In this document: positions 1 through 64,000 of the stretch, in pieces | How the letters are laid out: the number at the start of each line of letters is the position of its first letter | How positions within the stretch are numbered: the stretch's first letter is position 1 | The notes under the pieces: generated by a model | Told to the model about the DNA's origin: nothing | Seen by the model: only the letters and a program-made list of their open reading frames with translations | Database searches by the model: none | Translations under genes and position numbers: made by a program | Assembly: GCA_964387845.1 (NCBI GenBank) | Contig: CAYLXA010000010.1 | Coordinates: forward strand, 32,001 to 96,000 | Reading direction: 5' to 3' | Source: an uncultured bacterium | Lineage (GTDB): Bacteria > Omnitrophota > Omnitrophia > Omnitrophales > Abzuiibacteriaceae | Length of the DNA stretch: 64,000 nt

Positions 1-318
1 TCCTTGTTGAACACGCGGCGCAATCACAGCGCGAAAACCGTATTGCGCAATCGCCCATACGGCATGCTCGCGGCTGGATCCGCAGCCGAAATTATTGCGC
101 GCGACTAAAATCTCCGCGCCTTTGAATCGCGGCTGATTGAGCACAAATTCGGGGTTCGGTTTTCCGTCCGGCAAATAGCGCCAATCAAAAAACAAACTCT
201 CGCCGAATCCGGTCCGCTTGATGGATTTTAAAAATTGTTTCGGAATGATCGCATCCGTATCGATGTTGGCGCGGTCAAGCGTCGCGATTAATCCTTTAAA
301 TGTTTTGAATGCTTCCAT
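1..318 (-). CDS. leuD: 3-isopropylmalate dehydratase small subunit LeuD, partial (runs off the 5' edge of the window)
   Basis: The reverse complement of 1-318 translates to [31 protein letters not shown]...[26 protein letters not shown], which carries canonical LeuD motifs. The ATG lies at 316-318. It is missing from the ORF track only because it is truncated by the window edge. Confidence 0.85.
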
Positions 319-441
319 TGTCAAATTTCAATATCAAATATCAAAATTCAAAATAATTTCAAATTTCTAAAATTCAAATAATTTTTATTGGAAAATTTGA
401 ATTTAGAATTTGTTTTGAGTTTTGAAATTTGAGATTTGAAT
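319..441. repeat. AT-rich intergenic region between leuC and leuD built from TCAAA(T/A) units on the left and TTGAA(T/A) units on the right, forming a long imperfect palindrome
   Basis: The left half (tcaaatttcaatatcaaatatcaaaattcaaaataatttcaaatttctaaaattcaaat) and the right half (ttgaatttagaatttgttttgagttttgaaatttgagatttgaattt) are approximate reverse complements of each other. Confidence 0.55.
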
Positions 442-1839
442 TTACCTCCAAGTTCTAATATCCACAAAATGTCCTTCAACCGCTGCGGCGGCGGCCATTT
501 CGGGGCTCACCAAATGGGTCCTGCCGCCTTTTCCTTGCCGGCCTTCGAAATTCCGGTTCGAAGTCGACGCTGCGCGCTCTCCGGGCTTTAATTGATCCGG
601 ATTCATCGCGAGACACATGCTGCAGCCCGATTGGCGCCATTCGCATCCCGCGGCTTTAAAAATTTCATGAAGTCTCTCGGATTCCGCCTGCTTCAACACC
701 TGTTGAGATCCCGGAACCACCAAAACGCGCACGCCTTTGGCGACTTTGCGGCCCTTTAAATATCGGGCGGCGTTTCTCAGGTCTTCAATGCGCGCATTTG
801 TGCAGCTTCCTATAAAGACCGTGTCCACCTTAATATCGGTAATCGGCGTTCCCGGTTTCAAACCCATATATTGAAGCGCAAATTCGACATCTTTTTTGTT
901 AATTCCAGGCACTTTATCCGGCTCCGGCACGCGACCCGAGACATCTGTCACCATTCCGGGGCTTGTGCCCCAGGTGACTTGCGGCGCAATCTGAGAAACA
1001 TCAATTACGAGCTCGCGGTCAAACTTAGCGCCCGAATCCGTCGGGAGTGTTTTCCAAAATTTGACTGACTTATCGAATTCCGCGCCTTTCGGCGCAAACG
1101 GCCTGTTGCCTGCGGCAATATATTGAAACGTTGTGTCATCCGGCGCAATCATACCGGCGCGTGCGCCGCCTTCGATGGACATATTGCAGATCGTCATACG
1201 CGCTTCCATGGATAACGAACGGATCGCAGCGCCCATATATTCCAAAACATAGCCCGTTCCACCGGCGGTTCCAATTTGGCCGATGAGTTTTAAAATCATA
1301 TCTTTAGAAGTCACGTTCGGCTTCAAACTGCCTTTAAACTCTACTTTGAAAGTTTTGGGCTTTTTTTGCGGCAAACATTGCGTTGCGAGTACGTGCTCCA
1401 CTTCCGACGTTCCGATGCCGAGCGCGAAAGTACCAAACGCGCCGTGCGTTGAGGTATGTGAATCGCCGCAAACAATCGTGAGGCCGGGCAGCGTGATCCC
1501 GAGCTCCGGGCCGATGATGTGCACAATTCCCTGCTCGTCGCTATTTAAATCGTAGAGTTTAATGCCAAACTCTTTGCAATTTTGCGTGAGGGCTTCGATT
1601 TGCGCCTTCGAGACGGCGTCTTTTATATTGAAGCGGTCCTCGGTGGGCACATTGTGGTCCATCGTCGCAAACGTCAGCTTTGGCTGGCGGACTTTGCGGT
1701 TTGACAGGCGGAGACCTTCAAATGCCTGAGGGCTTGTGACCTCATGGATCAGATGGCGGTCGATATAAAGGATGCTGGTACCGTCCGGCAAGGTTTTTAC
1801 CAGATGATGGTCCCATATCTTTTCGAATAAGGTTTTCAT
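442..1839 (-). CDS. leuC: 3-isopropylmalate dehydratase large subunit LeuC
   Basis: The 465-aa product starts [14 protein letters not shown] and carries the aconitase-family Fe-S cluster motifs (GDSHT, GSCTNAR). This is a typical LeuC. Confidence 0.95.
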
Positions 1840-1891
1840 AGGGCGAGCATTATAGCGGGATTATCGCAAAATTGGAAGAGCCGCTCGCATT

Positions 1892-4800
1892 TTAGGCCGC
1901 TGTTAATTGGGCCCAAGCTGCGCGAAGTTCAGAACGTAAAGATTCGGCGATTTGGTCGACGCCAAAGCGTGTGGTCAATTGATCGGGTGATTCCAGGCGA
2001 GATTCAAACTGAACATTTCGGAGTTCAGAGCGCAATTGATCCGCAAAATGCTCGTCTTTACCTTCCACACCATAAAGCACGAATTTAATATTATTTCCGG
2101 TGATTCCTTTGAGAACGGTTGTCGCATTTGTTCGTGTCACAATGTTCACAGAGTGGTTTGCATTATCATCTCTGAAGAAATGATTTTTCAAGAACGATGC
2201 CTGCATTTGTGTGCCGCCGAAGATAACAACAGGCCCTGATTTTCTCATGACCGTTGCTCCGGCATACGCAATCGGCAGATTTTCCAACATGCCCGGTGCG
2301 ACACCATAAACAATGATTGTTTGATTATCATCGGTTTCAATTGCTTCGCTTTGTCCAGCTGTTAAAGAAACTGCTTCTTGAATTGAAGAATGAGGCAAAG
2401 TCGCATACGCTTCTTCAAATTGATTCGCCGAATTTGCCGCCCGGCCCTTAATTTCCGGCGCAATAACACTTTCCCAAGTTAAAGATTCAAATGAAACGTC
2501 AGATATATTATTTTCCTGATTTATAACGCGTAACTCGGACGAAGGCGGGATTACCAGCTTCGCCAAAGCAGCGCTTTTCGGGTCAGAAAAGCGCAATTTC
2601 GATCGACTTGAACGCCTCCTTTTTTCGCGACTAACACCTGTCTCTGTCTTTAAACGGCGCTGATGGCCACCTCTCGGAAAAACTTTTTTATTATAGGTGG
2701 GCGGCTCTTTTGTCCTAGAAAGTTTTCTATCTGGCCTTGGCTTGCCGCGATGGCTAAGCGCTCCGTAGTTTTGCCAATCATCAAGAACTCCGACTTTCGA
2801 ACCGCGGCGTCCTTGCACAAATTTGTAAATATTGCCCTTGCCATCAATATAAACAAATCTCAAGTCCCATCCATTTATAACTCTATAAACACGATCTGGA
2901 AGGCCATCTCCATCCAATTCAATCAATCTCCATTTGTGCCGGCTGTTTTCCTGAACATATACTTCAATTCTGCCAAATATTTGATGATTAAAATGATGGT
3001 AACCAATCGCTTTAAGCGGCTCCCATTGTCCATATTCATCAGGCTGATTATTCTTGACCCAAACTTCATCTGCAAAGAATTTTTCCCGCAAATTGACAAG
3101 CCTCAGATTTCCTGTGAAACCTGATTCAATAGTGCGATTGGTTTGATAGGCAGCCTGGGCAATCCATGCCATAATTACCTTTGCAATTTTTTGTTTGGAC
3201 CATTTATGATAGTAGTTAGCTGAGAAATTATCGAATGGCTTGAATTGACTTGTGATCAGTTTGTTTGAATCGAGATAAAAGCCTACAGAACCTGTACTTT
3301 CATATCCGTAACCCTCATCAAAACCGACTAGAATTTGATAATTTTGTCTACCTGCGCGAACAATCTGCAACAATACCGGATCTCGCGGAGAATAAGGATT
3401 ATTTAGTTTAACGGTATATGTTTTCCATTTTGGATTATCAAAATTTGGAATAAAATCTGCGTTCGACTTCGCGCGCAATTCGGACTTTGCGTCATCGGGA
3501 CGCGAATGATTGGCCATAGGTGCTTTTTCTACAATTTTATTATCACTATTTTCTATATTGACAGGGCCCCGTTTATTTGATATAAGAAAGTCCTCTTCGC
3601 GCACAAACTGAAAAGGAGAATTAAGAATGGTAGAACGTGAATTCACCGCAAGAGAAGTCGGTGCGCTTGTTGAATCTTTCCGGAATGACATTTCCGCCAT
3701 TGCAGAAGGCGTTAGCGGGTTGGCTGTCCGAATGGATCGGGTAGAAGCCAGACTCGCAGTGGTAGAGGTTAAATTAACGTCTGTTGAAGACGCTGTTCGC
3801 GTGGCGGTTCCCAACCACGAATCCCGCATCACCAAACTAGAATCCAAAGTTTTCGGCCGCTGATTATCTTTGCGCAGCTCGGACTTCAGAGAGGCGATTC
3901 CAAAAAACAATGCCTGGCCCTGTTCATTTTTAATTGTTTTCATCACTTGCAGACCACCATCAATAAACTTTTGAAAAATGGTTTCTGGCATTCGATGGTC
4001 TGCCCTGATTCGGCCCGTTGGACTATCCCAAGCTCCCTCAAGCTGATTATAAAAAGTTGTGGCAAAAATTCCTTTTGGTTTAAGAATACGCCTAATGCTT
4101 CGCGCGGCCCGGCTGGCCCGCTCAGTAGACCAGATTTCGATTCCAGGCTTCAATTGAAGAATGGGCATCCCCTCTTCCCTGACATAATCCCACACTGCTT
4201 CATCATCTAAATTACGGTAATGTTGCTTTGTTTCAGCGTGATTGGTAATCAATGCCCAATATAAAACCGAAGAAGCAATGATTAAATCAAATTGCTGGTC
4301 AGCAAATTGACTTAAATCCAAAATATCTGCCTGAACCGCACTCGCCCCGAACCGTTCTTTCGCAAATTGAACCGCATTCTCGTCGATATCAGCCACAATA
4401 ACATCAGCCCCTTTTTGCCGAAGCCATTCAAGGATACTTCCGTCTCTGGCAGTTCCAATTTCAAGCACCCGCTTGCCTTTCCAATAATCCTTTTTCAAAC
4501 TGTCGATTTCTCTCAATCCATGCAAAATGAGTGGTGCTGTACCGCTAGAAATCATTACATCTTCTTCGCCGCGCAGCTCGGCTCTGGCTTTCCGATTAAT
4601 ATCTGACCCGGGCACTTCATTGTGAGCCGGAGCGGACTTCGCGGCGCCTTGGTTCTCTTGCAAATCAATCGATGACATGAAAATATCCCGCCGCGATGTG
4701 ACATAGCCGGCAACATGCATGGTAGACCCTTCGACCGAAAGAGCGAGCGGCAAGTAGTCTTTGGGAAAGTGAAGCAGGCCATTTTCAAATTGCGTTTGAT

Positions 4801-7800
4801 CAATTTGATTTGAGCGGCGGTCAAGTGCAACAATCGCTGAGCCCACTTCAGGATCTTCCCTATTTAACCGATGTGGTGCAACATGCAGGTATGCGGTATT
4901 TCCAAAAATAGAGTTCGGCCAATCTTGCGTAAAAAGTTGATAGGGTTTTTGATTGATCGTCACTTCTCCTAATAAATTGCCCGCTTGATAAACAAGCTCT
5001 CCTGTCTTGATATCCACAACACCTATACCGCTCAAAGGCGCATGCGAATCAAGAATTAAATGATCCTGATTCGAGCGTAAATATCTCACATATTGAAATA
5101 ATTTCGCATTACGTTCATAAACACCTTCTTTTAGTTTGTCAGTACGCAAATGACCGCTGACAGGATCCAAGGCATAAACTTTAGAGGAGCCCAATCCTGT
5201 GAAAAATAAAACGCCTTGAGTGAAGGTGATAAGCGGCGTTGAAACTATTTCATCGGGAAATACTTGCTTCAAATCGAGAACGCCTTTTTCAAATTTGGCA
5301 TGATCTGGCTTTCCGTCACTCATCCGAAACGCGTGAATATAAGCCTGGCCTTTCCGGGCTCTGTCATCAACCGGATGGACATCTGTCTTTCGATAATAAG
5401 CAGCATACAAAGTTTGTCCATCTTCGCTCACGGCCAACGAGTTAATCCGTGCTTCCGGGTCAATCTTTTTAACCTCGTCCGACAAATTTAAACGTCCGTT
5501 CGACCACTTTTCAGACATTAATGCTTTGCGATCTAAATCAACTGCTAAAATGTCACCCGTGAACGAAGTCAAAATGTAAGCCGCATTTCCTCTGGCCACC
5601 ATTTCACGAGGCATGTCCTGAGACGAGATATGAAAGAATCTCTCATTATTTTGCCGCAACTCGGAGCGGGTTTCGGGCTTCGCTTCCATTAGTTTTTTAA
5701 TTTGAGCGCGTGCTTCTGCAATCATTTGATCCGTAATTTCACCCTGCTCTTTGCCGAGCGCCCCCAAGATTTTCGAATCTAAATTGCTTTTTTGGCTGAG
5801 TTCTAAACTGTCATAACCGATGTCTTTTTTCAATTGAACGATCTTTTTATAATTAGAAAAGGTGCGAAGAAAATTAACAACCGGATCCAGCGAGACATGC
5901 TGCCCATCGTCAGTTGCATAAGATCCCAGCAAATCCAGAGTGGTTGTTGCAATCATCAATTCAATTGCCTGGTTAAATTGATCTTCGCCGCGGATGCCTG
6001 CCTGCTCAAATTCCTGCCTTAATTTCTCCAATTGTTGAGCACGATGAATCGAAAACGCAAAAATGTGATGTTTAATGATTAATTTCAAAAGCGCATTGCT
6101 TGAAACGTCCATTTCACCGAAGTGAATATGATTGTCACTTAACACGCGAAATGATTCGAGTTCATGGCCCGGAAATGAATGGTCTCCATTCTCTTTGAAC
6201 TGCATTTTGGTTTTCTTGCCGATATCATGAAGCACGATAAATGCTTCCAATATCGCGCGGTCTTTTGCATTCCAATCCTTAATCAGATTGATCGCATCTT
6301 TGGGCGCTGTAGTGTTTCGGTCAATTTGATTGAGTGCCGAGAGAATGGCTTGTAAATGGTCCTGAAGTTTAGCATTCTGGCCGCCTTCCCTATGAAACAG
6401 GCTGTGATAATGAGGCGTTTCCAAAAAATCCGCATATTGATCCGGAATGCCAGATAACTGTTTCACCAATTCATCCAATGCTGAAGCCGGCCCATACTGG
6501 CGCAGCTCGGAGCGCTGTTCTTTTATCCATTGCACCAAACGCCGATAGTCAGTAACGCGAAGCGACATGCGGGAATTTCCGGGATTCGGCGCTATGATAA
6601 ACTGGTCGGCGGTTCCTCGAACCTTTTGGTACACAAAGACGAGAAACATACCGTAAAACCCCTGTGATTCCGGAAGGCCCCGGGCAACCCAATCCGCTTC
6701 AAGAATTGACCTGAGGACATTTGCCTTGATGGTCAACTCGTCCGGTTCCTTGTTTGCATCTAATTGTGCGATGACGGATTGAAAATATTGCAGAACTACC
6801 GCGTTTCTCCGTTGACTTTGAAGATCATTCCCCAATCCTTCAAAAAGTTTTTGCGTAAAGCGCTGCGCATTACCCATTTGATTTAAATCACGGACCAATG
6901 CCCGATATTCGCGCCGGTAAGCAAGCCATTCGTCTTCCAAATGCATATCAACGGAGCGCACAACCTTCTTAAATGCTTCCGGACTTGTTATCAATGGCTC
7001 CATGTCTGATTTGCCATGCAATTGCTTAACAAAATCAATCAGATATTTCATGCCCTCATCTGCTTCTCTGGCCAATGCGGCATTGATCAAGTGCGTACCT
7101 TCATGGATCATGACATATTTAATAATCAGAGGTGGAAAATGAAGCGCGAAGTCACGATTGATAGTCACATGAGTCACGCTTCCGTCTAATGAAGTTTTTA
7201 TACGTGCATACGAATGCCTCTGCAAAGAGCTTAATAAAGTGTCATCGAGAACGGGATTTTTTTTAAATGCCTCGATAAATTTTAATGCTGTTTTTTGATC
7301 GTCTAGGTTTGAAATTTCGGAAGCAATTTTTTCAAGGCGGTCCACAACCGCTTGAATTTCAGGGAGAAATTCGGGAGTTCTGATCCACCGCAAGATAGGC
7401 CATGCAGCAAATAAAGCGGTTGTTCCTGCACCGATTATTATTTGCCTGCGGCTTGGCAGCCAAAATTTCTTAGCAGGCTCTTCGCTTTTTACTCCCTGAC
7501 GCCGCTCCTTATTTTTTCGTCCGTTCTCACTTGCGCGCAGCTCGGCGCGGGAATTTCCGCTTGGAAGCTTGATGTTAAATTCTGCGGCTGCGTGGGCCAG
7601 CGCACGGTCGCGGTGCTCTCCATACATCAAAGCTTCCCGATGATTGTTTAGGCCTTTTTTCTTCCGAATTCGCTTTGCTTTATGCACAGAAGCCCTGGTT
7701 GAGTACTTCAAAGAAAGCGGCGCTGCCGGAAGCTGAATGCCGAACCGTTTCGCAGCATTGTAAAGCGCCCTGTCCCGATGCTTGCCTCGGGTTAACTCGC

Positions 7801-10800
7801 GGGCATGACTTTTCCATTTCTTCTTCTCGCGTTTTTTTAACTCCCTGCGAACAGATCCTTCGGTTGGATACTCAAAGGGCACACCTCTTTTTCTTAATTC
7901 GGAACGATGATTAGAAACATGAACTTTTGAGCGAACGGGAAGCTGCTCTGATAAAACCGCTTCGAGCATTTGATCTTTAATCCACCAATGAATCGGGCCA
8001 TTTTGTTTTGTCCAATCACGAATCGCATAACCCACTTCCTTTTGAGCTCGAATAAATAAACTTTCCATATTCCCATTACCATTTTGTGCCCGCGCGATCT
8101 GCTCGGCGAGACCTCGATAAATTCTGGCCGGCTCGAACTGATTGCGCCCATTAGAAGATTGATTTTTCTGAAACGTCGAAACCGCTTCCTCAATGCCGAT
8201 ATGTGTCAACGCATTCTTGGCATTAAAAGATGCGGCGATTCGATCTATTTGCCTTTTCATTTTTCTAAAATATTTCTTCCACGAAACAAAAGCCGGTTTT
8301 TCTCCGGCGCGCCGGATATCGAGCCCCAGCAAGATGCGATTTTGAATCAATTCTCCTTCTGGAATTTGATCTAAATAAAGGCCGTATCGCCCCTCAAAAT
8401 TCTTTTCGTATTCAATTAATTCATCGCGCCAATCTTCAAGTTGTTTGGCATCAACGGCACCGATTAAATTTAGTTCATAAATCAGATGAAGAGCGCGGCC
8501 TGCAAGGCCCAACCACCTGACGGCGTGAAGTAATTCGGAAGATTGGGTGTGTTTTTTCGCTTTATTGAGCGAGCTTCGGATCTGAATTTTCAGAATTCTG
8601 GATTTTCTTTGGCGCCTGTCAAATTCTTCAAACTCATCTTGGCTCATAGTTGGCTCAATAATTAGTTTGGCATTTTTAAATAACTGCTTGAGCGCTCGAT
8701 CTTGATGCAAACCCCTCTCATCCGTCCATTGTTGCCATGTCTGCTCGGAGGATTTTGTCGGTGAAAGCGGCTTTCTATCCCGTCCGGCTTTCGTTATTTT
8801 AAGGTTTCCGGTCTCAGCCCAATAACCCAGCCGTTTTGCTTCAAGTTGAATCAGATATCGCTCGGTTCCCTCAAGCGGACCCGGAACAAATTTTTGAACA
8901 CCAACTAAACCACGGTCCGTCAGATAAGCACTATAAACAAAATCAACCAAATGGCCTTTTCGATCGGTCTTTGGATTGGTGCTATACAAATCGATCCGCT
9001 TTGTAAAAGTCCGGCCATCTTGCTTTTCTTGAACATTGCGAAACACCATGAAAAATCTTCGCGGCTTTTCCGGAGTACCTACGCCCGCCCACTTAGGCCG
9101 GAGCGGTATGAAAAACCTTGTGTTTTTTGGCTTTAAAAATATTCCTGTTTGATGGCGGTTATGGTTGTGGCTATGCGTTATGGTTTTTGGCTCAATGGGA
9201 AGCGGTTCCTCTCCCGTCTTGATCCACTGTTGTATGCGTCTTTGAAATTCTTCTTCATCTTTTAGAAATTGCTTGGTTTCCAAATCCACGTAAAACACGA
9301 CCTGATGCTCCGGTTTATTCGAAACTTTTCCGCGTGCGATTCTCCTCACCCGCCAATAAACATTCTGCTTGAATGAGAAAACGGTAATTTCTAGGTCATC
9401 CCGATTTGAAAAATATTGTGAGGGCAGATAGAGCCGGCGCATGTTTTTTGCTTTTGGTAAGGGGAAAAACACGGTATTGGCATATTTGCCTTTTCGGACA
9501 TGTTTTAAAACAGCCTCTTTCAAAATTCTAACGGCAGGAGGGCCGGATTCGCGTTGAAAAGTTAAATGAAAAAGTTCCTTGCGGACCTGTTCAAACTGAT
9601 CAGGAAAAATAATTCCTTGCTTAGGTTGAAAACCGGTTAACGCATCAAATTCGAGCGTTCCCACTGCAGGCCTGAAAGGAAGTAAATGAACCTGCATTTG
9701 CGGACGGCGTTTGTCATCCGCGGAATCCCGGGTCCATATGACGCGCGGTTCTCCGGTCGGATATTGAAAAAGAGCCCACTTAACCGGCACTTTTGCTTCA
9801 TGCAATTGGCCGTTTCGAAGATAAGAAAAGGATGTAATGAAAGGCGGTCGTCTTTTTTGTAGTCGCTGAAAAATACTATCCTGGTATGCATGAAGGCGCC
9901 GCGGGATCATAAAGCCGGAGGGTTGCGCCCGTTGGCCCATTAAAAAATCCCGTAAAAGCTGAGAACGCGAGCTATCGCGAACTTTGTTTGTGCGAAAATG
10001 GTCGGCCAATTCCATTTCCCGAATCAAAAACCGGTAACTCTCCTGAGGATCCACTTGAATTCCCAAACCTGCTTCGCCTCCGGTTGTGTTACCAATTTTC
10101 TGAGTTTGTGATGAAACATAAGAAATAAAACGGCCTTCCCCTGCCGCGGCCAATAATTTCTGTTCATCCCAATTGACCATGAATAAGCGCGGATCATCCG
10201 TTTTGAGGAGCGCTGAATGGCTTTCCGGTGACAGAAGCCAAGCACGCTCCAAAAGATCTGCCCGATCTAATAGTGCCGCTGTTGAAATCCGGCCAAGGCG
10301 AATAAAATCTGAAACAGTTATCTGATGCGCAAATAACTGACTCTCACGATATTGGCGTTCTTCATTCGAAAGCGAAGCCAGATAAGGAAGCGCGTCTGTT
10401 TGAGAAAGATCTTCTTCCTTTGAAATACGGCGCGACGAAGATGGGCGTGGCTTCGGAACGATTTGCATTGTTTCGCTATTTTGACGCAGCTCGGAGCGGG
10501 ATTGAGACTGTTTTTGGCGAATTAATTTCACGGCTTCACGAACGCTAACACCCTTGCCTCGCATATCCATGTAATCAAATGCTAAATCTGCGTTTCCGTT
10601 GCTTAATTTCCAGGCAATAAACGCATTAATCACCGCATACGGATACATCCATCCTTGTCCTTTGTCTGTTAATGGATTCGGATCAAAGACACCGAAATTT
10701 TGCCGAGTCATTCCAATGGCATTTTCTTCTGCATATTCGTAAGCTTTATCGCCGGCTTCCCTGAGACTTCGGTCCAATTCTGCAGGCAATTGATCAACAT

Positions 10801-13800
10801 ACATCATCATTACTTCCCCGATACTGGTACCTTTATTGAAATTTCCTTTTACATATTTTTCAAAGAAAGATTGTTTTAATATATTGAGATCCCCTTTACT
10901 TTTTTGCAAGATTCTTAATGCGGCATAACCTTCGGCAAGTAACGCATCGTTATCAATATATTTCAAACCAGATCTAAGTTTTTTTCCAAATTTATGCGTC
11001 AATTCGTGAGCAATTAGAAGACGGAGTCCCCACCCAGAGCCCATGCGTTTTAATTCGTTAGGATTAATTCGAATTCCATAATCAAATCCCGTGGCAAGCG
11101 TGTCGGGAAGCATTGCCACAGCAGTCGGTTTATTTTTAATCCAGATTGTTACGCCGACAGCAGCCAGACCGATAGCAGCAAAACCAAATAAAAAATCACG
11201 ACGTGTTAGTTTTTGTTTCGATTTAGTTTTATTTTTTCTTTCTAAGAAATATTTGAGGGAAAATATTGAGAAAATTCCGCTCAACAATGATAAGAAAATG
11301 GATAAGAATGTTAGGTATGCTTTTGGCTGCTCGATTGCAACCCCTATTGAGTCTGTTAAACGATTAATCAATTCTTCTTTTTGTTGCACAGATAAATCAA
11401 CGGCGTAACGATTTATAAAAAACTCAACTTCTTCCCGTACAATTTTTCTCTGTTCTTGGTCTAATTGAAAAACAAACGGTTTGTTCGATTCGCGCAACTC
11501 GGAACGGGATTTTCTCAAATCTATGTCAAGTAAATGCTGCAAAGCTAATCTCACCTTCTCTTCTTCCATGCCATCCAACTCTTGAAGTTGCCGGTCTGTA
11601 AATGCTTGGATCAAGCGTGCCATGGCTATGGACCGTGTAGAAAATTGATGCAGGTAATCATCAACGATCTGTTTTTGTTTTGCGCTTACTTGTTCCATCG
11701 AAATTTCGTTACGAGGAGGAAGGTTAAATGGATTTGGCGAACTATCATTTTGATTTAAATCATCGTAAGCTTGCCACAGAGCTCCGTTCTTACCGTAAAA
11801 ATATTTGCCCCACAATTGCATTCTGATATCTGAAACTTCCTTCCATTCTTTGTCGGCATCATTGATATCGGTTTCAAAAACGTATGGCGCTTTTTCCTCA
11901 TTAATTCCAATCGACGCCTCAAGCGGACCAAAAATAAGCGCCCCAGATTCAGAATCGACAGTGTTAAGGCCTTCTTGAACATAGCCATGCAGGGTATGAT
12001 TCATGAGCCAATTGAAATAATCATGCACAACTTGATTAAATCTCTTCGCACTCATTGATCTTCCATTCCAATGCTCTGCGAGAAGCCTGTCAAAAGCGCT
12101 TTTCTCTCTCGACGCGCCATTTTCTATAGGTTCTGAACGCAGCTCGGCCCTTGAGCCGAGCGGGCTCAAGGACGGCTTCGGCATCGCAGCTCGTTGCGGC
12201 AAAGTCCGAGCCGCCCTTTGTTGCAGCAGTTCCGACTTCGAATCGGCTGGAGTCGAAGTACGGACAGTCCTCAACTCCGCTCGAGCTGAGGACTCAGCGT
12301 GGACGGGGTTTAAATTAGGTGCTTTTTTTACAATTTTATTATCGCTATTTTTTATATTGACAAAGCCCTGATTGTTTGATATAAAAAAAGTCCCTTCGCG
12401 CGCAAACTTTAGGAAAGAAGAGAAAATACGATGACCAAAATTCCAAAGCCCGGCTCCGAATATTCTGAAGAGCGTGAATTCCGCGTCATTTTGGAGCATC
12501 TTGAAAGCCAGTTCCGTACTTTTGGTGAGGGGATGAACCGGATGGAACAAAAACTTCAAAAACTGGACGGCATTGATCGCAGACTGACTAGCGTAGAAGA
12601 AGATGTTGGATTGATTAAGGTCAATCTTAAACAAATTAATATTGATCTTAGAGAAGTCAGAGGTGATATCATGGTTCTGAAAACTGACGTTAGAGTCTTG
12701 AAAAGCGCTTTCAAACCATTCACCGCCCAAGTTTCCGATCACGAGCACCGGATTTCCGCTCTTGAGCGTTCCCGTTAAACGCAATTCCGATCGACTTAAA
12801 GGTAGCTGCAATACCTTCGTGATATGATTTTCAACCCATGGCCATAATTCTTTTGTGATAGATTTGAAATAATCGGAAGAAACTTGATACGGGCGCGCGC
12901 CAAACTGGATCTGATTGGCCAAATCAACCAAATCTATTAAGTGCCGCGCATCGGCTCCGATGAGATAGAAAAGAAATAAGTATTCCTGGGCAATTGTCAA
13001 ACCACCTTTATTTTGCCGACTAATGACCAGGAATGCGTGATATCTCAAAGATTCTTCCAAGATCACCTCTGGATTCCCTTTTGAATCAAACAAGCGAGCT
13101 TGTTTGATCCTTTGATTGAACAATGCCGTGTTGCGCTTTTGCTTTAATGCGTTTTCTATAAACAACGGGTGATACAAATCTTGATTGTATGCCCAGTGCA
13201 GAAAACGGAATTGGCTGAAACTCTCGTAAAATTCGGATGAAATATTTTCAGCAGCTAATCTTGAGATATCGGATAAATGTTTAACTGCAAAATTGGGAAT
13301 TCCTGATTTTTGAGGCCACCTTCTTTCTCCTAACGGAATTTTCTGAAATTCTTGCATAACACCTTGTAATTCTGAAACATTTTTCGGCATCCAATTTTTT
13401 GATTTTGACAAATAATGAACCCCATAAGCTTCCCTGACAATGACAGATGCCAAGTTTTCAACAAAATAATCCTCGGCATATGGAAATTGGTTAATCAATT
13501 TCACGGAATCAAAAAAAGATTTCACGTTGATTTCTAAATCGATTTTTCCGTTCTCATCAATTGTTTTTTGAAAATGAATCCCCAAATTAGCTGCTTCCTG
13601 CGGCAGCAGTTTAGCCTGTTTGACTAATTCGGAGTAATTCTTAAGAATGTCAGTATTCGGATATCCTTTGGCAATTAACCAGTCGATTGTTTTTTGAATA
13701 GCGTTTTGAACACTTGCTAAATCGGCACGCGAAAGTTGAATCTCGTCCATCAGGGATTTATTTTGTTTAAAAGATTTTCGAACGGCGTAAATCGTACCTG

Positions 13801-14236
13801 CTATCAATGAACCGCTGACGGTTAAGCCTAGCCCATATTTAATAACGGTTCTTCGTGATAAATCCGTTCCTCCTTTTGTCTCTTTTGTTTTATCTTTTTC
13901 TTTTGTTCTCAGCTCGGACTTCTTTTGAGTATTTCGTATCTCGTGAAACGTATCTCGGTGCAGCGGCTCAGCGTGGTTTGCTTCGGGATTCGTGACCCGC
14001 GTATCGTGTTTCGCAACCGATTCACGATTCACGAACGACGATTCACTGGATTGATTTTGCACCAAACTTCTCAACTCGGAAAGTGCGGCGGGAGAATTGG
14101 CGGTGAGGCGCGGGACGTTCAGCGACGGAACGGAGGAAGCATAGGAATTAGGAATGGACGGAGATAGTCCGATGGTGTTCTGGATTGAAAAGCAGAAGAT
14201 GATCAGAATCGCGGTAATTTTAAGGTATTGCTTCAA
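1892..14236 (-). CDS. Giant (4114 aa) modular membrane-anchored polyprotein. It has an N-terminal signal peptide, several TM helices, a SAM-methyltransferase-like module, an HD-domain module, two HExxH zincin-like motifs and a propeller-like region, all separated by a recurring [RK][SA]ELR motif
   Basis: The reading frame stays open for 12,345 nt, which cannot happen by chance. The start is probably TTG at 14236, preceded by AGGAAA. The N-terminus MKQYLKITAILIIFCFSIQNTIG is signal-peptide-like. Motifs seen: VLEIGTARDG...DLIIASSVLYW (class I SAM-MTase), FIVLHDIGKK...HEL...KHH (HD), AHELTHKFG and IHEGTHLIN (HExxH). Seventeen [S/A]ELR motifs are spread through the protein. Confidence 0.75.
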   Translation of the reverse strand: MKQYLKITAILIIFCFSIQNTIGLSPSIPNSYASSVPSLNVPRLTANSPAALSELRSLVQNQSSESSFVNRESVAKHDTRVTNPEANHAEPLHRDTFHEIRNTQKKSELRTKEKDKTKETKGGTDLSRRTVIKYGLGLTVSGSLIAGTIYAVRKSFKQNKSLMDEIQLSRADLASVQNAIQKTIDWLIAKGYPNTDILKNYSELVKQAKLLPQEAANLGIHFQKTIDENGKIDLEINVKSFFDSVKLINQFPYAEDYFVENLASVIVREAYGVHYLSKSKNWMPKNVSELQGVMQEFQKIPLGERRWPQKSGIPNFAVKHLSDISRLAAENISSEFYESFSQFRFLHWAYNQDLYHPLFIENALKQKRNTALFNQRIKQARLFDSKGNPEVILEESLRYHAFLVISRQNKGGLTIAQEYLFLFYLIGADARHLIDLVDLANQIQFGARPYQVSSDYFKSITKELWPWVENHITKVLQLPLSRSELRLTGTLKSGNPVLVIGNLGGEWFESAFQDSNVSFQNHDITSDFSKININLFKIDLNQSNIFFYASQSAINAVQFLKFLFHPVHPLTKSTELAFKMLQNDAEFTLFRIFGAGLWNFGHRIFSSFLKFAREGTFFISNNQGFVNIKNSDNKIVKKAPNLNPVHAESSARAELRTVRTSTPADSKSELLQQRAARTLPQRAAMPKPSLSPLGSRAELRSEPIENGASREKSAFDRLLAEHWNGRSMSAKRFNQVVHDYFNWLMNHTLHGYVQEGLNTVDSESGALIFGPLEASIGINEEKAPYVFETDINDADKEWKEVSDIRMQLWGKYFYGKNGALWQAYDDLNQNDSSPNPFNLPPRNEISMEQVSAKQKQIVDDYLHQFSTRSIAMARLIQAFTDRQLQELDGMEEEKVRLALQHLLDIDLRKSRSELRESNKPFVFQLDQEQRKIVREEVEFFINRYAVDLSVQQKEELINRLTDSIGVAIEQPKAYLTFLSIFLSLLSGIFSIFSLKYFLERKNKTKSKQKLTRRDFLFGFAAIGLAAVGVTIWIKNKPTAVAMLPDTLATGFDYGIRINPNELKRMGSGWGLRLLIAHELTHKFGKKLRSGLKYIDNDALLAEGYAALRILQKSKGDLNILKQSFFEKYVKGNFNKGTSIGEVMMMYVDQLPAELDRSLREAGDKAYEYAEENAIGMTRQNFGVFDPNPLTDKGQGWMYPYAVINAFIAWKLSNGNADLAFDYMDMRGKGVSVREAVKLIRQKQSQSRSELRQNSETMQIVPKPRPSSSRRISKEEDLSQTDALPYLASLSNEERQYRESQLFAHQITVSDFIRLGRISTAALLDRADLLERAWLLSPESHSALLKTDDPRLFMVNWDEQKLLAAAGEGRFISYVSSQTQKIGNTTGGEAGLGIQVDPQESYRFLIREMELADHFRTNKVRDSSRSQLLRDFLMGQRAQPSGFMIPRRLHAYQDSIFQRLQKRRPPFITSFSYLRNGQLHEAKVPVKWALFQYPTGEPRVIWTRDSADDKRRPQMQVHLLPFRPAVGTLEFDALTGFQPKQGIIFPDQFEQVRKELFHLTFQRESGPPAVRILKEAVLKHVRKGKYANTVFFPLPKAKNMRRLYLPSQYFSNRDDLEITVFSFKQNVYWRVRRIARGKVSNKPEHQVVFYVDLETKQFLKDEEEFQRRIQQWIKTGEEPLPIEPKTITHSHNHNRHQTGIFLKPKNTRFFIPLRPKWAGVGTPEKPRRFFMVFRNVQEKQDGRTFTKRIDLYSTNPKTDRKGHLVDFVYSAYLTDRGLVGVQKFVPGPLEGTERYLIQLEAKRLGYWAETGNLKITKAGRDRKPLSPTKSSEQTWQQWTDERGLHQDRALKQLFKNAKLIIEPTMSQDEFEEFDRRQRKSRILKIQIRSSLNKAKKHTQSSELLHAVRWLGLAGRALHLIYELNLIGAVDAKQLEDWRDELIEYEKNFEGRYGLYLDQIPEGELIQNRILLGLDIRRAGEKPAFVSWKKYFRKMKRQIDRIAASFNAKNALTHIGIEEAVSTFQKNQSSNGRNQFEPARIYRGLAEQIARAQNGNGNMESLFIRAQKEVGYAIRDWTKQNGPIHWWIKDQMLEAVLSEQLPVRSKVHVSNHRSELRKRGVPFEYPTEGSVRRELKKREKKKWKSHARELTRGKHRDRALYNAAKRFGIQLPAAPLSLKYSTRASVHKAKRIRKKKGLNNHREALMYGEHRDRALAHAAAEFNIKLPSGNSRAELRASENGRKNKERRQGVKSEEPAKKFWLPSRRQIIIGAGTTALFAAWPILRWIRTPEFLPEIQAVVDRLEKIASEISNLDDQKTALKFIEAFKKNPVLDDTLLSSLQRHSYARIKTSLDGSVTHVTINRDFALHFPPLIIKYVMIHEGTHLINAALAREADEGMKYLIDFVKQLHGKSDMEPLITSPEAFKKVVRSVDMHLEDEWLAYRREYRALVRDLNQMGNAQRFTQKLFEGLGNDLQSQRRNAVVLQYFQSVIAQLDANKEPDELTIKANVLRSILEADWVARGLPESQGFYGMFLVFVYQKVRGTADQFIIAPNPGNSRMSLRVTDYRRLVQWIKEQRSELRQYGPASALDELVKQLSGIPDQYADFLETPHYHSLFHREGGQNAKLQDHLQAILSALNQIDRNTTAPKDAINLIKDWNAKDRAILEAFIVLHDIGKKTKMQFKENGDHSFPGHELESFRVLSDNHIHFGEMDVSSNALLKLIIKHHIFAFSIHRAQQLEKLRQEFEQAGIRGEDQFNQAIELMIATTTLDLLGSYATDDGQHVSLDPVVNFLRTFSNYKKIVQLKKDIGYDSLELSQKSNLDSKILGALGKEQGEITDQMIAEARAQIKKLMEAKPETRSELRQNNERFFHISSQDMPREMVARGNAAYILTSFTGDILAVDLDRKALMSEKWSNGRLNLSDEVKKIDPEARINSLAVSEDGQTLYAAYYRKTDVHPVDDRARKGQAYIHAFRMSDGKPDHAKFEKGVLDLKQVFPDEIVSTPLITFTQGVLFFTGLGSSKVYALDPVSGHLRTDKLKEGVYERNAKLFQYVRYLRSNQDHLILDSHAPLSGIGVVDIKTGELVYQAGNLLGEVTINQKPYQLFTQDWPNSIFGNTAYLHVAPHRLNREDPEVGSAIVALDRRSNQIDQTQFENGLLHFPKDYLPLALSVEGSTMHVAGYVTSRRDIFMSSIDLQENQGAAKSAPAHNEVPGSDINRKARAELRGEEDVMISSGTAPLILHGLREIDSLKKDYWKGKRVLEIGTARDGSILEWLRQKGADVIVADIDENAVQFAKERFGASAVQADILDLSQFADQQFDLIIASSVLYWALITNHAETKQHYRNLDDEAVWDYVREEGMPILQLKPGIEIWSTERASRAARSIRRILKPKGIFATTFYNQLEGAWDSPTGRIRADHRMPETIFQKFIDGGLQVMKTIKNEQGQALFFGIASLKSELRKDNQRPKTLDSSLVMRDSWLGTATRTASSTDVNLTSTTASLASTRSIRTANPLTPSAMAEMSFRKDSTSAPTSLAVNSRSTILNSPFQFVREEDFLISNKRGPVNIENSDNKIVEKAPMANHSRPDDAKSELRAKSNADFIPNFDNPKWKTYTVKLNNPYSPRDPVLLQIVRAGRQNYQILVGFDEGYGYESTGSVGFYLDSNKLITSQFKPFDNFSANYYHKWSKQKIAKVIMAWIAQAAYQTNRTIESGFTGNLRLVNLREKFFADEVWVKNNQPDEYGQWEPLKAIGYHHFNHQIFGRIEVYVQENSRHKWRLIELDGDGLPDRVYRVINGWDLRFVYIDGKGNIYKFVQGRRGSKVGVLDDWQNYGALSHRGKPRPDRKLSRTKEPPTYNKKVFPRGGHQRRLKTETGVSREKRRRSSRSKLRFSDPKSAALAKLVIPPSSELRVINQENNISDVSFESLTWESVIAPEIKGRAANSANQFEEAYATLPHSSIQEAVSLTAGQSEAIETDDNQTIIVYGVAPGMLENLPIAYAGATVMRKSGPVVIFGGTQMQASFLKNHFFRDDNANHSVNIVTRTNATTVLKGITGNNIKFVLYGVEGKDEHFADQLRSELRNVQFESRLESPDQLTTRFGVDQIAESLRSELRAAWAQLTAA
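3558..3586 (+). promoter_or_regulatory. Consensus sigma70 promoter (TTGACA, 17-nt spacer, TATAAG) driving the nested antisense small ORF A
   Basis: TTGACA lies at 3558-3563, the spacer gggccccgtttatttga is 17 nt, and TATAAG lies at 3581-3586. An AAGGAG RBS sits at 3612-3617 and the ATG at 3627. An AT-rich UP-like tract lies upstream. Confidence 0.55.
3627..3863 (+). CDS. Small ORF A (78 aa) nested antisense inside the giant gene; paralog of ORF B
   Basis: It has a perfect promoter and RBS. The protein MVEREFTAREVGALVESFRNDISAIAEGVSG...LTSVEDAV...NHESRITKLESKVFGR shares EREF, ESFR, LTSVE(D/E)D/A and HE.RI..LE with ORF B. The stop codon abuts an RSELR-encoding motif of the giant gene. Confidence 0.5.
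   Translation: MVEREFTAREVGALVESFRNDISAIAEGVSGLAVRMDRVEARLAVVEVKLTSVEDAVRVAVPNHESRITKLESKVFGR
4215..4540 (-). other. SAM-dependent methyltransferase-like module within the giant ORF
   Basis: Encodes GKRVLEIGTARDGSILEWLRQKGADVIVADIDENAVQFAKERFG...FDLIIASSVLYW, matching Rossmann motif I and post-I of class I methyltransferases. Confidence 0.6.
5900..6420 (-). other. HD-domain (metal-dependent phosphohydrolase) module within the giant ORF
   Basis: The H...HD...H...H pattern is present as LQDHLQA, FIVLHDIGKK, FPGHELES and KHHIF. Confidence 0.55.
7091..7115 (-). other. HExxH motif (IHEGTHLIN), candidate zincin metallopeptidase site in the giant ORF
   Basis: The motif is read directly from the translation. 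No further family assignment is possible without an HMM search. Confidence 0.4.
10988..11020 (-). other. HExxH motif (LLIAHELTHKFGKK), candidate zincin metallopeptidase site in the giant ORF
   Basis: The motif is read directly from the translation and resembles ImmA/IrrE- or SprT-like minimal zincins. Confidence 0.4.
12357..12385 (+). promoter_or_regulatory. Consensus sigma70 promoter (TTGACA, 17-nt spacer, TATAAA) driving the nested antisense small ORF B
   Basis: TTGACA lies at 12357-12362, the 17-nt spacer is aagccctgattgtttga, and TATAAA lies at 12380-12385. An AGGAAAGAAGAG RBS precedes the ATG at 12431. About 36 of 40 nt upstream are identical to copy A (tacaattttattatc[a/g]ctatttt[c/t]tatattgaca). 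Confidence 0.55.
12431..12778 (+). CDS. Small ORF B (115 aa) nested antisense inside the giant gene; paralog of ORF A
   Basis: The protein is MTKIPKPGSEYSEEREFRVILEHLESQFRTFGEGMNRMEQKL...LTSVEEDV...DHEHRISALERSR. It is coiled-coil-like and homologous to ORF A. The stop codon abuts an SELR-encoding motif on the opposite strand. Confidence 0.5.
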   Translation: MTKIPKPGSEYSEEREFRVILEHLESQFRTFGEGMNRMEQKLQKLDGIDRRLTSVEEDVGLIKVNLKQINIDLREVRGDIMVLKTDVRVLKSAFKPFTAQVSDHEHRISALERSR

Positions 14237-14333
14237 GCGAAGTTTCCTACTTTCTTAAGAAGTAGTAAAGTGTACCTTAAAATACCGGATATTTCAAATT
14301 TACGACCTAATAATTAAAAGTAACAGATAAAGT

Positions 14334-14609
14334 TTATCTGAAATCTTTATACTTATCATTCAGCGTTTTTTGGATATCTTTTACCTGCGCTTTTGCCTGC
14401 TCGCCCAACCCAATTTGGGTCTGAGTATAACCGCCGGTTAATTGATCAAACAGGCCTTGTGAGGCGGCCTGCTTTCCCTGCTTCGGATGTTTTTGTTCCT
14501 TCTTCCCGATCCACTGGTCTAAGTAGCCCATTTTCCCCGCGATTAAGAACATAATGATAATCAGCGCAATTAAAAGATTGATTAAATTGAACCCTTTTTC
14601 GTTTTTCAT
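14334..14609 (-). CDS. Small (91 aa) membrane or secreted protein with a prepilin-like N-terminal hydrophobic segment (atypical, Asn at +5)
   Basis: The internal start MKNEKGFNLINLLIALIIIMFLIAG is preceded by AAAAGGAGA. The longer 154-aa ORF version overlaps the upstream gene and was rejected. Confidence 0.45.
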   Translation of the reverse strand: MKNEKGFNLINLLIALIIIMFLIAGKMGYLDQWIGKKEQKHPKQGKQAASQGLFDQLTGGYTQTQIGLGEQAKAQVKDIQKTLNDKYKDFR

Positions 14610-14620
14610 GATGTCTCCTT

Positions 14621-15781
14621 TTAAGAAATCATTCTCAAAATTTGGGCACATAAAAGCCCGGCGTAAGTTCCGGCGATATTTCCCAAAATGCCGAGCAAGA
14701 GGCCAACAGGTGCAAGCTGCGGATGATAAACCGCCGCCACAATCGGCGCCGACACCGGCCCGCCGATATTCGCCTGGCTTGCGGCAGCGGCAAGGCACAT
14801 CGGCGATCTTGTGATCCGGGATGCGGCAACTAAAAATGCCGCATGAATCAAAACAATGAGAAATCCCGCCGCAATCAATATCGGCACTCCGCCGATTTCA
14901 TTCAAATTTGCTTTTGCGCCGATCGATGCCAAGACAAGATAAAGCAGCCCATAGCCGATTTTTGAGGCGCCGTAAGATTCTAATTTCCTCACACGCGTAA
15001 ACGAACCCAAAATGCCAATCGCGGTCGCGATTAAGATGGCCCAGGTCGTCACAGAAAATCCGGCGGTTACCGGAACCAACCGGGCCAAATAAATTGAGAT
15101 GATGAGGCCGATAAATGCGGTGCACAAAATTAATCCTGTTTTTTGCGCAGACAAGCGTACCCCCGCCCCTTTCGGAACCGTCCCTTTAGCTCCGAGCGAA
15201 ACAACCATTCTCTGATTTGATTGATTCCATTGGTCGTAGCGGTGCTGAAATGTTTGGAGCGCAATCAAAATAGCCATCCACGAATAAGCAACGACGATAT
15301 CGACAATCACCATCGGCAGAAAAATAGGATCCGGAACCTGAATTGCTTCTTTGACGGCAATCATGTTGGCGCTTCCGCCGGTCCAGGACCCGGAAAGCGC
15401 CGCAAAACCCATCCACGCATCAGTGCCGAGCCATGGCTTAAAAATCGTCACGACAATGAGCGTTCCGGCAAAAATTCCGGCACTTCCTGCGAACATCATG
15501 AAAAGCGCATACGGGCCTAATTTTAAAATGGCGGGAATATCAACACCAAGCAGAAGCAAAATCAAACTTGCCGGCAAAAGATAAGTTGAAATAGCCGAAT
15601 AAACAACGCTTTCCGACGGAATAATTCCCGCAGCGCTGAAAATCATCGGCAAAAAATAAATCCAGAAAACGGCGGGGAGAAAGCGGAAATATTTTGAAAA
15701 TTTTGGCTGAGACGACATTCGAAGAACTGATAACTCGATCGTGATTAAGGCAATCACAACGAGAATAGGATTTTGCATCAC
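14621..15781 (-). CDS. Polytopic integral membrane protein, DUF819-like putative transporter
   Basis: The 386-aa product has 10 or more predicted hydrophobic helices. It is translationally coupled to the upstream epimerase gene through a 4-nt overlap. Confidence 0.65.
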   Translation of the reverse strand: MMQNPILVVIALITIELSVLRMSSQPKFSKYFRFLPAVFWIYFLPMIFSAAGIIPSESVVYSAISTYLLPASLILLLLGVDIPAILKLGPYALFMMFAGSAGIFAGTLIVVTIFKPWLGTDAWMGFAALSGSWTGGSANMIAVKEAIQVPDPIFLPMVIVDIVVAYSWMAILIALQTFQHRYDQWNQSNQRMVVSLGAKGTVPKGAGVRLSAQKTGLILCTAFIGLIISIYLARLVPVTAGFSVTTWAILIATAIGILGSFTRVRKLESYGASKIGYGLLYLVLASIGAKANLNEIGGVPILIAAGFLIVLIHAAFLVAASRITRSPMCLAAAASQANIGGPVSAPIVAAVYHPQLAPVGLLLGILGNIAGTYAGLLCAQILRMIS

Positions 15782-16917
15782 GATGAGATTGTGTGCCTAA
15801 CGGGTTCGGTCCCGATTCCTGATTTAATTTTTTCTAAATCATACGTTCCGTCTTTACCCGCAAAATTTTTTGTCATGATTTTGTCTTTGATGAAAAACGG
15901 CGCATCCAGGTCCACAAAATCAAACCCGCCGAATCCGGCGGCAAAATGTGCCGCCGCGGTGGTCGCAAGCTCCGATTCCATCATTTGGCCGATCATGAGT
16001 TTTAAATTCGATTGCTTGGCCAGCCGAGCGGCCTCCAAGGCCTCCAGAAGGCCGAATTTCATGAATTTAATGTTAATCGCATTTGCCGCACGTTTTTTAA
16101 TCAGTTTTTTGACATCCGCAAGCGTGGAAACGGTCTCATCCGCAACAACCGTTAACTTGCCTTCGCGCGTTACCTTGGCAAGGCCTTCCCAATCATTCTT
16201 CGCAACCGGCTGTTCGATTAAAACAGGTTCGATTTTAAATTTCCGGAGCGTTTTTAAGAAACGGATCGTTTCTTCGGCTGTCAATTTTGCGTTTGCATCC
16301 AAATAAATCACCGAATTTTTGATCACTTTCTTAATCCGTAAGGTTCTTTCAAGATCAAGCTCTTCCCCGGCCCCGATTTTGATTTTAAAAGTGCGAATCC
16401 CGCGTTTTAAAATATTTTTAGCCGATTTTTCGGCATCTTCCGCACTGCCGAGCACAATCGTCATCGCGGTCTTCAACTCTTTTGGTTTTGATCCGAAAAA
16501 TTTCCAGAACGGGATTTTCTGGCTGCGCGTCAATGCATCCAAAAGCGCCATTTCAAGCGCCGCCAGTGCAGCTTTGTTTTTGGCTAATTTTTCACGGGAT
16601 GAATTTGAAATATCCACACAGGTAGAAAAATCTCTCCCCGCAAGTTCTTGCGCAATTTGATTCAAATGGCCCAATGTTTCTTCGACGGTTTCGCCGGTAA
16701 TGTGCACTGCAACACCCGCTTCGCCATAGCCCGAAATTCCGTTGTCTAATTCAACGGAAAATAAAACATTGTCGAGGATATCGTGCTGGCCGAACGCAGT
16801 CCGGAAGGGCTGTGTGAGTTTAGCTTGAAGCGAAATTGCGGCAGCACTGACGATCGTGGCCCTCATTTTTATTGATCGATCTGAATAATTACTCATGGGA
16901 ATGAGGGCGGAGCTCAT
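15778..16917 (-). CDS. Enolase-superfamily enzyme, dipeptide epimerase or muconate cycloisomerase family
   Basis: KIKIG, LIEQP, VVADE and FMKFG..EA motifs of the mandelate racemase/MLE family are present. The real start is probably the ATG at 16866 (MRATIVSAAAISLQAKLTQPF...). Confidence 0.8.
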   Translation of the reverse strand: MSSALIPMSNYSDRSIKMRATIVSAAAISLQAKLTQPFRTAFGQHDILDNVLFSVELDNGISGYGEAGVAVHITGETVEETLGHLNQIAQELAGRDFSTCVDISNSSREKLAKNKAALAALEMALLDALTRSQKIPFWKFFGSKPKELKTAMTIVLGSAEDAEKSAKNILKRGIRTFKIKIGAGEELDLERTLRIKKVIKNSVIYLDANAKLTAEETIRFLKTLRKFKIEPVLIEQPVAKNDWEGLAKVTREGKLTVVADETVSTLADVKKLIKKRAANAINIKFMKFGLLEALEAARLAKQSNLKLMIGQMMESELATTAAAHFAAGFGGFDFVDLDAPFFIKDKIMTKNFAGKDGTYDLEKIKSGIGTEPVRHTISS

Positions 16918-16962
16918 TCTTTATAAAACAATTTGCTCCTCCAATGAAAATGAGACTCCGCA

Positions 16963-17532
16963 TCAAATATCCTTCGACGCGGTATAAATAATGCAGGTGA
17001 TGACAACCAGCGCCGAAAGAACAAGGCGAGCGACAACATGCTGATTAAACGCATACCCATGATGATCAAATTCCAATTGAACGGACTTTCCGTCAAACTG
17101 GATGGTCTCCGGTTTTTCCGATTCCATTTCAACTTCAATGCCGCCGGCCAAAACACCGTAATAAGTTTTGCCGATTCCGGTTCCTACAATTACCGCGATT
17201 AAAATAGCACCAAAGACCCAGGCATTAAGCACTTGCTTGCGCCGAACCTGGCGGGCTTGTTCTTCCAAAATCGCTTTGTCGGCCAGCGCGCGCGATGCAG
17301 CGGCGGTTTTGATGGCTTTTTCGCGGAACCAATTGACGTCTTCCAGCGTTTTGGCTTCGTCAACAAACTTAATAAATTCTTCAAGCCGCTCCCTCTTCAC
17401 TTCGTCCGTTTCAGTTTCGACAAACCGGTGGAATGCGGCTTTGGCTTCGGGAAGCGCGATTTCCTCTTGGGATTGGAACTCTTTTTTCCGGTCTCGGGCA
17501 AGCTTCTCTATATCAGAATCTTCGGGGTCCAT
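16963..17532 (-). CDS. Hypothetical protein with a charged coiled-coil N-terminal region and a C-terminal TM helix
   Basis: 189-aa ORF with the TM segment VFGAILIAVIVGTGIG. No recognisable family. Confidence 0.45.
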   Translation of the reverse strand: MDPEDSDIEKLARDRKKEFQSQEEIALPEAKAAFHRFVETETDEVKRERLEEFIKFVDEAKTLEDVNWFREKAIKTAAASRALADKAILEEQARQVRRKQVLNAWVFGAILIAVIVGTGIGKTYYGVLAGGIEVEMESEKPETIQFDGKSVQLEFDHHGYAFNQHVVARLVLSALVVITCIIYTASKDI

Positions 17533-17546
17533 ACACTACTTATCGG

Positions 17547-18242
17547 CTAGTGCGCTACTTTTTTCCAATCATCCAAAATTCGGCATTGGTGGCCGAATTT
17601 AATGATACGCGTCGCGATTTTCTCGATAAAGACAGGCTCGTGCGTCACAATCAGCATCGTGAGGCCGTCTTTGGCAAGGTCCGACATCACTTTGACGATT
17701 TCTTCCTTCATTTCGGGATCAAGACTGGAGGTCGGCTCATCAAACAGGACCGCTTTCGGATGCATGGCAAGCGCTCTTGCGATTCCGACGCGCTGCTGCT
17801 GGCCGCCTGAAAGTGATTGTGGATGTGCGGCTGCTTTTTGCTCCAAGCCGACGTGTTTAAGTAATTTCAGTGCATTTTCGCGGGCTTGCTCCGGATGTTC
17901 TTTCAATACTTGGATTGGACCGATCGTGAGATTTTCAAGCACTGTGAGATGCGGAAACAAATTAAAAAACTGAAACACAAATCCCAACCGCTCGCGGACC
18001 GATTTTATTTTTAGTTTTTCTTTGCGGACATCCATATCGGCATAAAGCTCGACATCGCCTACGCTCACCGTGCCCTGCTGAAATGGTTCTAAATATGTGA
18101 GGCAGCGCAGAAAAGTGCTTTTCCCGACACCGGACGGGCCTTTGAAAACGATGACGTCACCTTCATCCACCGTCAAATTTAAATCTTTGACGACCTCGTG
18201 ATTCCCGTAAAATTTGGAGAGATTCTTAACTTCGATGCGCAT
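17547..18242 (-). CDS. Amino-acid ABC transporter ATP-binding protein (GlnQ/HisP-like)
   Basis: Walker A GPSGVGKST, signature LSGGQQQRVGIARAL and Walker B VLFDEPTSSLD are all present. Confidence 0.9.
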   Translation of the reverse strand: MRIEVKNLSKFYGNHEVVKDLNLTVDEGDVIVFKGPSGVGKSTFLRCLTYLEPFQQGTVSVGDVELYADMDVRKEKLKIKSVRERLGFVFQFFNLFPHLTVLENLTIGPIQVLKEHPEQARENALKLLKHVGLEQKAAAHPQSLSGGQQQRVGIARALAMHPKAVLFDEPTSSLDPEMKEEIVKVMSDLAKDGLTMLIVTHEPVFIEKIATRIIKFGHQCRILDDWKKVAH

Positions 18243-19692
18243 TCTGCCTCCTCTCCAACGAACGAGACCAAAGTGACAGCGGAAAACTCATCAGAAAATA
18301 TAAAAGCGCGGTCAGCAATCCAAGTTCCAGAAAGCGGTAAGTGGTTGTCGCGGCCTGTGAATATGCGCGCGTGAGTTCCGTTACAGTGATGATCGAAACA
18401 AGCGATGTGTCTTTGAAAAGCGCGATAAAATCATTGGTGCTGGGCGGCAGCGAAATCCGGAATGCCTGCGGGACAATAATAAAGCGCAAACTTTGCCGGG
18501 TATTCATACCGAGCGATCTTGCGGCCTCATCCTGGCCCTTAGGAACGGATAAAAGCCCCGCACGATAGATTTCAGCCTCGTAAGCCGCATAATTAAGCCC
18601 CAGGCCCAGCAGGGCTGCCACAAAGGCATTCAGCTGAATCCCCAAATTCGGGAGCCCATAATAGAGCAAATAAAGCTGAATCAAAAGTGGCGTTCCGCGA
18701 ATTACCTCTATATAGGCATTACAAAAATAACGGACTGGTTTTACGCCGTACACTTTTCCGATACAAAGCAAAAATCCCACAAAAACCGCGAGCGCCATCG
18801 AAAACACCGACAAAACAACGGTCACCGCAGCGCCTTTTAAAATGAGCGGGATGAATCGCGAAATGGAATGAGTTTCGCTCAGACGTTTTGAATCGGGCAC
18901 AGTGCTTTGTTTTAATTTCTCCTGATTCGCCGTCCACATGTTCCATTTCTTGTAAATGGCTTCGAGCTCTCCGGATTCGATTAAGCTATGCAAAGCTTCA
19001 TTCATTTTTTCTCTCAAAATCGGAGAATCTTTTCGGATACCGCCCGCGTAAATTCCTTCGCTTATCGGTTCGCCGACATTTTGGAGAGCAGGATTTGGCG
19101 TTACATAAAACGCTGCAATCGGCACATCCATCAAAACCGCATCAATGCGGCCGATTTCGAGATCTTTGTACGCTTCCACAGGCGACGGATACGGAACGAC
19201 CGTGATTTTTCTTTCTTCTTCCAAAATATTTTGCGCGAGTGATGCAGAAAGTGTTCCGGCTTTTTTCCCGTGAAGCGCCTCAAGCGTATTTAAATCGGAA
19301 TTTTCTTTGCGGGTTGAGATTTGTTCGGAGAAATAATAATAAGGAATGGTGAAATCGACGGATTCTTGGCGGTCTTTCGTGATTTCTAAGCCGTTAAAGG
19401 CAATGTCGAAATCGTTCCTGAGGAGCGCAGGCACCAATTGATCCCACGGAAGCTTGACCAGTTTGGACTGAACACTCAACTTCTGCGCAACCGCCTCCAT
19501 GATCTCAACTTCGAAGCCGATGATTTTTTCCGGATTTTTGACGTCCGGAAAAACAAATGGCGCGCCGCCTGCATCATCCGCGCCCCAGCGAAGTTCGCCG
19601 GTTCGTTCGACGCGGTCCCAGGCCTCATCTGCCCGGAGAGACGGGATCTGCAAAAAAAAGAGGAGAAAAACCGGCCAAATCCATTTTTTCAT
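18226..19692 (-). CDS. Fused periplasmic amino-acid-binding domain plus ABC permease (His/Glu/Gln/Arg/opine family)
   Basis: An N-terminal signal peptide and SBP-like domain are followed by 5-6 TM helices carrying the EAA-type loop GLNYAAYEAEIYRAG. Confidence 0.85.
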   Translation of the reverse strand: MKKWIWPVFLLFFLQIPSLRADEAWDRVERTGELRWGADDAGGAPFVFPDVKNPEKIIGFEVEIMEAVAQKLSVQSKLVKLPWDQLVPALLRNDFDIAFNGLEITKDRQESVDFTIPYYYFSEQISTRKENSDLNTLEALHGKKAGTLSASLAQNILEEERKITVVPYPSPVEAYKDLEIGRIDAVLMDVPIAAFYVTPNPALQNVGEPISEGIYAGGIRKDSPILREKMNEALHSLIESGELEAIYKKWNMWTANQEKLKQSTVPDSKRLSETHSISRFIPLILKGAAVTVVLSVFSMALAVFVGFLLCIGKVYGVKPVRYFCNAYIEVIRGTPLLIQLYLLYYGLPNLGIQLNAFVAALLGLGLNYAAYEAEIYRAGLLSVPKGQDEAARSLGMNTRQSLRFIIVPQAFRISLPPSTNDFIALFKDTSLVSIITVTELTRAYSQAATTTYRFLELGLLTALLYFLMSFPLSLWSRSLERRQNAHRS

Positions 19693-19701
19693 GGGGGAAT
19701 G

Positions 19702-20436
19702 TTAATATTTTACGGTCAGTAAAGTCAAGCCATGCGCAGGCGCTGTCGGGCCGATGTGGCGGCGGTCTTTAGCTTTCAAAATTTCTTCAAACTGTTTCAC
19801 GCTCAATTTTCCGGTTCCGACCATGATGAGTGTACCGACAAAATTCCGGACCATATTGTATAGAAAGCCGTTTCCTTCCACGAGAAAACGGATCTCATAA
19901 TCATGTTGAATGATGCTGAATTGCTTAATCGTGCGGACAGAATCGCGGCCGTCAGCTTTTGCCTGAAACGACCTGAAATCGTGTTTTCCGACAATTAATT
20001 TTGCGGCTTTTTTCATGGCCGTCACATCCAAAGGATGCGGAAAATGATAGTGTGTCAGGCGTTTTAAAGCAGAGCGGCTGGAGCGGTTCCAAATCAAATA
20101 CTGATAAACTTTCGTTTTGGCTGAGAAGCGCGCCGAAAAACCGGCCGGCATTTCCTGGACAAACTCAGCCGATAAATCCGGCGGCAAATACGTGTTGAGT
20201 GCGCGGTGAATATTGTAGACAGGAATTTCTGAATTGGTTTTAAAATTAACGACTTGGCCTTTGGCGTGAACGCCGGCATCCGTGCGTCCGCTGGCAGCCG
20301 AAATTTTCAGGGATTTCTTGAAAATTTGCTTCAAAGCTTTTTCGAGTTCGGATTGAACCGTGCGCCGCCCGGGCTGTTTCTGAAAACCCGAAAATTTGGC
20401 GCCATCATACTCGAGGATAAGCTTGATGTTTCGCAT
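19702..20436 (-). CDS. truA: tRNA pseudouridine(38-40) synthase TruA
   Basis: MRNIKLILEYDGAKFSGFQKQ...RTDAGVHAKGQVVNF shows typical TruA motifs, including the catalytic Asp in RTDAGVHA. Confidence 0.9.
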   Translation of the reverse strand: MRNIKLILEYDGAKFSGFQKQPGRRTVQSELEKALKQIFKKSLKISAASGRTDAGVHAKGQVVNFKTNSEIPVYNIHRALNTYLPPDLSAEFVQEMPAGFSARFSAKTKVYQYLIWNRSSRSALKRLTHYHFPHPLDVTAMKKAAKLIVGKHDFRSFQAKADGRDSVRTIKQFSIIQHDYEIRFLVEGNGFLYNMVRNFVGTLIMVGTGKLSVKQFEEILKAKDRRHIGPTAPAHGLTLLTVKY

Positions 20437-20488
20437 TTTTTGTGACTCGTGGTTCGCGAATCGTGAATCGATGCACGAATCACTAAGT

Positions 20489-21580
20489 TTATCGAATTAG
20501 GTATTCGGCGATTTGAACGGCATTGAGCGCGGCGCCTTTGCGGAGCTGATCACCCGCCACAAACATCGCGAGGCCGTTTGGATTGGACATGTCCTCGCGA
20601 ATCCGGCCGACCAAAACATCATCGCCGCCTGAAGCGTCAAAAGGCATCGGGAAGAGATTTTTTTCACGGTCGTCAACCAGCTTCACGCCTTTTGCTCTTT
20701 TTAGAATTTCACGCGCTTCATCCGGCGACATTTTCTTGGAGAATTCGAGAACGATGGATTCCGCATGCGCACGAAAAACCGGTACACGGATACAAGTCGG
20801 GCAAATTTGAATATCCGGAGCGTTCAAAATCTTCCGGGATTCTTCAACCACTTTATTTTCTTCTTCGTTGTAGCCGTTCGCAGCAACCTGTGTGTTGTGC
20901 GAAAAAAGATTAAACGCGATTTGATGCATGAATGCTTCACGCTTGAGCGCCTTTCCCTGCCGGACTTCTTTTGCGGCTGATTCGATATTTTCTAAAATAT
21001 CCGAATTTTTCTGAGACTTTACGCGCTGCAAGAACTCCTCGGTCTGCGTAAAAAGTTCGCGCATCGCATTTCCGCCCGCGCCGCTCGTGGATTGATAAGT
21101 CGACACCAAAATGCGCTTCACGGGATTTGCTTTGTGAAGCGGCGCTACGGCCATCAACATAATGATCGCTGAGCAATTGGGATTTGCGATGATTTGGCTT
21201 TTATATTTCTCAATATCGGAGCCGTTAATTTCGGGAACCACGAGCGGGATCTTGGGATCCATGCGGAAAGCACTCGTATTGTCCACAATCATACAGCCGG
21301 CTTTAATCGCATGAGGCGAAAATTGTTTGCTGACAGTTTTTCCGGGACTTGAAAGGATGATATCAATGCCTTCGTAACCTTTTGAATCCATCGGCAGTTC
21401 TTCGGCGGCGACTTTTTTGCCGTTAAAGTCGAGAGACACGCCTTTCGATTTGGAAGAACCGAAAATCCGCAAGTTATCGACCGGAAATTTGCGCTCTTCA
21501 AGAATGTGGCGAAGTTCCGAACCCACCGCGCCACGCGCACCGACAATGGCGACATTGTATTTTGATTTTTTCTTTAACAT
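20489..21580 (-). CDS. asd: Aspartate-semialdehyde dehydrogenase
   Basis: NVAIVGARGAVGSE (NAD-binding) and the NPNCSAIIM active-site Cys region are present. The ATG at 21580 (MLKKKSKYNVAIVGA) is preceded by GGAG. Confidence 0.9.
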   Translation of the reverse strand: MLKKKSKYNVAIVGARGAVGSELRHILEERKFPVDNLRIFGSSKSKGVSLDFNGKKVAAEELPMDSKGYEGIDIILSSPGKTVSKQFSPHAIKAGCMIVDNTSAFRMDPKIPLVVPEINGSDIEKYKSQIIANPNCSAIIMLMAVAPLHKANPVKRILVSTYQSTSGAGGNAMRELFTQTEEFLQRVKSQKNSDILENIESAAKEVRQGKALKREAFMHQIAFNLFSHNTQVAANGYNEEENKVVEESRKILNAPDIQICPTCIRVPVFRAHAESIVLEFSKKMSPDEAREILKRAKGVKLVDDREKNLFPMPFDASGGDDVLVGRIREDMSNPNGLAMFVAGDQLRKGAALNAVQIAEYLIR

Positions 21581-21592
21581 GATTTTAGAGCT

Positions 21593-21666
21593 CCAAGCTA
21601 CAAGCTGCATGCTACAAGCTGTACAATCTTCAAAAACTTGAAGCCTGAAGCTTGTAGCCTGTGGCG
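21593..21666. repeat. Palindromic intergenic repeat (CAAGCTACAAGCTGCA ... CTTGAAGCCTGAAGCTTGTAGCCTG) between leuB and asd; same family as 53138..53210
   Basis: The arms gctacaagctg and cagcttgtagc are inverted. The 3' arm is nearly identical to the reverse complement of gctacaagctgcaagcttcaggcttcaag at 53141-53170. Confidence 0.6.
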
Positions 21667-21667
21667 A

Positions 21668-22741
21668 TTATTTTGTTATTCGTTCACAAACCAATTTTCC
21701 CATTTCCTGACAACCAACCAGTTTCATTCCTTCACTAAAAATATCTGCGGTGCGGTAACCGTCGTCTAAAACTTTCTTCACAGCCGCTTCAACGTGAAGT
21801 GCCAAATCATTCAAGTCAAATGAATATCGGAGCATCATCGCGCACGACAAAATCGTCGCGAGCGGATTGGCTTTGTCTTTACCGGCAATATCCGGCGCAG
21901 AGCCATGAACCGGCTCATAAAGCGCGTGATGATCACCGATGCTGGCTGACGCGAGCATGCCGATTGAGCCGGTGAGCATGGATGCTTCGTCGCTCAAAAT
22001 ATCGCCGAAGAGATTCGTGGTCACGATCACGTCGAATTGTTTGGGATCGCGGACAAGCTGCATCGCGCAATTGTCCACATACATGTGTGACAACTGGACA
22101 TCCGGAAACCGTTTTCCGAGCTGCATGACGACTTTGCGCCAAAGTGCGCTTGATTCTAAAACGTTTGCTTTGTCGACGGAACAAACTTTGCGTTTGCGTT
22201 TGCGCGCAAGCTGAAATGCTCTTTGCGCAATCCGTTCAATCTCCGAAGTGGAATATACTTCGGTATTGAATCCTTTTTCCGAACCGTCTGAATTTTTCTC
22301 GATTCCTTTCGGCTTTCCAAAATAAATGCCGCCTGTGAGTTCGCGCACAACCATGATATCGGTTCCGCGCACCACATCCGGCTTCAAAGTAGAAGCAGAA
22401 ATCAGGCTGTCGTAAATCATCGCCGGGCGGAGATTGGCGTAAAGCCCGAGTCCGCTGCGGATACCGAGAAGGCCCGCTTCGGGCTTTTTATCGTGTTCCA
22501 AATTTTCCCATTTAGGGCCGCCGACCGCACCGAGCAAAACGGCGTCTAAATCTTTCGCCACTTTTAAAGTTTCATCCGGCAAAGGAATTCCAAACTGATC
22601 GATCGCAACACCGCCGATCAAAGCTTCCTTGAATTCGAAGTTCAGGTGAAACGTTGAAGCCACATGCTTCAAAATTTTCACGCCAACTTGTACGACTTCT
22701 GGCCCGATTCCATCGCCCGGGAGAGCAAGCACTTTATACAT
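21668..22741 (-). CDS. leuB: 3-isopropylmalate dehydrogenase
   Basis: [17 protein letters not shown]... and the [20 protein letters not shown] signature identify it. Confidence 0.95.
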
Positions 22742-22742
22742 A

Positions 22743-22772
22743 GGGGTAAGGATTAAGGGGTAAGGGATAAGC
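22743..22772. repeat. Left inverted repeat (GGGGTAAGGATTAAGGGGTAAGGGATAAG) flanking the four-helix-bundle gene
   Basis: It is the reverse complement partner of 23176-23212 (cttaatccttacccctgaatccttaatccttaatcc). Confidence 0.6.
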
Positions 22773-23121
22773 TTTTGCGAAGTCCGGAAAGCATTCTTCC
22801 GATTTCGTTACAGTAGTTAATAAGCATTTCATAATGTTCATGATCAACATAATTTAAATCCCTGCTTAAAAGTAATAAATATTTGGTTTCTTCAAGTGAA
22901 GAATTCGACAAATTCAGAAAATGCAAATAATCTTTTGTACTTTTTCGTTTTTGTCCTTCTACAATGTTTGTGGCAATCGAAACTGTGCTTCTTCGTATTT
23001 GAGAAATAATTCCAAATTTTTCATCATTTGGAAAACGTTTCGTTAACTTATAAATTTCTAAAATTAAAGTGTGAGATTTTTGCCAAACTTTTAAATCTTG
23101 AAATGTTTCTATCCTATACAT
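22753..23121 (-). CDS. Four-helix-bundle protein (23S rRNA intervening-sequence protein family, TIGR02436/PF05635)
   Basis: The product [56 protein letters not shown] matches this family very closely. Confidence 0.85.
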
Positions 23122-23169
23122 ACACCCTCCATGAATTTTATTTGTTATTCGTGGAGGGAAATTGTTTTA

Positions 23170-23967
23170 CTACTTAATCCTTACCCCTGAATCCTTAATC
23201 CTTAATCCTTCTTGTGGGCTCGAGGCAACCGCGTAATCCTTAATAGGAATGCGGCCCGCCCAATAAGCCTTGCGGCCCGCAGAAACAGCTTCCTTCATGG
23301 CTTCTGCCATCAAAACCGGATTATCCGCGCAAGCGATTGCGGTATTCATCAAAACGCCGTCGGCGCCGAGCTCCATACAAACAGCCGCATCCGATGCGGT
23401 ACCAACACCGGCATCCACGATGACCGGAACCGACACAGCTTCTTTAATAAATTGAATGTTCAGGCGATTTTGGATTCCGCGGCCCGAACCAATCGGTGCC
23501 GCAAGAGGCATGACACACGCAGCGCCGGCTTCTTCCAATTTTTTCGCCACAACCAAATCATCCGTTGTGTAAGGCATCACCGTAAAACCCTCCTGAACTA
23601 AAATTTTTGTCGCTTCCAGAAGTGAAACCACGTCCGGCAAAAGTGTTTTTTTATCGCCAATCACTTCGAGTTTAACCAAATCACCAAACCCTGCAGCGCG
23701 CGCAAGCCGTGCGATCCTCAGAGCATCTTCTGTGTTATAAGCACCCGCCGTGTTCGGCAGGATTAAATATTTGCCCCGATCAATATAGTCTAAAAACGAT
23801 TTTTCGGCTTTGTTGCCAAGCGGAACGCGACCGATCGCGACCGTCACCATATCGCAGCCGGATGCTTCAAGCGATTGCGTCATATCATCAAACGTGCGGT
23901 ACTTGCCGCTGCCCGTGATGAGCCGTGATTTCAAAGTATATTTTCCGATTTTCAATTCATCGTTCAT
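23170..23967 (-). CDS. thiG: Thiazole synthase ThiG
   Basis: [29 protein letters not shown]...TVAIGRV follows the ThiG TIM-barrel pattern. The last ~10 codons (..[10 protein letters not shown]) are encoded by the inverted-repeat sequence. Confidence 0.9.
23176..23212. repeat. Right inverted repeat flanking the four-helix-bundle gene; overlaps the thiG 3' end
   Basis: AATCCTTA/GGGGTAAGG units inverted relative to 22743-22772. Confidence 0.6.
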
Positions 23968-25424
23968 TTCACACCAATCGATTTCCGTTCCACTTTTTGA
24001 TAAAGATCAACATACTTTTGTGCGCTGGTATGCCACGAAAAATCCTCTTTCAAGCCGTTTGCCATTAAAACCGACCACTGTTTTTGATCTTTGTAAAGTC
24101 TCGCCGCGCGGTGCATGGTCTGCAACAAAGCGTCCGGCGTGTAATCTGAAAATGAAAAGCCGTTTCCCTGCCCAGTTTTCGGGTCAAACTCAGAGACCGT
24201 ATCCGCAAGCCCGCCGACTTCGCGCACAAGAGGCACAGTTCCGTATCGAAATGAAATCATTTGCCCGAGCCCGCACGGTTCAAACCTGGACGGCAATAAA
24301 AATACATCGCAGCCGGCATAAATCCGCTTTGAAAGCGCAACATCAAAAGTAATATTGGATCGTATTGAGCCGGCATAGCGCTCTGAAACGCGGCGAAGAC
24401 GCTCCTGATAAGTCTCATCACCCGAACCAAGCAAAATAAGCTGCCAGCCTTCGCGCGCAATTTCTTCCAGAATCGGCTCCAAAAGATCGACGCCCTTTTG
24501 ATCCGTCAGCCGGCCCACAAATCCAAAAAGAGGCGCTTTTGAATCCTGTGCCAATCCGCTTTCTTTTTGGAGCGCGGTTTTGCAAGCTGACTTTTTCGCA
24601 ATTGATTTCGCATCAAAATTTTGCGCGATTTCCGGATCGTGCGCAGGGTCCCAGTCCGACAAATTGATGCCATTCAGGATCCCGTACAAATCATTTTTCC
24701 GTTCCGCCAAAACGCCTTCCATGCCGCAGCCGAATTCTTTTGTCTGAATTTCCTGGGCATAGCGTTCGCTGACGGTCGTCAAAACATCCGAATAAACGAG
24801 TCCGCCTTTCATAAAGCTAAGCTTTCCGTAAAATTCCAAACGGTCGTGCCGGAATTCATCCCACGAAATCCCGGTAGTTGAAATCGAGTCCGGCGGAAAA
24901 TTTCCCTGATACGCTAGATTGTGAATCGTAAAAACAGTTTTTGTGTTCGAGAAAAAGGGGTCTGCGCGGTACAGCGTTTTCAAAAACACCGGAACCAAAC
25001 CGCTTTGCCAGTCGTTGCAATGAATAATGTCCGGCCGGATTTTCAACTTTTTCATGGCCTCGAGCGACGCGCGCTCGAAAAACGCAAAACGTTTGTCGTT
25101 GTCCGGATAATCACCTTTGGGCGTCCCGTAAAGACCATCCCTATCAAAAAACGAAGGCTCATCAATCAAAAATACGTTGATTTGATCGAAGCGGGCCGAA
25201 AACACGCGGCCGGTTTCAACATCCGAACCCAGCGGAATGTGCAAAGGCTCATAAACTAATTTGAAGGGATGTTTCTGCTCCGAAATAATTTTATACTTGG
25301 GCAAAAAAACCGATACCGAGTGGCCGAGCTTTGCAATTTCGTGCGGTAAAGTTCCACCGATATCGCCTAACCCGCCCGTTTTGGCGAACGGCGTCATTTC
25401 TGAAACAACAAAGACAATTTCCAC
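23964..25424 (-). CDS. glgA: Glycogen (starch) synthase GlgA
   Basis: [27 protein letters not shown]... carries the KTGGL motif of the GT5 family. Confidence 0.9.
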
Positions 25425-25519
25425 AGTTTTTCCTAATAACGATTGATGATAATGGGTTAACCGGTTAGTTCTTTAAAACGATGCGGTGAAGTTTCCAAAG
25501 CGGCTATATCAAACGCAAC

Positions 25520-25834
25520 TTATCGAACCTCGATAACGCAATTCCATGTACCAAAGTTGTTCGGAACAAATTCGGTCGATTTCGGATCGTTTTCCCAATT
25601 GCCGTCTACCAAGAACCGGTATTCATAACGGCCCGGTTTCAAATTTAAAACCAGTTTCCAATGCCCGTCGGCACCCCTCTTCAATTTGGCTTTCGACGAA
25701 TCCCAATTGTTAAATTCGCCTGCAATACAAACTTCGCCGGCAAACGGCGCATAAAATTCAAAGCTGACGGATTTTCCTAAGCTTTTATCATTCGATGAGT
25801 TACGACTATTTTTAACAGCAGTCCGGGTTGCCAT
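25520..25834 (-). CDS. CBM48 / glycogen-binding (E-set, isoamylase N-terminal-like) domain protein
   Basis: VSFEFYAPFAGEVCIAGEFNNWD...HWKLVLNLKPGRYEYRFLVDGNWENDP is the canonical AMPK-beta/CBM48 fold signature. Confidence 0.7.
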   Translation of the reverse strand: MATRTAVKNSRNSSNDKSLGKSVSFEFYAPFAGEVCIAGEFNNWDSSKAKLKRGADGHWKLVLNLKPGRYEYRFLVDGNWENDPKSTEFVPNNFGTWNCVIEVR

Positions 25835-25929
25835 AGGTACCTCCTGGTTTCAACAAAAGTTGAAGGCAGTATAGGACAATTTTTTGGAAGGTTCAAGGGC
25901 TATGAAGCAGCGGCGAATTTAAGAATAAA

Positions 25930-26826
25930 TCAGCGTTTTTCGACTTGTCCAATAAAGGATTTGAGATTTTCTTTGAAGGCGAGGTCAGACTCTACCGACT
26001 CCAGGCGCCTTAATTCGGATAAAAAATGAATAGCGGCATCCCCGGCTAAATTCAAGCCTTGAAGCGCTGTTTGGCGGAGCGCGATTGTATTTCTAGAGTC
26101 TTGGACTATTTTGATTAAATCCTGCGGATAATCGGGGATGCGGAGATAAACGCCTTTCATGACCATAAATCTCCTGAAATCGGAATTTTCAGACTGATTT
26201 AAAATCACGCTTTGATAAAGCTTGTGAATTTCTTCCGTTGCAACCCTGGTTTCTAAATAACCAATACATGCTCTCCGCATTACTATGGATTCATTTTTAT
26301 TGGCCAGGATTTTGCGCGCTAAATTGAGCACCTCGTCTTTCAGATCCTCGGCAAATCCGATCCGCTCAAGACAAGCAAGGCGAAGTTCGTCGGGTTCCGA
26401 AGAATTCTGGATGATCCGGAATATGGAAAATGTAATTTCTTCAGGATTTGCTTTCCATAAAATCGAAAGCGCGGATTTCCTGAATGCAATATCTCCGGAA
26501 CCTTCCAAAGAATCCCGGAGCGACGTTAACATTTTTTTATCAGCACTCGCCAGAATTTTTTCTTCCAGGTATGCGCGGAATAGCTTGGCTTCGTCGGTTG
26601 CTTTATCGATCTTTAGAGCTTCAAGGACAGCAGCCCGTCGCTCATCGGTCAAATCCGCCAATAATTCATCAATAACGGTTTTGCGCTTTTCAAGCAATGC
26701 ATCGTTGTTGTGGAGAATATACAGAAGCTGCTCTTCGGACATCTCTTCTTTGGCATGAGCAGAATGATTGAATGGCAGAATGCCGACCGCGCCGATAACC
26801 AAAAACAGCAATAAGATTCTTTTCAT
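25930..26826 (-). CDS. Hypothetical secreted protein (signal peptide, helical-repeat-like), last gene of the minor pilin cluster
   Basis: Signal peptide MKRILLLFLVIGAVGILPFNHSAHA. It is coupled to the upstream gene by a 1-nt overlap. Confidence 0.45.
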   Translation of the reverse strand: MKRILLLFLVIGAVGILPFNHSAHAKEEMSEEQLLYILHNNDALLEKRKTVIDELLADLTDERRAAVLEALKIDKATDEAKLFRAYLEEKILASADKKMLTSLRDSLEGSGDIAFRKSALSILWKANPEEITFSIFRIIQNSSEPDELRLACLERIGFAEDLKDEVLNLARKILANKNESIVMRRACIGYLETRVATEEIHKLYQSVILNQSENSDFRRFMVMKGVYLRIPDYPQDLIKIVQDSRNTIALRQTALQGLNLAGDAAIHFLSELRRLESVESDLAFKENLKSFIGQVEKR

Positions 26827-27938
26827 TATCCGAGACGGCCTGCTGTATTTTTATTATCGATCCAATTTTTAACCGTAACAGTTTGCAAACCGCCACCGCC
26901 GCCTATCGCAGGAAGATTCCTTAAAATATCCGGAGAATACCGGATTTTGGTAAATTCACTTTCGGTCGGTGTAAAGTCAATGCCGCCGATGATCCAACCG
27001 GTATTGGTATCAACGCTCACCAACCCGCCGGTTACGGAAGATGCTTTTTGAAAAATGCAGTTGTTGCAAATCACCAGGCCTTTAAAATGCCCCGCCAGAT
27101 GAACCCATGAATCATGGCTGGTATTATCGACGATTAAAATTCCTGTTCCCGGGTTTGCACTGGTTCCCAAATCAATGCTCGCAACCGGAAAAAGAACGTT
27201 GCCGGACGACGTTGGCGTGTAATAGTAAATTTGATTATTTAAAACACTGGAAGGCGCAGACGTTGATTTGTAGCTGTTTAGAGCCGTGGAATCGCTTGGG
27301 AGGCCCATCACGGCATTCACCGATTGCGTGTCGGCCAAGTCTTGCCCTGTCAACAGCAACTTCGCTGCGGGATTTACCGGCTGGCTCGGGGCAATTCCGT
27401 TACCGCCTACTTTCGGTAGCACAAGCCCGTCAAAAGAAGGATCTGAGCCATAAGCCATTCCGTATGTTCCCGGATTTCCGGTTAAACTTCCGGATGTATT
27501 ATGTTCACGGCCATCGGAAAGAAGACCTGCCAAAAGCATTAATTGGCTTGCACCGGTCATGCTGGCCTTGACTCCGGGAGGCAGCGATTGTCCGATATTA
27601 ACCACCGCTGTCGTGGTTCGTGTCGTGCCGCCATAAGTGCCGGTCGCCGTAATCTTCTTGGTGCTGGCGTCATACAACGCAGAATAAGTACCATTGCCGA
27701 GAGATGTGGAAGAAATGGCGGCGGTATTATTTAATTTCAGCTCCGCAATTTTCCTGTCAAGCGCTGCCTCTGCCAAATAAAACGCCTGAAGCTCGGAAAC
27801 AGACGTCAGTGAATTTCTGGCCTCAACACTCGTTGCCGCATAGGAACTGCTAATAAGAACAGCCAACCCGAAAATAATAAAACAAACCCAAAGCAAGGCC
27901 ATTCCTTTCTCGTTAGTTTGATTAATAAGTCGTTTCAT
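26826..27938 (-). CDS. PilX-like type IV pilus minor pilin or assembly protein
   Basis: The N-terminus MKRLINQTNEKGMALLWVCFIIFGLAVLISS...AFYLAEAALD resembles the PilX N-terminal domain. Confidence 0.5.
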   Translation of the reverse strand: MKRLINQTNEKGMALLWVCFIIFGLAVLISSSYAATSVEARNSLTSVSELQAFYLAEAALDRKIAELKLNNTAAISSTSLGNGTYSALYDASTKKITATGTYGGTTRTTTAVVNIGQSLPPGVKASMTGASQLMLLAGLLSDGREHNTSGSLTGNPGTYGMAYGSDPSFDGLVLPKVGGNGIAPSQPVNPAAKLLLTGQDLADTQSVNAVMGLPSDSTALNSYKSTSAPSSVLNNQIYYYTPTSSGNVLFPVASIDLGTSANPGTGILIVDNTSHDSWVHLAGHFKGLVICNNCIFQKASSVTGGLVSVDTNTGWIIGGIDFTPTESEFTKIRYSPDILRNLPAIGGGGGLQTVTVKNWIDNKNTAGRLG

Positions 27939-27963
27939 GTTTTTAATCCTTTCTCCTCACAAT

Positions 27964-28524
27964 TTATTTATTTCTCAATGAAATTCGAGATGATAAAGAC
28001 TGAGTGCTCGTCGCCACAGTAACTAAAACATAAGCTGCGTTTGTTTGCGAAAATGAAGCCGACGTGATCGACCTTCCGATCACCGCCGAAGTCACAGGAC
28101 TCATCACGCTCGGAATTTGATAGCGCGTAATGGTTTGTGCAACCGAATCGTAAATGTATTTGATTGTCTTATAGGTGGTTGACGTACCCACGGTTGATTC
28201 CGGAACCTTGAATGATAGAGTCGGCGGAGATACAAGAATGCAGACACCGTTCTGAGGATTGTCTACATTGCTGCAGCCGTCGATTCCCTGCCGGGCTTCC
28301 CTTAAATCGCGTTTCACAAACGCGAGCGCGGTGCGAAGATGGTTGCGTTCCACGATATTGGCATTGCTTTGATCAAAAAGGGTTTGCGTCGATTGTATGG
28401 AATTAAAAACAAAAATAGTCGTAATCATCAAAAGAGACATCGTAAAAATCATTTCCAAAATCGAAAATCCCTTTTGTGATCCGATCCAATTTTTATGAAT
28501 GTTTTGATTTTTCATTCTTTCCAT
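27964..28524 (-). CDS. Type IV minor pilin (PilW-like) with a prepilin N-terminal methylation motif
   Basis: KGFSILEMIFTMSLLMI carries G-F-S-I-L-E, with Glu at +5. Confidence 0.65.
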   Translation of the reverse strand: MERMKNQNIHKNWIGSQKGFSILEMIFTMSLLMITTIFVFNSIQSTQTLFDQSNANIVERNHLRTALAFVKRDLREARQGIDGCSNVDNPQNGVCILVSPPTLSFKVPESTVGTSTTYKTIKYIYDSVAQTITRYQIPSVMSPVTSAVIGRSITSASFSQTNAAYVLVTVATSTQSLSSRISLRNK

Positions 28525-28526
28525 TC

Positions 28527-28943
28527 TTATGCCCGCTGCGTCACCAGACTATAAAGCCTGAAAGTCCGCGCCGCACCTTTCTCACTCCAATTGATAGTCA
28601 CTAAAACTTGTAAAGGATCCGTGCCGGTTCCGGCCGGAAATGTCACGCTGACGGATTGGCTTGGAAGTCCCGAAAACGTTTGCCCGGAAACCCAACTGGT
28701 CCAATACGTTGAATCGCTTGCCGAATTACTTCCGGTCAAGCCGTTTGCATTTGCAATGCGCCGAACTTCTTCCATCGTTCTTTCGGCATCATTAGCAGCC
28801 GTAATTTTATTCTGCGCGAACGAGCTTAAACTTGCTGCATACTGAAAGCTGGCGCCGACAGCGGCAATTACAACCGTAATCAAAGTAATAGCGAGTAAAA
28901 TTTCAACAACCGTAAAACCAGATTTTTGATTGCGGTAATTCAT
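28527..28943 (-). CDS. Type IV pilin or pseudopilin (PilV-like) with a prepilin N-terminal methylation motif
   Basis: MNYRNQKSGFTVVEILLAITLITVVIAAVG carries G-F-T-V-V-E. Confidence 0.7.
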   Translation of the reverse strand: MNYRNQKSGFTVVEILLAITLITVVIAAVGASFQYAASLSSFAQNKITAANDAERTMEEVRRIANANGLTGSNSASDSTYWTSWVSGQTFSGLPSQSVSVTFPAGTGTDPLQVLVTINWSEKGAARTFRLYSLVTQRA

Positions 28944-29152
28944 GGCCTTTAAAGTTACGGCTCCTTTCTTAAAATTTTAAATATGCTGAAAATAACTCAA
29001 AACACATCTTCTAAATTCAACCTCTATAATTAAATTTTCCTATGCTGATTTTAGGTTTACAAGGGGCCAAAATAACCTAAAAAACTATCTTAAAAGCTTT
29101 AAAAAGTAGCCCATCCTTTCAGGTAAAGTTTATTGCATTTAAGGATAAAAAC

Positions 29153-29770
29153 TTGTACACTGGGTTCGCTTCTTTAATCAGGAGGTTGGGCGTGCTTGAG
29201 ATGGTTCTGGAAGAAAATTATCCGAAGACAATGACCACTAAAGACGGGAAATCCATTACCGTCAGACCGGTTACTCAAGAAGACGAGCAAGCCCTCATCA
29301 CGTTTTTCAGTGAGTTCCCCGCTGAAGAAGTTGCTTACCTCATTCATGATGTCAGAAACCCCAAAGTCATCCGCCAGTGGCTAAAGAGTCTCGATTACGA
29401 ACGGGCCCTTCCGCTTGTCGCAATTTATGAAGGAAAAATTATTGGGGATGCGGTGCTCAATCAAGACGCCCGGGGATGGCAAACGCATGTCGGCCATGTG
29501 GCAACTTTTACTCATCCCAATTACCGCGGCATCGGCCTCGCCAGGCTGCTTGTAGGAGAAATCATCGAAATCGGCATGCATTGCGGATTGGTCAAACTGG
29601 ATGCAGAGTTTATGGGAGAGCAAGGAAAACCGATGTCTGCATTTCAAGAAATGGGTTTCGTGCCGACCGCAACTTTGCCGGGGCATGTTCAGGATATCAA
29701 GGGCAATTTTCACGACCTTGTGATCCTGGTTTACGATTTGCGTTCCGAAGAACGTTACGCTGCTGATTAA
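29153..29770 (+). CDS. GNAT family N-acetyltransferase
   Basis: The acetyl-CoA binding motif YRGIGLARLLV is present. The real start may be the internal Met at about 29198. Confidence 0.65.
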   Translation: MYTGFASLIRRLGVLEMVLEENYPKTMTTKDGKSITVRPVTQEDEQALITFFSEFPAEEVAYLIHDVRNPKVIRQWLKSLDYERALPLVAIYEGKIIGDAVLNQDARGWQTHVGHVATFTHPNYRGIGLARLLVGEIIEIGMHCGLVKLDAEFMGEQGKPMSAFQEMGFVPTATLPGHVQDIKGNFHDLVILVYDLRSEERYAAD

Positions 29771-29803
29771 TTTTTAAAAGGGGTTCTTCTCTCAGATTTT
29801 GCC

Positions 29804-31405
29804 ATGCCGAACGCACTCCCCCTGATTGCTGACCGCGAATGGGAAGTTTTTATCATCGGCGGCGGCATCAACGGATGCGCCATCGCACGCGATTCAGTCC
29901 TCCGCGGTTTTAAGACCGCACTCGTCGAACGGAATGATTTCGCTTCCCAAACTTCAAGCCGTACCACCAAACTCATTCATGGCGGCATCCGCTATCTCGA
30001 ACAAATGGAGTTTGGTCTCGTTTACGAATGTCTCCATGAACGCACAATTCTCATGACGATCGCACCGCACTTGGTGCGTCCGCTTCCATTCTTAATTCCG
30101 GTGATGAAAAGCGACCGCTATCCCCTGCCGTTTGTCCAATTCGGAACCTGGCTTTACGCGATGCTGGCCGGCCGCGATCAAATCAAACCCAAAGAAAATT
30201 TCTCATCAAAAAACCTTTTAAGCCGGTATCCGTTTCTGGACAAATCAAAACTAAAAGGTGCGGTCCGGTATTTTGATGCGCAAATGGATGACATCCGGCT
30301 TTGCCTTGAAACCGCATTATCCGCCCAAATGGAAGGCGCTGCGATTGCCAATCACGTTGAAGTCACCCGGATCGGAATCCGGAAAGACGGAAAATTCGAC
30401 ATCACAATGGAAGATACGCTTACGCGTGATCAAGCAAAGGCCCGCGCAGTTAAAATCATCAATGCCGCAGGCCCTTGGGCAGACCGGATGCTTTCGATTT
30501 TAGAACCCCGCCACAAACCTTTGCTTCATTTGAGCAAAGGCGTGCATTTGATTACCAAGAAAAAAATCTCCGATGATGCCATTTTGCTTTTATCAAGCGA
30601 CAACCGTGTCATTTTCATTATCCCCTGGCATGATAAATCCTTAATCGGAACAACCGATACCGAATTTCGCGGCTTGCCGGAAGATGCTGTAGCTACCGAA
30701 GATGACATTTCATTTTTATTGGATGAGGTAAAGCGGATCGGGCCTGATTTGAACATCAGCCGGCGGGATATTGTTACTACCTTTGCCGGTGTACGGCCGA
30801 TTGCCGTGGGGAGCGCTAAAAATACGGCAAAATTAAGCAGGCGCCATGTGATCCGGGAACTGCCTCCTGGATTTTTCTCGATCGCCGGCGGAAAATATAC
30901 GACACACCGCTTGCTTGCACAGGAAGTTTGCGATTTGCTTGAAAAGTCCCTGAAAAAATCAAAGCGTCTGTGCAAAACTGCCGAAATGCCGCTCCTCGGA
31001 AGTTTTGACCTGCCTTACGAGGAAGCCAATTTTCACATTCCAAATGATATCTCCGGGCTCAATCGGAATACGCTGGAACATTTGATCCAAATTTACGGGC
31101 GCCAAATCAGGCATGTGGTTGCCGTTGCAAACCGCAGCCAAAATTTACAGAAACCATTCTGCGCGCATCATGCCATAATCGGTGCACAAGTCATTTATGC
31201 CATTGAGCATGAGCTTGCACAAACTTTAGCGGATGTCTGCGTGAGAAGGCTCCGGCTTGACCAAACCGCCTGCCGCGGACTTGATTGTGTCAGAAAAGTA
31301 GCCGATTTGATGTCAGACCGGCTCCGTTGGTCACCTGCCAAGAAAGAAACGGAAGTAGCCCACTATTTGGATTGGGTTAAATTAAACACGCAATTCGTGG
31401 TTTAG
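29804..31405 (+). CDS. glpD: FAD-dependent glycerol-3-phosphate dehydrogenase (GlpD/GlpA family)
   Basis: FAD motif FIIGGGINGCAIARD, plus the TTKLIHGGIRYLEQ and DAO/DAO_C domain pattern. Confidence 0.9.
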   Translation: MPNALPLIADREWEVFIIGGGINGCAIARDSVLRGFKTALVERNDFASQTSSRTTKLIHGGIRYLEQMEFGLVYECLHERTILMTIAPHLVRPLPFLIPVMKSDRYPLPFVQFGTWLYAMLAGRDQIKPKENFSSKNLLSRYPFLDKSKLKGAVRYFDAQMDDIRLCLETALSAQMEGAAIANHVEVTRIGIRKDGKFDITMEDTLTRDQAKARAVKIINAAGPWADRMLSILEPRHKPLLHLSKGVHLITKKKISDDAILLLSSDNRVIFIIPWHDKSLIGTTDTEFRGLPEDAVATEDDISFLLDEVKRIGPDLNISRRDIVTTFAGVRPIAVGSAKNTAKLSRRHVIRELPPGFFSIAGGKYTTHRLLAQEVCDLLEKSLKKSKRLCKTAEMPLLGSFDLPYEEANFHIPNDISGLNRNTLEHLIQIYGRQIRHVVAVANRSQNLQKPFCAHHAIIGAQVIYAIEHELAQTLADVCVRRLRLDQTACRGLDCVRKVADLMSDRLRWSPAKKETEVAHYLDWVKLNTQFVV

Positions 31406-32089
31406 TCAATTTTTCGATACGTAGGCCAAAAATTGCTCGGCGTTTTCCAGATTGGGCAACAAAAAATCAGGGTTGAGCATCTTCAACTGTTCTACGGAAA
31501 GCGAACCGGTTGCAACTCCGATGGCATGAAGTCCGAGCGCTTTGGCGCAAGCCATGTCGGCTTGAGCGTCCCCAACTAGAAAAATATTCTTCTTTTCAAT
31601 CGGTTTTCCGAATGATTGAAGGCCGCGTTCAAGTGCTTTTTCGGTCATTTGAAGCCGGTCATGAGAATCACTGCCGTAGCCGCCGAAAGAAAAAAAGTGA
31701 TCAATTTTTCCGCGCTTCAATTTTCGAATCGCCGTCTCCTTGTAATTTCCGGTCGCGATACCCAAATGATATTTTTCCTGCGACAACATGCTCAGAAGTT
31801 TCTCGACTCCCAGCAACAACTTGAAATGAACAACCTGTTCAAACATATCGTTAAAATATTGAATATAGCGCTTGGTCACTTCGGTTTTCTCAGAATCTTC
31901 GAGCTTCCGGCCCAGTGCCGACTGCGCAAGATCGTGAATGATGAGGCAGTCTGTTTTTCCGTGCGGATCATAATTTCCCCAGACATTGTCGATTTGGAAC
32001 ATTTCCTGAAAAATCCGGTTAAACGCGATTCGACCGATGCCGCCTGCCAGTAGCAATGTGCCGTCGATATCGAAAATAATGATTTTCAT
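31406..32089 (-). CDS. HAD-superfamily hydrolase (phosphoglycolate phosphatase-like)
   Basis: MKIIIFDIDGTLL (motif I DxDGT), motif II GIATGN and motif IV GDAQAD are present. Confidence 0.85.
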   Translation of the reverse strand: MKIIIFDIDGTLLLAGGIGRIAFNRIFQEMFQIDNVWGNYDPHGKTDCLIIHDLAQSALGRKLEDSEKTEVTKRYIQYFNDMFEQVVHFKLLLGVEKLLSMLSQEKYHLGIATGNYKETAIRKLKRGKIDHFFSFGGYGSDSHDRLQMTEKALERGLQSFGKPIEKKNIFLVGDAQADMACAKALGLHAIGVATGSLSVEQLKMLNPDFLLPNLENAEQFLAYVSKN

Positions 32090-32092
32090 CGG

Positions 32093-33265
32093 TTAAGCCA
32101 AAAAACTATAAGCCGGTAAATTGTCTCCGATCAGCGGAAGCGCGTATTCGCCAAATGCTTTGGTGACAAAATTTCCCTCACGATTGATAAACCGATCCGG
32201 AAGCTTCTTTTCGGTAGCGGCCACGTGCTCCAGCGGAATTTGAGAATATAAAACGCGGTATGGCTTTGTTGAAACCCGCTCGATGGCAACCATGACACCC
32301 GAATAATCGGATCTTGCCAAGCGGACCGCGTGCCGGCCGCACTGAAAAGCTTCTTTTTGATCAATTTTCGAAATATACGGCATCGACATGCGCTGAAGGG
32401 TACCGGGTTTATCAAACCGAGCGCGAATCTTGAGTTTCTGGGCAATAAGTCCGCACAAATACTGCGCTGCGCCTTCGACATACACATGGCCGAATTTATC
32501 TTTTTTAACGGCTTGATTGGCAGAACCGATTCGCTTTCCGTTTTTGTCGCGGATAGTCTCCGAGATAACGATCAATGCATAACCAAATTTCTTATGAATT
32601 TTCCGGACATCTTGTATGAATTTCTTTTCATCAAACGCCCGCTCCGGAAAATACAAAAGATGTGGGCCATCCTCCGGCTTCTGTATGGCCAGCGTCGAAG
32701 CGGCCACGATCCAGCCCGAGTTTCTGCCCATCACTTCAATAATTTTGACCGGATCCGTCGTCCTTGCGGCACGCGTATCCACGGAAGCTTCCTGGGCAGC
32801 AATTGCAAAAAAACGCGCGACACTGCCGTAACCCGGCGCATGGTCCATGCCGGGCAAATCGTTATCAATCGTTTTAGGAATTGCAATGACTTGAAGGTCT
32901 TGCTCATCTGCGCGTGCCGTTTTCTCCAAGAGGAGCCCCGTTGCGGCCGAATCATTGCCACCGATTAAAAACAAGACGCTGATTTTCTTTTTACTCAACG
33001 TTCTAACAATGGCTCTTGCTTCTCTAACGTTTAATTTATGCCGGCAGGTTCCGAGCGCCGAAGACGGTGATTGCTTTAAATTTTGGATGGTTTTTTTCGG
33101 AAGATGCGTTAAATCAATCCAATCTGATTTTAAAAGCCCGAGGACACCAAATTTGACACCGTAAAGCTTTGAGAATTCCCTGCTCGATTCGATCACGCCC
33201 GCCAAACTTTGATTGATAACGGCTGTCGCGCCGCCGGACTGCAAAATAACCGCACGTTTTTTCAT
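32093..33265 (-). CDS. pfk: 6-phosphofructokinase (PFK-A family, ATP- or PPi-dependent)
   Basis: VILQSGGATAVIN, IGGNDSAATG and IEVMGRNSGWIVAAS are present. Confidence 0.85.
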   Translation of the reverse strand: MKKRAVILQSGGATAVINQSLAGVIESSREFSKLYGVKFGVLGLLKSDWIDLTHLPKKTIQNLKQSPSSALGTCRHKLNVREARAIVRTLSKKKISVLFLIGGNDSAATGLLLEKTARADEQDLQVIAIPKTIDNDLPGMDHAPGYGSVARFFAIAAQEASVDTRAARTTDPVKIIEVMGRNSGWIVAASTLAIQKPEDGPHLLYFPERAFDEKKFIQDVRKIHKKFGYALIVISETIRDKNGKRIGSANQAVKKDKFGHVYVEGAAQYLCGLIAQKLKIRARFDKPGTLQRMSMPYISKIDQKEAFQCGRHAVRLARSDYSGVMVAIERVSTKPYRVLYSQIPLEHVAATEKKLPDRFINREGNFVTKAFGEYALPLIGDNLPAYSFLA

Positions 33266-34038
33266 GATGAATGTTTCATTATAAATTGAATAGGCCGTTC
33301 GTAAAAATCCGGACCGGCTTGAAACGGCAGTTCATTATGTGTCCCGCCCCGAACCTCAAATAATTCTTTCGGCTGAGGCGCTGCTTCAAAAAGTTGTTTT
33401 CCCATTTCGAACGGACAGATTTCATCGTCGGTGCCGTGAACAATCAATAAAGGTGATTTCAATTTCGATACTTTTTCGTCGTTTCGCATTTGAAATCCCG
33501 AAAGCCATCCCGACGGAATGAAAGGATAATGCTTTTTTGCCATATCGGCAAGCGAAGTAAAGGGGGCTTCTAAAATTACCGCTTTGTATGCCGAATGAGA
33601 CGCAAGCTCTAAGATTGGGGCCGCGCCGATGGATTCGCCGTATAGAATAATATCCGAACTTTTAATTGTTTTTTCTTTTGTAAGCCAGTCAAGCCCCGAT
33701 TGCGCATCAGCATACAAGTCTTTTTCGCCCGTGATTTTTCCTTCACTTTTTCCGTAGCTGCGATAATCCAGCAAAAAAACCGAAAACCCGCGCTTGATCC
33801 ATTCTTCCGCTTTAAATAAGCGGTCCGCGATATTGCCCGCGTTGCCGTGTAAAAAGTAAACAACGCCTTTGGGCCCGGGCGCAGGCAAAAACCATCCGGA
33901 GATTTTAACATTGTCAGATGTCATAAGGAGAACCGTCTCCGACTTAAGGCCTAAATTCTCAGGCAAAACACCGTAGGATCCGGCCGGAAAGAAGATAAAC
34001 GATGCGATCATGATGTTCAGGAGTTGTGCGATATTCAT
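33262..34038 (-). CDS. Alpha/beta hydrolase (S9/S33-like)
   Basis: HGNAGN, the GESIGAAP nucleophile elbow and VHGTDDEICP are present. Confidence 0.85.
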   Translation of the reverse strand: MNIAQLLNIMIASFIFFPAGSYGVLPENLGLKSETVLLMTSDNVKISGWFLPAPGPKGVVYFLHGNAGNIADRLFKAEEWIKRGFSVFLLDYRSYGKSEGKITGEKDLYADAQSGLDWLTKEKTIKSSDIILYGESIGAAPILELASHSAYKAVILEAPFTSLADMAKKHYPFIPSGWLSGFQMRNDEKVSKLKSPLLIVHGTDDEICPFEMGKQLFEAAPQPKELFEVRGGTHNELPFQAGPDFYERPIQFIMKHSS

Positions 34039-34123
34039 TTAAAGTGACGGATATTATCGCACAAAACAAGGAAAGCGGAAAGAGTAAGCCCTTGTGCTGG
34101 CTTAATTGAGCTGCGTGAGAGCC

Positions 34124-34516
34124 TTAGGCAGATTTTCTGGTCGTCGCGAATCCTAAAAACCGGGAAACCAAAGTCGTTTCCACAGAAAATGCGGAATTGC
34201 GCCGAAGAGATTCAAAACTAGCGTCGGCCTTGGCTTGTACGTCACGATTCAGCATATCGCTCAAAGCCGGCAGCATATCGTCCGCACGCGCCTCAACCGA
34301 AATTGATTTTGTCCGAATCTCCTCAATTTCATACTTCGCTGATTCAGGCTGTAATGCTTCGGTTGTAATATTGATGCCGGCCGAATGAGAAGCGCCCGGC
34401 AAAATAATCTGCGGATTGAATACTTCGGCTTCGTGAATCGGCTGAGCAAACATAGGCTGGCCGAATATAAAGACACATACCAATAAAATCTTAAGGAACT
34501 TAATCGGGTTTTTCAT
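34124..34516 (-). CDS. Hypothetical small secreted protein
   Basis: Signal peptide MKNPIKFLKILLVCVFIFGQPMFA. No recognisable family. Confidence 0.4.
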   Translation of the reverse strand: MKNPIKFLKILLVCVFIFGQPMFAQPIHEAEVFNPQIILPGASHSAGINITTEALQPESAKYEIEEIRTKSISVEARADDMLPALSDMLNRDVQAKADASFESLRRNSAFSVETTLVSRFLGFATTRKSA

Positions 34517-34968
34517 CTTCTCTTATCCTTTCTGGTTCTGCCCGAGCTCACTTCAAGCAAAGGCATAAGAGAAGAAACGGTGGGATTTATTTCAGCGTCT
34601 CTTTCAAAATGCCCCTCTGAGAATCTTTCGAAAAAGAATCTCTCAGAAGGGCTTTGAAAGAGTCCTTCTAAGAAGATTGGCAACCCAGCCTTCCTCACCC
34701 GTCCGTGTAGGAACCGTGGCTTTGCGTCACCGGATTACTCCCCCGCTAAACTGAATAGCGAGTCCGCCAAGATTTGTGGCGGAAGTTTTGCCTTTTTCAG
34801 ACCTCCTAAAATGTGAGCTTTCAACGAGCAACTTGCTTAATAAAAAGGTGCCCCATGACTTTTTTAATGTCAAGAGTAACACCCCTCTTTTTTCAATACA
34901 AAAGGGAGTTATTTTAACGCTTAAATATGTATGTAAGTCATTAATATATAATGACTTACATCAATTTA

Positions 34969-37900
34969 TTAGGAGAATAATGCGGGTTGTCTGCGAGTCG
35001 ACCACTGAGGAAAAAGAGGAGATAACAGTTGGCTGACATCAATTCCTAAGCCGGCAAATCCTGAAAAAACAGGCGGAACCGGCGGAATATTGGGAAAAAG
35101 GAGGTTTCCGTTAAAAAACACATTTCCGGAAGGCTCATTGGGGCCGCCTAAATCGAAATTCAGGTCGGTATTCGGATTCACTAATTCACCATTAATATCA
35201 CCGTCGATGCTAATCGATGTACCGCCGCCATCTTGGCCGCCTGCGATTGTGGTCAGAACCGCACCGTTATTAATATCAACATCGATGCCGTCACCGGTGA
35301 CGCCAATCGTACCGCCTGCTGTTATACTGGAATCGGATCCGGCCGTAATATTATTCGCTGCACCGTTTCCATCCAGGACATTTCCGGTTGTGGCTTCAAT
35401 CATCACACTGCCATTGCCGGCATTAATGGTTCCTAAAATAAGGTCACCTGTCGGCGTAATCACGCAAATATCGCCATTCGCAACGGATGAATTGGCATTG
35501 ATCGTCGCCCCATCGGCCTCCATGATGAAAATACCGCCGGTTTGGCTGATCGCGTTGATCGTATTCGCTGCGGTATTCATTTTATTGAGAAGTGTTCCGA
35601 CCGAATTTCCAAAAAATTCAATATTGCTGCTCGTAATCACCGTTCCGATATTTCCGTCATCAAAAACATTGCCTGCTTGCGCCGTAAAACTCGCTGAGTT
35701 GGTCGTGTTCACACTGCCGACGGTGATATCGCCCGCCGTTGTGGTCAATGAAAAATCAGAATAACCGTTGATGCCTGTTGCCGAAGAAGCGCCGCCTGCT
35801 GTTGCGGTGACTGAGCCATTGGTCAAAAAGTTAGCGCCCGTAAAATTCATCCCGTTCAAACTGTTCATCGCAATGTTGCCATTCGCCGTGCTTTGAGCCA
35901 CAAATGAATTCACATTAAAATCAATGTCGCCGTTTGCAAGTGCAGAACCAATATTCCCAAGCGCCGTCAAGGAAAGTGAATTTGCATTAATCCGCGTTGA
36001 TTGCACAAAATCATCCACGATATTTCCGCCGGATGCGGTCAATGTTACATCGCCGTTGCCGGCATTGATACTTTGCAACGCCGCATCACCCAGAACCATA
36101 TCGCCTGTGGCGCTATTAATATTGATATCGCCATTCGCAGCCGAAGAATCCAAACCTTGAATGGTGACCGCGTCTAATTCATCAATAAAAATACCGCCGT
36201 TATTTGCAGTAATGCTGAGCGTAGCTGCTGCTGTGTTAATTTTGTTAGCAAGTGTCCCAACGGCATCTCCGATTAATGTGATGAGCCCGCCTGTGATTCT
36301 GGTAGCGTTGTTGGCGTCATCCACCAAATTTCCAGCTGCCGCCGAAAGCACCACATCACCCAAGCCTGCGTTGATGGTTCCAATGGTTAAATTGCCGAGT
36401 GTTGAAACAACATCAATCGTGCCATTTGCAGCCGAAGAATTCATATTGTTCAAAGTTGCGCCATTGGATTCACGCAAGAAAATGCCGCCGGCGTTTGCGG
36501 TTGCGTTCAATGTTGCTGCCGTCGTATTAATTCTCGCCGCCAAAGTTCCGATTGCATTTCCGACAAGCGTAATCACGTTGCCGCTTAAATTAGAAGTAGC
36601 ATCTACCAGATTTCCCGCGAGCGCTGTTAAACCGATATTTCCGGCTGTCGTGATAGTGCCAAGATTTAGATCGCCGGTTGTGGACGTCACATTGATATCG
36701 CCGGAACCCGTTGTGGCACCGACGGTCGCTCCGTTGGATTCTGTGACGTTGATTTCGCCTGTGCCGGTTCCTGTGATGTTAAGAGTTGTGGCCGTGGTAT
36801 TAATCGCAGCGCCTGATTGACCCACGTCACCGTCCGCGCCGCCTGCAATTAAGTTCACAATCACACCTGCAACACTGGAAGCCACGCCACCCAATAAGTC
36901 ACCTGCCAAAGCTGTTAAAGTTACATTGCCGGTTGTGGAGATGGTTCCAAGCGTTAAATCACCGGTGGTTGTTCTGACATCAATATTGCCGGAACCTGTC
37001 GTGGCGCCGACTGTCGCTCCGTTCGACTCTGTTACGAAAATATCGCCTGTGCCCGCACCGGTTAAGTTTAACGTGCCGGCCGTGGTCATAATTCGTCTCG
37101 TAGAAGTTCCGACATCACCGTCCGCGCCGCCCGCTGCGAGATTGACTGTAGTGCCGGTTACGGATGAATCCGCGTTCGTGTCGGTCACATCGCCATTTGA
37201 AGCAGCTAACGTCACTGCATTCGTAGCGCTCACGGTCCCGACTTCGAGATCACCCGAAGTGGTTGTCATGGAAAAATTTGTGTAGCCGGTTGCGCCGGTA
37301 ATGGACGAAGCACCCTCGGTTGTAACTGTCACAGACCCGGCGGTAACAAAATCAGCGCCCGTTAAAGTCGCGCCGCCGCCTGCGATTCTCGCAAAAATAT
37401 CACCATTACCAGAACTTGTCAGCGCTCCGACATTAGTAGTGGATGTGATATCCACGTCGCCATTCGCAGCTGATGAACCGATATTACTGGACGCGGTCAT
37501 GTTCACAGTTGAAGCAGAAACCGCCGTCGCTTGATTTCCGTCATCTAAAATGTGCCCGGCGTTGGCATTAACCGTCACCGTGTTTTCGGCATTCACAGTG
37601 CCAAGCGTCACATTACCGGTGGTTGCCGTTAAATCGATATTGTTTGTGCCGGTCCCGGTGGCAGAAGCATTGACGACCGTTAAATCACCGGCAGCCGTAA
37701 TAATAATTGAATCATTTACGGCAGATGCGTTGTTAACCGTCAGCGCCTGATCATTGGTAACGATAATTCGCCCATTGGCAGCAGCTGCATTCAGGGAGTT
37801 TGCACTAAGGTCAATATCGCGATTGCCGGTCGTTTGTCCGATATCCACCGCCGCATTGAGCGTTACTTCGTCGCCCGTAATTCGGGTTGCATCATCGTTA

Positions 37901-40167
37901 TCATCCAGAATCGATCCGTTGGTTGAAGTAACCGACACATCCCCGTTTCCGGCATCCACAGCCCGGACTGTAATATTGCCGCGGCCTGAAATGGCAATAT
38001 CGCCATCGTTCGTTATGACAGATGAGTTATTCGCCATCGAGAAATTGCCGCTCGAATCATTATCGCTGTTGGCCGTCAGTGTAATATTTCCGCCTCCTGT
38101 ACTCTGAACGATGGTATTTGAGGAAATCGAAAGATTGTTGCCTGCCAGCAAATTAATGCTGCCGGCAACGGATTGCACATCACTGTTGACGTTGAGATTG
38201 TTGAATGCGTTCGCGGTGACGCCGCCGTTGCCCTGGACCAGTCCGGCTAATGTAATATTGTTAAAACTGGTAGACGCTCCGGTTCCGATCGTGATTTGAC
38301 TATTCGCGCCGGTTGCAGATACATTGCGAATTGTGGTATTACCGGAACCGTAAATTTCAACATCGCCGCCGGCCAAAATTCCGGAATTGTTCGCCATAGT
38401 GAATGTTCCGCTTCCGTCATTGTTTGCATCCGCGTTCAGCAAAACATTTCCGTTGGTGGATTCAATTTCATAAGCAACGCTTCCGTTGGAATTGTTGCTG
38501 ATTGAAATTCCGTCATTGGCCATGACTGTAATCCCGGCTGCAGCTGATAAATAAGGAACCGTGAGATTTCCGCCGTTAATGGTCACGCTGTCGAAAGCCC
38601 GGTTAGTTCCGACCCGGATTTGTCCGTTTGTCGAGCGCACTTCGCGTAAAGTTGCAGAAGCTGCGGATGACCCGTCAATGGTGATATCACCAAACGCCAA
38701 AAGCTTCGAACCATTGTTCATCGTAAAAACGCCGTCATCGTTTGTATTGTTCGCATCGGTGATAACGGTAATAGTTCCGCCAGTTGACTGGATTGTGACG
38801 TTGTTATTAATGATGATGCCGCCGGCTGAGGTAAGCAAAATGTCGCCAGCAATAATTTGATTGGTAGAGATGGTAATATTTGCGTCCGGATCAAAAATAA
38901 CGAGCCCGCCCGTGAAGCCATCCGCCACAACTTGCAGAACGGTACCGCCGACATGTAAATCGCCGCCGAAAGCCGACAGGTCGAGCGTCCCGCCGTTTCC
39001 GGTAATACCGCCCGAGATATCAATCAAAGCATCCTGCTGAAAATCAGTACTGCCATAAAGGGAATTGATATAGATATTGCCGCCTTGCGACAATTCGCCG
39101 ATTCCGCGGGATGAAACGAGAGAGCCGGAAAGTAAATAAGTTCCGTACAGTGAAACAATATCAATGTTGCCGGCCGTGCCGTAATCCAACGCATTGGCTG
39201 AAATAATTCCAGAATGCTCAATCGTGTCGGACAAAATATTGATTGAGCCTCCGTTCGGATTTTCTACCGAACCATCCGCAATAATGCTTCCGGAATTCAC
39301 AATCGCACCGTTGGCAACCAATTCGATAACGCCATTTTGATTTACAACGCTCGTTGCTTCAATGATGCCGGTGTTGTTTACAAGATAAGTAAAAAGATCA
39401 TTAACTGCCTCAGCTTGTAAAATAATTTTTCCGCCGTTTGCGCGAATCACGCCGGAATTCAGAATCGCATCTTCGGCATCGGTAATGGTAGAAGCCAGCT
39501 GCTCATCGACAACCAGATTGATCAAGCCCTGCGGATCAAACGTGAGCGTCAGTTTTTCGCCGCTTGCCATGACAATGGAACCAAGGTCCGCAATCACGCT
39601 GCCGGAATTAGCGACCGATCCGCCCAAAAGCACCACAAAACCGCCCGGTTGAGCCGTGATGGTTCCTTGATTGACCACACTGCCCGCCTGCGAACCGTTT
39701 TCAAAAATTAAACTGCCGGCCAGAAAATTTGAATTTGAAAGCGTGAGACTTGATGCAATAAAACCCGCAACATTGATGCTGGCGCCTGCGCCGATATGAA
39801 TGCCCGCCGGATTGACGAGAAAAACATAACCGTTTGAGAAAATGGAGCCAAAAATATTGGACGTCGCTCCGCTGATATCATTATTGAGGATAGAACCGCC
39901 CGCAATGGAGAAAAGAAATGAAAATGTTTGCCCGATGTCGATATTAAAACCGTTCCAATTGAGAATCGTGCCGTCCTGAACGTCCGTAAAAGAATATCCG
40001 GAACCGGTATCCGTGCAGCCGCCGTATCCACCGGTTACAACCGTAACGCCGTCGCAAGCAAAGGCAGAAAAAACCTGAAGGAAAACAAACAGGAAAATAG
40101 CGAGAAACGCAACGGGCTTGGAGCGCTTTCGTATTGTAATCAGCTTTCCTTGTCTCGGAAAATCCAT
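34969..40167 (-). CDS. Two-partner-secretion exoprotein TpsA (filamentous-haemagglutinin family) with an N-terminal TPS domain and a long beta-helical repeat region
   Basis: TPS domain: ...GTILNWNGFNIDIGQTFSFLF...NIFGSIFSNGYVFLVNPAGIHIG...FENGSQAGSVVNQGTIT. Start assigned to the ATG at 40167 (MDFPRQG...signal peptide, AGGAAAGAG RBS). The upstream ORF-track extension is the 5' leader. Confidence 0.85.
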   Translation of the reverse strand: MDFPRQGKLITIRKRSKPVAFLAIFLFVFLQVFSAFACDGVTVVTGGYGGCTDTGSGYSFTDVQDGTILNWNGFNIDIGQTFSFLFSIAGGSILNNDISGATSNIFGSIFSNGYVFLVNPAGIHIGAGASINVAGFIASSLTLSNSNFLAGSLIFENGSQAGSVVNQGTITAQPGGFVVLLGGSVANSGSVIADLGSIVMASGEKLTLTFDPQGLINLVVDEQLASTITDAEDAILNSGVIRANGGKIILQAEAVNDLFTYLVNNTGIIEATSVVNQNGVIELVANGAIVNSGSIIADGSVENPNGGSINILSDTIEHSGIISANALDYGTAGNIDIVSLYGTYLLSGSLVSSRGIGELSQGGNIYINSLYGSTDFQQDALIDISGGITGNGGTLDLSAFGGDLHVGGTVLQVVADGFTGGLVIFDPDANITISTNQIIAGDILLTSAGGIIINNNVTIQSTGGTITVITDANNTNDDGVFTMNNGSKLLAFGDITIDGSSAASATLREVRSTNGQIRVGTNRAFDSVTINGGNLTVPYLSAAAGITVMANDGISISNNSNGSVAYEIESTNGNVLLNADANNDGSGTFTMANNSGILAGGDVEIYGSGNTTIRNVSATGANSQITIGTGASTSFNNITLAGLVQGNGGVTANAFNNLNVNSDVQSVAGSINLLAGNNLSISSNTIVQSTGGGNITLTANSDNDSSGNFSMANNSSVITNDGDIAISGRGNITVRAVDAGNGDVSVTSTNGSILDDNDDATRITGDEVTLNAAVDIGQTTGNRDIDLSANSLNAAAANGRIIVTNDQALTVNNASAVNDSIIITAAGDLTVVNASATGTGTNNIDLTATTGNVTLGTVNAENTVTVNANAGHILDDGNQATAVSASTVNMTASSNIGSSAANGDVDITSTTNVGALTSSGNGDIFARIAGGGATLTGADFVTAGSVTVTTEGASSITGATGYTNFSMTTTSGDLEVGTVSATNAVTLAASNGDVTDTNADSSVTGTTVNLAAGGADGDVGTSTRRIMTTAGTLNLTGAGTGDIFVTESNGATVGATTGSGNIDVRTTTGDLTLGTISTTGNVTLTALAGDLLGGVASSVAGVIVNLIAGGADGDVGQSGAAINTTATTLNITGTGTGEINVTESNGATVGATTGSGDINVTSTTGDLNLGTITTAGNIGLTALAGNLVDATSNLSGNVITLVGNAIGTLAARINTTAATLNATANAGGIFLRESNGATLNNMNSSAANGTIDVVSTLGNLTIGTINAGLGDVVLSAAAGNLVDDANNATRITGGLITLIGDAVGTLANKINTAAATLSITANNGGIFIDELDAVTIQGLDSSAANGDININSATGDMVLGDAALQSINAGNGDVTLTASGGNIVDDFVQSTRINANSLSLTALGNIGSALANGDIDFNVNSFVAQSTANGNIAMNSLNGMNFTGANFLTNGSVTATAGGASSATGINGYSDFSLTTTAGDITVGSVNTTNSASFTAQAGNVFDDGNIGTVITSSNIEFFGNSVGTLLNKMNTAANTINAISQTGGIFIMEADGATINANSSVANGDICVITPTGDLILGTINAGNGSVMIEATTGNVLDGNGAANNITAGSDSSITAGGTIGVTGDGIDVDINNGAVLTTIAGGQDGGGTSISIDGDINGELVNPNTDLNFDLGGPNEPSGNVFFNGNLLFPNIPPVPPVFSGFAGLGIDVSQLLSPLFPQWSTRRQPALFS

Positions 40168-40185
40168 TAACACTCTTTCCTCTTG

Positions 40186-40215
40186 GATTTCCCTGAGTTC
40201 GGAAGCTGACTGCCA
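40186..40215 (-). promoter_or_regulatory. Conserved 5'-leader element of tpsA (TCAGCTTCCGAACTCAGGGAAATCC on the mRNA), copy 1
   Basis: Near-identical to 45449-45477 upstream of the second tpsA. It lies 20-50 nt upstream of the start codon. Confidence 0.45.
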
Positions 40216-40490
40216 TGACGGTTGCAACCGTTTTAGGCTCTTGAGTTTTGCCTCATTCTACGCTCAGTCGCTTACGCGCTGGGCTTCGAAGAGCTCTACG
40301 AAGCCAAGCCGCGAAGGACTTGGCGAAGTAGAGGCCTTACTCTTTCGAGTAATTTGCCTCCGCCATACAGCGTAGCGGATCCGCCACGCTTTGTGGCGGA
40401 CTTTCGTTCAGAGATAAGATGATAAAACTAAAAAAAATTTTACCATATTGAGAAGATATTGCAAAAATTAAGATAAAAAACAGATAAAAC

Positions 40491-42194
40491 TTACCGCTTT
40501 GAATCAGTTAAGGCGGATTTTAATTCAGATTGGGCTTTTAAGCATTTGTCGCCCACGCAAGACGGCCAAACAGGCCTATCCGATCGCGAAAGGCTTAAAT
40601 GATCAAGGTAAAATGTTCCCAATTTCGGGTTTGTACTTCTTTCTAACTTCAAAGTAAACTCGGGCGATTCGCCGGGCTGCAGCTCTCCTGAAACCGGTAC
40701 CTCATAAAGCTGCCATGCAGTGGCAACATTTTTCGCAATCACAGGATGAGCGACCAGCGTTGCGCCCCTCCATTCAACTTTTAATTCCTTCGGGAAAGGC
40801 TGGGATGATCCCTTTAAATAGAACTTTAAGGTTTTGAAATCATTCGGATCAATGGCCGCAATTTCAAAAGTTTTCGGATTGATGCTGACCGTTACTTGGC
40901 AAACCGGTTTCTGTTTCGACTCAAGGTCGTAATCAATTTTTAAAGATTTTCCCCGAGGATCATTAAGCGCATCGCCACGGCTGAAAGCATAAGAGCATTC
41001 GCCATATGACTTAACCGAATAAAACTCGCTTGGCCGGCTGTTCGAAATCTTCTGAGGAGAAATGTTTTGATTAAAATCAGCCAAAACGAAATCTTCTATT
41101 AATTCGCAAGTTTGCGAACAATCTCCGGCAAATTCAGCCCGGTATTGACAAATCTCGTCGCCAATACCCAAACATTCATCTTGGTACAAACACTCTGTTC
41201 CGTCATCGCAAAACGAGCCGTTGTCGCATTCTTCCCCTTCATCTTCCACATTATCGCCGCAGCAAGATGGCTGCCCGGACGGATCGCAATCGCTGCAATC
41301 GGGCAAGCAAGTTTGTGCACAAATATAACCCTCACTGCTTGCGCAACCGATATCTCCGTTCACATCGCAAACTTCATCTCCGGTGATTTGACCATCTCCG
41401 CAGAAATTGGACGTCACACATTCACAGCCCGCACATACGTCCCCGCCTGTGCAATCACCGTCGGCTTCACATTCTTCACCCGGATCGACAATTCCGTTTC
41501 CGCAAATTCCCGTCGGAACACAGCTTCCTGACGGATTGCATGCTTGGTTAGGACCGCATTGAATGCAAATCGGATTTGCGCCGCATTGAGTGGCAGTATT
41601 TGTACACCCAAAACTTTCATTGCAAATATCTTCCGTACACGAAATCCCGTCATCACAAAGCGTATGATTCGGCGCATATTGGCATCCGTTCACCGGGTCG
41701 CAGGAATCTACCGTGCAGGCAAATGTGTCATCACAATCGAGAGGCATGCCTGCGGTGCAGGTACCGGCCTGGCAGGCTTCATCACCGTTGCAAACCGTGC
41801 CGTCGGCGCAGGAAGTGCCGTTTGAAACGGGCGCATGCGTACAGTTACCAGCGTTACACGCATCCGTTGTGCATGGATTGTTGTCATCACAGCCACCGGG
41901 ACATGGCGCGGCGCATACGTTCGCCCAAAATTGAATATCGAGCCCGTTAACGGCGCCGTCTACATTTAGATCGGCTGAACAAAATTCTTGCGGTGACGGA
42001 GGCGGCGGAAACCCGAGTAAAATGTTGATGAAAAGATTGAAATCGTCCTGGCCTTCGGCGGGTTCGATTGTGCCGTCATTATCGATATCGCAGAGTGTGC
42101 AAGCGACGCCGGCATGAGCAGGAAGAGAGCATGAAAATAGAACTGTAAAGAAAAACGTGGAAATGATTAAAAGAAGCTTAGACTTGCGAATCAC
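40491..42194 (-). CDS. Secreted cysteine-rich repeat protein (Myxococcus-type CGDG..GEECD repeats; dockerin/EF-hand-like DxDxDG segment) encoded between the two tpsA genes
   Basis: Signal peptide, DIDNDGTIEPAEGQDDF, and repeats CGNGIVDPGEECEADGDC, CGDGQITGDEVCDVNGD and CCGDNVEDEGEECDNGSFCDDG. There is a C-terminal non-Cys domain of about 200 aa. Confidence 0.75.
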   Translation of the reverse strand: MIRKSKLLLIISTFFFTVLFSCSLPAHAGVACTLCDIDNDGTIEPAEGQDDFNLFINILLGFPPPPSPQEFCSADLNVDGAVNGLDIQFWANVCAAPCPGGCDDNNPCTTDACNAGNCTHAPVSNGTSCADGTVCNGDEACQAGTCTAGMPLDCDDTFACTVDSCDPVNGCQYAPNHTLCDDGISCTEDICNESFGCTNTATQCGANPICIQCGPNQACNPSGSCVPTGICGNGIVDPGEECEADGDCTGGDVCAGCECVTSNFCGDGQITGDEVCDVNGDIGCASSEGYICAQTCLPDCSDCDPSGQPSCCGDNVEDEGEECDNGSFCDDGTECLYQDECLGIGDEICQYRAEFAGDCSQTCELIEDFVLADFNQNISPQKISNSRPSEFYSVKSYGECSYAFSRGDALNDPRGKSLKIDYDLESKQKPVCQVTVSINPKTFEIAAIDPNDFKTLKFYLKGSSQPFPKELKVEWRGATLVAHPVIAKNVATAWQLYEVPVSGELQPGESPEFTLKLERSTNPKLGTFYLDHLSLSRSDRPVWPSCVGDKCLKAQSELKSALTDSKR

Positions 42195-42464
42195 TACTGT
42201 GAGATTTCCCTTCAGAAATGACGTTAAGCGGTATTATAGCTAAAATATTAAGCAATTTCAAATGATTTTAGCTATTTGTGTGAGTTTAGGTGTTGATTAG
42301 TATTGGATTTCATCTAAAAAGTGAGGGGGGATTAACCAACGAAGAGAAACTTGATGCCCTGCTTACAATCAGCGCTCGGGTTGATACGGGCGGCAAAGAT
42401 AATACTTTGCGCGCCCGAATCTCCTGAGTTCCTATTCTTTTTTCAAACCAGTCTCTCAAATTAA

Positions 42465-45425
42465 TTAGAAGATTCCGAGAGACGGGCCGTGTCCTTGCTG
42501 TCCTGTTGCGGGCAAAACAAACAAAGCATTCAACAGATCAGTTGGTGTAATACCCGCCGCTAATAATTGAGCTAACGTTGTAAGGCCGCCTGTAGCGGTT
42601 GTAGTCACAACAACTGCATCGATCGGGAAAAGCTTAATACCGTTGAAGAAAACGGTTCCGGGAGGCGTTGTCAAGACATCCGGATCGCCAAAATTAAGAT
42701 TGGCACTAGGGTCTTCAACTTCGCCATTGATAACACCTTCTAAATTAATCGAGGTATCATCAGCATCCGTACCGCCTGCGCGGACAGTTAGCGTTGCGTC
42801 ATTTGTAATGTTGACATCGATTCCGTCAGCGGTAACGCCGATTGTACCGGCGGCTTCTAAGGTCGAATCCGCTCCAGCTACCACATTAACCGCAGCTCCA
42901 TTTGCATCCAAAATACTGCCGGTTAACGCATTGATAAATACCGAACCCGCCGTAGAAATCAAGCCAAGCAGCCAGTCACCGGTTGTAGATGTAACATTGA
43001 TGTTGCCGGAATCTGTTATTGCATTCAGGTTCGCTCCATCTGCCTCTACGATATTGACTTCACCGGTTCCAGTACCTGTAATGTTGAGCGTATCGGCTGT
43101 CGTGTTAATAGCAGCGCCAGCCTGTCCGACATCTCCATCCGCACCACCTGCAATTAAATTCACGATAGTACCCGTCACACTCGAAGCAACACCGCCCAAA
43201 AGGTCGCCTGCAAGCGCCATAAGCGTAACATTGCCCGTTGCCGCAATTGTGCCTAACGTCCAATCACCTGTTGTGGTAGTGGCATTAATATCGTTTGCAG
43301 CTGTTGCATCCAATATCGCACCATTCGATTCCGTAACAAAGATTGATCCCAATGTTGAAACAAGGTTCAAAGTGCTAGCCATTGTATTAATCATCAAATC
43401 GCCTAGCCCCCCAACATTTCCATTTGCTGTCAGAATCACGGTGCTGGCTGAGATCAAAGACCCTGCGGTGCCTAAAATGCTGCCGCCGAAGGCATTCAAT
43501 TCAATATGATTGGCCAACGCATAACCGATCAGCAAATCACCGGTAATAACATTGCCCAAGATGCTGCCGGGAGCTTCTGCATTCAAGATAACGCTGTCTA
43601 ATTCATTAAAGATGATGGAGCCGGTGTTCACTATGAAGTAAAGCACATCGGCAGCCGTATTGATGATTGCATCACCCACGCCGCCGATATCATTGCCGGC
43701 CGATAGAATCACGGTGCTGGCTGAGATCAAAGACCCTGCGGTGCCTAAAATGCTGCCGCCGAAGGCCGCTAACTCAACTGTTCCATTTCCCGCGTTCATT
43801 GTGCCGACGTTAATGTTTCCAGAATTTGACAAGACTCCAATCATTCCATTATTTGAGGACGTATCAATGTTCGTGATAGTCGCGTTATTTGTAGTAATGA
43901 ACACATTGCCGCCGCTCACAATATCGCTACCGGCAGCTTGGACAAAATCTCCTGAGTTGTCGGCATCAACGTCCGTATTGATATTCAGAACACTGCCAGT
44001 GTCCGCTGTAATATCTGCATTGACCGTAACGCCTTCATTTGCCGTAATGGCAACATTGCCAAAAACCTGCAGGTCGCTCAATAATGAAACCCCGCCATCG
44101 GCAAAAATACTGGAGCCATCATTCATAACAAATGAACCTGCGCCGCTGCTATCGGCATCTGCCTGAAACGCTGCGCTTCCGCCTGTCACATTGACACTTG
44201 CACCAGCATTAAAAATAAGGTCGTTATTAGCAAAAAAGTTTTGATCTCCGGCAAAATTATTAACACCGTCAAAAATAATGTCGTCACCGGCGCCTAATTC
44301 AAAATCGCCTCCGCCGGAGCCTGTGCGAGCATGCACATCTGACCGCAGCCCACGGACAGAAATTGACCCGTTGTCTAAATAGATGTTATTCGCAAAAATT
44401 CCGCCATAACCGGCAAGCCCGCCTTCCAAGGCATCTGCCAGAATACTGCCGGAATGCGCAACAGTTTGCCCTTCAATGCGGAGATAGCCAGCATCTGCAT
44501 TTTCAACGCTGCCGCTCACATTCAAAACTCCCGAATTATGAACAGCGCCACCATTACCAATAAGCTCGATCACACCGTTTCTAACAACCACGCTGACGGC
44601 TTCGATAATGCCTGTGTTATTGACAAGCTGAGTAAAAATATTTCCCACAGTCTCGGCCCGCAACAGGACTTTTCCGCCATCGGCTTTAATGAGACCTGCG
44701 TTAGCAACCGCGACTTCGCTTTCATTATTAATGGTTGAAACAAGCGCTTCAGGAATAGAGAGATTGATGAGGCCGTTCGGATCAAATGTAATCGTCGCAG
44801 TTTCACCGCTGGCAAGAACCACAGACCCTAATTCAGCGACAATGCTTCCCATATTGGCTACGGAGCTGCCCAAGAGGACAACAAAACCGCCCGGCTGAGC
44901 CACAATATGGCCTTCATTAATAACACTTCCGGCTTGAGAACCATTTTCGAAGGTGTAATTTCCGGAGAGGAAGTTTGCTGTAGAAATACTAAGTGTTGAG
45001 GCAACCAGGCCGGCCACATCGATATTGGCCATTGACCCTATGTTAATGCCGGCTGGATTAACGATAAATACAAAGCCGTTTGAGAATAAATTTCCGAATA
45101 TATTGGAAGCTACACCGCCGGTCACGTTATTTAAAACCGAACCGCCGGCAATATTAAACCAAAAGTTAAAGGTTTGTCCCAAATCAATATTGAATTGATC
45201 CCAATTAAAAACCGTTCCATCTTGAAGCCCGTTAAATGTACAACCCGAAGCATCGCAGCTATAGCTATCATAACCACCCGCTTCAACCTCCGGCGGCACA
45301 ACATCGTCCGCATACAAAGGAATTACTTGAAAACAAAAAAGGGCAAATGAAAGGACAAGGGAAAGAACTTTGAAATATTTGGAAACCCGAATGGAGTTAA
45401 GCGTTACAACTTTTGGAAGCTGCAT
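42465..45425 (-). CDS. Two-partner-secretion exoprotein TpsA paralog (TPS domain plus beta-helical repeats)
   Basis: TPS domain: GTVFNWDQFNIDLGQTFNFWF...NIFGNLFSNGFVFIVNPAGINIG...FENGSQAGSVINEGHIV. The C-terminal tail is homologous to the other TpsA (..VFFNG..LFP..). Confidence 0.85.
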   Translation of the reverse strand: MQLPKVVTLNSIRVSKYFKVLSLVLSFALFCFQVIPLYADDVVPPEVEAGGYDSYSCDASGCTFNGLQDGTVFNWDQFNIDLGQTFNFWFNIAGGSVLNNVTGGVASNIFGNLFSNGFVFIVNPAGINIGSMANIDVAGLVASTLSISTANFLSGNYTFENGSQAGSVINEGHIVAQPGGFVVLLGSSVANMGSIVAELGSVVLASGETATITFDPNGLINLSIPEALVSTINNESEVAVANAGLIKADGGKVLLRAETVGNIFTQLVNNTGIIEAVSVVVRNGVIELIGNGGAVHNSGVLNVSGSVENADAGYLRIEGQTVAHSGSILADALEGGLAGYGGIFANNIYLDNGSISVRGLRSDVHARTGSGGGDFELGAGDDIIFDGVNNFAGDQNFFANNDLIFNAGASVNVTGGSAAFQADADSSGAGSFVMNDGSSIFADGGVSLLSDLQVFGNVAITANEGVTVNADITADTGSVLNINTDVDADNSGDFVQAAGSDIVSGGNVFITTNNATITNIDTSSNNGMIGVLSNSGNINVGTMNAGNGTVELAAFGGSILGTAGSLISASTVILSAGNDIGGVGDAIINTAADVLYFIVNTGSIIFNELDSVILNAEAPGSILGNVITGDLLIGYALANHIELNAFGGSILGTAGSLISASTVILTANGNVGGLGDLMINTMASTLNLVSTLGSIFVTESNGAILDATAANDINATTTTGDWTLGTIAATGNVTLMALAGDLLGGVASSVTGTIVNLIAGGADGDVGQAGAAINTTADTLNITGTGTGEVNIVEADGANLNAITDSGNINVTSTTGDWLLGLISTAGSVFINALTGSILDANGAAVNVVAGADSTLEAAGTIGVTADGIDVNITNDATLTVRAGGTDADDTSINLEGVINGEVEDPSANLNFGDPDVLTTPPGTVFFNGIKLFPIDAVVVTTTATGGLTTLAQLLAAGITPTDLLNALFVLPATGQQGHGPSLGIF

Positions 45426-45448
45426 GGAACACCTCTATCTTTAAATTG

Positions 45449-45477
45449 GTTTTCCCTGATTCGGGAGCTGATGATCT
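45449..45477 (-). promoter_or_regulatory. Conserved 5'-leader element of tpsA, copy 2
   Basis: ggttttccctgattcgggagctgatgatc versus ggatttccctgagttcggaagctgactgc at 40186-40215. Confidence 0.45.
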
Positions 45478-45698
45478 GAATGAAAATGAAAATTTCGATT
45501 GCAGACTCTTGAGCTTTGCTTCTCACCTACTTGACATTGATCAATTTGGCAAGCGCCATTTCGTCAGAGATAGGTTGAGCATATCATTTTGAATTATTGT
45601 GTCAACGCTTTTTTCGGTCAATTTTGAACAATATTTGGCTTGCGTGCTAATTTAGGCCGAAAGAGTCCCAAACCGCTCCCGCGGCTAAAAGCTGGAAG

Positions 45699-47426
45699 CT
45701 AATAATTTACCTGAAGACCGAAATGAATACGGCTCGCACTGCCTTCTGATGATTTTCCGCCAACCGGAATACCCCAATCGATACGGCCTTGCAAATTGCG
45801 GGCAATGTTCACTCGAATACCGCCTCCCACGCTCGTCATACGCTGACTTGAATCTTCATTCTCAAACGGATCAATCACAAATGCTTTTCCAAAATCAACA
45901 AACGCAACTCCGCGAACGATATCTCGGATTGCCATTTTTGTGATTGGGCATTTTAAATCTTTGGGAATGAAATACGGAGGAACGCGGACTTCAAGAGAGC
46001 CTTGAAATCCGTAATCGCCGAGATATTCGCCTTCCGGATATCCGCGGACAGTGTCATATCCGCCTATGCGGAATTGTTGAGCCGGTATCAAACGGTGCGG
46101 TGTCAATTGAAAACTGGTTCGGCCAACCGCCTGAATTCCGTTCCAAATATTCTGAAGGCGGCCGATAGAAGCGTTGTATTGCCAAAAATAGCCGTCGGCT
46201 TCACGCCTGCTGGCATTCGGGTCATTGTTATCCAAACCACCCATGAAACCCCCAAAAGCGACTTGGACGTTATTTGAAAAAATGCTCCTGCCCCATCGAT
46301 CGTTTTCAATAAAGTTAGGGCCAAAACGAAAAACACGTAAATCATCTTTGGCAACCGGAATGCCCTGCACTAAAGTTCGAATGCGCTTGTAATCAAAGCC
46401 GGTTGTAAATTCTCCCTGCACATATTTGGAATGGAGAAAAGGCATAATTAACGTGGGTCCGAACACAACCGCGCGGCCGGCAGCCGCCAGCGGTTTTAGA
46501 TCCTTGCCCAACTCAACTTCAACACGGCTAAAGTCAAATGTCAAAATATCGCCGCGCGCATTTAAAGGAACCTGATAACTGCTTGAAACACCGATAAAAT
46601 CTCTCCGCTCCGAAATTTCAACTCTGCTGGACAACTGGTCATCAAATCCCAGCAAATTTGTCGCAGTGGCCGTTGCAGATTGCCGAAAACGCCCGGTCGA
46701 AACCGTTCCTAAATTATTAAAACCATATCCGGCGTGAAACGGAAACTTTTCTTCTACTTTGAGAATAATATCCGTTGTTTCGGGCTTTTCTCCCGGCTCC
46801 AGCACAACCCGCACAATTCTGTCCGGATTTGCATTTAGTGCCGTCAAATATCTTTCAAGATTTTGATAGCGTAAAATGTCGCCTTCACGAACATTAAAAC
46901 GCCTTCTGACCAAACTCTCACGCGTGTATTTAAGGCCTTCGATTTTAATCAAACCGACTTTTGCTTCATGAATTTGAATGCGCACTTGCCCGTCTTCGAG
47001 TTTTTGCGGCGGAACAATCGCTCGAGTCGTGACATAGCCGCGAGTGCGGTAATGGGCCGTAATGTCTAAAGCAAGCTCTTTTAATTTTTGAAGATTGGTT
47101 GATTGATTTTCATAGGGACGCTTAAACTCATCGATAACGTCTTGAGGGAAAACGGTTCCGCCATCAACGCGGATAGACGTAATCGGAAATTCGGTATCCG
47201 GAAGGCCGGCCCCTTCTTCTTCAACGTATTTATTCTCAATTTCGGGCAGCGCAATTTCTTCCAAACGCTTGTACTGCGGCTGTTCGCGGAATTTTTCAGC
47301 AAGCACGCCCGCCTGTTCCGAAGCCGGAACAGATTCATCGGCAGCATAAACAGAGGTTGTTAGAACACCAAGAAGAAGAAAATAAAATATTGCAAATTTA
47401 ATTAATGAATTTCCGCGGGCTGACAC
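45699..47426 (-). CDS. TpsB outer-membrane transporter (ShlB/FhaC/HecB family: POTRA plus 16-strand barrel)
   Basis: Signal peptide, POTRA-like region (ITSIRVDGGTVFPQDVIDEF...) and a C-terminal beta-barrel with alternating hydrophobic residues. It sits adjacent to the tpsA genes. Confidence 0.8.
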   Translation of the reverse strand: MSARGNSLIKFAIFYFLLLGVLTTSVYAADESVPASEQAGVLAEKFREQPQYKRLEEIALPEIENKYVEEEGAGLPDTEFPITSIRVDGGTVFPQDVIDEFKRPYENQSTNLQKLKELALDITAHYRTRGYVTTRAIVPPQKLEDGQVRIQIHEAKVGLIKIEGLKYTRESLVRRRFNVREGDILRYQNLERYLTALNANPDRIVRVVLEPGEKPETTDIILKVEEKFPFHAGYGFNNLGTVSTGRFRQSATATATNLLGFDDQLSSRVEISERRDFIGVSSSYQVPLNARGDILTFDFSRVEVELGKDLKPLAAAGRAVVFGPTLIMPFLHSKYVQGEFTTGFDYKRIRTLVQGIPVAKDDLRVFRFGPNFIENDRWGRSIFSNNVQVAFGGFMGGLDNNDPNASRREADGYFWQYNASIGRLQNIWNGIQAVGRTSFQLTPHRLIPAQQFRIGGYDTVRGYPEGEYLGDYGFQGSLEVRVPPYFIPKDLKCPITKMAIRDIVRGVAFVDFGKAFVIDPFENEDSSQRMTSVGGGIRVNIARNLQGRIDWGIPVGGKSSEGSASRIHFGLQVNY

Positions 47427-47795
47427 GACCTCTCCCTCGTTAGACTTGTTATAAAGTGAGCCTGAGAATAGTGGTTATTTTATGCTTCGATAAATTTTTT
47501 GCAAGTACTTTCGAAATTTAATTTAAGGGGTTTGGTGCTATTAAGATCGGCAAAAGAGGCCTAAACATTAGGAGGTTACACGAAAGACAATAGAGAAGAA
47601 AGAAGGAAATAACCGACCGAAGTTAGAAAAGCCGGCTACGACTGTAACCGACCCCCGCCAGATAGGCGGAAAGGCAAAAGCCAGATTTCGAACCCAGTCG
47701 GAGAGTTTGTTTTCGAGTTGGGCTTGCCTTTTTCATAACTTCAAAGCCGTTGTTAAAGATCTAAAAAAACAAAATTAAAGCCTCTAAACGGTGAA

Positions 47796-47838
47796 AATCC
47801 CGCCCGCCACATATTCCGGCGGACGGGATTTTTAAATC
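47796..47838. terminator. GC-rich hairpin (AAATCCCGCCCGCC-loop-GGCGGACGGGATTT) followed by T/A runs; bidirectional rho-independent terminator candidate
   Basis: The stem and flanking U-runs are visible on both strands. It lies downstream of the small minus-strand ORF 47868..48008. Confidence 0.5.
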
Positions 47839-47867
47839 TACTTGTGGGTCAATCGATTCGGCTTATT

Positions 47868-48008
47868 TCACGCCGATTCGACGGTAGAGCAGCAATACAG
47901 CGCCGATTACAAAGAACGGCATGTAGCTAACCAGCGTTGTTCCAAAATGCAGCCCTACGATAATCCCCACCACAATACCTAGTGTTAAATGTTCGTCGAT
48001 CTTCATTT
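47868..48008 (-). CDS. Small (46 aa) hydrophobic protein
   Basis: MKIDEHLTLGIVVGIIVGLHFGTTLVSYMPFFVIGAVLLLYRRIGVK, preceded by a GGGGGTGAG RBS. It is below the ORF-track size cutoff. Confidence 0.3.
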
Positions 48009-48428
48009 TGCTCACCCCCTTAGAATTTCAGCTTCGGGCTCTCCTACTAAAACAGCCCGAGCCGACATCCTAAAGAACCAGGCCAGCCGCCGGCAGAACC
48101 GGTTTTTGGCCTACATAAAAGATAACTCAGTGAGAATTAATTGCAAGTTGAGTGCCCTTTTTCCAGATAAAAAAGACTTCCTTTTTTTAATAAAAAAAGT
48201 CAGGCCTTTTGAACTTTTAATTTTGTTAACACAGCACGATTTTTTTCTAACAACTTGGCATAAAAATTAGTCAGGATTTGAAAAATTGTGGTCGTTATTA
48301 TTATGGACTTGATTTGGAAAGCAGCTCTCTGATATTATTTTAGTCAGTCGCTGCATCCAAAGCGGCAAGTCTTTCTTAAAATTATTTGGGTCTTATTTTA
48401 GAAGCGAAGTTTTTGAAAGGAGAACGAA

Positions 48429-48740
48429 ATGCCTCACGTGATTACAGAAAAATGCTTAGGCGAACGTTACGCTTCTTGCGTTTCCGTATGCCCTGTCGAT
48501 TGCATTCACCCGGGAGATTATAAAAGCGAAGCTTTCATGATTATCGATCCCGAAACCTGCATCGATTGTGGTGCTTGCGTTCCGGAATGCCCGATCAATG
48601 CGATCGTGCCGTCTCCGGATGATGATCCCGCTTACGCGAAGATCAATGCAGAGTTAGCGGCTACCTATAAGAACAATCCGAAAGTTCCGGAACGTCCGCG
48701 CAACGATCCGCCGAAAAAACCAGGCAATAAGCTTTCATAA
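48429..48740 (+). CDS. fdxA: 7Fe-type ferredoxin (FdxA-like)
   Basis: C..C...CVSVCPVDCIH binds the 3Fe-4S/4Fe-4S cluster and CIDCGACVPECP the second cluster. An AGGAGA RBS is present. Confidence 0.9.
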   Translation: MPHVITEKCLGERYASCVSVCPVDCIHPGDYKSEAFMIIDPETCIDCGACVPECPINAIVPSPDDDPAYAKINAELAATYKNNPKVPERPRNDPPKKPGNKLS

Positions 48741-48747
48741 GTATTGA

Positions 48748-48790
48748 AAATACCCGGATGTCTTTAAGATATTCGGGTATTTTTATGCCT
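48748..48790 (+). terminator. Rho-independent terminator of fdxA
   Basis: A perfect 9-bp stem (aaatacccg / cgggtattt) is followed by TTTTAT. Confidence 0.6.
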
Positions 48791-48840
48791 AATTTCAGCT
48801 TTCCTTTAATCTGGAAATTGACTACAATCTTCTCCTCTTT

Positions 48841-49683
48841 ATGGCTCAGGGAAAATTACAAACAAAAGCAGCGCAAGGTATTTGGTTCTGGTTTAAGTGG
48901 ATCTTAGCTTCTATCGGAAGCTTCGTGATTTCCATCTTTTTCTGGGATTGGCTGCTCATTCAACGCCTCGGCAGCAATTTCAAAGACCCCAAAATAGCCA
49001 TTGCCTGGATCGCTGCCGTTTTCGGCACTTGGTTTGTTATTCTCATTTTGCTCATGGCTAAAAAGGAAAAAGTCATGGGCCATATGGATAATGACGATGA
49101 AGCCACAATCGGCTGGTGGCTGATTTGGATCGGATTTACGATCGGCTCCTTCTTTCTTGCAGTGTGGTTTTGGACCCCTTTCATTAAAGAACATTTCGGC
49201 AGCATCAAAGAATCCGGCACTTCCCTAATTTGGATTTTCGCCGTATTCGGCACCTGGCTGATCGCGCTCGTCCCGCTTATGATTTTCATGTACAAGAAAG
49301 TGGACCAAGCTTACGAAAAGGCGCGGATCCGGAAAGAGAAAACAGGCGAGCAAAAGCCGGGTGGACAATACCGGGACCCCGTAAAAATAAAAGCGATTTT
49401 AATAGAGCCTTCAAAGCGCGCGCTGCCGAAATCAATCGCAGCGCAATTGAAAGATGTGCCGCTCACGATTAAAAACGGCCATTTGGTAACCGCTGTTCTG
49501 AAGAACGGCAAACGAATTGAAAACGTGTTTGTGGCCGACCGGCACGAGGTTTTGGGAGTTTACGATCAAACTGAAATGCCGTTTGAAGTGAAAGACATCG
49601 CAACGCTCGAACCTACCGATTTGACAAACCCGCCCGATTTTACTCAAAAAGCTTGGCTTCGCTTGGATGGAAACGCGGCTTAA
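48841..49683 (+). CDS. Membrane protein with an internally duplicated Trp-rich 2-TM module and a C-terminal soluble domain
   Basis: WFWFKWILASIGSFVISIFFWDWLL...IAWIAAVFGTWFVILILLMAKK is repeated as GWWLIWIGFTIGSFFLAVWFWTPF...IWIFAVFGTWLIALVPLMIFMYKK. Confidence 0.55.
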   Translation: MAQGKLQTKAAQGIWFWFKWILASIGSFVISIFFWDWLLIQRLGSNFKDPKIAIAWIAAVFGTWFVILILLMAKKEKVMGHMDNDDEATIGWWLIWIGFTIGSFFLAVWFWTPFIKEHFGSIKESGTSLIWIFAVFGTWLIALVPLMIFMYKKVDQAYEKARIRKEKTGEQKPGGQYRDPVKIKAILIEPSKRALPKSIAAQLKDVPLTIKNGHLVTAVLKNGKRIENVFVADRHEVLGVYDQTEMPFEVKDIATLEPTDLTNPPDFTQKAWLRLDGNAA

Positions 49684-50048
49684 CGGGCCGGCGCAATATC
49701 CTGGACGGTTTTTTGATTGCAGACGCTTTTGAGGGTGAGTTCTGGAGCTTTTTGAATGCCTTCCGCGTAACCATACATCGGAATCGTATCCCACGGGCAA
49801 TTCTTCGCGCAAAGCGCACAGCCGATACAGCGCTCGATATCGACTTCGACCACCTGCTGAAATTGCGCGGCGCCCATTCCCGGTACAATTTCAATGCAAT
49901 CCACCGGACAAAAAATAATACACGCTTCACAGCCCGTGCAGCCGTTTTGATTGATGACCGCCAATTTGTTCGGCTCTCGTTTTCTCTCGGGTTTGCCGGA
50001 AATTAACGCCGGTCTCTCGCCTTTTCGAGCGGTATTTGTGGTCGCCAT
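49680..50048 (-). CDS. 4Fe-4S dicluster ferredoxin-domain protein
   Basis: Two cluster-binding motifs are present: CTGCEACIIFCPVDCI and CIGCALCAKNCPWDTI. Confidence 0.85.
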   Translation of the reverse strand: MATTNTARKGERPALISGKPERKREPNKLAVINQNGCTGCEACIIFCPVDCIEIVPGMGAAQFQQVVEVDIERCIGCALCAKNCPWDTIPMYGYAEGIQKAPELTLKSVCNQKTVQDIAPAR

Positions 50049-50078
50049 AATTTTCCTATTTGGGCAGTATTATATCTG

Positions 50079-51260
50079 TTATCGAATGATCGTCAAACTC
50101 GACGTATAGCCGTGAACGTGATTTCTATTATCGACCGGGCCGAATTCTCCATTAGCAAAAAACCCCGAGAGCGGGATCGGCCCCCGCATCGCCTGCACCA
50201 TTTTAGCGTCATGATCCAATTCGCCATACAAACCTTTTCCCCGCCCGCAGCAACTGACTAAAATCGCGCCTTCGGAAGTTTTGGATTTCCCCTGCTGTTT
50301 TAATTTTCCGAGAAGGATTTTTAAATCTTCTTTCGACGTTGCTGCGTCGCGAAGCTGAAATTGCAGAGTCTGGCCTGTTTCCAAAAGCGCACCGATAATC
50401 AAAGCACCGCTCGTTTCATCGATTCCCATAATATTGCGGATTAAGAAATCTCCGCGTTCAAAGTTGTACCGATTCTCATCCATCACAAGACCGACAAACA
50501 GCGAATGCTGCGCGAGCTGCTGATCATCGGGTAGCAGTGATTTAAATAAATCGCTTAAAACCTGGAGCGCCGGTTTTCCGGCCAATTCATAAAGGATATT
50601 GTTTTCAGATTTGGTGATAATCAGCGGCTCTCCGATCGGCCGGCAGCCTTGGGAAACCACGATCTCAAAATGGATATCGCCGGATAAAATAACACCCACT
50701 GCACCATCGGAAGCGATATCTGCATTTAAAGAAATCCAATTTTTTGCGCCTACCATTGCTCCGCTTGCTAATCCGCCCACCAAAGGCAAATTCTTGTAAC
50801 CTTCGTTGAAAAGTGTCAATAATTTACCGACGTCACAAGTCTGCGGATCCGCTAAGCAAATAAAATGAGGGTTGCTGGCGGGAACAATGTCGAAATATTC
50901 GACCAAATCCTTTCCCGATTCAAACGCTTCAAGTTGGTTTGCGGAAAGAGAAAACGGCATTACTTTGGCGCCGTCCAGATGCATGGCCATCACGGAAATG
51001 GCGGGTTCCATTTCGATTTCTTTTTTATCGCCTATGACACCACTGGAATTGCATGCGATCAAGCACTCCGCGGACGTCAGGCTTTTAAACATATCTAAGA
51101 GCGCTTTGGGTTCTGCGTGATAATGTTCGGAGAGAAACAAAACCGCAAGATCACAGCTCTTGCCTTTGAGATCGGTATTAACTTTGGAAGCCAAGAAACG
51201 GATGGCGTTGGAGCCATCCGTTTCTTGTGTAAATGCAGAAGAAAATAATTTTTTTCCCAT
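50079..51260 (-). CDS. FIST-domain signal-transduction protein (FIST_N plus FIST_C)
   Basis: N-terminal ..CDLAVLFLSEHY.. and C-terminal ..GFFANGEFGPVDNRNHVHGYTSSLTII match the FIST N/C patterns. Confidence 0.6.
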   Translation of the reverse strand: MGKKLFSSAFTQETDGSNAIRFLASKVNTDLKGKSCDLAVLFLSEHYHAEPKALLDMFKSLTSAECLIACNSSGVIGDKKEIEMEPAISVMAMHLDGAKVMPFSLSANQLEAFESGKDLVEYFDIVPASNPHFICLADPQTCDVGKLLTLFNEGYKNLPLVGGLASGAMVGAKNWISLNADIASDGAVGVILSGDIHFEIVVSQGCRPIGEPLIITKSENNILYELAGKPALQVLSDLFKSLLPDDQQLAQHSLFVGLVMDENRYNFERGDFLIRNIMGIDETSGALIIGALLETGQTLQFQLRDAATSKEDLKILLGKLKQQGKSKTSEGAILVSCCGRGKGLYGELDHDAKMVQAMRGPIPLSGFFANGEFGPVDNRNHVHGYTSSLTIIR

Positions 51261-51316
51261 GCGAGCATTATAACATGCCCGGAATGGGGACTTCTAGGCT
51301 TGGAATCGAGAACTTA

Positions 51317-51544
51317 TCAGCAGCAAGCGCCGGAATGCGCTAGCGAAATCTCGATTGATTTCCCTTTCTTCGCAAAGCTTACTTTTCCTTCGCGTGCCAG
51401 CCAACCCAAAGCTTGATTGTACAGAGCTGCGTCGGAAATTTTTGCGCTTTTTTGAAGAGACGAAGTCGAGGCAGTTCCGCTTTGTTCTAAAGCTTGATAA
51501 ATCTTGCCCGCTGCTTCACCGATGTAGTAATTTTGGTCGCTCAT
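51317..51544 (-). CDS. Small winged-helix protein (DUF2582-like)
   Basis: IGEAAGKIYQALEQSGTASTSSLQK...ALGWLAREGKV matches the family pattern. Confidence 0.5.
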   Translation of the reverse strand: MSDQNYYIGEAAGKIYQALEQSGTASTSSLQKSAKISDAALYNQALGWLAREGKVSFAKKGKSIEISLAHSGACC

Positions 51545-51733
51545 GATTGATCTCCTTGCTTTGCTGTCATGATACAGCTAGGGTTGATGAAAGCTGTGAC
51601 TTGGGTCACTAATATTGCAGAATATTACGCTCAAAATCAACTTCAATGATTTGGATCAGCTAAAATTTTTTTCTCATCCACTGCTCACTTTTGTGGGAGA
51701 TAATAATTTTATCTTGTTATATAATAACCACTT

Positions 51734-52972
51734 ATGAAAAATTCGGCTTCGCTTTCCACTGTTTTCCTGGTGGTCATGATAGACCTGATGGGATTTGGAA
51801 TCGTCCTGCCGCTCTTGGCCTTTTATGGAACAGAATTTAAAGCCACGGCCGTTCAGATCGGGCTCCTCTACAGCATTTATTCATTCGCTCAATTAATCTT
51901 TTCGCCCATTTGGGGCAGCCTTTCGGACAGGTTTGGGAGGCGGCCCATCATGCTATTAAGCACTTTCGGATCTATTATTTCTTACGTTATATTCGGATTT
52001 GCAAATTCGCTGTGGATTCTTTTCGCATCACGCTTGATCGCAGGCATCATGGGCGGCAACATTTCAACCGCACAAGCTTACGTCGCTGATGTGACAACGC
52101 ACGATGAGCGCGCGAAAGGTATGGGTTTAATCGGCGCCGCATTCGGCATCGGTTTTGTGATGGGACCGGCCATCGCCACACTATTGATCCATCCTTCTTT
52201 TCTAAATTTCGCGCATATTCCGTTCGAGAACCGTTTCTCCATCCCGGGATTTTTTGCAGCGGCGTTGTCCTTCATTAGTTTTTTGTGTGTTCTATTTAAA
52301 TTGCCCGAAACGGTAAAATCAGGCGGACTGACGCCGGACAATGAGCGCATTGTCAGGCCGGGAATTTTCTCAAAATCGTTTTGGGAAGCGGTTTTTAATC
52401 AAACAAAATCCGGAGCCTCCGGTCTATTTGCAATGCTGATACTATCCGTTTTCCTGCTTTCCTTCTCACAAGCCAACTTGTACAGCGCTTTCCCGTTGTT
52501 TTGCAAAGATTTGCTTGGCCTCAATGCCGAGAAAGTCGGAATGTTTTTCGTTTATCTTGGCATGATCGCTGTTTTGATCCAGGGGATTTTTATGAAATCA
52601 TTGTCGCAAAAATTTGGCGAGCGAAATTTATTTCTCACAGGCAGTATTTTGATGCCCGCAGGGCTCTTTTTGATACCCTTTGCCCATTCGACAGCCATTT
52701 TGATGCTCTTTTTATGTTTAATGGCGGTTGGAAGCAGTTTGTGCGGCCCTACTTTGAACAGTTTGATCTCCAAAGAAGCGGATCCGTCAAAAGTAGGCGC
52801 CACAATGGGTGTTTCACAGGGCATTGCAAGCTTGGGCCGGGCAATCGGGCCCACATGGGGAGGATTTTTATACGCGCTTCACTATCATCTGCCGTTTGCA
52901 GTTACCGCGATTGTTTTATCGGCCACCATTTGGGTCGGATTAAAACTTCGTTCGCGGACACCTTCTCTTTAA
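51734..52972 (+). CDS. MFS transporter (drug:H+ antiporter-like)
   Basis: Twelve TM segments, with the MFS motif A GRRPIML between TM2 and TM3. Confidence 0.9.
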   Translation: MKNSASLSTVFLVVMIDLMGFGIVLPLLAFYGTEFKATAVQIGLLYSIYSFAQLIFSPIWGSLSDRFGRRPIMLLSTFGSIISYVIFGFANSLWILFASRLIAGIMGGNISTAQAYVADVTTHDERAKGMGLIGAAFGIGFVMGPAIATLLIHPSFLNFAHIPFENRFSIPGFFAAALSFISFLCVLFKLPETVKSGGLTPDNERIVRPGIFSKSFWEAVFNQTKSGASGLFAMLILSVFLLSFSQANLYSAFPLFCKDLLGLNAEKVGMFFVYLGMIAVLIQGIFMKSLSQKFGERNLFLTGSILMPAGLFLIPFAHSTAILMLFLCLMAVGSSLCGPTLNSLISKEADPSKVGATMGVSQGIASLGRAIGPTWGGFLYALHYHLPFAVTAIVLSATIWVGLKLRSRTPSL

Positions 52973-53157
52973 TTCTTCGCCAGAATCCAACCGATTAGAA
53001 AAATGAATCCGGATCCCAGAAATAAAGTAAGCGCTATCTTTTCACTGTGCAAAAATTCTCCGGCAAAGATAGCAGAAGGCATCACAATCAGGGCGGCTAA
53101 CTGCAGCAAACGCCCTATATAGTAAGATAACTTCTGCATACAAGCTACAAGCTGCAA
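52969..53157 (-). CDS. Small hydrophobic protein (start probably at the internal MQKLSYY)
   Basis: 62-aa ORF with two predicted TM helices. Its first codons lie inside the palindromic repeat. Confidence 0.35.
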   Translation of the reverse strand: MQLVACMQKLSYYIGRLLQLAALIVMPSAIFAGEFLHSEKIALTLFLGSGFIFLIGWILAKN

Positions 53158-53210
53158 GCTTCAGGCTTCAAGATTCCAACCTGCGGCTTGTGGCCTGCAG
53201 CTTGAAGCCG
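53138..53210. repeat. Palindromic intergenic repeat of the same family as 21593..21666
   Basis: tacaagctacaagctgcaagcttcaggcttcaag...cttgtggcctgcagcttgaagc, with inverted arms around an approximately 14-nt loop. Confidence 0.6.
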
Positions 53211-53479
53211 CGTTGTTTGGTTTTTCTATAATTGAGGAATAATACGGCGGCGAAACTTCCGATGATCAAGAACGGAATCGAGATCATAAACAAAACACTC
53301 CAATTAAAGCCCACCGATGTCCATATTTCTTTTAACTTACCGACCGCTTCTTTGCAGGCTGGGCACGCGTAGGCGCTTTCAGAAAACAGAGGACAGAGAA
53401 CAGAGAACAGAAAAATCCGGAATGTACGTTCACTCTGTGCTCTGCGCTCTGTGCTCTGTACTCTTAGTTGTTTCTGCAT
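53168..53479 (-). CDS. Small membrane protein with a CPAC motif; the annotated N-terminus is encoded by a long hairpin, so the true start is uncertain
   Basis: C-terminal part ...AYACPACKEAVGKLKEIWTSVGFNWSVLFMISIPFLIIGSFAAVLFLNYRK. The N-terminal 30 codons correspond to the repeat hairpin 53382-53465. Confidence 0.3.
   Translation of the reverse strand: MQKQLRVQSTERRAQSERTFRIFLFSVLCPLFSESAYACPACKEAVGKLKEIWTSVGFNWSVLFMISIPFLIIGSFAAVLFLNYRKTKQRGFKLQATSRRLES
53382..53465 (-). terminator. Long imperfect hairpin built from heptad repeats (ACAGAGA x3 versus CTCTGTG x3) followed by a U-run on the minus strand; probable terminator of the oxidase operon
   Basis: The 5' arm cagaggacagagaacagagaacag pairs with the 3' arm ctctgtgctctgcgctctgtgctctgtactc. 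The minus-strand transcript continues with UUUUCU. It lies 15-100 nt downstream of the DUF420 stop. Confidence 0.5.
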
Positions 53480-53480
53480 A

Positions 53481-53894
53481 TCACATCCTGTACAGCATCC
53501 AATAAATCACAACGCCCGTGATAGACACATAAAGCCAGACCGGAAACGCGATTTTAGCAATTTTCACGTGCTTTTCAAACCTGCTCTTGAGTGCTTGATA
53601 TAAAGATGCGATTGCAAGCGGCGGAACAAATACGGCTAAAACTGTATGCGAAATCAGAATCGTAAAATAAACCGGCCGGATCCAGCCCTGATGCGGAAAT
53701 GGTGTGCTTCCGTGATGAAAATGGTAATAAAGATAAGAAATCAGGAAAAGTGTGGACGTTACCATGGCAAAACACATGCAGAGCGCGTGTCCCGTCCATG
53801 CCCTTTGCTTGATCATGATAAAGCCCAGCACAATTAAAAGTGCACTGGTCGTATTGAGCCCTGCGTTTAATGCCGGGAGCGCCTCTAGATTCAT
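53481..53894 (-). CDS. DUF420 family membrane protein (cytochrome-oxidase-associated)
   Basis: Four TM helices with the conserved His-rich loop YYHFHHG. It sits in the usual position next to SCO1 and cox genes. Confidence 0.8.
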   Translation of the reverse strand: MNLEALPALNAGLNTTSALLIVLGFIMIKQRAWTGHALCMCFAMVTSTLFLISYLYYHFHHGSTPFPHQGWIRPVYFTILISHTVLAVFVPPLAIASLYQALKSRFEKHVKIAKIAFPVWLYVSITGVVIYWMLYRM

Positions 53895-54469
53895 AGGGAT
53901 TGTGCCTCGCTAAGAAGTTCTTTCATTTTACCGGGTTCCGTACTGTCAAAAAAACCCCGGATATTGCCTTCCCGGTCAACCAGCACAAACCGGCTGCTAT
54001 GCATAACAGGTTCAGCGCCCTGTTTTAAATCTTCGTCGCTTGCATCCTGAACGCCCAGCATAAATCCGCCCGAAACAAGTTCCCAGATTTTTGACTTGTC
54101 ACCCGTCAGAAAAACCCAGCGGCTTTCATCTGCGCGATATTTTTTCGCATAATCCGATAAAACTTGCGGCGTATCATAATCCGGATCCACACTGAACGAT
54201 ACAAACCGTACATCCGTTCCCTTCAAGTCATCCTGCAAATTCATCATCTGCCCGCTCATTAAGGGGCACATGCCTTGGCAGCGCGTGAAAATAAAATTGG
54301 CAATCCAAACTTTGCCTGTGAGAGAGTCGGATGAAAAAACATTGCTGCTTTGATCAATTAATTGAAAGTGCGGCGCTTTTCCGTAAAAAGATTGCCCGGA
54401 TTCTGCCAAAGCAATCGACGGGCTTAAAATCGGGAAAAGCAAAAAGGATAGAATGAGAATAAGTTTCAT
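53891..54469 (-). CDS. SCO1/SenC copper chaperone for cytochrome oxidase
   Basis: Thioredoxin-like fold with the CxxxCP motif FIFTRCQGMCP and a downstream His. Confidence 0.9.
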   Translation of the reverse strand: MKLILILSFLLFPILSPSIALAESGQSFYGKAPHFQLIDQSSNVFSSDSLTGKVWIANFIFTRCQGMCPLMSGQMMNLQDDLKGTDVRFVSFSVDPDYDTPQVLSDYAKKYRADESRWVFLTGDKSKIWELVSGGFMLGVQDASDEDLKQGAEPVMHSSRFVLVDREGNIRGFFDSTEPGKMKELLSEAQSL

Positions 54470-54478
54470 TAGAAAAAT

Positions 54479-55387
54479 TTATTTTAAAATGGCCGCTAAT
54501 GCGGAACGGATGTCGGGATATTGAAATTGAAATCCGGAAGCCTGTGTCTTTTTCGGTAAAACTTTCGCGCTTCCAAGCAGTAAAACAGACATTTCTCCAA
54601 GTAAGATTTTGAGCACAAATTCGGGAACCGGCATCAAGCACGGGCGGCTCAATACTTGCGCCAGCACCATAGAAAACGCTTTATTGGTAACCGGCTGAGG
54701 CGCCGTTCCGTTCAAAGCGCCGCTGACGCGTTCATTGGCGATTGAAAATTCAATTAATCTCACCAGATCGTCCCGATGAATCCAGCTCATCCACTGATTG
54801 CCGGATCCGAGCCAGCCGCCTGCGAAAAATTTAAACGGCGGCAGCATTTTCTGAAGTGCCCCACCGTCTTTTCCCAGCACAATTCCGATCCTGATTTTAA
54901 CCACACGAACGCCGAAATCCTGAACACGGATTGCGTGCGCTTCCCAGGCCTTGCAAGCACCTGCTAAAAAATCGGCTCCTGAGTTTGAATCTTCACTGAG
55001 CTCCTCATTTCCGCGCTCTCCATAAATACCGATTGCGGATGCATTGACCAAAACCCGCGGCTTGCGCTTGGCCCTTTCAATTGAGTGAGCGATGGTTTTA
55101 GTGGCATTCACCCGGCTGGTCAGAATTTTTTCTTTTTGCAATTTTGACCAACGCTTCCCCACAATCGGTTCTCCGGCAAGATTGATCACCGCGTCTGAGC
55201 CGTCAATTTCACGGATAATTTGATTGTCGATATCGGGATTCCAGACAACATGGCGGATTTTGCCGTGAATTTGGCCGGGCTTTGCGGTGCGGCGTGATAG
55301 AACAGTCAGGTCGTGCCCCTGCTTCATCAAGGAATTGACGAGAGCACGGCCTATAAAACCGGTGGCGCCGGTAATGACGATTCTCAT
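54479..55387 (-). CDS. TIGR01777 (YfcH-like) NAD-dependent epimerase/dehydratase-family protein with DUF1731
   Basis: MRIVITGATGFIGRALVNSL... and the C-terminal DUF1731 region. Confidence 0.85.
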   Translation of the reverse strand: MRIVITGATGFIGRALVNSLMKQGHDLTVLSRRTAKPGQIHGKIRHVVWNPDIDNQIIREIDGSDAVINLAGEPIVGKRWSKLQKEKILTSRVNATKTIAHSIERAKRKPRVLVNASAIGIYGERGNEELSEDSNSGADFLAGACKAWEAHAIRVQDFGVRVVKIRIGIVLGKDGGALQKMLPPFKFFAGGWLGSGNQWMSWIHRDDLVRLIEFSIANERVSGALNGTAPQPVTNKAFSMVLAQVLSRPCLMPVPEFVLKILLGEMSVLLLGSAKVLPKKTQASGFQFQYPDIRSALAAILK

Positions 55388-55677
55388 TTTATGAGTGGCT
55401 GCTTATCGAAAAGAACTAGAATGGTTAAAATACAGGCGAGAAAAAGCGGAAATACAACGATGAAGTAAATAATCAGCTTCTCAAATTTCAGATGCATATA
55501 GTAAAGTGCAACGAGCGCGGCTTTTACGATGGCGAGAAAAATTAATAAAAGCATAATTATAATTTTCGCGACCGGCAGCTGAGCGGTAAAAATTTCAAGT
55601 ATCGTTAGAATAAACAAACTCCAGAAAACCGCCGCATAATTGGGCTGCTTGTGGGCTGCTGCTTCTGTTTCGCTCAC
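55384..55677 (-). CDS. coxD: Cytochrome c oxidase subunit IV (prokaryotic COX4 family)
   Basis: 97-aa, 3-TM protein (...YAAVFWSLFILTILEIFTA..) positioned after coxC. Confidence 0.75.
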   Translation of the reverse strand: MSETEAAAHKQPNYAAVFWSLFILTILEIFTAQLPVAKIIIMLLLIFLAIVKAALVALYYMHLKFEKLIIYFIVVFPLFLACILTILVLFDKQPLIK

Positions 55678-55688
55678 TTTTTCTCTCC

Positions 55689-56279
55689 TTACACCAAATA
55701 CAAAATGGTAAACAAAATAATCCAGACCAAATCAACAAAATGCCAGTAAAGGCCGGCGAGTTCCACGCCTGCGTACTCTTCCGGCGTATATTTTCCGTAT
55801 AAACTTTTAATAAAAATAACGGCCAGCCAAACAACGCCTGCAAAAACGTGCGCGCCGTGAAAACCGGTCAGCGTAAAGAAACAGGATCCGAAAATGCTGG
55901 ATGAAATCGTAAATTCTTTATGATGAATGAGTTCCTGGTATTCGTGATACTGAATCGCCAAAAAGAGTGACCCAAGAAGAACCGTCAGAAAAAGCCCGAC
56001 ATGGAGACCTTCTTTATAACCACGCTGAATGCTCGCAAGCCCCATCACGAGCGTCATGCTGCTGCAAATCAAGATAAACGTATTAAAACCGGTTAACGGA
56101 ATATTAAGAACTGTAGCAGGATCCGGCCATGAGGCCATATTCTGAAACCGGAGCACGATATAAGCACCGATAAGCCCCGTGAAAAACATGATTTCGGAAG
56201 CCAGAAACAGCCAAATGGCGAACTTGCGCGAATCGACGCCGATTCCGCCCGTGTGTGAAGGTGTGTGGGTCTGTTCCAT
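55689..56279 (-). CDS. coxC: Cytochrome c oxidase subunit III
   Basis: A typical COX3 with its conserved His/Glu TM pattern (...FLASEIMFF..GFHGAHV..). Confidence 0.9.
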   Translation of the reverse strand: MEQTHTPSHTGGIGVDSRKFAIWLFLASEIMFFTGLIGAYIVLRFQNMASWPDPATVLNIPLTGFNTFILICSSMTLVMGLASIQRGYKEGLHVGLFLTVLLGSLFLAIQYHEYQELIHHKEFTISSSIFGSCFFTLTGFHGAHVFAGVVWLAVIFIKSLYGKYTPEEYAGVELAGLYWHFVDLVWIILFTILYLV

Positions 56280-56280
56280 A

Positions 56281-57186
56281 TTAAAATCCGGTTCCTTTAT
56301 CGCCTACCATTAAAATAAAAACAAGTGTCAAATACGCGACCGATGCGCGCAGGACGTAACGCGCGCGCTCATCCAGATTCGGAAGCGCGTAAATAATCAC
56401 AGCCGCAAAACAAATCCCGAGCAAAAAGACACCGAAAAAGTAAACGCTGCCCGTCATTCCGAAAATAGTCGGCAAGAGGCTTACGCATAAAAGCGCGCTC
56501 ATATTAAGCACCATTTGCCGGCCCACTATTTTACCGTCCGGGTCCAAAACCGCAAGTGTCGGAAATCCGGCGCGCGCATAATCGGCTTTGTACATCCAGT
56601 CGATCGCAAGAAAGTGCGGGACCTGCCAGAAGAAAATAATTAAAAAAAGCGACAATGCTTGGATGTTGAACTCCCCGCCTGCGGCCGACCAACCGATTAA
56701 AGGCGGCAGCGCTCCTGGAATCGCACCCGCGAAAGTCGCAAGTGACGTCCGTTTTTTAAGCGGTGTATAGACCAACAAATAACTAAGCGACGTCAGCGCC
56801 GCAAAAACCGCGCTTTGCGGATTAACGGAGAAAAAAAGATAGGCAATTCCGGCAAAAGTTGCCGTCAATCCGAAAATGAGGCCCTGGACGGGCATGAGCC
56901 TGCCGGCTGCAACCGGCCGGTTCCGGGTCCGGATCATTTTTGCATCCGCTTCGTGTTCCATCACTTGATTGAGTGCCATCGCACCCGCTCCGACAAACGC
57001 CGTTGCTAAAATAACGCCAAAATACGAAAGAAACGAAATATTTCTTGCGGCCAAATAAAACCCAACGGATGCGCTGAGCAAGACAAGCGATAAAAGCCTG
57101 GGCTTCGCAAGCTCTAGATAATCCTGAATCGTTCCGGAGCGCAAAAATGCCTTCGGCAACGCGACAGATTCTGAATGGTGGTTCAT
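56281..57186 (-). CDS. ctaB: Protoheme IX farnesyltransferase (heme O synthase)
   Basis: UbiA prenyltransferase family with 8-9 TM segments and conserved Asp-rich loops. Confidence 0.9.
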   Translation of the reverse strand: MNHHSESVALPKAFLRSGTIQDYLELAKPRLLSLVLLSASVGFYLAARNISFLSYFGVILATAFVGAGAMALNQVMEHEADAKMIRTRNRPVAAGRLMPVQGLIFGLTATFAGIAYLFFSVNPQSAVFAALTSLSYLLVYTPLKKRTSLATFAGAIPGALPPLIGWSAAGGEFNIQALSLFLIIFFWQVPHFLAIDWMYKADYARAGFPTLAVLDPDGKIVGRQMVLNMSALLCVSLLPTIFGMTGSVYFFGVFLLGICFAAVIIYALPNLDERARYVLRASVAYLTLVFILMVGDKGTGF

Positions 57187-58049
57187 GCGATATTTGCCTT
57201 CTGGAATTTATAAATCCGGAGCACCAAAAATACGCCCGTTCCAAGCAGTAAAGCGCCGAGCGTTTGGTGGCTCGTTACGAAAAACAGGCGGCCAAACGAA
57301 GGCTGAATGGTTTCCGGTAAAATCATCGTGTAAATAAAAGAACCCATGCCGAGTGAAATTTGAATCAAAGAAATTAATCCGAGAAAAACCGCCGGATAAA
57401 TCAGCTTTTTCTCTGAAAAGTTCCTGAGCGCATATGCCGCAAGCGCTACCACATGAAAAATGACCAAAAATGCGCCCGCAATATGCGGAACCAATACAAT
57501 TCGATGATCGGTATGGCGCACTGTCGCTCCCAAAATCAATTGCAGATAAATAAGAGCAATGGTCAGCAGTGCTAATTTTTTAAAAACGGGCAGTTCAGAC
57601 AAACTTCCCGAAAATTCATTTGACCATTCTTTGGAATAAAAATAAGCGATGGCGATCACCGTTGCAAAAAAAGTTTGCGCGAGGCACGCGTGTAAAATAG
57701 AAATCGGCGCAGGAAGCAAAAACATAACCGTAAGGCCTCCCAAAATTCCCTGAGCAACCACCATACCGAGCGCGGCAATTCCAAGGTGCCTGAGCCAGCG
57801 CCGCTTTTCGGTGATTCCGCACCAAATCGTAAAAACAAGCGTCATAAAACCGACTAGGCTTGCAATCATCCGATGGCCATGCTCGTAAAATATACCGCCC
57901 ACCATCGGCGGCATCCATTGTCCGTAAGAGAGCGGCCAATCCGGAACCGCGAGGCCGGAGCCGGTGCTCGTCACCATTCCGCCTGCGATGATCAGGAAAA
58001 ATGTCACGGCTGCCAATAATTTTGTATATCTCGCCAACCAAATATTCAT
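57183..58049 (-). CDS. ctaA: Heme A synthase (COX15/CtaA)
   Basis: Eight TM helices with conserved His pairs. The start is assigned to the ATG at 58049 (MNIWLARYTKLL). The 53-codon upstream extension in the ORF track overlaps coxA and was rejected. Confidence 0.85.
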   Translation of the reverse strand: MNIWLARYTKLLAAVTFFLIIAGGMVTSTGSGLAVPDWPLSYGQWMPPMVGGIFYEHGHRMIASLVGFMTLVFTIWCGITEKRRWLRHLGIAALGMVVAQGILGGLTVMFLLPAPISILHACLAQTFFATVIAIAYFYSKEWSNEFSGSLSELPVFKKLALLTIALIYLQLILGATVRHTDHRIVLVPHIAGAFLVIFHVVALAAYALRNFSEKKLIYPAVFLGLISLIQISLGMGSFIYTMILPETIQPSFGRLFFVTSHQTLGALLLGTGVFLVLRIYKFQKANIA

Positions 58050-58050
58050 A

Positions 58051-59733
58051 CTAATTCGGGTCTGCCTGTGCGTGCCAATCTTTTGAGCGGCCGGGTTCGC
58101 TGTATTCATAAGGGCCGCGGTAAACCGTCGGAACCTTCTCAAAATTACCGTGCGGCGGCGGCGAAGGCGCTGTCCACTCGAGCGTATTGGCTTCCCACGG
58201 ATTTGCATCGACTTTCTCGCCCCAAAATAAACTTTTGATTAAATTCACGAGCATGACGATTTGGGAAACGCCGAGTAAAAACGCGCTGATCGTAATAAAC
58301 ACATTAATCGGCTGCATGTGCTGGATGTGCACATACTGCATCGGATCATAAATCCGGCGCATGTGGCCGCCGACACCCAAAATATGCATCGGAAAAAATG
58401 TGCAGTTGAAGAAAATAAACGTCAAAGCAAAATGAATTTTCCCGAGTTTTTCACTCATCCTGCGGCCGAACATTTTCGGAAACCAATAATAAATTCCGGC
58501 AAACGCGGCAAACATGCTGCCGCCGAATAAAACATAGTGGATGTGGCCAACGATAAAGTAAGTGTCGTGAATGAACATATCGACCGCGGTGGACGCCATA
58601 AAAATGCCGCTCAAGCCGCCGATCACGAACATCGAAACAAACGCGATCGCATTCAGCATTGGGGTCGTAAACCGGAGCGTCCCCCGCCACATCGTCCCGA
58701 GCCAGTTAAACGTTTTAATCGCCGACGGAACCGCAATTAACATCGTTGAAAGCATAAACGTAGTCCCGATTGCCGGATTCATGCCGCTTTGAAACATGTG
58801 ATGGCCCCACACGATAAATCCCAAAAACGCGATTGCCGTAATCGCATACACCATCGCTTTATAACCAAATATTGGTTTCCTGGAAAATGTCGACAGTACG
58901 TCCGATACAATTCCCATTCCCGGCAAAATCATGATGTACACCGCCGGATGCGAATAAAACCAGAACAAATGCTGCCATAAAATCGCATTCCCACCGCCCT
59001 CTGAGAGGAAAAAGTGCGTACCCATGGTGCGGTCAAAAAGAAGCATGATCATTGCAGCCGTCAAAACCGGCGTTGCGAGAAGCGATAAAATCGAGGTGAT
59101 AAAAATTGCCCAAGTCGTCAAAGGCATCCTAAAAAGTGTCATGCCAGGTGCGCGCATGTTAAGGATCGTCGTGATGTAATTCAGAGCGCCCATGATCGAA
59201 GACGTTCCGACTAAAATGACGCCGATGATCCAATAAGTTTGGCCGGAAGGTTCAATCGCACTGAGCGGCGGATAAGCAGTCCACCCCGAAGCACCTGCGC
59301 CTCCGGGAACAAAAAATCCTGCGAGCACCACAAAAGGCGCCGGCAAGAAAAACCAGTAAGAAAGCATGTTGAGGCGCGGAAACGCCATGTCGGGCGCCCC
59401 GACTTGCAGAGGAACCACGAAATTTCCGAAGGCGCCGACCAAAATCGGAATAATCGCGAAGAAAATCATGACGGATGCGTGAATCGTAAACAGCTGGTTA
59501 TAAAATTCGGGAAGCATAATGCCGCCTACCATCATGCTATCCGGGAACCAATCTCCCAAAATCGGCATGGGTTTTCCGGGATATGCCAGCTGCCATCTTA
59601 ATAGAAGCGCCAAAAGCCCGCCGACTAAAAAGAAGAAGAATGTGGTAAATAAAAACTGGATCCCGATCACTTTGTGATCGACCGAAAATACGTATTTTTT
59701 CCAAAAACTCATTTTATGCTGATCGTGACTCAT
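58051..59733 (-). CDS. coxA: Cytochrome c oxidase subunit I (heme-copper oxidase, A-type)
   Basis: 560 aa with all canonical heme a/a3-CuB His ligands, including GHPEVY-like and HHMF regions. Confidence 0.95.
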   Translation of the reverse strand: MSHDQHKMSFWKKYVFSVDHKVIGIQFLFTTFFFFLVGGLLALLLRWQLAYPGKPMPILGDWFPDSMMVGGIMLPEFYNQLFTIHASVMIFFAIIPILVGAFGNFVVPLQVGAPDMAFPRLNMLSYWFFLPAPFVVLAGFFVPGGAGASGWTAYPPLSAIEPSGQTYWIIGVILVGTSSIMGALNYITTILNMRAPGMTLFRMPLTTWAIFITSILSLLATPVLTAAMIMLLFDRTMGTHFFLSEGGGNAILWQHLFWFYSHPAVYIMILPGMGIVSDVLSTFSRKPIFGYKAMVYAITAIAFLGFIVWGHHMFQSGMNPAIGTTFMLSTMLIAVPSAIKTFNWLGTMWRGTLRFTTPMLNAIAFVSMFVIGGLSGIFMASTAVDMFIHDTYFIVGHIHYVLFGGSMFAAFAGIYYWFPKMFGRRMSEKLGKIHFALTFIFFNCTFFPMHILGVGGHMRRIYDPMQYVHIQHMQPINVFITISAFLLGVSQIVMLVNLIKSLFWGEKVDANPWEANTLEWTAPSPPPHGNFEKVPTVYRGPYEYSEPGRSKDWHAQADPN

Positions 59734-61220
59734 ACCGCGCCTCCATGCGCTGCTTCGTTAAGCCATGCTGTAAAACCTTCCGGCGAGTGAATCGTTAAAA
59801 ATCCGCGCATACGGTAATGCCCAAGTCCGCAAAACTCGGCGCAAGCGATTTCATATTTCCCCGTCCGCGTTGCCTCAAACCATACGTCAATCGCCATACC
59901 GGGCACAACGTCCTGCTTCAAACGAACTTCCGGCAAAAAGAAACTGTGCAGCACAGGATGATTGTTGTCTTTACCGATCGATGTCAGCCGAACACGCACC
60001 GGCTTTCCGACCGGAATATGAAGTTGATTGACAGTTTTAATATCATCCGAGGTTCCGAATTTTCCGTCAGCGCCGGGATAATTCACATTCCACGCAAATT
60101 GCTCGGCCTGAATTTCAACAGAAACAGAATCCTGCGGCGGTTCTTTTTTAAGATCCACCCAAATTACCTGGCTCCAAATCATCAGCACCACCAAAATAAT
60201 GGACGGAATAATCGTCCAAATCAGCTCCAAACGGTCGTTGCCGTGTGTATAAGTTGCCTTGGCGCCGGGCCTATCTCGGTATTTGAAAAGAAACATCACG
60301 AGTGCAATCTGCACGCCGAAAAAGACGACTCCGGTAATAACCAAGATCACATAAAATAATTGGTCAATCTTTGCGCCGTAGGTTGAAATATTTTCCGGAA
60401 GCCACCAACCTGTTTTTGCGCGCGGAAGGTCAGTTGCGGCAGAATCGTCGTAACGCTCGATCGGTTTCGGCTCTTCAGTCGTAATTTTAAGGCCGCTTGA
60501 TTCATCAACGATTTCTTTTGTACTGAACTGAAAATCAAGCTGCGCTTCGCCTGCGGCATCCACTTTGATTTTTCCGGTCTTGGTGCCGTAAACTTCATGC
60601 CACGCCTCAATCGTATATTCACCGGCCGGGACATTTTCCAGCTTAAAACTGCCGTCATCACCTGTAACGCTAAAAAACGGATGCTTTAAAGCGCCGACAT
60701 AGGCATTCATCCACGGATGCACATCGCACTTAAATTTGATCATGACTTCGGGGTTCGAAAATGTTTTCTCGAGCTTCATGCCCTGAAGCGGCATGCCGAG
60801 ATTAAATTCCGGGTTCAGCTTGCCCAATGCGTGAACGTTGTGGAGTGTTGCATCGCTATTCAGGATGGACAATTTCTGGCCGGTCTGGATACCTTGTACG
60901 TGCGGCTCATACCAACAGCCTTTTTGATCCAAAATAACGGGCTCGGAAGGAACCGGGAATTTTTCGTCTTTCAGGCCTTCTTTAACATAAACAAAAACAT
61001 TCTTGAGGGTTCCGTTTGAATTAATTTTGACTTTTTCCGCAATAAAACCGGAAGGATGCATGGATTTGCAGACGGGATCCGCGCCCATATCGACTTTTGG
61101 GTTGTCGGGCTGCGCGCCGTCAAAATTGGCTTTTCCCGTAATGGTTCCGGCTTGTGCGACGGAACAAAACAGGAACAAGCTTAAAAAGAAACTGGTTATT
61201 AATTTTGAATTTTTCATCAA
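59730..61220 (-). CDS. coxB: Cytochrome c oxidase subunit II fused to an N-terminal cupredoxin-like periplasmic domain (~235 aa)
   Basis: The C-terminal half has 2 TM helices and the CuA site H...CAEFCGLGHYRM. The N-terminal half, GTITGKANFDG...HNVH...KCDVHPWM, is a paralog of the upstream gene and carries blue-copper-like His/Cys/His/Met ligands. Confidence 0.9.
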   Translation of the reverse strand: MMKNSKLITSFFLSLFLFCSVAQAGTITGKANFDGAQPDNPKVDMGADPVCKSMHPSGFIAEKVKINSNGTLKNVFVYVKEGLKDEKFPVPSEPVILDQKGCWYEPHVQGIQTGQKLSILNSDATLHNVHALGKLNPEFNLGMPLQGMKLEKTFSNPEVMIKFKCDVHPWMNAYVGALKHPFFSVTGDDGSFKLENVPAGEYTIEAWHEVYGTKTGKIKVDAAGEAQLDFQFSTKEIVDESSGLKITTEEPKPIERYDDSAATDLPRAKTGWWLPENISTYGAKIDQLFYVILVITGVVFFGVQIALVMFLFKYRDRPGAKATYTHGNDRLELIWTIIPSIILVVLMIWSQVIWVDLKKEPPQDSVSVEIQAEQFAWNVNYPGADGKFGTSDDIKTVNQLHIPVGKPVRVRLTSIGKDNNHPVLHSFFLPEVRLKQDVVPGMAIDVWFEATRTGKYEIACAEFCGLGHYRMRGFLTIHSPEGFTAWLNEAAHGGAV

Positions 61221-61223
61221 ACT

Positions 61224-61919
61224 CTATGCGTTGTAAGCAAACTCGATTGAAACGGGCGCGTCATCCGCAACCGTTACTTTTTGCGTTTGCGTACCGTATT
61301 TTTCATGCCAGGCTTCAATCGTATATTCTCCCGCCGGCAAGTCTTTGATTTCGAAATTTCCGGAATCATCCGAGACGCCGAAAAACGGATGATTCAAAAT
61401 ACCGATAAACGCGCTCATCCAGGGATGAACGTCGCATTTTAATTTCACCATGATTTCCGGTGCTTCAAACTTTTTCTTCAGCTTCATGCCTTGAATCGGC
61501 ATGCCGAGATTGAACTGTTTGCTCTTCTCCGCCATTGAATGAACATTGTGGAGCGTCGGATCGCTGTTAAGAATTTCCAAACTCTGCCCAACTTGCATAC
61601 CAAAAACATGCGGATTGTACTGACATCCTTTTTGATCGATCGTCACGGTTTCAGCCGGCACCGGAAAAGTTTGCGTCCCGAGCCCCTCTTTGACATAAAC
61701 AAACACGTTTTTCAAGGTTCCGTTTGAATTAACGATAACGGTTTCAGCGCGCACAGGACCCGAGTGGGCTGCAACGCATGTCGGATCTGCCGACATTGAT
61801 AAAATTTCGTTTTCAGGCGCAGTGCCCGAAAATTTGACGGATCCCGAAATGGTTCCGGCAAAAACGCTCACAGGAAATAAGCAAATGGATAGAACTAAAA
61901 TGATTGTCTTCATAATCAA
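61224..61919 (-). CDS. Secreted cupredoxin-like protein (amicyanin-like C-x2-H-x2-M site) with an N-terminal carboxypeptidase-regulatory-like beta-sandwich
   Basis: Signal peptide; GTISGSVKFSG; HNVH ... KCDVHPWM. Roughly 60 percent identical to the N-terminal domain of CoxB. Confidence 0.7.
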   Translation of the reverse strand: MIMKTIILVLSICLFPVSVFAGTISGSVKFSGTAPENEILSMSADPTCVAAHSGPVRAETVIVNSNGTLKNVFVYVKEGLGTQTFPVPAETVTIDQKGCQYNPHVFGMQVGQSLEILNSDPTLHNVHSMAEKSKQFNLGMPIQGMKLKKKFEAPEIMVKLKCDVHPWMSAFIGILNHPFFGVSDDSGNFEIKDLPAGEYTIEAWHEKYGTQTQKVTVADDAPVSIEFAYNA

Positions 61920-61927
61920 ACCCCTTC

Positions 61928-64000
61928 TTATTTAAACGTTTCCTTGACCTTTGCCGCTTCTTCCGGCGTAAACACTCTCAAATATTCTTTGATCGCGTGA
62001 ATTTGTTTTATCGCGTCGCCATCCAGAATGTCAGTGACGGGCGTCTCACCGTCCGGGAAAAATCCGGGCATCATCGTCCCCGGCTGAATCGCTTGCGGAT
62101 CTTTCAGCCAATCTTCTACCCAATTAGGCTTAAGCCGGACATGCGCCATGGTCAAATCAGGCGCTAAAAATGAAGCCGACATCCCTTGAGTTTCGCCTTG
62201 GTGACATTGAATACACTTAAATTTTATGAAAAGTTCTCTACCCGCATCAATTGTTTTTTGGGAAGGTTTTAAAGAATCATCTTTTGAAAATGAGATTCTT
62301 TGGTGCGCCAAATTGTGAAAATATTGAACAACAATATCGGTTTCCTCATCATCAAAGCCAAATGTCGGCATTCTGTATTTAAGCCACGGCCGGATCGGCG
62401 TCGGCTCTTGTAAAAATTGATAGAGCCACTCTTCCTGCACTTTGGCACCTTGGCCGTCCAAAGTCGGCGGCGCGTTACCTTTATCTTCGAAAAGAGCTTG
62501 AACGCGGCCTTCAATTCCATCCAGCGTATGGCATCCCTGGCAATTGTATTTGGCAGCCAGGAAGCGGCCTTTTTCGACGGCTTGCTCCCTCAAATCCAGC
62601 TGTTTTTGCATCTCAAGCGGAATATGCTCTTCGCGCAAGCTCAGTAAGAAAGTGACGAGTGAATTGGCTTCTTCGTCCGTAAAATCAAACTGAGGCATCC
62701 GGAGTTTTTCGCTGAAAGTTTTGATTTTGCCTTCGTCAAAACCGCGCGGATGTTTCAGTTTTTGGAAAAACCACGCTTCGCGCGTTTTTTCGATATCCAC
62801 AAAACCAAAATCGAGTTTGCTGACTTCCTTTTGGCCCTGTTTCGTGAGCTCCGTTCCGATCGGCTTCATCGTTTCAAACCCCTTGATGTCGTGACAGCCG
62901 AAACAGCCTTGCTGCAGAATCATTTCGCGGCCGACAAATTCCAATTTGTCGCTTGTGGTCATCTTAGACATTTTCTCGCGGGCTTCCGAATGGCGCATCT
63001 TGCCCGTCAAATAATCCATTGCCAATAAATCCAAATCTTTGTCCGAGGTTTCGGGCAATGAAATCTTTTCAAACTCATGATTGCGGCTTTCAAGCAAGTA
63101 AGTCGTGATGTGAGACGCCTCTTCATCCGTCAGGCGCAAATTCGGCATCCGAGTATTTTCCATGTAATGCTTGGGATCTTTCAGCCATGTAAACAGCCAA
63201 TCAGCGCTCACTTTGCTGCCCATGTTGATTAATTCGGGGCCGTGGTCATTCACGTTTGAATTGTCAACATTATGACAGCCCAAACATCCGAGATCTTTCA
63301 CGAGCTGCTTGCCGACTTCAGCATTGCCTTTTTTGCGCGGCTTTTCAAGCGAGACCTCTTCCGAATGTTTCATCAAATATTCCGCAATACCTTGAATGCC
63401 GACGTTCGATTTCGCGCGGTTTTCCGGCTCCTGCATATTCTCTAAATGGAAAATCCGGGGCATCCAGGTTGACGGGCGGAAAGCTTTCGGATCCTGCAGC
63501 CATTTGGCAATCCAATCTTTCTCAAGCTTGCTTTTCACATTCAGAAGGCTTGGGCCCGCTTTCCATTGATTTTCAAATCCCTTCACCGTATGACAGCCGA
63601 AACAGCCGGCTTTCCGCGCCAAATCGCGGCCTTCGTTTAATTTGGGCGCTTCGGGGACATGGACAACATTGGTATGGCATTTTGTGCAGGAAGCTTCCGT
63701 ATGCTGCAGCGGGAGCATTTTCTTTTCCCACTTCTCGAGTTCATGCCAATGATATTTTTTCTCCCATTCTTTCTTTTGCTCTTCATTCTGCGGCGTGTGG
63801 GCCGTTGTCGTGAAAGTGAGCGAATGCCCGTTCCCGCCATGGCAAACCGTACAGCCGATTTTCTCAAGCGGATGCTTGGAGGATGACCCTAAAAACAAGT
63901 CGAGATTGGGATGGGTTGTGAAAGGCTGCGGTGCGTCTTCATACCCTTTCCGGTCAATCGCCAAATGGCAGGTCGTACAGCGGTCGACTTTGTTGGCTTT
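61928..64000 (-). CDS. Multiheme c-type cytochrome (at least 7-8 CxxCH), partial; the ORF is open to the window edge
   Basis: CxxCH motifs present: CTVCH, CTKCH, CFGCH, CLGCH, CFGCH, CQGCH and CIQCH. The reading frame reported by the ORF track has no stop before the window edge and its 5' extension carries a further CTTCH, so the gene is 5'-partial. The ORF-track 'M' at 63964 is a TTG, not necessarily the true start. Confidence 0.85.
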   Translation of the reverse strand, partial: KANKVDRCTTCHLAIDRKGYEDAPQPFTTHPNLDLFLGSSSKHPLEKIGCTVCHGGNGHSLTFTTTAHTPQNEEQKKEWEKKYHWHELEKWEKKMLPLQHTEASCTKCHTNVVHVPEAPKLNEGRDLARKAGCFGCHTVKGFENQWKAGPSLLNVKSKLEKDWIAKWLQDPKAFRPSTWMPRIFHLENMQEPENRAKSNVGIQGIAEYLMKHSEEVSLEKPRKKGNAEVGKQLVKDLGCLGCHNVDNSNVNDHGPELINMGSKVSADWLFTWLKDPKHYMENTRMPNLRLTDEEASHITTYLLESRNHEFEKISLPETSDKDLDLLAMDYLTGKMRHSEAREKMSKMTTSDKLEFVGREMILQQGCFGCHDIKGFETMKPIGTELTKQGQKEVSKLDFGFVDIEKTREAWFFQKLKHPRGFDEGKIKTFSEKLRMPQFDFTDEEANSLVTFLLSLREEHIPLEMQKQLDLREQAVEKGRFLAAKYNCQGCHTLDGIEGRVQALFEDKGNAPPTLDGQGAKVQEEWLYQFLQEPTPIRPWLKYRMPTFGFDDEETDIVVQYFHNLAHQRISFSKDDSLKPSQKTIDAGRELFIKFKCIQCHQGETQGMSASFLAPDLTMAHVRLKPNWVEDWLKDPQAIQPGTMMPGFFPDGETPVTDILDGDAIKQIHAIKEYLRVFTPEEAAKVKETFK

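Follow-up and report, generated by a model that had tools for sequence, protein, structure and literature searches.

Unrelated cassettes punctuated by a short peptide motif in a giant bacterial gene suggest an undescribed polyprotein system

The 64,000-nucleotide stretch of DNA analysed here (the window) carries a giant gene whose product is a string of mutually unrelated cassettes punctuated by a short peptide tag. The cassettes vary from strain to strain, and the tag recurs in distant bacteria. These features of the sequence suggest an undescribed polyprotein system whose giant products are probably cut into separate proteins. Literature searches on the tag sequences, on polyproteins of bacteria and on giant genes turned up no account of such a system.

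The giant reading frame and its punctuation

One giant ORF occupies positions 1892..14236 of the minus strand. It encodes 4114 aa with no internal stops and begins with TTG, 7–8 nt after an AGGA-type ribosome-binding site. A second, independent assembly (Logan, SRR15237813) yielded the identical 4114-aa product, which is also an NCBI entry; the single uninterrupted 12.3-kb frame claimed by a reading of the sequence alone (the sequence-only reading) holds in two assemblies. The signal peptide and TM helices of that reading were likewise seen, as a signal-peptide-like segment at the N-terminus and internal hydrophobic segments. The local gene order is DUF819, a pilin-like gene, the giant and leuC, and the further neighbours are housekeeping genes. 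GC3 of the large modules is 0.33–0.44, compared with 0.49–0.58 in the flanking housekeeping genes.

The whole giant protein was scanned against Pfam at E<=1, and the only matches were to methyltransferase, HD, TAT-signal and UPF0146 families. A PDB sequence search matched the methyltransferase and nothing else. Word-index searches with aa 2234-2868 and aa 1-1250 returned zero matches. These negatives are weak because the query's own entry was missed too.

[S/A]ELR occurs 17 times in the giant protein (13 SELR and 4 AELR), with arginine or lysine immediately before it at 15/17 sites (Table 1). All 17 ELR tripeptides of the protein fall within these sites. Composition predicts 0.14 SELR and 0.28 [SA]ELR, for a Poisson tail near 1e-24. 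Translated in six frames, the rest of the window outside the giant ORF contains only six [SA]ELR. The sequence-only reading had also counted 17 sites, and its coordinates agree to a few bases. The sites divide the protein into 18 modules, W0-W17. The consensus cassette end is x-[A/S/L]-[R/K]-[S/A]-E-L-R, and its surroundings are polar and probably flexible.

Most copies had been thought to share the 14-mer CGCAGCTCGGAGCG. This 14-mer was found twice only (6501 and 10485), and 15 distinct 12-mers encode the 17 sites. Leucine is encoded by TTG, CTG, TTA, CTC or CTT, arginine by CGN and AGR, and serine by TCN and AGY. Because synonymous positions and even codon families vary while the residues are kept, conservation acts on the peptide. 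The same comparison upholds the earlier claim of protein-level conservation and removes the ground for treating the 14-mer as a recombination or cassette junction. In a logo of 43 sites conservation extends from -3 to +2 relative to the glutamate, and there is none past the final arginine. Such one-sided, N-terminal conservation is the pattern of a protease site.

Table 1. Features of the giant gene and its immediate surroundings (positions in the window)
Feature	Position	Strand	Basis
Type-IV-pilin-like gene, 91 aa (…KGFNLINLLIALIII…), directly upstream of the giant	14334..14609	-	position kept in L082, L095 and L096
Signal-peptide-like N-terminal leader (MKQYLKITAILIIFCFSIQNTIGLS)	14162..14236	-	sequence
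Motif 1, LSELR, aa 52-56	14069..14083	-	sequence
Motif 2, KSELR, aa 106-110	13907..13921	-	sequence
W2, 376 aa, twin-arginine-like anchor (SRRTVIKYGLGL…)	12779..13906	-	no Pfam family
Motif 3, RSELR, aa 482-486	12779..12793	-	similarity to allele B ends exactly at motif 3
W3, giant-frame read-through of antisense cassette 2	12269..12778	-	sequence
Antisense small gene 2, 115 aa coiled-coil protein (…DHEHRISALERSR)	12431..12778	+	small-protein family, HMM E 1e-17
Antisense promoter 2: TTGACA, 17 nt, TATAAA, TG extension	12357..12385	+	consensus match
Motif 4, RAELR, aa 652-656	12269..12283	-	sequence
Motif 5, RAELR, aa 696-700	12137..12151	-	sequence
Motif 6, RSELR, aa 911-915	11492..11506	-	sequence
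W6, two hydrophobic segments (aa 975-993, 1015-1033), then HELTH 10994-11008	10484..11491	-	sequence
Motif 7, RSELR, aa 1247-1251	10484..10498	-	sequence
W7, 864 aa	7892..10483	-	no Pfam family
Motif 8, RSELR, aa 2111-2115	7892..7906	-	sequence
W8, 119 aa, internal duplication HRDRAL…	7535..7891	-	sequence
Motif 9, RAELR, aa 2230-2234	7535..7549	-	sequence
W9, SRRQIIIGAG… anchor, then HEGTH 7091-7105	6500..7534	-	word-index search, no homologue (weak negative)
Motif 10, RSELR, aa 2575-2579	6500..6514	-	sequence
W10, HD-type phosphohydrolase module, 282 aa	5654..6499	-	homologues keep HD motifs
Motif 11, RSELR, aa 2857-2861	5654..5668	-	sequence
W11, 361 aa, predicted all-beta	4571..5653	-	AlphaFold
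Motif 12, RAELR, aa 3218-3222	4571..4585	-	sequence
W12, class I SAM methyltransferase	3872..4570	-	Pfam core 4046-4480 (aa 3253-3397)
Motif 13, KSELR, aa 3451-3455	3872..3886	-	sequence
W13, S/T/R-rich giant-frame read-through of antisense cassette 1	3473..3871	-	sequence
Antisense small gene 1, 78 aa	3627..3863	+	34 homologues of 74-111 aa
Antisense promoter 1: TTGACA 3558-3563, 17 nt, TATAAG 3581-3586, TG extension	3558..3586	+	consensus match
Motif 14, KSELR, aa 3584-3588	3473..3487	-	sequence
W14, 315 aa	2528..3472	-	first 170 residues match P0026
Motif 15, SSELR, aa 3899-3903	2528..2542	-	sequence
W15-W17, conserved C-terminal modules	1895..2527	-	66-94% identity to alleles B and P0002
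Motif 16, RSELR, aa 4069-4073	2018..2032	-	sequence
Motif 17, RSELR, aa 4101-4105, 9 residues before the C-terminus (…AAWAQLTAA)	1922..1936	-	sequence

Cassettes and nested antisense genes

Module-against-module BLAST found the modules mutually unrelated, with W3 and W13 (m3/m13) as the sole exception, in agreement with the earlier description of unrelated modules delimited by a peptide motif. The SAM methyltransferase of that description is W12, which matches Methyltransf_11 at 3.8e-12, above the curated cut-off. Its HD phosphohydrolase fared less evenly. W10 scored 18.8 bits (E 2e-3) against Pfam HD, below the cut-off of 22, and the match to cas3_HD was weak. On the other hand, about 25 clear homologues of W10 retain the LHDIGK and HH motifs. 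About 15 further giants carry W10-like modules, which also exist as stand-alone proteins of 283-407 aa.

Single-module stand-alone homologues begin at the module start. P0003 (283 aa) matches W10 (282 aa), and P0026, a secreted stand-alone protein of 264 aa with its own signal peptide, aligns through its mature part with W14 from residue 1 onwards. Among the remaining modules, a scan of species-representative genomes found no relatives of W7, and neither W2 nor the C-terminal block matched a family in Pfam scans at relaxed thresholds. The region that the earlier description called propeller-like lies in W11; its single-sequence AlphaFold model was all-beta but, at pLDDT 41, too poor for use, and the propeller stays a candidate.

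Both HExxH motifs noticed earlier are present (HELTH in W6, HEGTH in W9), where 0.16 were expected, and neither has a Pfam match. The second hydrophobic segment of W6 comes after TRRDFLF. Export-type signals open some cassettes: RR-anchors were seen in W2, W9 and B4 (a module of a second giant, see below), and in giant A a lipoprotein-type signal lies 11 aa past SELR. Export-like segments were not enriched after the motif overall (4/114 sites vs 2.6% of random positions).

Two modules, W3 and W13, are whole small genes that run antisense to the giant from consensus promoters of their own, a feature missed by the sequence-only reading, and both read-through cassettes are bounded by motifs. Antisense promoter 2 sits in a DNA repeat whose other copy is at 3535-3563. 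AGGAG at 3614-3618 lies ahead of antisense small gene 1, whose ORF is kept in L082 (51% identity), L096 and L097. AlphaFold with an alignment of homologues predicted the product of this gene to be one long helix (pLDDT 92.6). The family of small nested genes was also found in an Omnitrophica MAG, and antisense nesting of small genes recurs in other giants. Regardless of cleavage, nested antisense genes kept across distant lineages represent a rare clear functional sense/antisense overlap in bacteria.

Alleles at the locus and giants of distant lineages

Giants at the same locus, between DUF819 with the pilin-like gene and leuC, were found in two other metagenomes, L082 and L096. The giant of the window is referred to as allele W; allele B (L082:17993-28000) encodes 3335 aa and P0002 (L096) 2294 aa. 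Proteins encoded next to B are 69-92% identical to those beside W, and W and B have only aa 1-71, 72-486 and 3909-4114 in common. The leader with the first motif (aa 1-57) is 98% identical in P0002 and 60% identical in B. Alignment of W with L096 by blastn gave 73.6% identity for the left flank and the first 57 aa, 98.9% for a 380-nt cassette and 92.3% for the right end, with no alignable DNA outside these three parts. The cassette is W13 (~3503-3883). Since its DNA is 98.9% alike in genomes that are otherwise 74-92% alike, the DNA moves. At least one W/L096 breakpoint lies inside module W15, away from any motif.

Shared cassettes run from motif to motif. W2 corresponds to B4 of the syntenic giant in L082 (83% identity, 376 aa each), W8 to A3, a module of another giant gene in L082 (64% identity), and W13 to P0002 1001-1133. 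Homologues carry the same modules in altered order or context, with borders at the motif, which is the shuffling that the sequence-only reading had envisaged. The shared sense-frame cassettes are under purifying selection, with dN/dS of 0.17 for W2 (dS 0.51, below that of neighbouring genes) and 0.15 for W15-W17. The locus has conserved ends, and its cargo is almost wholly different between alleles. Whether or not the product is cleaved, it constitutes a natural cassette-exchange system whose cargo differs between close genomes. Chromosomal placement beside leuC and housekeeping genes was found in four genomes. In the GTDB genomes whose LeuC is closest (Kiritimatiellae MAGs, 73-75%; Pontiella, 68%), no giant lies beside leuC.

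Giants of distant lineages use the pattern R[S/A]E[L/V/I/M/N]R. R[SA]ExR occurs 11 times in P0009 (eight RAELR), 11 times in P0028 (ten RAEVR) and 10 times in P0011, against an expectation of ~0.1-0.2, and the giant of L087 has 12 copies of RSE[V/M/I/A]R. Giants that share the HD or methyltransferase module with W bear other enriched tags, namely D[NSKQ]AM[VMTI] (9 vs 0.01 expected), [GSD][AKS]SLG (7 vs 0.13) and GSEG (4 vs 0.06); the tags of giants without R[SA]ExR (DNAMV, ASLG and GSEG types) were chosen post hoc. Different tags in different giants are expected of co-evolving protease/site pairs.

Two candidate domains were rejected. The C-termini of the giants are non-homologous, and just the last residues (…AA) recur, so there is no common C-terminal domain. 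A TraB/Tiki-like N-terminal domain (IQDAH…GGFH) of other giants had no Pfam support, and W is without it. For annotation, gene callers give giants as single hypothetical proteins, and word-index homology searches missed the giants entirely here.

Processing, alternative explanations and known systems

We lean towards a hypervariable cassette polyprotein of a Kiritimatiellia-related bacterium, which a protease with its gene elsewhere would cut at the motif. A conserved leader (Sec-type signal peptide plus motif 1) and a C-terminal block of ~210 aa would frame an array of exchangeable whole-protein cassettes, among them a methyltransferase, an HD hydrolase, membrane-anchored HExxH proteins and many orphans. 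Translation would yield one polypeptide from the whole array, which may be why the 12.3-kb frame is kept open. A sequence-specific endopeptidase outside the variable cassettes would then cleave this chain at the motif or just beside it, giving separate proteins. Strains, and paralogous giants too, would acquire, lose and exchange cassettes, and only those cassettes that bring their own site would survive, which could explain why borders fall at the motif despite its unconserved DNA. "Junk" pieces, two of them read-through of small, strongly promoted antisense genes, may be tolerated because the pieces between sites would be released singly. A short site that recurs where one autonomous protein borders the next, a hallmark of polyproteins, is present. 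Proteolysis itself, the bond that is cut, the compartment, which protease acts and the purpose of the cargo are the parts of the model that we infer.

More tentatively, and with somewhat less than even confidence, these giants may represent an undescribed mode of bacterial expression in several lineages, at least some of them PVC-related. Dozens of unrelated proteins would be made per chain, a lineage-specific tag would be cut by a co-evolving protease, cargo would turn over quickly, and the nested coiled-coil antisense gene would encode a regulator or partner.

The zincin modules had been proposed as the processing proteases. P0002, A and B contain no HExxH, nor do P0011 and P0028; since close relatives with the same punctuation lack it, the HExxH modules are not the processing protease. 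No protease-like conserved part was found in cis, as P0002, A and B lack HExxH and both W2 and the C-terminal block are without a family. Pfam revealed no obvious endopeptidase gene in the window, where the peptidase-family matches (S33/S15/S9) all belong to a single 258-aa alpha/beta-hydrolase ORF (33262-34038). Two RAEVR sites of P0028 precede proline, which is awkward for a cut after arginine.

The topology of the chain also speaks against the polyprotein model, as a Sec leader stands ahead of cytoplasmic-type enzymes and internal TM segments in one polypeptide.

With no protease in cis or in the window, the protein might instead be an uncleaved giant multi-enzyme or scaffold whose modules act tethered, the motif serving to link domains, or else to be docked onto or modified by a partner protein, kinase or methyltransferase. 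The polar, probably flexible segments that hold the motif would suit this role, and giant multidomain proteins occur in related phyla. We consider it unlikely because the modules are whole proteins of unrelated kinds that have stand-alone homologues, the cargo is freely swapped between strains, and some modules bear their own N-terminal export signals. Furthermore, W3 and W13 are S/T/R-rich antisense read-through without a plausible fold, and motif 17, so close to the C-terminus, has nothing to link.

The coincidence of cassette borders with the motif, together with the near-identical cassette in otherwise diverged genomes, could also reflect a DNA-level recombination or cassette-integration site, like integron attC or the VENN-encoding region of cdiA, with the peptide as a by-product. 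The variety of 12-mers at the sites, with mixed Ser, Arg and Leu codon families, makes this very improbable. Distant lineages hold R-[S/A]-E-x-R and swap leucine for V, I, M or N, no integrase is adjacent, and the W/L096 breakpoint falls within W15.

It is hardly credible that separation is co-translational and protease-free, with nascent R[S/A]EΦR causing bond skipping or release and re-initiation in the manner of 2A peptides. Conservation on the nascent-chain side only and the absence of a protease in cis are consistent with this mechanism, but a five-residue motif is far shorter than 2A signals, and the unrelated tags DNAMV, ASLG and GSEG suit varied protease specificities better. We know of no bacterial case of 2A-like separation. 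Lastly, the metagenomic origin of the sequence and the many modules without homologues might suggest an assembly artefact or a decaying gene fusion not expressed as such, a prospect made negligible by an open frame of this length at 43% GC, which is beyond chance, by the same product in two assemblies, by homologous giants at the same locus in two other samples and by purifying selection on shared modules.

If cutting at the tag does take place, this would be the first polyprotein of a bacterial cell to rival the viral ones in scale. It would supply a defined portable cleavage tag with a specific protease, useful as a tool, and could offer an answer, for the giant genes of uncultivated bacteria, to whether they make one protein or many and where these are cut. 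Giant genes of Omnitrophota encode 10,000-147,000 aa with repeats, TM segments and CBM/dockerin folds; post-translational cleavage is suspected, with cleavage points unknown according to the authors (West-Roberts et al. 2023 preprint). The present gene is likewise a giant ORF of PVC-related uncultivated bacteria; punctuation, polyproteins and antisense genes go unmentioned in the West-Roberts et al. 2023 and the 2026 complete-genome preprints.

Polyvalent proteins carry 2-15 unrelated enzymatic domains per polypeptide, methyltransferases included, and processing by their zincin-like peptidases has been suggested (Iyer et al. 2017, PMC5512222). They are encoded by phages and plasmids and delivered with DNA, whereas the present gene is chromosomal, between DUF819 and leuC, and its relatives have the same or a similar setting. 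Their zincin is a hub; here two bare HExxH motifs lack a Pfam match and are absent in most relatives. No punctuation motif has been described for polyvalent proteins. In Rhs/CdiA polymorphic toxins a conserved trafficking and repeat region is combined with a single variable toxin at the C-terminus, set off by a motif, and an immunity gene is adjacent, whereas here the middle is variable and the C-terminus conserved, and Pfam found no Rhs, filamentous-haemagglutinin or PT-domain matches in the giant protein.

Some bacterial precursors are cut at recurring short sites. Gingipains cut RgpA, Kgp and HagA of P. gingivalis after Arg or Lys, and the P97/P102 adhesins of Mycoplasma hyopneumoniae are cut at S/T-X-F, before X-D/E. 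These consist of a few related adhesin or protease domains in a fixed architecture, and none has a Pfam match here. MARTX toxins are closer in organization, as a huge single ORF encodes a central array of unrelated effectors that varies among strains by recombination and is freed by cuts between domains, at loosely defined Leu-X bonds. The resemblance to MARTX drawn by the sequence-only reading is useful as a working analogy for the mosaic cargo, which differs among the three alleles at this one locus, but it does not extend to membership. Neither Peptidase_C80, the MARTX cysteine protease domain (Pfam, whole protein, E<=1), nor RTX/glycine-rich repeat regions were found, no T1SS genes lie nearby, where the neighbours are housekeeping and pilin-like genes, and the conserved pentapeptide, cytoplasmic-looking enzyme cargo and antisense genes are not MARTX features. 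Viral polyproteins (picorna-, poty-, flavi- and nidoviruses) combine many proteins per ORF, short sites conserved mainly on the P side and lineage-specific pairing of protease and site. The giant differs from them in having no recognisable cis protease, in being a cellular chromosomal gene and in its hypervariable cargo.

The giant reading frame and its tag

The minus strand carries one uninterrupted ORF, W (1892..14236, 4114 aa), with a TTG start; an AGGA-type ribosome-binding site and a promoter-like site lie ahead of it. As the sequence-only reading had claimed, no stop breaks the frame in the window; an independent Logan assembly of SRR15237813 gives the same product, and NCBI also has the sequence, on a 101-kb contig. 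Such a frame can only stay open if it is translated.

W contains 17 [S/A]ELR sites, 13 SELR and 4 AELR, and R or K precedes 15/17. All ELR tripeptides of the protein lie within these sites. Composition predicts 0.14 SELR and 0.28 [SA]ELR, and six-frame translation of the window minus W yields only 6 [SA]ELR tetrapeptides. The motif coordinates and the excess over chance reported earlier were correct. The 14-mer CGCAGCTCGGAGCG, said to underlie most copies, occurs only twice. The 17 sites comprise 15 different 12-mers with Leu codons TTG, CTG, TTA, CTC and CTT and Arg codons CGN and AGR, and in relatives the Ser codon alternates between TCN and AGY, so the constraint acts on the peptide. In a logo of 43 sites x-[A/S/L]-[R/K]-[S/A]-E-L-R is conserved and positions past the last R are not.

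Pfam and NCBIfam recognised only a methyltransferase, an HD domain and a twin-arginine signal in W (see table), and a PDB sequence search added nothing to these assignments. The predicted class I SAM-methyltransferase was recovered, while the predicted HD phosphohydrolase gained a match that stays sub-threshold. Both HExxH motifs taken for zincins exist (0.16 expected) but have no family support in Pfam/NCBIfam. Structure prediction of the supposed propeller region gave a pLDDT of 41. The modules are mutually unrelated except m3 and m13, in agreement with the earlier view. Module W10 (282 aa) resembles the 283-aa database protein P0003 from near the first residue of P0003, and W14 matches, from its own first residue, the mature part of P0026, a secreted 264-aa protein; modules thus have whole-protein counterparts elsewhere. 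GC3 is 0.33–0.44 in the large modules and 0.49–0.58 in flanking housekeeping genes, which fits accessory, imported DNA.

Exchange of cargo and embedded antisense genes

W lies among leuC, DUF819, MR/MLE enzyme, ABC transporter, truA, asd and leuB genes. By LeuC the closest species-representative genomes are Kiritimatiellae MAGs (73–75%), from which the giant is absent. The JGI metagenome contig L082, from a close relative (LeuC 92% identical, other neighbours 69–86%), has two giants: B (3335 aa), which is syntenic and lies upstream of leuC, and A, which lies elsewhere (full length 4159 aa, P0019). [S/A]ELR occurs 11 times in B and 13 times in the 3662-aa part of A on L082, besides GELR and PELR variants. 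Similarity between W and B is confined to aa 1–71, 72–486 and 3909–4114; the second stretch is 79% identical and ends exactly at LPLSRSELR, and the ~3400 aa between the common stretches are unrelated. W2 and B4 correspond over exactly 376 residues (83% identity), and W8 corresponds to A3 motif to motif. Punctuation kept around shuffled modules, which had been proposed as a test from W alone, is found in A and B. W "AKHDTR" (aa 72–110, about 13907–14023) aligns with "QPELR" of B (aa 584–621) and looks like a decayed motif where a ~515-aa cassette of B is missing from W. Synteny breaks between window 20489–22741 and L082 1–11263, with asd and leuB upstream of truA in the window and giant A in the relative.

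A full HMMER scan with W aa 2579–3778 against 1.84 billion representatives found P0002 (2294 aa), which has W's leader (98%) and tail around different cargo and, in a third sample, occupies the same locus. Only four DNA stretches are alignable between the two alleles, with identities of 73.6% over the left flank and the first 57 codons, 98.9% over a 380-nt cassette, 75.7% over 70 nt within W15, and 92.3% over the right end and leuC. The locus is a mosaic built by cassette replacement, with at least one cassette probably swapped very recently. In the giant's frame, purifying selection keeps the shared cassettes at a dN/dS of 0.15–0.17; for W2/B4, dS is 0.51, less than the 1.0–1.8 of neighbouring genes.

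Nothing in the locus is constant except the leader, the C-terminal block and, upstream, the pilin-like gene, which keeps its position in three related loci (L082, L095, L096); these parts possibly have a targeting or export role. Related giants sit among chromosomal housekeeping genes rather than in a phage or plasmid setting.

Modules W13 (3473–3871) and W3 (12269–12778) are complete plus-strand gene cassettes. In both, an A/T-rich stretch precedes TTGACA, which is followed after 17 nt by TG-n-TATAA[G/A] and then by a ribosome-binding site and ATG; a 29-nt promoter segment is found in these two cassettes and nowhere else (expected 0). Both have the motif at each border and read S/T/R-rich in the giant's frame. 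The 78-aa ORF of W13 is intact in L082, with 51% identity vs 42–44% for the giant's frame. It has 34 homologues (74–111 aa), and prediction with their alignment gave one long helix (pLDDT 92.6). The small gene stands alone in an Omnitrophica MAG as well as on one further contig. In L087 it shares its strand with a punctuated giant and lies downstream of it, and it is embedded antisense in punctuated open frames of L082, L096, L097 (P0028), L092 and L093/L094. GFVNIKN and FLISN, "conserved peptides" of giants, are the reverse complement of its -35 and -10 boxes. Cassette 3503–3883 appears mobile or recently converted, because it is 98.9% identical between two genomes with flanks at 74–92%.

Distant giants and other features of the window

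The HD module is found in many other giants (1500–7500 aa). Several of these share W's punctuation, which makes it a feature of the class. R[SA]ExR occurs 11 times in P0009 (8/11 RAELR), 11 times in P0028 (10/11 RAEVR) and 10 times in P0011 (mostly RSENR), with about 0.1–0.2 expected for each of these three. RSE[V/M/I/A]R occurs 12 times in the giant on L087. Giants P0012, P0007, P0004 and P0031 have the HD or methyltransferase module in common with W, lack R[SA]ExR and have alternative tags. Enrichments of D[NSKQ]AM[VMTI] (9 vs 0.01 expected), [GSD][AKS]SLG (7 vs 0.13) and GSEG (4 vs 0.06) are inflated because the patterns were chosen after inspection, but even so exceed what noise would give. 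These tags suggest that punctuation is lineage-specific. SSP[AVLI] is a further enriched short tag among the same four giants.

Many of the giants P0001, P0002, B, P0007, P0011, P0015, P0028 and P0029 end in …[Q/R/T]AA (LTAA, KQAA, QRAA, RQAA, LRAA), an ssrA-like or tail-specific-protease-like terminus, on C-terminal domains that are not homologous. A word-index homology search with two W segments did not return W's own database entry, which was recovered both by exact look-up and by the full HMMER scan; the word index may be missing giant proteins systematically.

Elsewhere in the window, the riboswitch has the end of a TpsA-like gene on one side and, on the other, a 130-aa ORF (34124–34516) with no family match; an alpha/beta-hydrolase gene is next. 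Besides TpsB, the two-partner-secretion locus encodes TpsA-like proteins of 986 and 1752 aa; a further protein, 567 aa long, has Dictyostelium-repeat and dockerin-like matches. The oxidase cluster, noteworthy for a Kiritimatiellia-related genome, includes a multi-haem cytochrome c of 678 aa. The bAvd-like gene is not accompanied by any reverse transcriptase in the window.

Features of W, the window and related contigs
Feature	Location	Strand	Remarks
Twin-arginine signal	W aa 1009–1026		Pfam/NCBIfam, weak match
HD domain	W aa 2657–2726		Pfam/NCBIfam, sub-threshold
Class I methyltransferase	W aa 3253–3397		Pfam/NCBIfam
Coiled-coil ORF, 78 aa	3627–3863	+	Within W13
Coiled-coil ORF, 115 aa	12431–12778	+	Within W3
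Type-IV-pilin-like gene, 91 aa	14334–14609	-	Directly upstream of W; prepilin-type N-terminus KGFNLINLL…
23S-rRNA-intervening-sequence / bAvd-like four-helix-bundle protein gene	22753–23121	-	Between leuB and thiG
c-di-GMP-I riboswitch	34676–34802	-	Rfam, 42.6 bits
Two-partner-secretion locus	34969–47426	-	
TpsB	45699–47426	-	In two-partner-secretion locus
aa3-type cytochrome c oxidase cluster, complete	53481–63964	-	COX1-3, CtaA, CtaB, SCO1, DUF420
Embedded small coiled-coil genes	L082 10030–10275; L096 6015–6263; L097 20602–20889; also L092, L093	- (first three)	74–115 aa; consensus sigma-70 promoters

Proposed processing at the tag and known systems

Taken together, these lines tip somewhat towards W being a polyprotein whose chain would be translated, then cut at the tag into separate proteins. 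This reading is favoured because the frame is open and the tag is peptide-selected, lies at borders of exchangeable autonomous proteins, is conserved on its N-terminal side only and varies with lineage, and because the chain accepts junk segments provided tags bound them. The cutting protease is probably encoded outside W, since the alleles do not all share any one cassette and P0002, A and B lack HExxH, the latter also speaking against the zincins as the processing proteases proposed earlier. No protease candidate for the tag was found in cis or in the window. A few export signals follow the tag, without enrichment. In a single case, on contig L099, RAELR-punctuated P0009 has a short FtsH-like AAA+/M41 protease gene (2713–4356, 547 aa) two genes upstream.

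Pro directly follows two sites in P0028, a weak point for cleavage after the Arg. An uncleaved scaffold is unlikely. That the tag is a DNA recombination site is very improbable given its varied codons, and a 2A-like translational mechanism in place of a protease is just as improbable. An artefact is scarcely credible with the same product called on an independent assembly.

In its way of working, a polyprotein cut at the tag can be likened to MARTX toxins, polyvalent phage/plasmid proteins and viral polyproteins. The CPD and RTX that define MARTX are absent from W by Pfam, so the resemblance first noticed does not amount to membership. Polyvalent proteins are found on mobile elements, whereas the W locus is not on one, and viral polyproteins carry their protease in cis, unlike W. 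The Omnitrophota giant-gene papers (West-Roberts et al. 2023 preprint; 2026 complete-genome preprint) give cleavage points as unknown and do not mention punctuation, and a literature search for the motif strings found them only in alginate-lyase papers (PL7 family). W would be a processed multi-protein precursor by type, and the chance is substantial, if somewhat less than even, that it exemplifies a system of gene expression that is new and widespread in bacteria.

Follow-up and report, generated by a model that had tools for sequence, protein, structure and literature searches.

The window, the whole 64-kb stretch of DNA that was analysed, carries on its minus strand a giant multi-module open reading frame (ORF) within which two small genes, A and B, run in the opposite direction. 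Each small gene lies behind a putative promoter and leader, and the three together are called a cassette here. The features of the locus, in window coordinates, are as follows.

1892-14236, minus strand: giant multi-module ORF, 4114 aa, open across the small gene A region
3473-3484, minus strand: linker KSELR closing the cassette A module (C-terminal side in the sense of the giant gene)
3485-3871, minus strand: shadow, or spacer, module of the giant ORF, 129 codons, antisense of gene A with its promoter and untranslated region (UTR)
3517-3609, plus strand: putative promoter/5'UTR block, 93 nt (AT-rich upstream part, core promoter and start of the leader)
3558-3563, plus strand: predicted -35 hexamer TTGACA, kept in homologous loci
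3564-3580, plus strand: spacer of 17 nt between -35 and -10
3578-3586, plus strand: predicted extended -10, TGaTATAAG (hexamer TATAAG at 3581-3586)
3613-3618, plus strand: Shine-Dalgarno sequence AAGGAG, 8 nt ahead of the ATG at 3627
3627-3863, plus strand: small gene A, 78 aa, wholly inside the giant ORF
3872-3883, minus strand: linker KSELR opening the cassette A module, starting 8 nt after the gene A stop
12269-12280, minus strand: linker RAELR closing the cassette B module
12316-12408, plus strand: second copy of the promoter/5'UTR block, 85% identical to 3517-3609
12357-12362 and 12377-12385, plus strand: predicted -35 (TTGACA) and extended -10 (TGaTATAAA) of cassette B
12431-12778, plus strand: small gene B, 115 aa, a paralogue of A, over which the giant ORF reads the in-register antisense frame
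12779-12790, minus strand: linker RSELR opening the cassette B module, directly abutting the gene B stop

The giant ORF encodes methyltransferase and HD domains and internal TAT-like signals, each in separate modules, and 18 in-frame copies of a linker motif, [RK/x][SA]ELR, divide it into these modules. An independent Logan assembly, identical to window positions 336-11839, has the giant ORF called as a single gene. The first-pass annotation had treated the linker as a DNA 14-mer, but what is conserved is the peptide: the serine, leucine and arginine codons vary synonymously between copies and the motif differs by lineage (variants include RSELR, RAEVR, RAETR and GARLA), so that the linker is selected as a peptide, and selection at this level implies that the giant frame is translated. 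The same synonymous variation led us to reject the idea that the linker acts at the DNA or RNA level. Internal starts of translation behind each linker were rejected as well, as module starts have no consistent methionine or Shine-Dalgarno sequence, and so was an alternative genetic code, given that all three stop codons already count as stops and neighbouring genes end normally. Our inference is that the linkers serve for processing or as flexible joints; cleavage is a conjecture for which there are no protein data. A literature search for 'RSELR' matched only the R package varSelRF. Long spurious antisense ORFs are present elsewhere in the window.

Much of the first-pass description of cassette A can be read directly from the sequence, namely the AAGGAG ribosome binding site, the 78-codon ORF inside the giant ORF, the uninterrupted passage of the minus-strand frame, and the fit of the cassette to exactly one inter-motif module between two in-frame linkers. 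The motif reported to follow the gene A stop immediately as RSELR is in fact KSELR and begins 8 nt past the stop. A direct repeat matching at 13 of 15 nt (3473-3487 and 3872-3886) surrounds the cassette; it consists of the linker motif, which is found on either side of every module. The promoter had been described as a perfect sigma-70 promoter, and although the TTGACA, the 17-nt spacer and the TATAAG are all present, the -10 matches the consensus at only 5 of 6 positions, with G in place of the final T. The -10 of cassette B, TATAAA, likewise matches at 5 of 6 positions and lacks the final T. This base is usually invariant in -10 hexamers, and because it is missing a generic promoter scanner did not list the hexamers of the window. 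Cassette A has the TG of an extended -10, and we infer, without RNA data, a sigma-70-type promoter with an extended -10, a -35 that matches the consensus and AT-rich DNA upstream. The combination TTGACA-N14-TGN-TATAA occurs twice in the 64 kb, both times at the cassettes, against an expectation of 0.04.

The giant-frame peptide across cassette A is rich in Ser, Thr, Ala and Arg, as the first-pass annotation had noted in describing an S/T/A-rich stretch (S 15.5% and T 10.9%, compared with 7.3% and 4.4% in the whole giant protein). It reads GPVNIENSDNKIVEKAP across the promoter and includes TASSTDVNLTSTTASLASTR, and as a protein query this shadow peptide gave no match. Folding of the 3' flanks yielded no intrinsic terminator after small ORF A or B, folding of the leaders yielded no structured 5' leader in either cassette (z-scores were positive), and a search of Rfam returned nothing credible at either cassette.

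The second copy that had been placed at 12315-12800 exists as a cassette, but only its promoter block is a near copy, with 85% identity over 93 nt; the ORF itself is a paralogue whose protein shares 29% amino acid identity with protein A. Gene B lies 8.8 kb from gene A, and these are the only two cassette copies in 64 kb. Neither small protein had an exact match in the public protein collection, since the small genes are hidden from gene calling by the giant ORF. Gene callers suppress nested small genes in this way, and the family is therefore under-counted.

The nested arrangement recurs. Among 17 distinct homologous loci, 12 have the small gene antisense within a long open minus-strand frame whose length ranges from 374 to more than 4069 codons, with the qualification that several of these calls come from short contigs on which the long frame runs off the contig end. 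At L008, L011, L012, L016 and L017 the homologue stands alone outside any giant ORF, and the antisense frames of some stand-alone homologues contain stops. A promoter of the form TTGACA-N17-TAnAnT, mostly with TGn, is found 50-80 nt 5' of the start codon at L002, L005, L007, L011, L016, L017 and L018; the TGn precedes the -10 at L005, L007, L011, L016, L017 and L018. Our list of conserved promoters, defined by the -35, the N17 spacer and a position 50-80 nt upstream, also takes in both window copies, which unlike the homologous loci lack the final T of the -10. The promoter of L009 is farther upstream, at about 160 nt, and precedes another small ORF that comes before the gene; the -35 of L013 is TGGACA. 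The linker is present on both sides of the shadow peptide in window cassettes A and B, L003, L004, L007a, L007b and L018a, and on its upstream side in L002, L010, L013 and L014. Several cassette copies per giant ORF occur in L007, L015 and L018. L003 and L018 have a homologous N-terminal module (23% identity) with the cassette at the same place, at about aa 745-850, and because they share both module and cassette position the nested arrangement is old. Searched by tblastn against all loci, the giant protein of the window matched only shadows of the small gene, so that its flanking modules have no synteny to those loci. The long-term stability of the window's own cassette insertions has accordingly not been shown, their flanking modules having no homologues in other loci.

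This distribution could also arise from a mobile, semi-autonomous promoter-gene cassette that inserts into the linker, duplicating it, and survives only where it is in frame and stop-free, the nesting then being no more than an insertion preference. The direct repeat around cassette A, both flanks of which are the rarer K-type linker, is what such a cassette might leave, but it is weak evidence for mobility because linkers flank every module anyway. The 85% identity of the promoter blocks despite 29% identity of the ORFs, the unrelated flanking modules among most loci and the multiple copies in L007, L015 and L018 would also fit. Against mobility, there are no terminal inverted repeats, no recombinase was noticed beside the window cassettes (a dedicated recombinase search was not made), the 64 kb hold just two copies with highly diverged ORFs, and the common cassette position beside the 23%-identity module of L003 and L018 argues for old vertical inheritance. 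Viral contigs gave no match. We regard a mobile cassette as unlikely on this balance. A phage origin is not supported either, the scan of viral contigs having found no relative.

The small protein belongs to a conserved family. Homologues share 44-64% identity, and two of them, P0001 (64%) and P0002 (49%), have been called as independent genes of 76-79 aa. A search of protein sets with the small protein had been proposed in the first-pass annotation, and a profile search of 1.84 billion representatives with the family gave 74 hits among cluster representatives at a threshold of E<=1e-10, almost all with lengths of 72-110 aa. The search for related loci used A-type sequences. Homologues were found at 3 Omnitrophota MAG loci and 13 metagenome loci. 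The closest genome loci are all Candidatus Omnitrophica/Omnitrophota MAGs, from which an Omnitrophota origin is inferred for the window. The family alignment has the conserved pattern F[TS]xxEVGxLxE...DAVRVAIP...RxxxLExK. A comparison of constraint on the two strands among homologues, also proposed at that stage, revealed purifying selection on the plus frame: sense pN/pS is 0.22-0.35 in the closest pairs and falls below that of the overlapping antisense frame in 17/17 pairs. The values themselves are rough, because pS is close to saturation (0.5-0.85).

An AF2 model of small protein A consists of one helix, residues 8-76, with a mean pLDDT of 89.8. Pfam gave only weak matches (ZapB, the XhlA N-terminal region, DUF7310 and DUF1664; E 1e-3 to 1e-5), the best being DUF7310, whose 18.6 bits fall short of the cut-off of 40, and NCBIfam gave no match to the window protein. 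These four families resemble the small protein in size, all-helical prediction and heptad-like sequence, but every match is below its curated threshold and places protein A outside them; XhlA moreover has a transmembrane segment, which protein A lacks. On this comparative evidence small ORF A, like its paralogue B, is a genuine gene of a conserved, unannotated Omnitrophota family whose proteins measure about 75-110 aa, predicted to be of the single-helix coiled-coil type.

The first-pass annotation had left two possibilities side by side, a true overlapping gene and an internal promoter producing an antisense RNA, and the overlapping gene is favoured by the protein conservation, pN/pS, codon usage and stand-alone homologues. 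If the promoter drove only a regulatory transcript against the giant mRNA, the 78-codon ORF would be incidental. A strong conserved promoter does point head-on inside the giant gene, its transcript could in the absence of a terminator extend into the antisense of the methyltransferase module, and this is the sole cassette type found in the giant ORFs, which would fit a dedicated relationship. We nevertheless regard this reading as quite improbable: the ORF is conserved as protein across lineages under the selection described above and follows a Shine-Dalgarno sequence, its family has 74 representatives of matching length and includes members outside giant ORFs at five loci (L008, L011, L012, L016 and L017), and the region has no Rfam match. 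The data neither demonstrate nor rule out that, in addition, the giant gene is affected by antisense RNA or transcriptional interference.

The openness of the giant frame has to be judged against chance, since the giant gene might be an annotation artefact, several genes with the small genes in the gaps between them and a minus frame open by luck. For gene A such luck would be ordinary. Synonymous resampling gave a probability of 0.335 that the giant frame is open over gene A, and in some homologues the corresponding value for the wobble-aligned antisense frame reaches 1.0. The family is nearly without Tyr, His and Gln, and because these residues are almost absent the antisense frame with its wobble position aligned to the sense wobble is nearly stop-free. 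Other long spurious antisense ORFs in the window point the same way, and taken by itself the open frame over ORF A is not noteworthy. What speaks for selection on the giant frame is instead the UTRs, gene B and recurrence. Over gene B, which is read in register, the probability is 0.008 with 4.2 stops expected, and all TTA, CTA and TCA codons have been removed by synonymous choice. The AT-rich promoter/UTR is stop-free in the giant frame as well (P 0.036 for A and 0.031 for B), and nine such regions across the loci give a combined P of about 3e-9; combined values are optimistic because the loci are not phylogenetically independent. Ordinary genes of the window provide an empirical background of 1-7%: stretches of the length of A are antisense-open in 6.6% of cases in the wobble-aligned frame, and stretches of the length of B in 1.2% in the in-register frame. 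In addition, each cassette fits exactly into one in-frame module with the linker peptide at its ends, and 12/17 loci are alike. The stop-free passage of the giant frame through the cassettes is not chance, and an artefact of this kind is very improbable. No amino-acid-level constraint on the giant frame was detected across the cassettes; beyond remaining open and in frame, it shows no constraint there.

Codon usage distinguishes ORF A from the ordinary modules of the giant ORF. The codon-usage log-odds of ORF A are +0.23 in the plus frame and about 0 in the giant frame, for which the ordinary modules give +0.13 to +0.38. When a sliding scan of codon usage was run over about 70 kb of giant ORFs from 8 loci, the 11 A/B cassettes were the only segments flagged as coding on the opposite strand. 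That only the giant frame is functional and the plus-strand ORF its by-product is barely tenable, for although the giant frame of gene B scores as well as the plus frame (0.205 versus 0.174), the plus frame has the lower pN/pS in every pair, the minus frames of non-nested homologues contain stops, the minus peptide over A is of low complexity and has a codon score near 0, promoter and Shine-Dalgarno sequence are both conserved, and the family is confidently predicted as a helix.

The best explanation appears to be dual use of the DNA, in which a real small gene lies reversed inside a giant ORF whose frame threads through its antisense strand. We give this a probability of roughly 70%. The evidence for it is wholly comparative and statistical, and no transcript, transcription start site (TSS), ribosome or peptide evidence exists for either strand; promoter activity and translation of both strands are inferred. 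The dual coding is asymmetric, the giant frame being constrained only to stay open and in frame. The small gene would set the sequence of the cassette DNA, and the giant gene would ask only for a length that is a multiple of three and the absence of a stop codon. Its frame over the cassette would thus be a junk spacer peptide, probably disordered, bracketed by the same linker (R/K-S/A-E-L-R) as separates all other modules. We infer that the spacer could be cut out or tolerated at these linkers with neighbouring modules unharmed.

A bolder version would make the A/B cassettes dedicated, co-evolving control modules of Omnitrophota polyprotein genes. The head-on promoters and the obligatory mRNA duplex would then gate or split giant-gene expression, the small protein and the downstream giant-gene modules would be expressed mutually exclusively, and the shadow peptide would be discarded by the same protease as frees the remaining modules at R-[SA]-E-[LV]-R. 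Cross-talk between the convergent transcription units and proteolytic excision at the linkers are both inferred, and we hold this proposal only tentatively, as possible but rather unlikely. Were it true, the linker would be the first cleavage code to be defined for giant proteins of bacteria and the small gene the first cellular gene kept long-term as an antisense module of a polyprotein.

The arrangement has partial parallels. In the excludon of Listeria an mRNA doubles as antisense RNA to a gene on the opposite strand, and similarly the mRNA of the small gene would necessarily be fully complementary to part of the giant mRNA, with its promoter directed head-on into the giant gene. The excludon overlap usually involves the UTRs of neighbouring genes, not a complete gene within another ORF. 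Viral and other polyproteins resemble the giant ORF in having unrelated modules in one frame with a short conserved peptide between them, and signal-peptide-like segments come after linkers in the giant ORF; in contrast to polyproteins, no protease or cleavage has been shown for it. We know of no polyprotein reported to have an antisense cellular gene as a module.

Whether bacteria have long antisense overlapping genes is still a matter of dispute, and most of those proposed are young ORFs of one species. The window case differs in that the nested gene is old and conserved, with a conserved promoter, and in that the nesting recurs in many lineages. Both strands carry an independent statistical signature, purifying selection on one and, on the other, stop avoidance reaching over promoter and leader. 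Long antisense overlapping genes inside annotated genes have been described in Pseudomonas aeruginosa (PMC8850804) and E. coli O157:H7 (PMC9927249) and have been reviewed (PMC7457138). Like the window pair, the genes in the first two reports are ORFs fully nested on the opposite strand with their own promoter and ribosome binding site and an argument from purifying selection. In those systems the embedded ORF is young, taxonomically restricted and overprinted on an old mother gene, whereas here the embedded gene represents an old, wide family that also occurs stand-alone, and the giant frame is the overprinting partner. The overlap of the window pair further takes in promoter and leader and recurs in many lineages (11 cassettes in 8 giant ORFs). 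The earlier examples are backed by RNA-seq and Ribo-seq, data that the window pair lacks. The locus offers a clean natural system for studying how two reading frames share DNA, in which the wobble-aligned register and a protein poor in Tyr, His and Gln make the sharing nearly cost-free. The cassette, set off by a short lineage-specific linker peptide, behaves like any other of the many modules.

Giant proteins of Omnitrophota have been described by West-Roberts et al. 2023 (bioRxiv 10.1101/2023.11.21.568195), and a later study (bioRxiv 10.64898/2026.06.07.730766) includes a 'multi-enzyme metabolic cluster' class. The window ORF resembles these proteins in phylum, in combining unrelated enzyme domains in one ORF and in suspected post-translational cleavage, and that literature counts methyltransferase (PF08241) and HD domains as typical content; at 4114 aa it is below their threshold of at least 10,000 aa. 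Term searches found no mention of antisense or nested genes in either paper, and none of a linker or motif in bioRxiv 10.64898/2026.06.07.730766. West-Roberts et al. 2023 (bioRxiv 10.1101/2023.11.21.568195) state that the cleavage points of giant proteins are unknown. The linker peptide is a concrete candidate for such points, with no protease or cleavage shown as yet. Other giant ORFs of the related loci contain CsrA, glycogen phosphorylase and HEAT domains.

The small gene on the plus strand of the giant ORF is best explained as a true antisense gene lying in an open giant frame, a reading to which we assign a probability of roughly 0.7; no expression data are available, and translation of both strands is inferred. 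The elements of this arrangement are as follows.

3558-3563, plus strand: -35 element TTGACA of cassette A, the promoter, 5'UTR and small ORF taken together (sequence reading of 3400-4000)
17 nt, plus strand: spacer of cassette A, last bases TGa (sequence reading)
3581-3586, plus strand: -10 element TATAAG of cassette A (sequence reading)
3613-3618, plus strand: Shine-Dalgarno sequence AAGGAG of cassette A (sequence reading)
ATG 3627 to TGA 3861-3863, plus strand: small gene A, 78 aa (ORF call)
1892-14236, minus strand: giant ORF, 4114 aa, enclosing small gene A (ORF call)
3473-3484 and 3872-3883, minus strand: KSELR linkers flanking cassette A (giant-frame motif scan)
3517-3609 (A) and 12316-12408 (B), plus strand: promoter/5'UTR blocks, 93 nt, 85% identity
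12431-12778, plus strand: small gene B, 115 aa (ORF downstream of the 93-nt block)

Sequence reading and ORF calls thus agree with the first-pass annotation on TTGACA, the 17-nt spacer, AAGGAG and a 78-aa ORF within the open giant frame. The promoter had been called perfect; this is accurate for TTGACA and the spacer, but TATAAG lacks the consensus final T, and for this reason a generic promoter scanner did not list it; the -10 is nonetheless of the extended type. The pattern TTGACA-N14-TGN-TATAA occurs at only two sites in 64 kb, both at cassettes (0.04 expected). Cassette A was also said to fill exactly one inter-motif module, and the positions of the two KSELR linkers, 129 codons apart, bear this out. 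An RSELR-encoding 14-mer had been placed immediately after the stop codon; a linker does adjoin gene A, but it is KSELR and starts 8 nt past the stop (in B no nucleotides separate the stop codon from the linker). Synonymous variation is seen at the Ser, Glu, Leu and Arg codons of the linker, e.g. TCCGAGCTGCGC vs TCTGAACTCCGA vs TCCGAATTAAGA, so that what recurs is a peptide motif rather than a DNA 14-mer. The second copy reported at 12315-12800 is a real cassette with the shared block; its ORF has just 29% protein identity to A, though an A-family profile still detects it (E 4e-7). The sharp boundaries of the 93-nt block beside such divergent ORFs suggest that the promoter was duplicated recently, that gene conversion has acted, or that the two copies share a regulator site. 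An independent Logan assembly (identical across 336-11839) likewise has the giant ORF as a single 4114-residue gene.

Neither small protein is recorded as a called gene in exact-sequence look-ups; homologues of 79 aa (P0001, 64% identity) and 76 aa (P0002, 49%) are called as independent genes. Homology searching, which the first-pass annotation had proposed with the 78-aa protein against metagenomic protein sets, uncovered a family: run against 1.84 billion representative proteins, a profile gave 74 matches at E<=1e-10 and 388 at E<=1e-3, the best of them nearly all 72-110 aa, and genome and metagenome scans found 16 further loci, the three with a named organism all being Candidatus Omnitrophica/Omnitrophota MAGs; the taxonomic placement of the window itself rests on these relatives and is an inference. 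The family alignment has a visible conserved signature, and no Pfam or NCBIfam model reached threshold for the A-family protein. AlphaFold predicts a single continuous helix for protein A (residues 8-76, mean pLDDT 89.8), and on this model it is a small coiled-coil-type protein. The promoter recurs at eight loci as TTGACA-N17-TAnAnT, mostly with TGn and often with an AT-rich tract upstream (L002, L005, L007, L009, L011, L016, L017, L018), and L013 carries a TGGACA variant. Protein-level conservation, together with stand-alone homologues, contradicts the first-pass alternative of a non-coding antisense RNA alone.

The small ORF might instead be merely a shadow of the giant frame. Comparison of the strands in homologues, also proposed earlier, gave sense-frame pN/pS of 0.22-0.35 for the closest pairs and values below those of the overlapping antisense frame in 17/17 pairs, although pS is close to saturation and the values are rough. 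Codon-usage log-odds, trained on the other genes of the window, are +0.23 over A in the plus frame vs about 0 in the giant frame; across ordinary modules the values are +0.13 to +0.38 for the giant frame and negative for every plus frame. In five loci (L008, L011, L012, L016, L017) the gene stands free of any giant ORF, and two of these have stops in the matching antisense frame. These three lines of evidence contradict the shadow explanation. A and B are therefore read as bona fide genes with their own promoters and conserved expression signals, promoter activity being inferred from sequence.

Whether the giant frame is open by chance cannot be judged from ORF A alone. The third positions of the giant codons coincide there with those of the small gene, and in this wobble-aligned register antisense stops arise only at xxT|TAx, xxC|TAx and xxT|CAx, so that a Tyr, His or Gln codon is needed; protein A lacks Tyr and Gln and has a single His, and the frame stays open in 33.5% of synonymous resamplings, which proves nothing. 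Chance is contradicted by other evidence. For gene B the giant ORF uses the in-register antisense frame, in which TTA, CTA and TCA codons are stops, and about 4.2 stops are expected by resampling with none observed (P(open) 0.008). The AT-rich promoter/leader segments encode no part of the small proteins; the giant frame crosses them without a stop (P 0.036 and 0.031), and they hold 2-7 stops in the other two minus frames. Among ordinary genes of the window, the relevant antisense register is open over cassette length in only 6.6% of stretches for A and 1.2% for B. Twelve of 17 distinct loci (L006 counted as a duplicate of L003; several of these related loci are short contigs) are nested in a minus-strand open frame of 374 to >4069 codons, with A-type genes always wobble-aligned, and all nine promoter/intergenic segments across loci are stop-free (combined P ~3e-9, optimistic since the loci are not independent). 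Taken together, gene B, the UTRs and the multi-locus statistics favour, of the two first-pass readings, that of a true overlapping antisense gene, and indicate that the giant frame is kept stop-free and in frame through the whole cassette. An unbiased sliding scan of ~70 kb of giant ORFs in eight loci found 11 regions with the plus strand more coding than the giant frame, and 11/11 were A/B family genes; the association with giant ORFs is specific to this family and recurrent.

Unrelated modules, SAM-methyltransferase and HD domains among them, follow one another in the giant ORF, which has 18 [SA]ELR or SKLR motifs all in one frame; the linker peptide that bounds the cassette also bounds every other module. 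The separator is R/K-S/A-E-L-R in the window, whereas other lineages have RAEVR, RRAETR, R[SA]E[VLM]R or, with 14 occurrences in L007, GARLA; such an in-frame dividing peptide is also found in L003, L004, L007, L010, L014 and L018. Linkers stand on both sides of the shadow peptide, the giant-frame reading of the cassette, in window A and B, L003, L004, L007a, L007b and L018a, and on the N-terminal side in L002, L010, L013 and L014. In L008 the B-A operon, which is not nested, lies directly against the 3' end of a multi-module ORF (1630 aa) whose linkers are RSEVR. Domains in related giant ORFs are CsrA (two copies), HEAT repeats and part of a glycogen phosphorylase. The linker is a candidate cleavage or linker code of Omnitrophota giant proteins, cleavage being conjecture.

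As an account of origin, a mobile cassette that inserts at linker sites is still possible. A K-type 13/15-nt direct repeat flanks A, the promoter blocks are far more alike than the ORFs beside them, and flanks are unrelated from locus to locus; against this, no recombinase was seen adjoining cassettes (without a dedicated search), and there are no inverted repeats or near-identical copies. L003 and L018 moreover share a homologous N-terminal module (23% identity) with the cassette at the same place, ~residue 745-850, which makes the nested state old and points to long-term vertical retention.

Under the antisense-gene reading, both strands would be expressed, and the giant protein would hold a junk spacer of 129 (A) or 166 (B) residues that may be excised or tolerated because the flanking linkers would serve as processing or flexible sites. 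Its amino-acid composition, which leaves the wobble-aligned antisense frame almost stop-free, may be why the family is found here. Folding of the 3' flanks of both cassettes revealed no terminator following the small ORF; with a head-on promoter and a small mRNA necessarily antisense to the giant mRNA, regulatory interference with the giant gene is plausible, in the absence of expression data. Another family member lies directly ahead of the A-type gene in L008, L012 and L015 (B-type in L008 and L012), and as the genes are often adjacent our best guess, a speculation, is that A and B are partners in an abundant cytoplasmic oligomer.

The closest known kind of arrangement is the antisense overlapping pairs of Pseudomonas and enterohaemorrhagic E. 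coli (PMC8850804, PMC9927249; review PMC7457138). Unlike in those pairs, the nested gene here is ancient and conserved while the host frame merely passes through, the overlap covers promoter and leader, and the nesting is a linker-delimited module of a polyprotein-like ORF, recurrent across lineages. The giant ORF matches the 'multi-enzyme' class of very long Omnitrophota proteins in a 2026 preprint (bioRxiv 10.64898/2026.06.07.730766). West-Roberts et al. (bioRxiv 10.1101/2023.11.21.568195) suggest that giant proteins are cleaved, at points they describe as unknown; the module chain fits this suggestion, and the candidate linker code bears on those points. In term searches neither source mentioned antisense or nested genes, and the 2026 preprint mentioned neither a linker nor a motif.

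Several further features were observed. Three TAT-like signal/anchor segments were seen by eye in the giant ORF at ~aa 125-150, 1005-1030 and 2255-2280 (SRRTVIKYGLGL, TRRDFLFGFAAIG and SRRQIIIGAGT; the middle one a sub-threshold Pfam TAT_signal match), two of them shortly after a linker motif, as if modules had once been exported as separate proteins, or come to be. In L003, two domains of CsrA, a small RNA-binding regulator, lie between two linker motifs (~aa 2446-2668, Pfam E 1e-22) inside a polyprotein-like giant ORF of >2816 aa. Beside cassette B, at 12137-12318, a short 44-codon spacer separates two AELR linkers; it holds a KSELL motif, which is degenerate, and on its plus strand an inverted KSE-like motif (12202-12216) and a 55-aa ORF (12151-12318). 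A second large ORF (34969-40227, minus strand, 1752 aa) has only one SELR motif, near its N-terminus, and encloses plus-strand ORFs of 219-224 aa at 35090-35764 and 36161-36820. In L002, a G+C-rich hairpin followed by TTTT (1343-1380), terminator-like, lies between two tandem small genes with the minus-strand frame still open. In L008 a further TATATTGACA...TGnTAnAnT promoter (7652-7684, plus strand) faces away from the 1630-aa ORF, whose 5' end it overlaps. L016 has, at 94-1371 (plus strand), a transposase-like ORF (426 codons between stops), ISL3-like by eye only, just upstream of a non-nested family member.

Follow-up and report, generated by a model that had tools for sequence, protein, structure and literature searches.

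What is a dense run of hairpins doing inside the coding sequence of a giant bacterial gene, and does it tell us how such genes are assembled? We know of no account of how Omnitrophota assemble, express and use their giants, proteins of thousands to >100,000 residues that combine dozens of unrelated enzymes. The stretch of DNA analyzed here (64 kb, hereafter the window) encodes on its minus strand a giant mosaic ORF of 4114 aa with a TTG start (1892-14236, from the ORF list), which holds every feature described below. The original prediction placed three hairpins in this ORF and on the plus strand; they do lie inside it, and the ORF itself is on the minus strand. Its product is the public protein P0001, from which it differs at one residue (Met for the TTG start codon), and in almost all 300-nt windows its frame scores best for codon usage. 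The best matches of the LeuC protein that carry a source name (79-83% identity) are all from Omnitrophica/Omnitrophota.

The three predicted hairpins are all present: CCTTGAGCC-GAGCG-GGCTCAAGG with a 9-bp stem at 12149-12171, ACTTCGA-N11-TCGAAGT with a 7-bp stem at 12235-12259, and (A)GTCCTCA-N13-TGAGGAC(T) at 12266-12294, the stem of which is in fact 8 bp. A further stem, GCTCGGC-N6-GCCGAGC (12142-12161), overlaps the one at 12149-12171 and brings the perfect stems of 7-9 bp within 12131-12304 to four. The low-complexity peptide with two AELR that had been quoted is correct, and the palindrome density is as unusual for a coding sequence as had been claimed. The window as a whole has 1.17 perfect hairpins per kb (stem >=7, loop 3-15), which predicts ~0.2 in 170 nt, where four were found. 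Three or more such hairpins come together at just one further place in the 64 kb, ~48.0-48.3 kb, which is an ordinary intergenic region and unrelated to the sequence described here.

Folding, proposed earlier as a check, confirmed that the mRNA segment is strongly structured (12125-12305, -87.4 kcal/mol, z = -4.6). The opposite strand gave z = -3.1 and DNA parameters z = -3.9, and in each of these runs 0 of 200 shuffles matched the native fold. When the giant ORF was scanned with a sliding 120-nt window, the five most stable of 408 positions were all at the hairpin segment (-46 to -54 kcal/mol vs. an ORF mean of -24.9, sd 6.6). These five are also GC-rich (0.57-0.64 vs. 0.44 for the giant ORF), and after regression on GC they are still ~3 sd below the trend. 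No other stretch of the 12.3-kb ORF is as structured or as GC-rich as the segment 12131-12304, in which the codon-usage signal falls to zero. Rfam models gave nothing above noise at 11900-12900, and a simple promoter/terminator scan of the window found no enrichment. The sole Rfam match in the window at the gathering threshold, a c-di-GMP-I riboswitch, lies elsewhere.

The segment is made up of a palindromic two-hairpin repeat of ~90 nt, present twice in tandem and partly eroded in both copies. The full element consists, from 5' to 3', of CCGAG[C/G]TGC, hairpin A (9 bp, 5-nt loop), a spacer of ~10 nt, hairpin B (CCTYR...YRAGG, 9 bp, 5-nt loop) and GCCGAG[C/G]TGCG; each hairpin is complementary to itself, and A and B are not inverted copies of one another. 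We searched with two covariance models trained solely on copies from other genomes, R1 (copies of the related locus L004 alone) and R2 (run with filters off), for which E-values are rough owing to shortened calibration. R1 matched the window at 12218-12304 (copy 1, 27.9 bits) and 12131-12201 (copy 2, 26.9 bits) and nowhere else. R2 scored these copies at 36.2 bits (E = 1.4e-6) and 41.4 bits (E = 8.5e-8), respectively, and every R2 match in the window below E = 3 falls within the giant ORF. A third, decayed copy, recognized by R2 (25 bits, E = 5.6e-4) and by its fold, lies at a SKLR...SELR junction (2522-2608). All three are on the minus strand.

Copy 1, which folds, has both hairpins and degenerate flanking repeats: the 3' arm of hairpin A (12266-12294) encodes AELR (12269-12280), hairpin B (12235-12259) is imperfect in its inner part, and the 3' repeat TCGGAACTGCTG (12224-12235) reads SELL. 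In copy 2, hairpin A is deleted and hairpin B has a perfect stem (CCTTGAGCC-CGCTC-GGCTCAAGG, 12149-12171) followed by the 3' repeat GCCGAGCTGCG (12137-12148), which reads AELR; this layout agrees with hairpin B plus GCCGAGGTGCGG of L004. Its 5' repeat ACGAGCTGC (12186-12194) is out of frame, with ACGAGCTGCG retained in another frame, where it reads RAA. The third copy has an intact hairpin A (GCGCTTTTC-TGACCC-GAAAAGCGC) and an eroded hairpin B. The erosion is apparent from the scores, ~27-41 bits for the window copies vs. 92-109 for those of L004; nonetheless the two-hairpin form, the flanking direct repeats and the location in a long sense ORF at a module boundary were all found in the window. 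The search for further copies of the 9-bp-stem sequence suggested in the original prediction had a divided outcome, in that the exact 23-nt sequence occurs just once in the window, also when 3 mismatches are allowed, whereas the covariance models find three copies in the ORF. The family is recognizable solely from structure and flanking sequence. Thus, to count the lack of other copies against an element would have been misleading here, because the literal stem sequence is single-copy though the family exists.

In related metagenomic giant ORFs the element recurs many times in a constant reading frame, in which the bracketing direct repeats CCGAG[C/G]TGCG read as [SA]E[LV]R. Many of the top-structure windows of the giant ORFs of L001, L003, and L004 have the order motif, GC-rich spacer, motif (9 of the 12 listed for L004), and L004 contains at least seven copies of the 90-nt unit. 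Pairing is 99.1% in six 90-nt copies that were picked solely by the peptide motif, with 9 of 18 pairs changing on both sides, no one-sided changes and no G-U pairs (0 of 108 cells). A larger alignment (21 copies from 12 loci) has 99 compensatory cells and G-U in 4 of 378 cells; it was chosen for paired stems, and its independent evidence is the covariation, not the percentage paired. Among 90 exact matches from a metagenome pattern search, 31 have stems of 8-9 bp. About two-thirds of these 31 lie in ORFs whose length runs from 556 to >4344 aa, and their frame reads RAE[VL]R; the others are mostly chance-like, with hairpin A unpaired. Of the matches in long ORFs, most have GAGSTG 37-40 nt upstream. 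Matches with 4-6 pairs occur in short ORFs. As a family, these covarying hairpin pairs keep a constant frame and are restricted to giant ORFs, where they are always in sense orientation and between modules, in frame and stop-free at the junctions. Every full copy is flanked by 9-10-nt direct repeats, a putative target-site duplication. One copy is intergenic (L001, 8094-8182) and is oriented opposite to both flanking genes.

The setting of the element is a mosaic. The giant ORF begins with a signal-like segment, and hydrophobic segments can be read from the sequence at the N-terminus and internally. Pfam recognizes a methyltransferase (aa 3253-3397), a weak HD domain and nothing else; HExxH modules, at aa 913-1249 and 2232-2577, are also present. 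Modules match stand-alone proteins elsewhere (P0013, P0015, P0017, P0018, and P0021). Relatives of the giant ORF were found by an exhaustive HMMER search, whereas aa 640-1250 had no match in a word-indexed protein search, and alignments of module 1 and of the C-terminal module found no relative in species-representative genomes. Relatives with an 83% identical LeuC have no giant ORF beside leuC.

Module boundaries are occupied by a short peptide motif, [RK][SA]ELR. The two AELR linkers noted in the original prediction exist, but they are only 2 of 17 such motifs spread across the ORF; by comparison, the remaining 52 kb, read in all six frames, yield [SA]ELR just 6 times. When sites are defined on DNA (<=3 mismatches), all 13 that are in frame encode [SA]ELR and synonymous changes are in excess (p = 4.5e-5). 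From the N-terminus, the motifs (all on the minus strand) are SELR at aa 53-56 (14069-14080) and KSELR at aa 107-110 (13907-13918), followed by a TAT/TM-like segment. RSELR at aa 483-486 (12779-12790) ends module 1. The two motifs of the hairpin segment come next, RAELR at aa 653-656 (12269-12280), inside hairpin A of copy 1, and RAELR at aa 697-700 (12137-12148), directly 3' of hairpin B and ahead of the module at aa 703-913. RSELR then recurs at aa 912-915 (11492-11503), aa 1248-1251 (10484-10495), and aa 2112-2115 (7892-7903). Beyond RAELR at aa 2231-2234 (7535-7546) there are two more RSELR, aa 2576-2579 (6500-6511) and aa 2858-2861 (5654-5665), and a RAELR at aa 3219-3222 (4571-4582) with the methyltransferase module next. 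KSELR stands on both flanks of an antisense cassette, at aa 3452-3455 (3872-3883) and aa 3585-3588 (3473-3484). SSELR at aa 3900-3903 (2528-2539) serves the third element copy as its 3' repeat; the conserved C-terminal module begins after it and contains RSELR at aa 4070-4073 (2018-2029). The last, RSELR at aa 4102-4105 (1922-1933), is 9 residues ahead of the C-terminus (...AAWAQLTAA).

The motifs stand where stand-alone homologues have their ends and at the limits of homology. For example, homology to P0002 stops exactly at the RSELR of aa 483-486, and the homologous module of P0004 begins at the point equivalent to aa 703, after the RAELR of aa 697-700. Some modules retain N-terminal TAT/TM-like segments directly after the motif. 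We considered whether modules have translation starts of their own; none of nine in-frame Shine-Dalgarno plus start candidates was within 90 residues after a motif. The ORF scan also ruled out that every junction motif is structured: structure is found at double-motif segments only. Most junctions of the giant ORF carry a solo motif and no hairpins, thus the element is dispensable at a junction. The motif is most probably a recognition site.

Modules recur in different orders among giant ORFs, and a close relative shows such shuffling at the same locus. The syntenic locus L001 has the same flanking genes and shares the first and last modules only; its internal modules are entirely different and homology breaks at the motif. 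An extra hairpin spacer follows module 1 in L001, where the downstream module differs as well, and no polymorphism between empty and filled states of an otherwise identical junction was observed in the compared loci. That the joints all carry this one motif suggests a giant protein assembled from interchangeable pieces.

Two junction segments of the giant ORF hold a conserved antisense unit, made up of a promoter-like site and a small coiled-coil gene, both on the plus strand. Beside the hairpins is promoter-like block 1 (12316-12408), with an AT-rich stretch ahead of TTGACA (12357-12362) and TATAAA (12380-12385), which are separated by 17 nt; block 2 (3517-3609) has TTGACA (3558-3563), the same 17-nt spacing and TATAAG (3581-3586). 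The blocks form a 93-nt repeat of 85% identity. Simple promoter scanning lists neither block, block 1 being missed because the last base of its -10 hexamer is A. In four giant ORFs, TATATTGACA-N17-TATAxx is found only at three cassettes, and the block is also present in L003, followed by a homologous small ORF. The two small ORFs of the window are paralogues. ORF 1 (115 aa, 12431-12778) is wholly within the giant ORF, and its stop codon abuts the RSELR that ends module 1; that of ORF 2 (78 aa, 3627-3863) is 8 nt from the KSELR at aa 3452-3455. ORF 1 has a homologue, P0023, called as a gene on another contig, with 66% identity over 87 aligned codons. Their differences by codon position are 29/13/51, which indicates that the plus frame is under selection and rules out that the small ORFs are artefacts of the giant frame. 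Judged by this comparison, the antisense gene is real; that adjoining the hairpin segment had been overlooked in the original prediction. The giant frame is open through both antisense units; three genomes show a giant frame open through antisense genes.

What, then, is the element? We consider it likely, with moderate confidence, that it is an in-frame palindromic element resembling REP or RPE and associated with the junction motif of a mosaic, polyprotein-like gene. Such a DNA element would arise at, or insert into, the junction sequence and duplicate it, and its stems would be maintained by selection on base pairing rather than on the peptide. It would be translated as a short low-complexity spacer with the junction motif on both sides, which may be why the host tolerates it. 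Spacers, including the antisense read-through of the two embedded small genes, could be discarded after processing. Mobility with target duplication, proteolytic processing and any benefit to the host are inferred. Of the three options in the original prediction, the in-frame MITE/REP-like insertion is the one supported, which bears that prediction out in part: models, compensatory changes and direct repeats all agree with it. The terminal inverted repeats that a MITE takes from a parent IS are not found in the element.

REP/BIME sequences are extragenic by definition and linked to RAYT transposases, which are Y1 HUH transposases; a conserved tetranucleotide marks the foot of the hairpin, and REP hairpins set relative expression within operons. 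Like these, the element has GC-rich, covarying stem-loops in hairpin pairs, and a role in mRNA stability is conceivable. It is not extragenic, however, since all three window copies and nearly all relatives are within ORFs and translated. Another parallel is offered by the palindromic elements of Rickettsia (RPE), short palindromic repeats inserted in frame in protein-coding genes (PMC10969869). Both are short multicopy palindromes within ORFs that leave the frame intact and are translated into tolerated extra peptide. RPE are ~150 bp and scattered in unrelated Rickettsia housekeeping genes, with sequence families peculiar to Rickettsia, whereas the element is ~90 nt with two 9-bp hairpins and, as far as seen, confined to module junctions of Omnitrophota giant mosaic ORFs; dispersal in many unrelated genes was not seen in the 64 kb, where all matches below E = 3 are in one ORF. 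Compared by description, the element also differs in its direct repeats encoding the conserved junction peptide. If this conservative reading alone holds, the element would be the second clear in-frame palindromic repeat family after the Rickettsia RPE, and it would go beyond that case in its strong covariation evidence and its defined target.

The most serious competitor is a recombination site, an option that the original prediction also named and that we regard as unlikely: the two-hairpin unit and its core repeats would form an in-frame attC-like crossover site for cassette exchange, with modules, among them the antisense gene cassette beside the hairpins, gained, lost and reordered at CCGAG|STGCG. 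As in attC arrays, structure is conserved while stem sequence is not, the sites stand between units that vary among close relatives (the window and L001 differ in cassette content as cassette arrays do, with flanks and first and last modules shared and homology breaking at the motif), and there are units with a promoter of their own and the opposite orientation. The differing module order among giant ORFs and the position of the element beside an antisense cassette, seen in L002 as well as the window, point the same way. So do the loops of hairpins A and B, which in 4 of 28 copies examined are each other's reverse complement (CGACC/GGTCG), so that each strand would show the same kind of hairpin; in the window the hairpin A loop of copy 1 (GAGCG) is complementary to the hairpin B loop of copy 2 (CGCTC). 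However, the flanking genes called in L001 and the window are metabolic, no recombinase was identified among them, no integrase or attI was seen, and the R''/R' core sites of attC (RYYYAAC...GTTRRRY) are absent, the flanks being CCGAGSTGC repeats that are direct rather than inverted (alignments A4 and A5). Moreover, the giant array is kept open as a single reading frame, a constraint that integrons never impose, the solo motif stands alone at most junctions, and homologous recombination between motif repeats could shuffle modules equally well.

Distinctly unlikely, in our judgment, is a signal in the giant mRNA, acting by processing or stability that sets module expression or by ribosome pausing (suggested in the original prediction, together with attenuation), which between modules would let the upstream one fold or be cleaved. 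The fold is strongest on the mRNA strand (z -4.6 vs. -3.1), the element keeps its sense orientation and between-module position throughout the giant ORFs, and the zero codon-usage signal at the segment indicates that the peptide is not the constrained feature. The near-pure Watson-Crick stems and the intergenic L001 copy antisense to both neighbors disfavor it: so few G-U pairs (0 of 108 and 4 of 378 cells) are unusual in RNA helices and expected of DNA palindromes, there is no U-tract or Rfam match, and the hairpins are missing from most junctions. That the junctions are fossil intergenic spacers, with genes fused by stop-codon loss, the hairpins being old REP- or terminator-like sequence and the motif its flank, seems to us very unlikely. 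The L001 copy that is still intergenic, the correspondence of modules to entire stand-alone proteins and the TAT/TM-like N-terminal segments kept just after the motif would all fit, but it would leave unexplained why solo motifs are conserved as peptide, why the element keeps one frame in distant genomes and why the giant frame is open through antisense genes in three genomes. That a GC-rich, low-complexity coding stretch simply produced palindromes by chance is scarcely credible: the single occurrence of the literal 9-bp-stem sequence in the window would fit, but the fold is beyond that of the shuffles (z -3.1 to -4.6, none of 200 as stable in any run), models from other genomes match exactly at the segment, and the family covaries. 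The covariation and these models refute the chance low-complexity effect that the original prediction had kept in view.

Our preferred reading extends to the gene as a whole. The junction motif is plausibly, as far as can be read from sequence, a processing site, with a product that behaves as a polyprotein of independent modules, and the giant protein may be cut apart at its joints. Like viral and eukaryotic polyproteins, the giant ORF has a short conserved motif at the boundaries of independently folding units and internal units without start signals; unlike them it is bacterial and reads through antisense genes and DNA repeats, and its cleavage is putative. A bolder proposal, doubtful as a whole, is that Omnitrophota giants are polyproteins of exchangeable cassettes in which the CCGAG[C/G]TGCG / R[SA]E[LV]R junction doubles as element target and processing site, translation of the whole array keeps antisense genes and repeats stop-free, and 12131-12304 is a footprint of the cassette machinery. 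Handles on the giant-gene puzzle are provided by the peptide-conserved motif, the in-frame DNA repeat, the junction shuffling and the open-frame antisense genes. With these, three ideas can be tested now, namely giants as polyproteins, growth by cassette exchange, and selfish palindromic DNA colonizing gene joints.

In Rfam and the literature searched we found nothing resembling the element, and nowhere in that literature are Omnitrophota giant genes tied to linkers, polyproteins or palindromes. Giant genes of Omnitrophota have been described (bioRxiv 10.1101/2023.11.21.568195), as have "multi-enzyme metabolic cluster" giants with unrelated enzyme domains, a signal peptide and TM segments (bioRxiv 10.64898/2026.06.07.730766). 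The text of both mentions no linker, cleavage or polyprotein, and that of the latter no palindromes, hairpins or antisense. At 4.1 kaa the giant ORF is under the 10-kaa threshold of the Omnitrophota giant studies; it resembles the multi-enzyme giants in belonging to the same phylum, in its many unrelated domains and in its signal/TM-like segments.

All three hairpins of the original prediction (12130-12300) are in the sequence as described, and the peptide given for the segment is correct. They lie within a 4114-aa ORF on the minus strand (1892-14236; the giant ORF), and a fourth, overlapping stem is present in the same segment. Perfect hairpins occur at 1.17 per kb across the window, and the 170-nt segment contains 4 compared with about 0.2 expected. 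This clustering is far beyond chance, and a chance origin was excluded. RNA folding, one of the checks originally proposed, gave z = -4.6 for the mRNA strand and -3.1 for the other strand; with DNA parameters the value was -3.9. The hairpin segment supplies all of the top five when 408 sliding 120-nt windows of the giant ORF are ranked by stability. These five have a GC content of ~0.62 versus 0.44 for the giant ORF, and regression on GC still leaves them about 3 sd under the trend. For the giant frame, codon usage scores zero at the hairpins and above zero almost everywhere else.

The AELR peptides of the original prediction belong to a far wider pattern: a peptide motif, [RK][SA]ELR, occurs 17 times along the giant ORF, and [SA]ELR is found only six times in all six frames of the other 52 kb. 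Among sites defined from DNA alone (up to 3 mismatches to TCCGAGCTGCGC), 13 are in frame in the window, and every one of them is translated as [SA]ELR, with an excess of synonymous differences (p = 4.5e-5). Thus, the motif is conserved as a peptide. It marks the boundaries of shuffled, gene-sized modules. The pieces between motifs are 120-860 aa long, several open with TAT- or TM-like segments, and none has a Shine-Dalgarno sequence with its own start codon.

An exhaustive HMMER search returned the same protein (P0001) together with about twenty more, many of which are 2-7 kaa giants. Each relative has one module in common with the giant ORF, at a different position, and most reiterate RSEVR, RAEVR, RSEAR or RSELR, with about three occurrences per 1000 aa. 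The giant ORF of a close relative (P0002), at a syntenic metagenomic locus (L001; gene order MR_MLE, DUF819, giant ORF, LeuC), shares only the first (79% identity) and last (66%) modules, and the homology stops exactly at SELR. For the LeuC adjoining the giant ORF, the best named hits are only Candidatus Omnitrophica/Omnitrophota. Stand-alone proteins of 340-480 aa exist for the module at aa 925-1238. The module that starts right after the hairpin segment has a homologue in P0004, a multi-enzyme giant of 5638 aa from the Logan assembly, where it is bounded by a different linker, KPGSSDMEA, present at least 8 times at module boundaries. Because P0004 uses this other linker, the junction motif appears to be lineage-specific.

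The hairpin segment comprises two members of a family of structured repeats whose covariation is by Watson-Crick changes. Members of this family occur in frame where the modules of mosaic giant ORFs meet, and direct repeats of the junction sequence flank them. At three metagenomic loci (L001, L003 and L004), a motif, a GC-rich spacer and another motif make up many of the windows with the strongest structure in the giant ORFs, including 9 of the 12 listed for L004. The latter locus has at least 7 copies of a 90-nt unit composed of CGCTCCGAGGTGCAC, hairpin A, ACTCCTCAGT, hairpin B (CCTCGnnnC, loop, GnnnCGAGG) and GCCGAGGTGCGG. In six 90-nt copies, picked via the peptide motif and not via pairing, 99.1% of cells are paired and half of the pairs (9/18) change on both sides (19 compensatory cells), with no one-sided changes and no G-U pairs. 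A broader covariance model (R2) was built from an alignment of 21 copies from 12 loci, in which 99 of 378 cells are compensatory and 4 are G-U; covariation is the only independent evidence from this alignment, as its sequences were chosen for paired stems.

At L001, a model of the six copies (R1) detected the element five or six times within the giant ORF and once in an intergenic region (8094-8182). The intergenic copy lies between MR_MLE and DUF819, is a better hit on the strand opposite both genes, and carries an additional outer inverted repeat of 10 bp (GCAATCTCAG...CTGAGATTGC). A pattern search of metagenomes for hairpin B and RAE[LV]R gave 90 exact matches, 31 of which have 8-9-bp stems. 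Roughly two thirds of these 31 fall within ORFs 556 to >4344 aa long, which often run off both ends of the contig; these long-ORF matches use one common frame, with GAGSTG 37-40 nt upstream in most. Matches with only 4-6 pairs are in short ORFs and look like chance.

In the 64-kb window, R1 matched only 12218-12304 (copy 1) and 12131-12201 (copy 2). With R2 on the whole window (filters off), the segment scored 41.4 and 36.2 bits, a third match (2522-2608, minus strand) scored 25 bits at an SKLR...SELR junction, and all hits with E < 3 fall inside the giant ORF. In copy 1, the first AELR happens to be encoded by the 3' arm of hairpin A; hairpin B of this copy is imperfect, and the 3' repeat is degenerate (SELL). 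Copy 2 has lost hairpin A; its hairpin B (CCTTGAGCC-CGCTC-GGCTCAAGG) is retained, and GCCGAGCTGCG comes immediately after it, exactly as in L004. Its 5' repeat ACGAGCTGCG is kept, but in another reading frame, so the flanking repeat has DNA-level as well as peptide-level identity. Elsewhere (L024, L047, L066 and copy c3 of L004), the hairpin CCTCGCCTC-GGTCG-GAGGCGAGG encodes RSEAR in one frame across its loop and 3' arm; since the hairpin itself encodes this peptide, a common origin of hairpin sequence and junction peptide is possible.

On the plus strand, the hairpins adjoin a 93-nt block (TATATTGACA, 17 nt, and TATAAA or TATAAG) that is repeated at 3517-3609. Each block precedes a ribosome-binding site and a small coiled-coil ORF, forming plus-strand cassettes at 12316-12778 (ORF 12431-12778, 115 aa) and 3517-3863 (ORF 3627-3863); these small ORFs are paralogous to each other. 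A distant giant ORF, P0007, also contains this promoter block and ORF in antisense orientation (locus L003, about 9020-9340 on its minus strand), and a conserved antisense unit is found at 1012-1296 of L002. The antisense transcription unit conserved within giant ORFs of distant genomes combines TATATTGACA-N17-TATAxx with a ribosome-binding site and a coiled-coil ORF of 80-115 aa, whose C-terminus is ...HExRIxxLE. A homologue of the 115-aa ORF (P0023) is called as a gene on another contig. The two differ at 29/13/51 sites at codon positions 1/2/3 of the plus frame and are 66% identical in this frame versus 39% in the antisense frame; this pattern shows that the 115-aa antisense gene is real. 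The giant frame is open through both window cassettes, P0007 likewise reads through its cassette, and on the P0023 contig the opposite-strand frame runs without a stop through P0023 and another called small gene, with RSEVR on both sides. Junction motifs bracket each cassette, as they do the hairpin spacer.

We propose that the repeat family is a REP/RPE-like DNA element that targets or duplicates the junction sequence, and that the junction peptide is a recognition site, probably for processing. Spacers derived from repeats and antisense genes would be harmless if the peptide were processed. The closest analogue in behavior is the family of Rickettsia palindromic elements, which are inserted in frame into genes (PMC10969869); REP/BIME have structural logic in common with the element but are extragenic. 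Integron attC sites also share this logic, and an in-frame attC-like recombination site would fit both the module shuffling and the conservation of structure rather than sequence; however, neither attC core sites nor a recombinase was seen. An RNA pause or stability signal is a further alternative, against which stand the scarcity of G-U pairs (almost none) and the antisense position of the intergenic copy. The spacers could also be fossil intergenic sequence from gene fusion.

No Rfam family matches the hairpin element, and the motif, element and antisense cassettes are not described in the literature searched. "Multi-enzyme" giant proteins in Omnitrophota are reported in a 2026 preprint (bioRxiv 10.64898/2026.06.07.730766), text searches of which returned nothing on linkers, cleavage, palindromes, hairpins or antisense genes. 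We rate the element as belonging with in-frame palindromic repeats, a kind already known; the larger system behind it could, by inference, be new in kind.

Several other features of the giant ORF were observed. Most compared giants end in Ala-Ala: ...AQLTAA in the window (1892-1933) and P0002, ...IEAAA in P0007 and ...IRTAA in P0008. Two minus-strand modules, aa 913-1249 (about 10490-11500; IAHELTH) and aa 2232-2577 (6510-7540; MIHEGTH), each carry HExxH and have TM- or TAT-like segments at their start; both are possible metalloproteases, although Pfam recognised neither as such. The former has metagenomic stand-alone homologues of 340-480 aa. A short module at aa 2113-2232 (about 7540-7900, minus strand) has an internal repeat, G(K/E)HRDRALYxAAxxFxIxLP, and is shared with P0008, which carries several copies of it.

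Elsewhere in the window, the only other hairpin-dense spot (47790-47835 and 48030-48100), with a 50-aa membrane ORF and a ferredoxin gene nearby, was rejected as a related site, being an ordinary intergenic region with terminator-like stems. A second long ORF (34969-40227, minus strand, 1752 aa) has one SASELR near its N-terminus and no R1 or R2 hit. Just downstream of it is a c-di-GMP-I riboswitch (Rfam RF01051; 34676-34802, minus strand) scoring 42.6 bits, above the gathering score.
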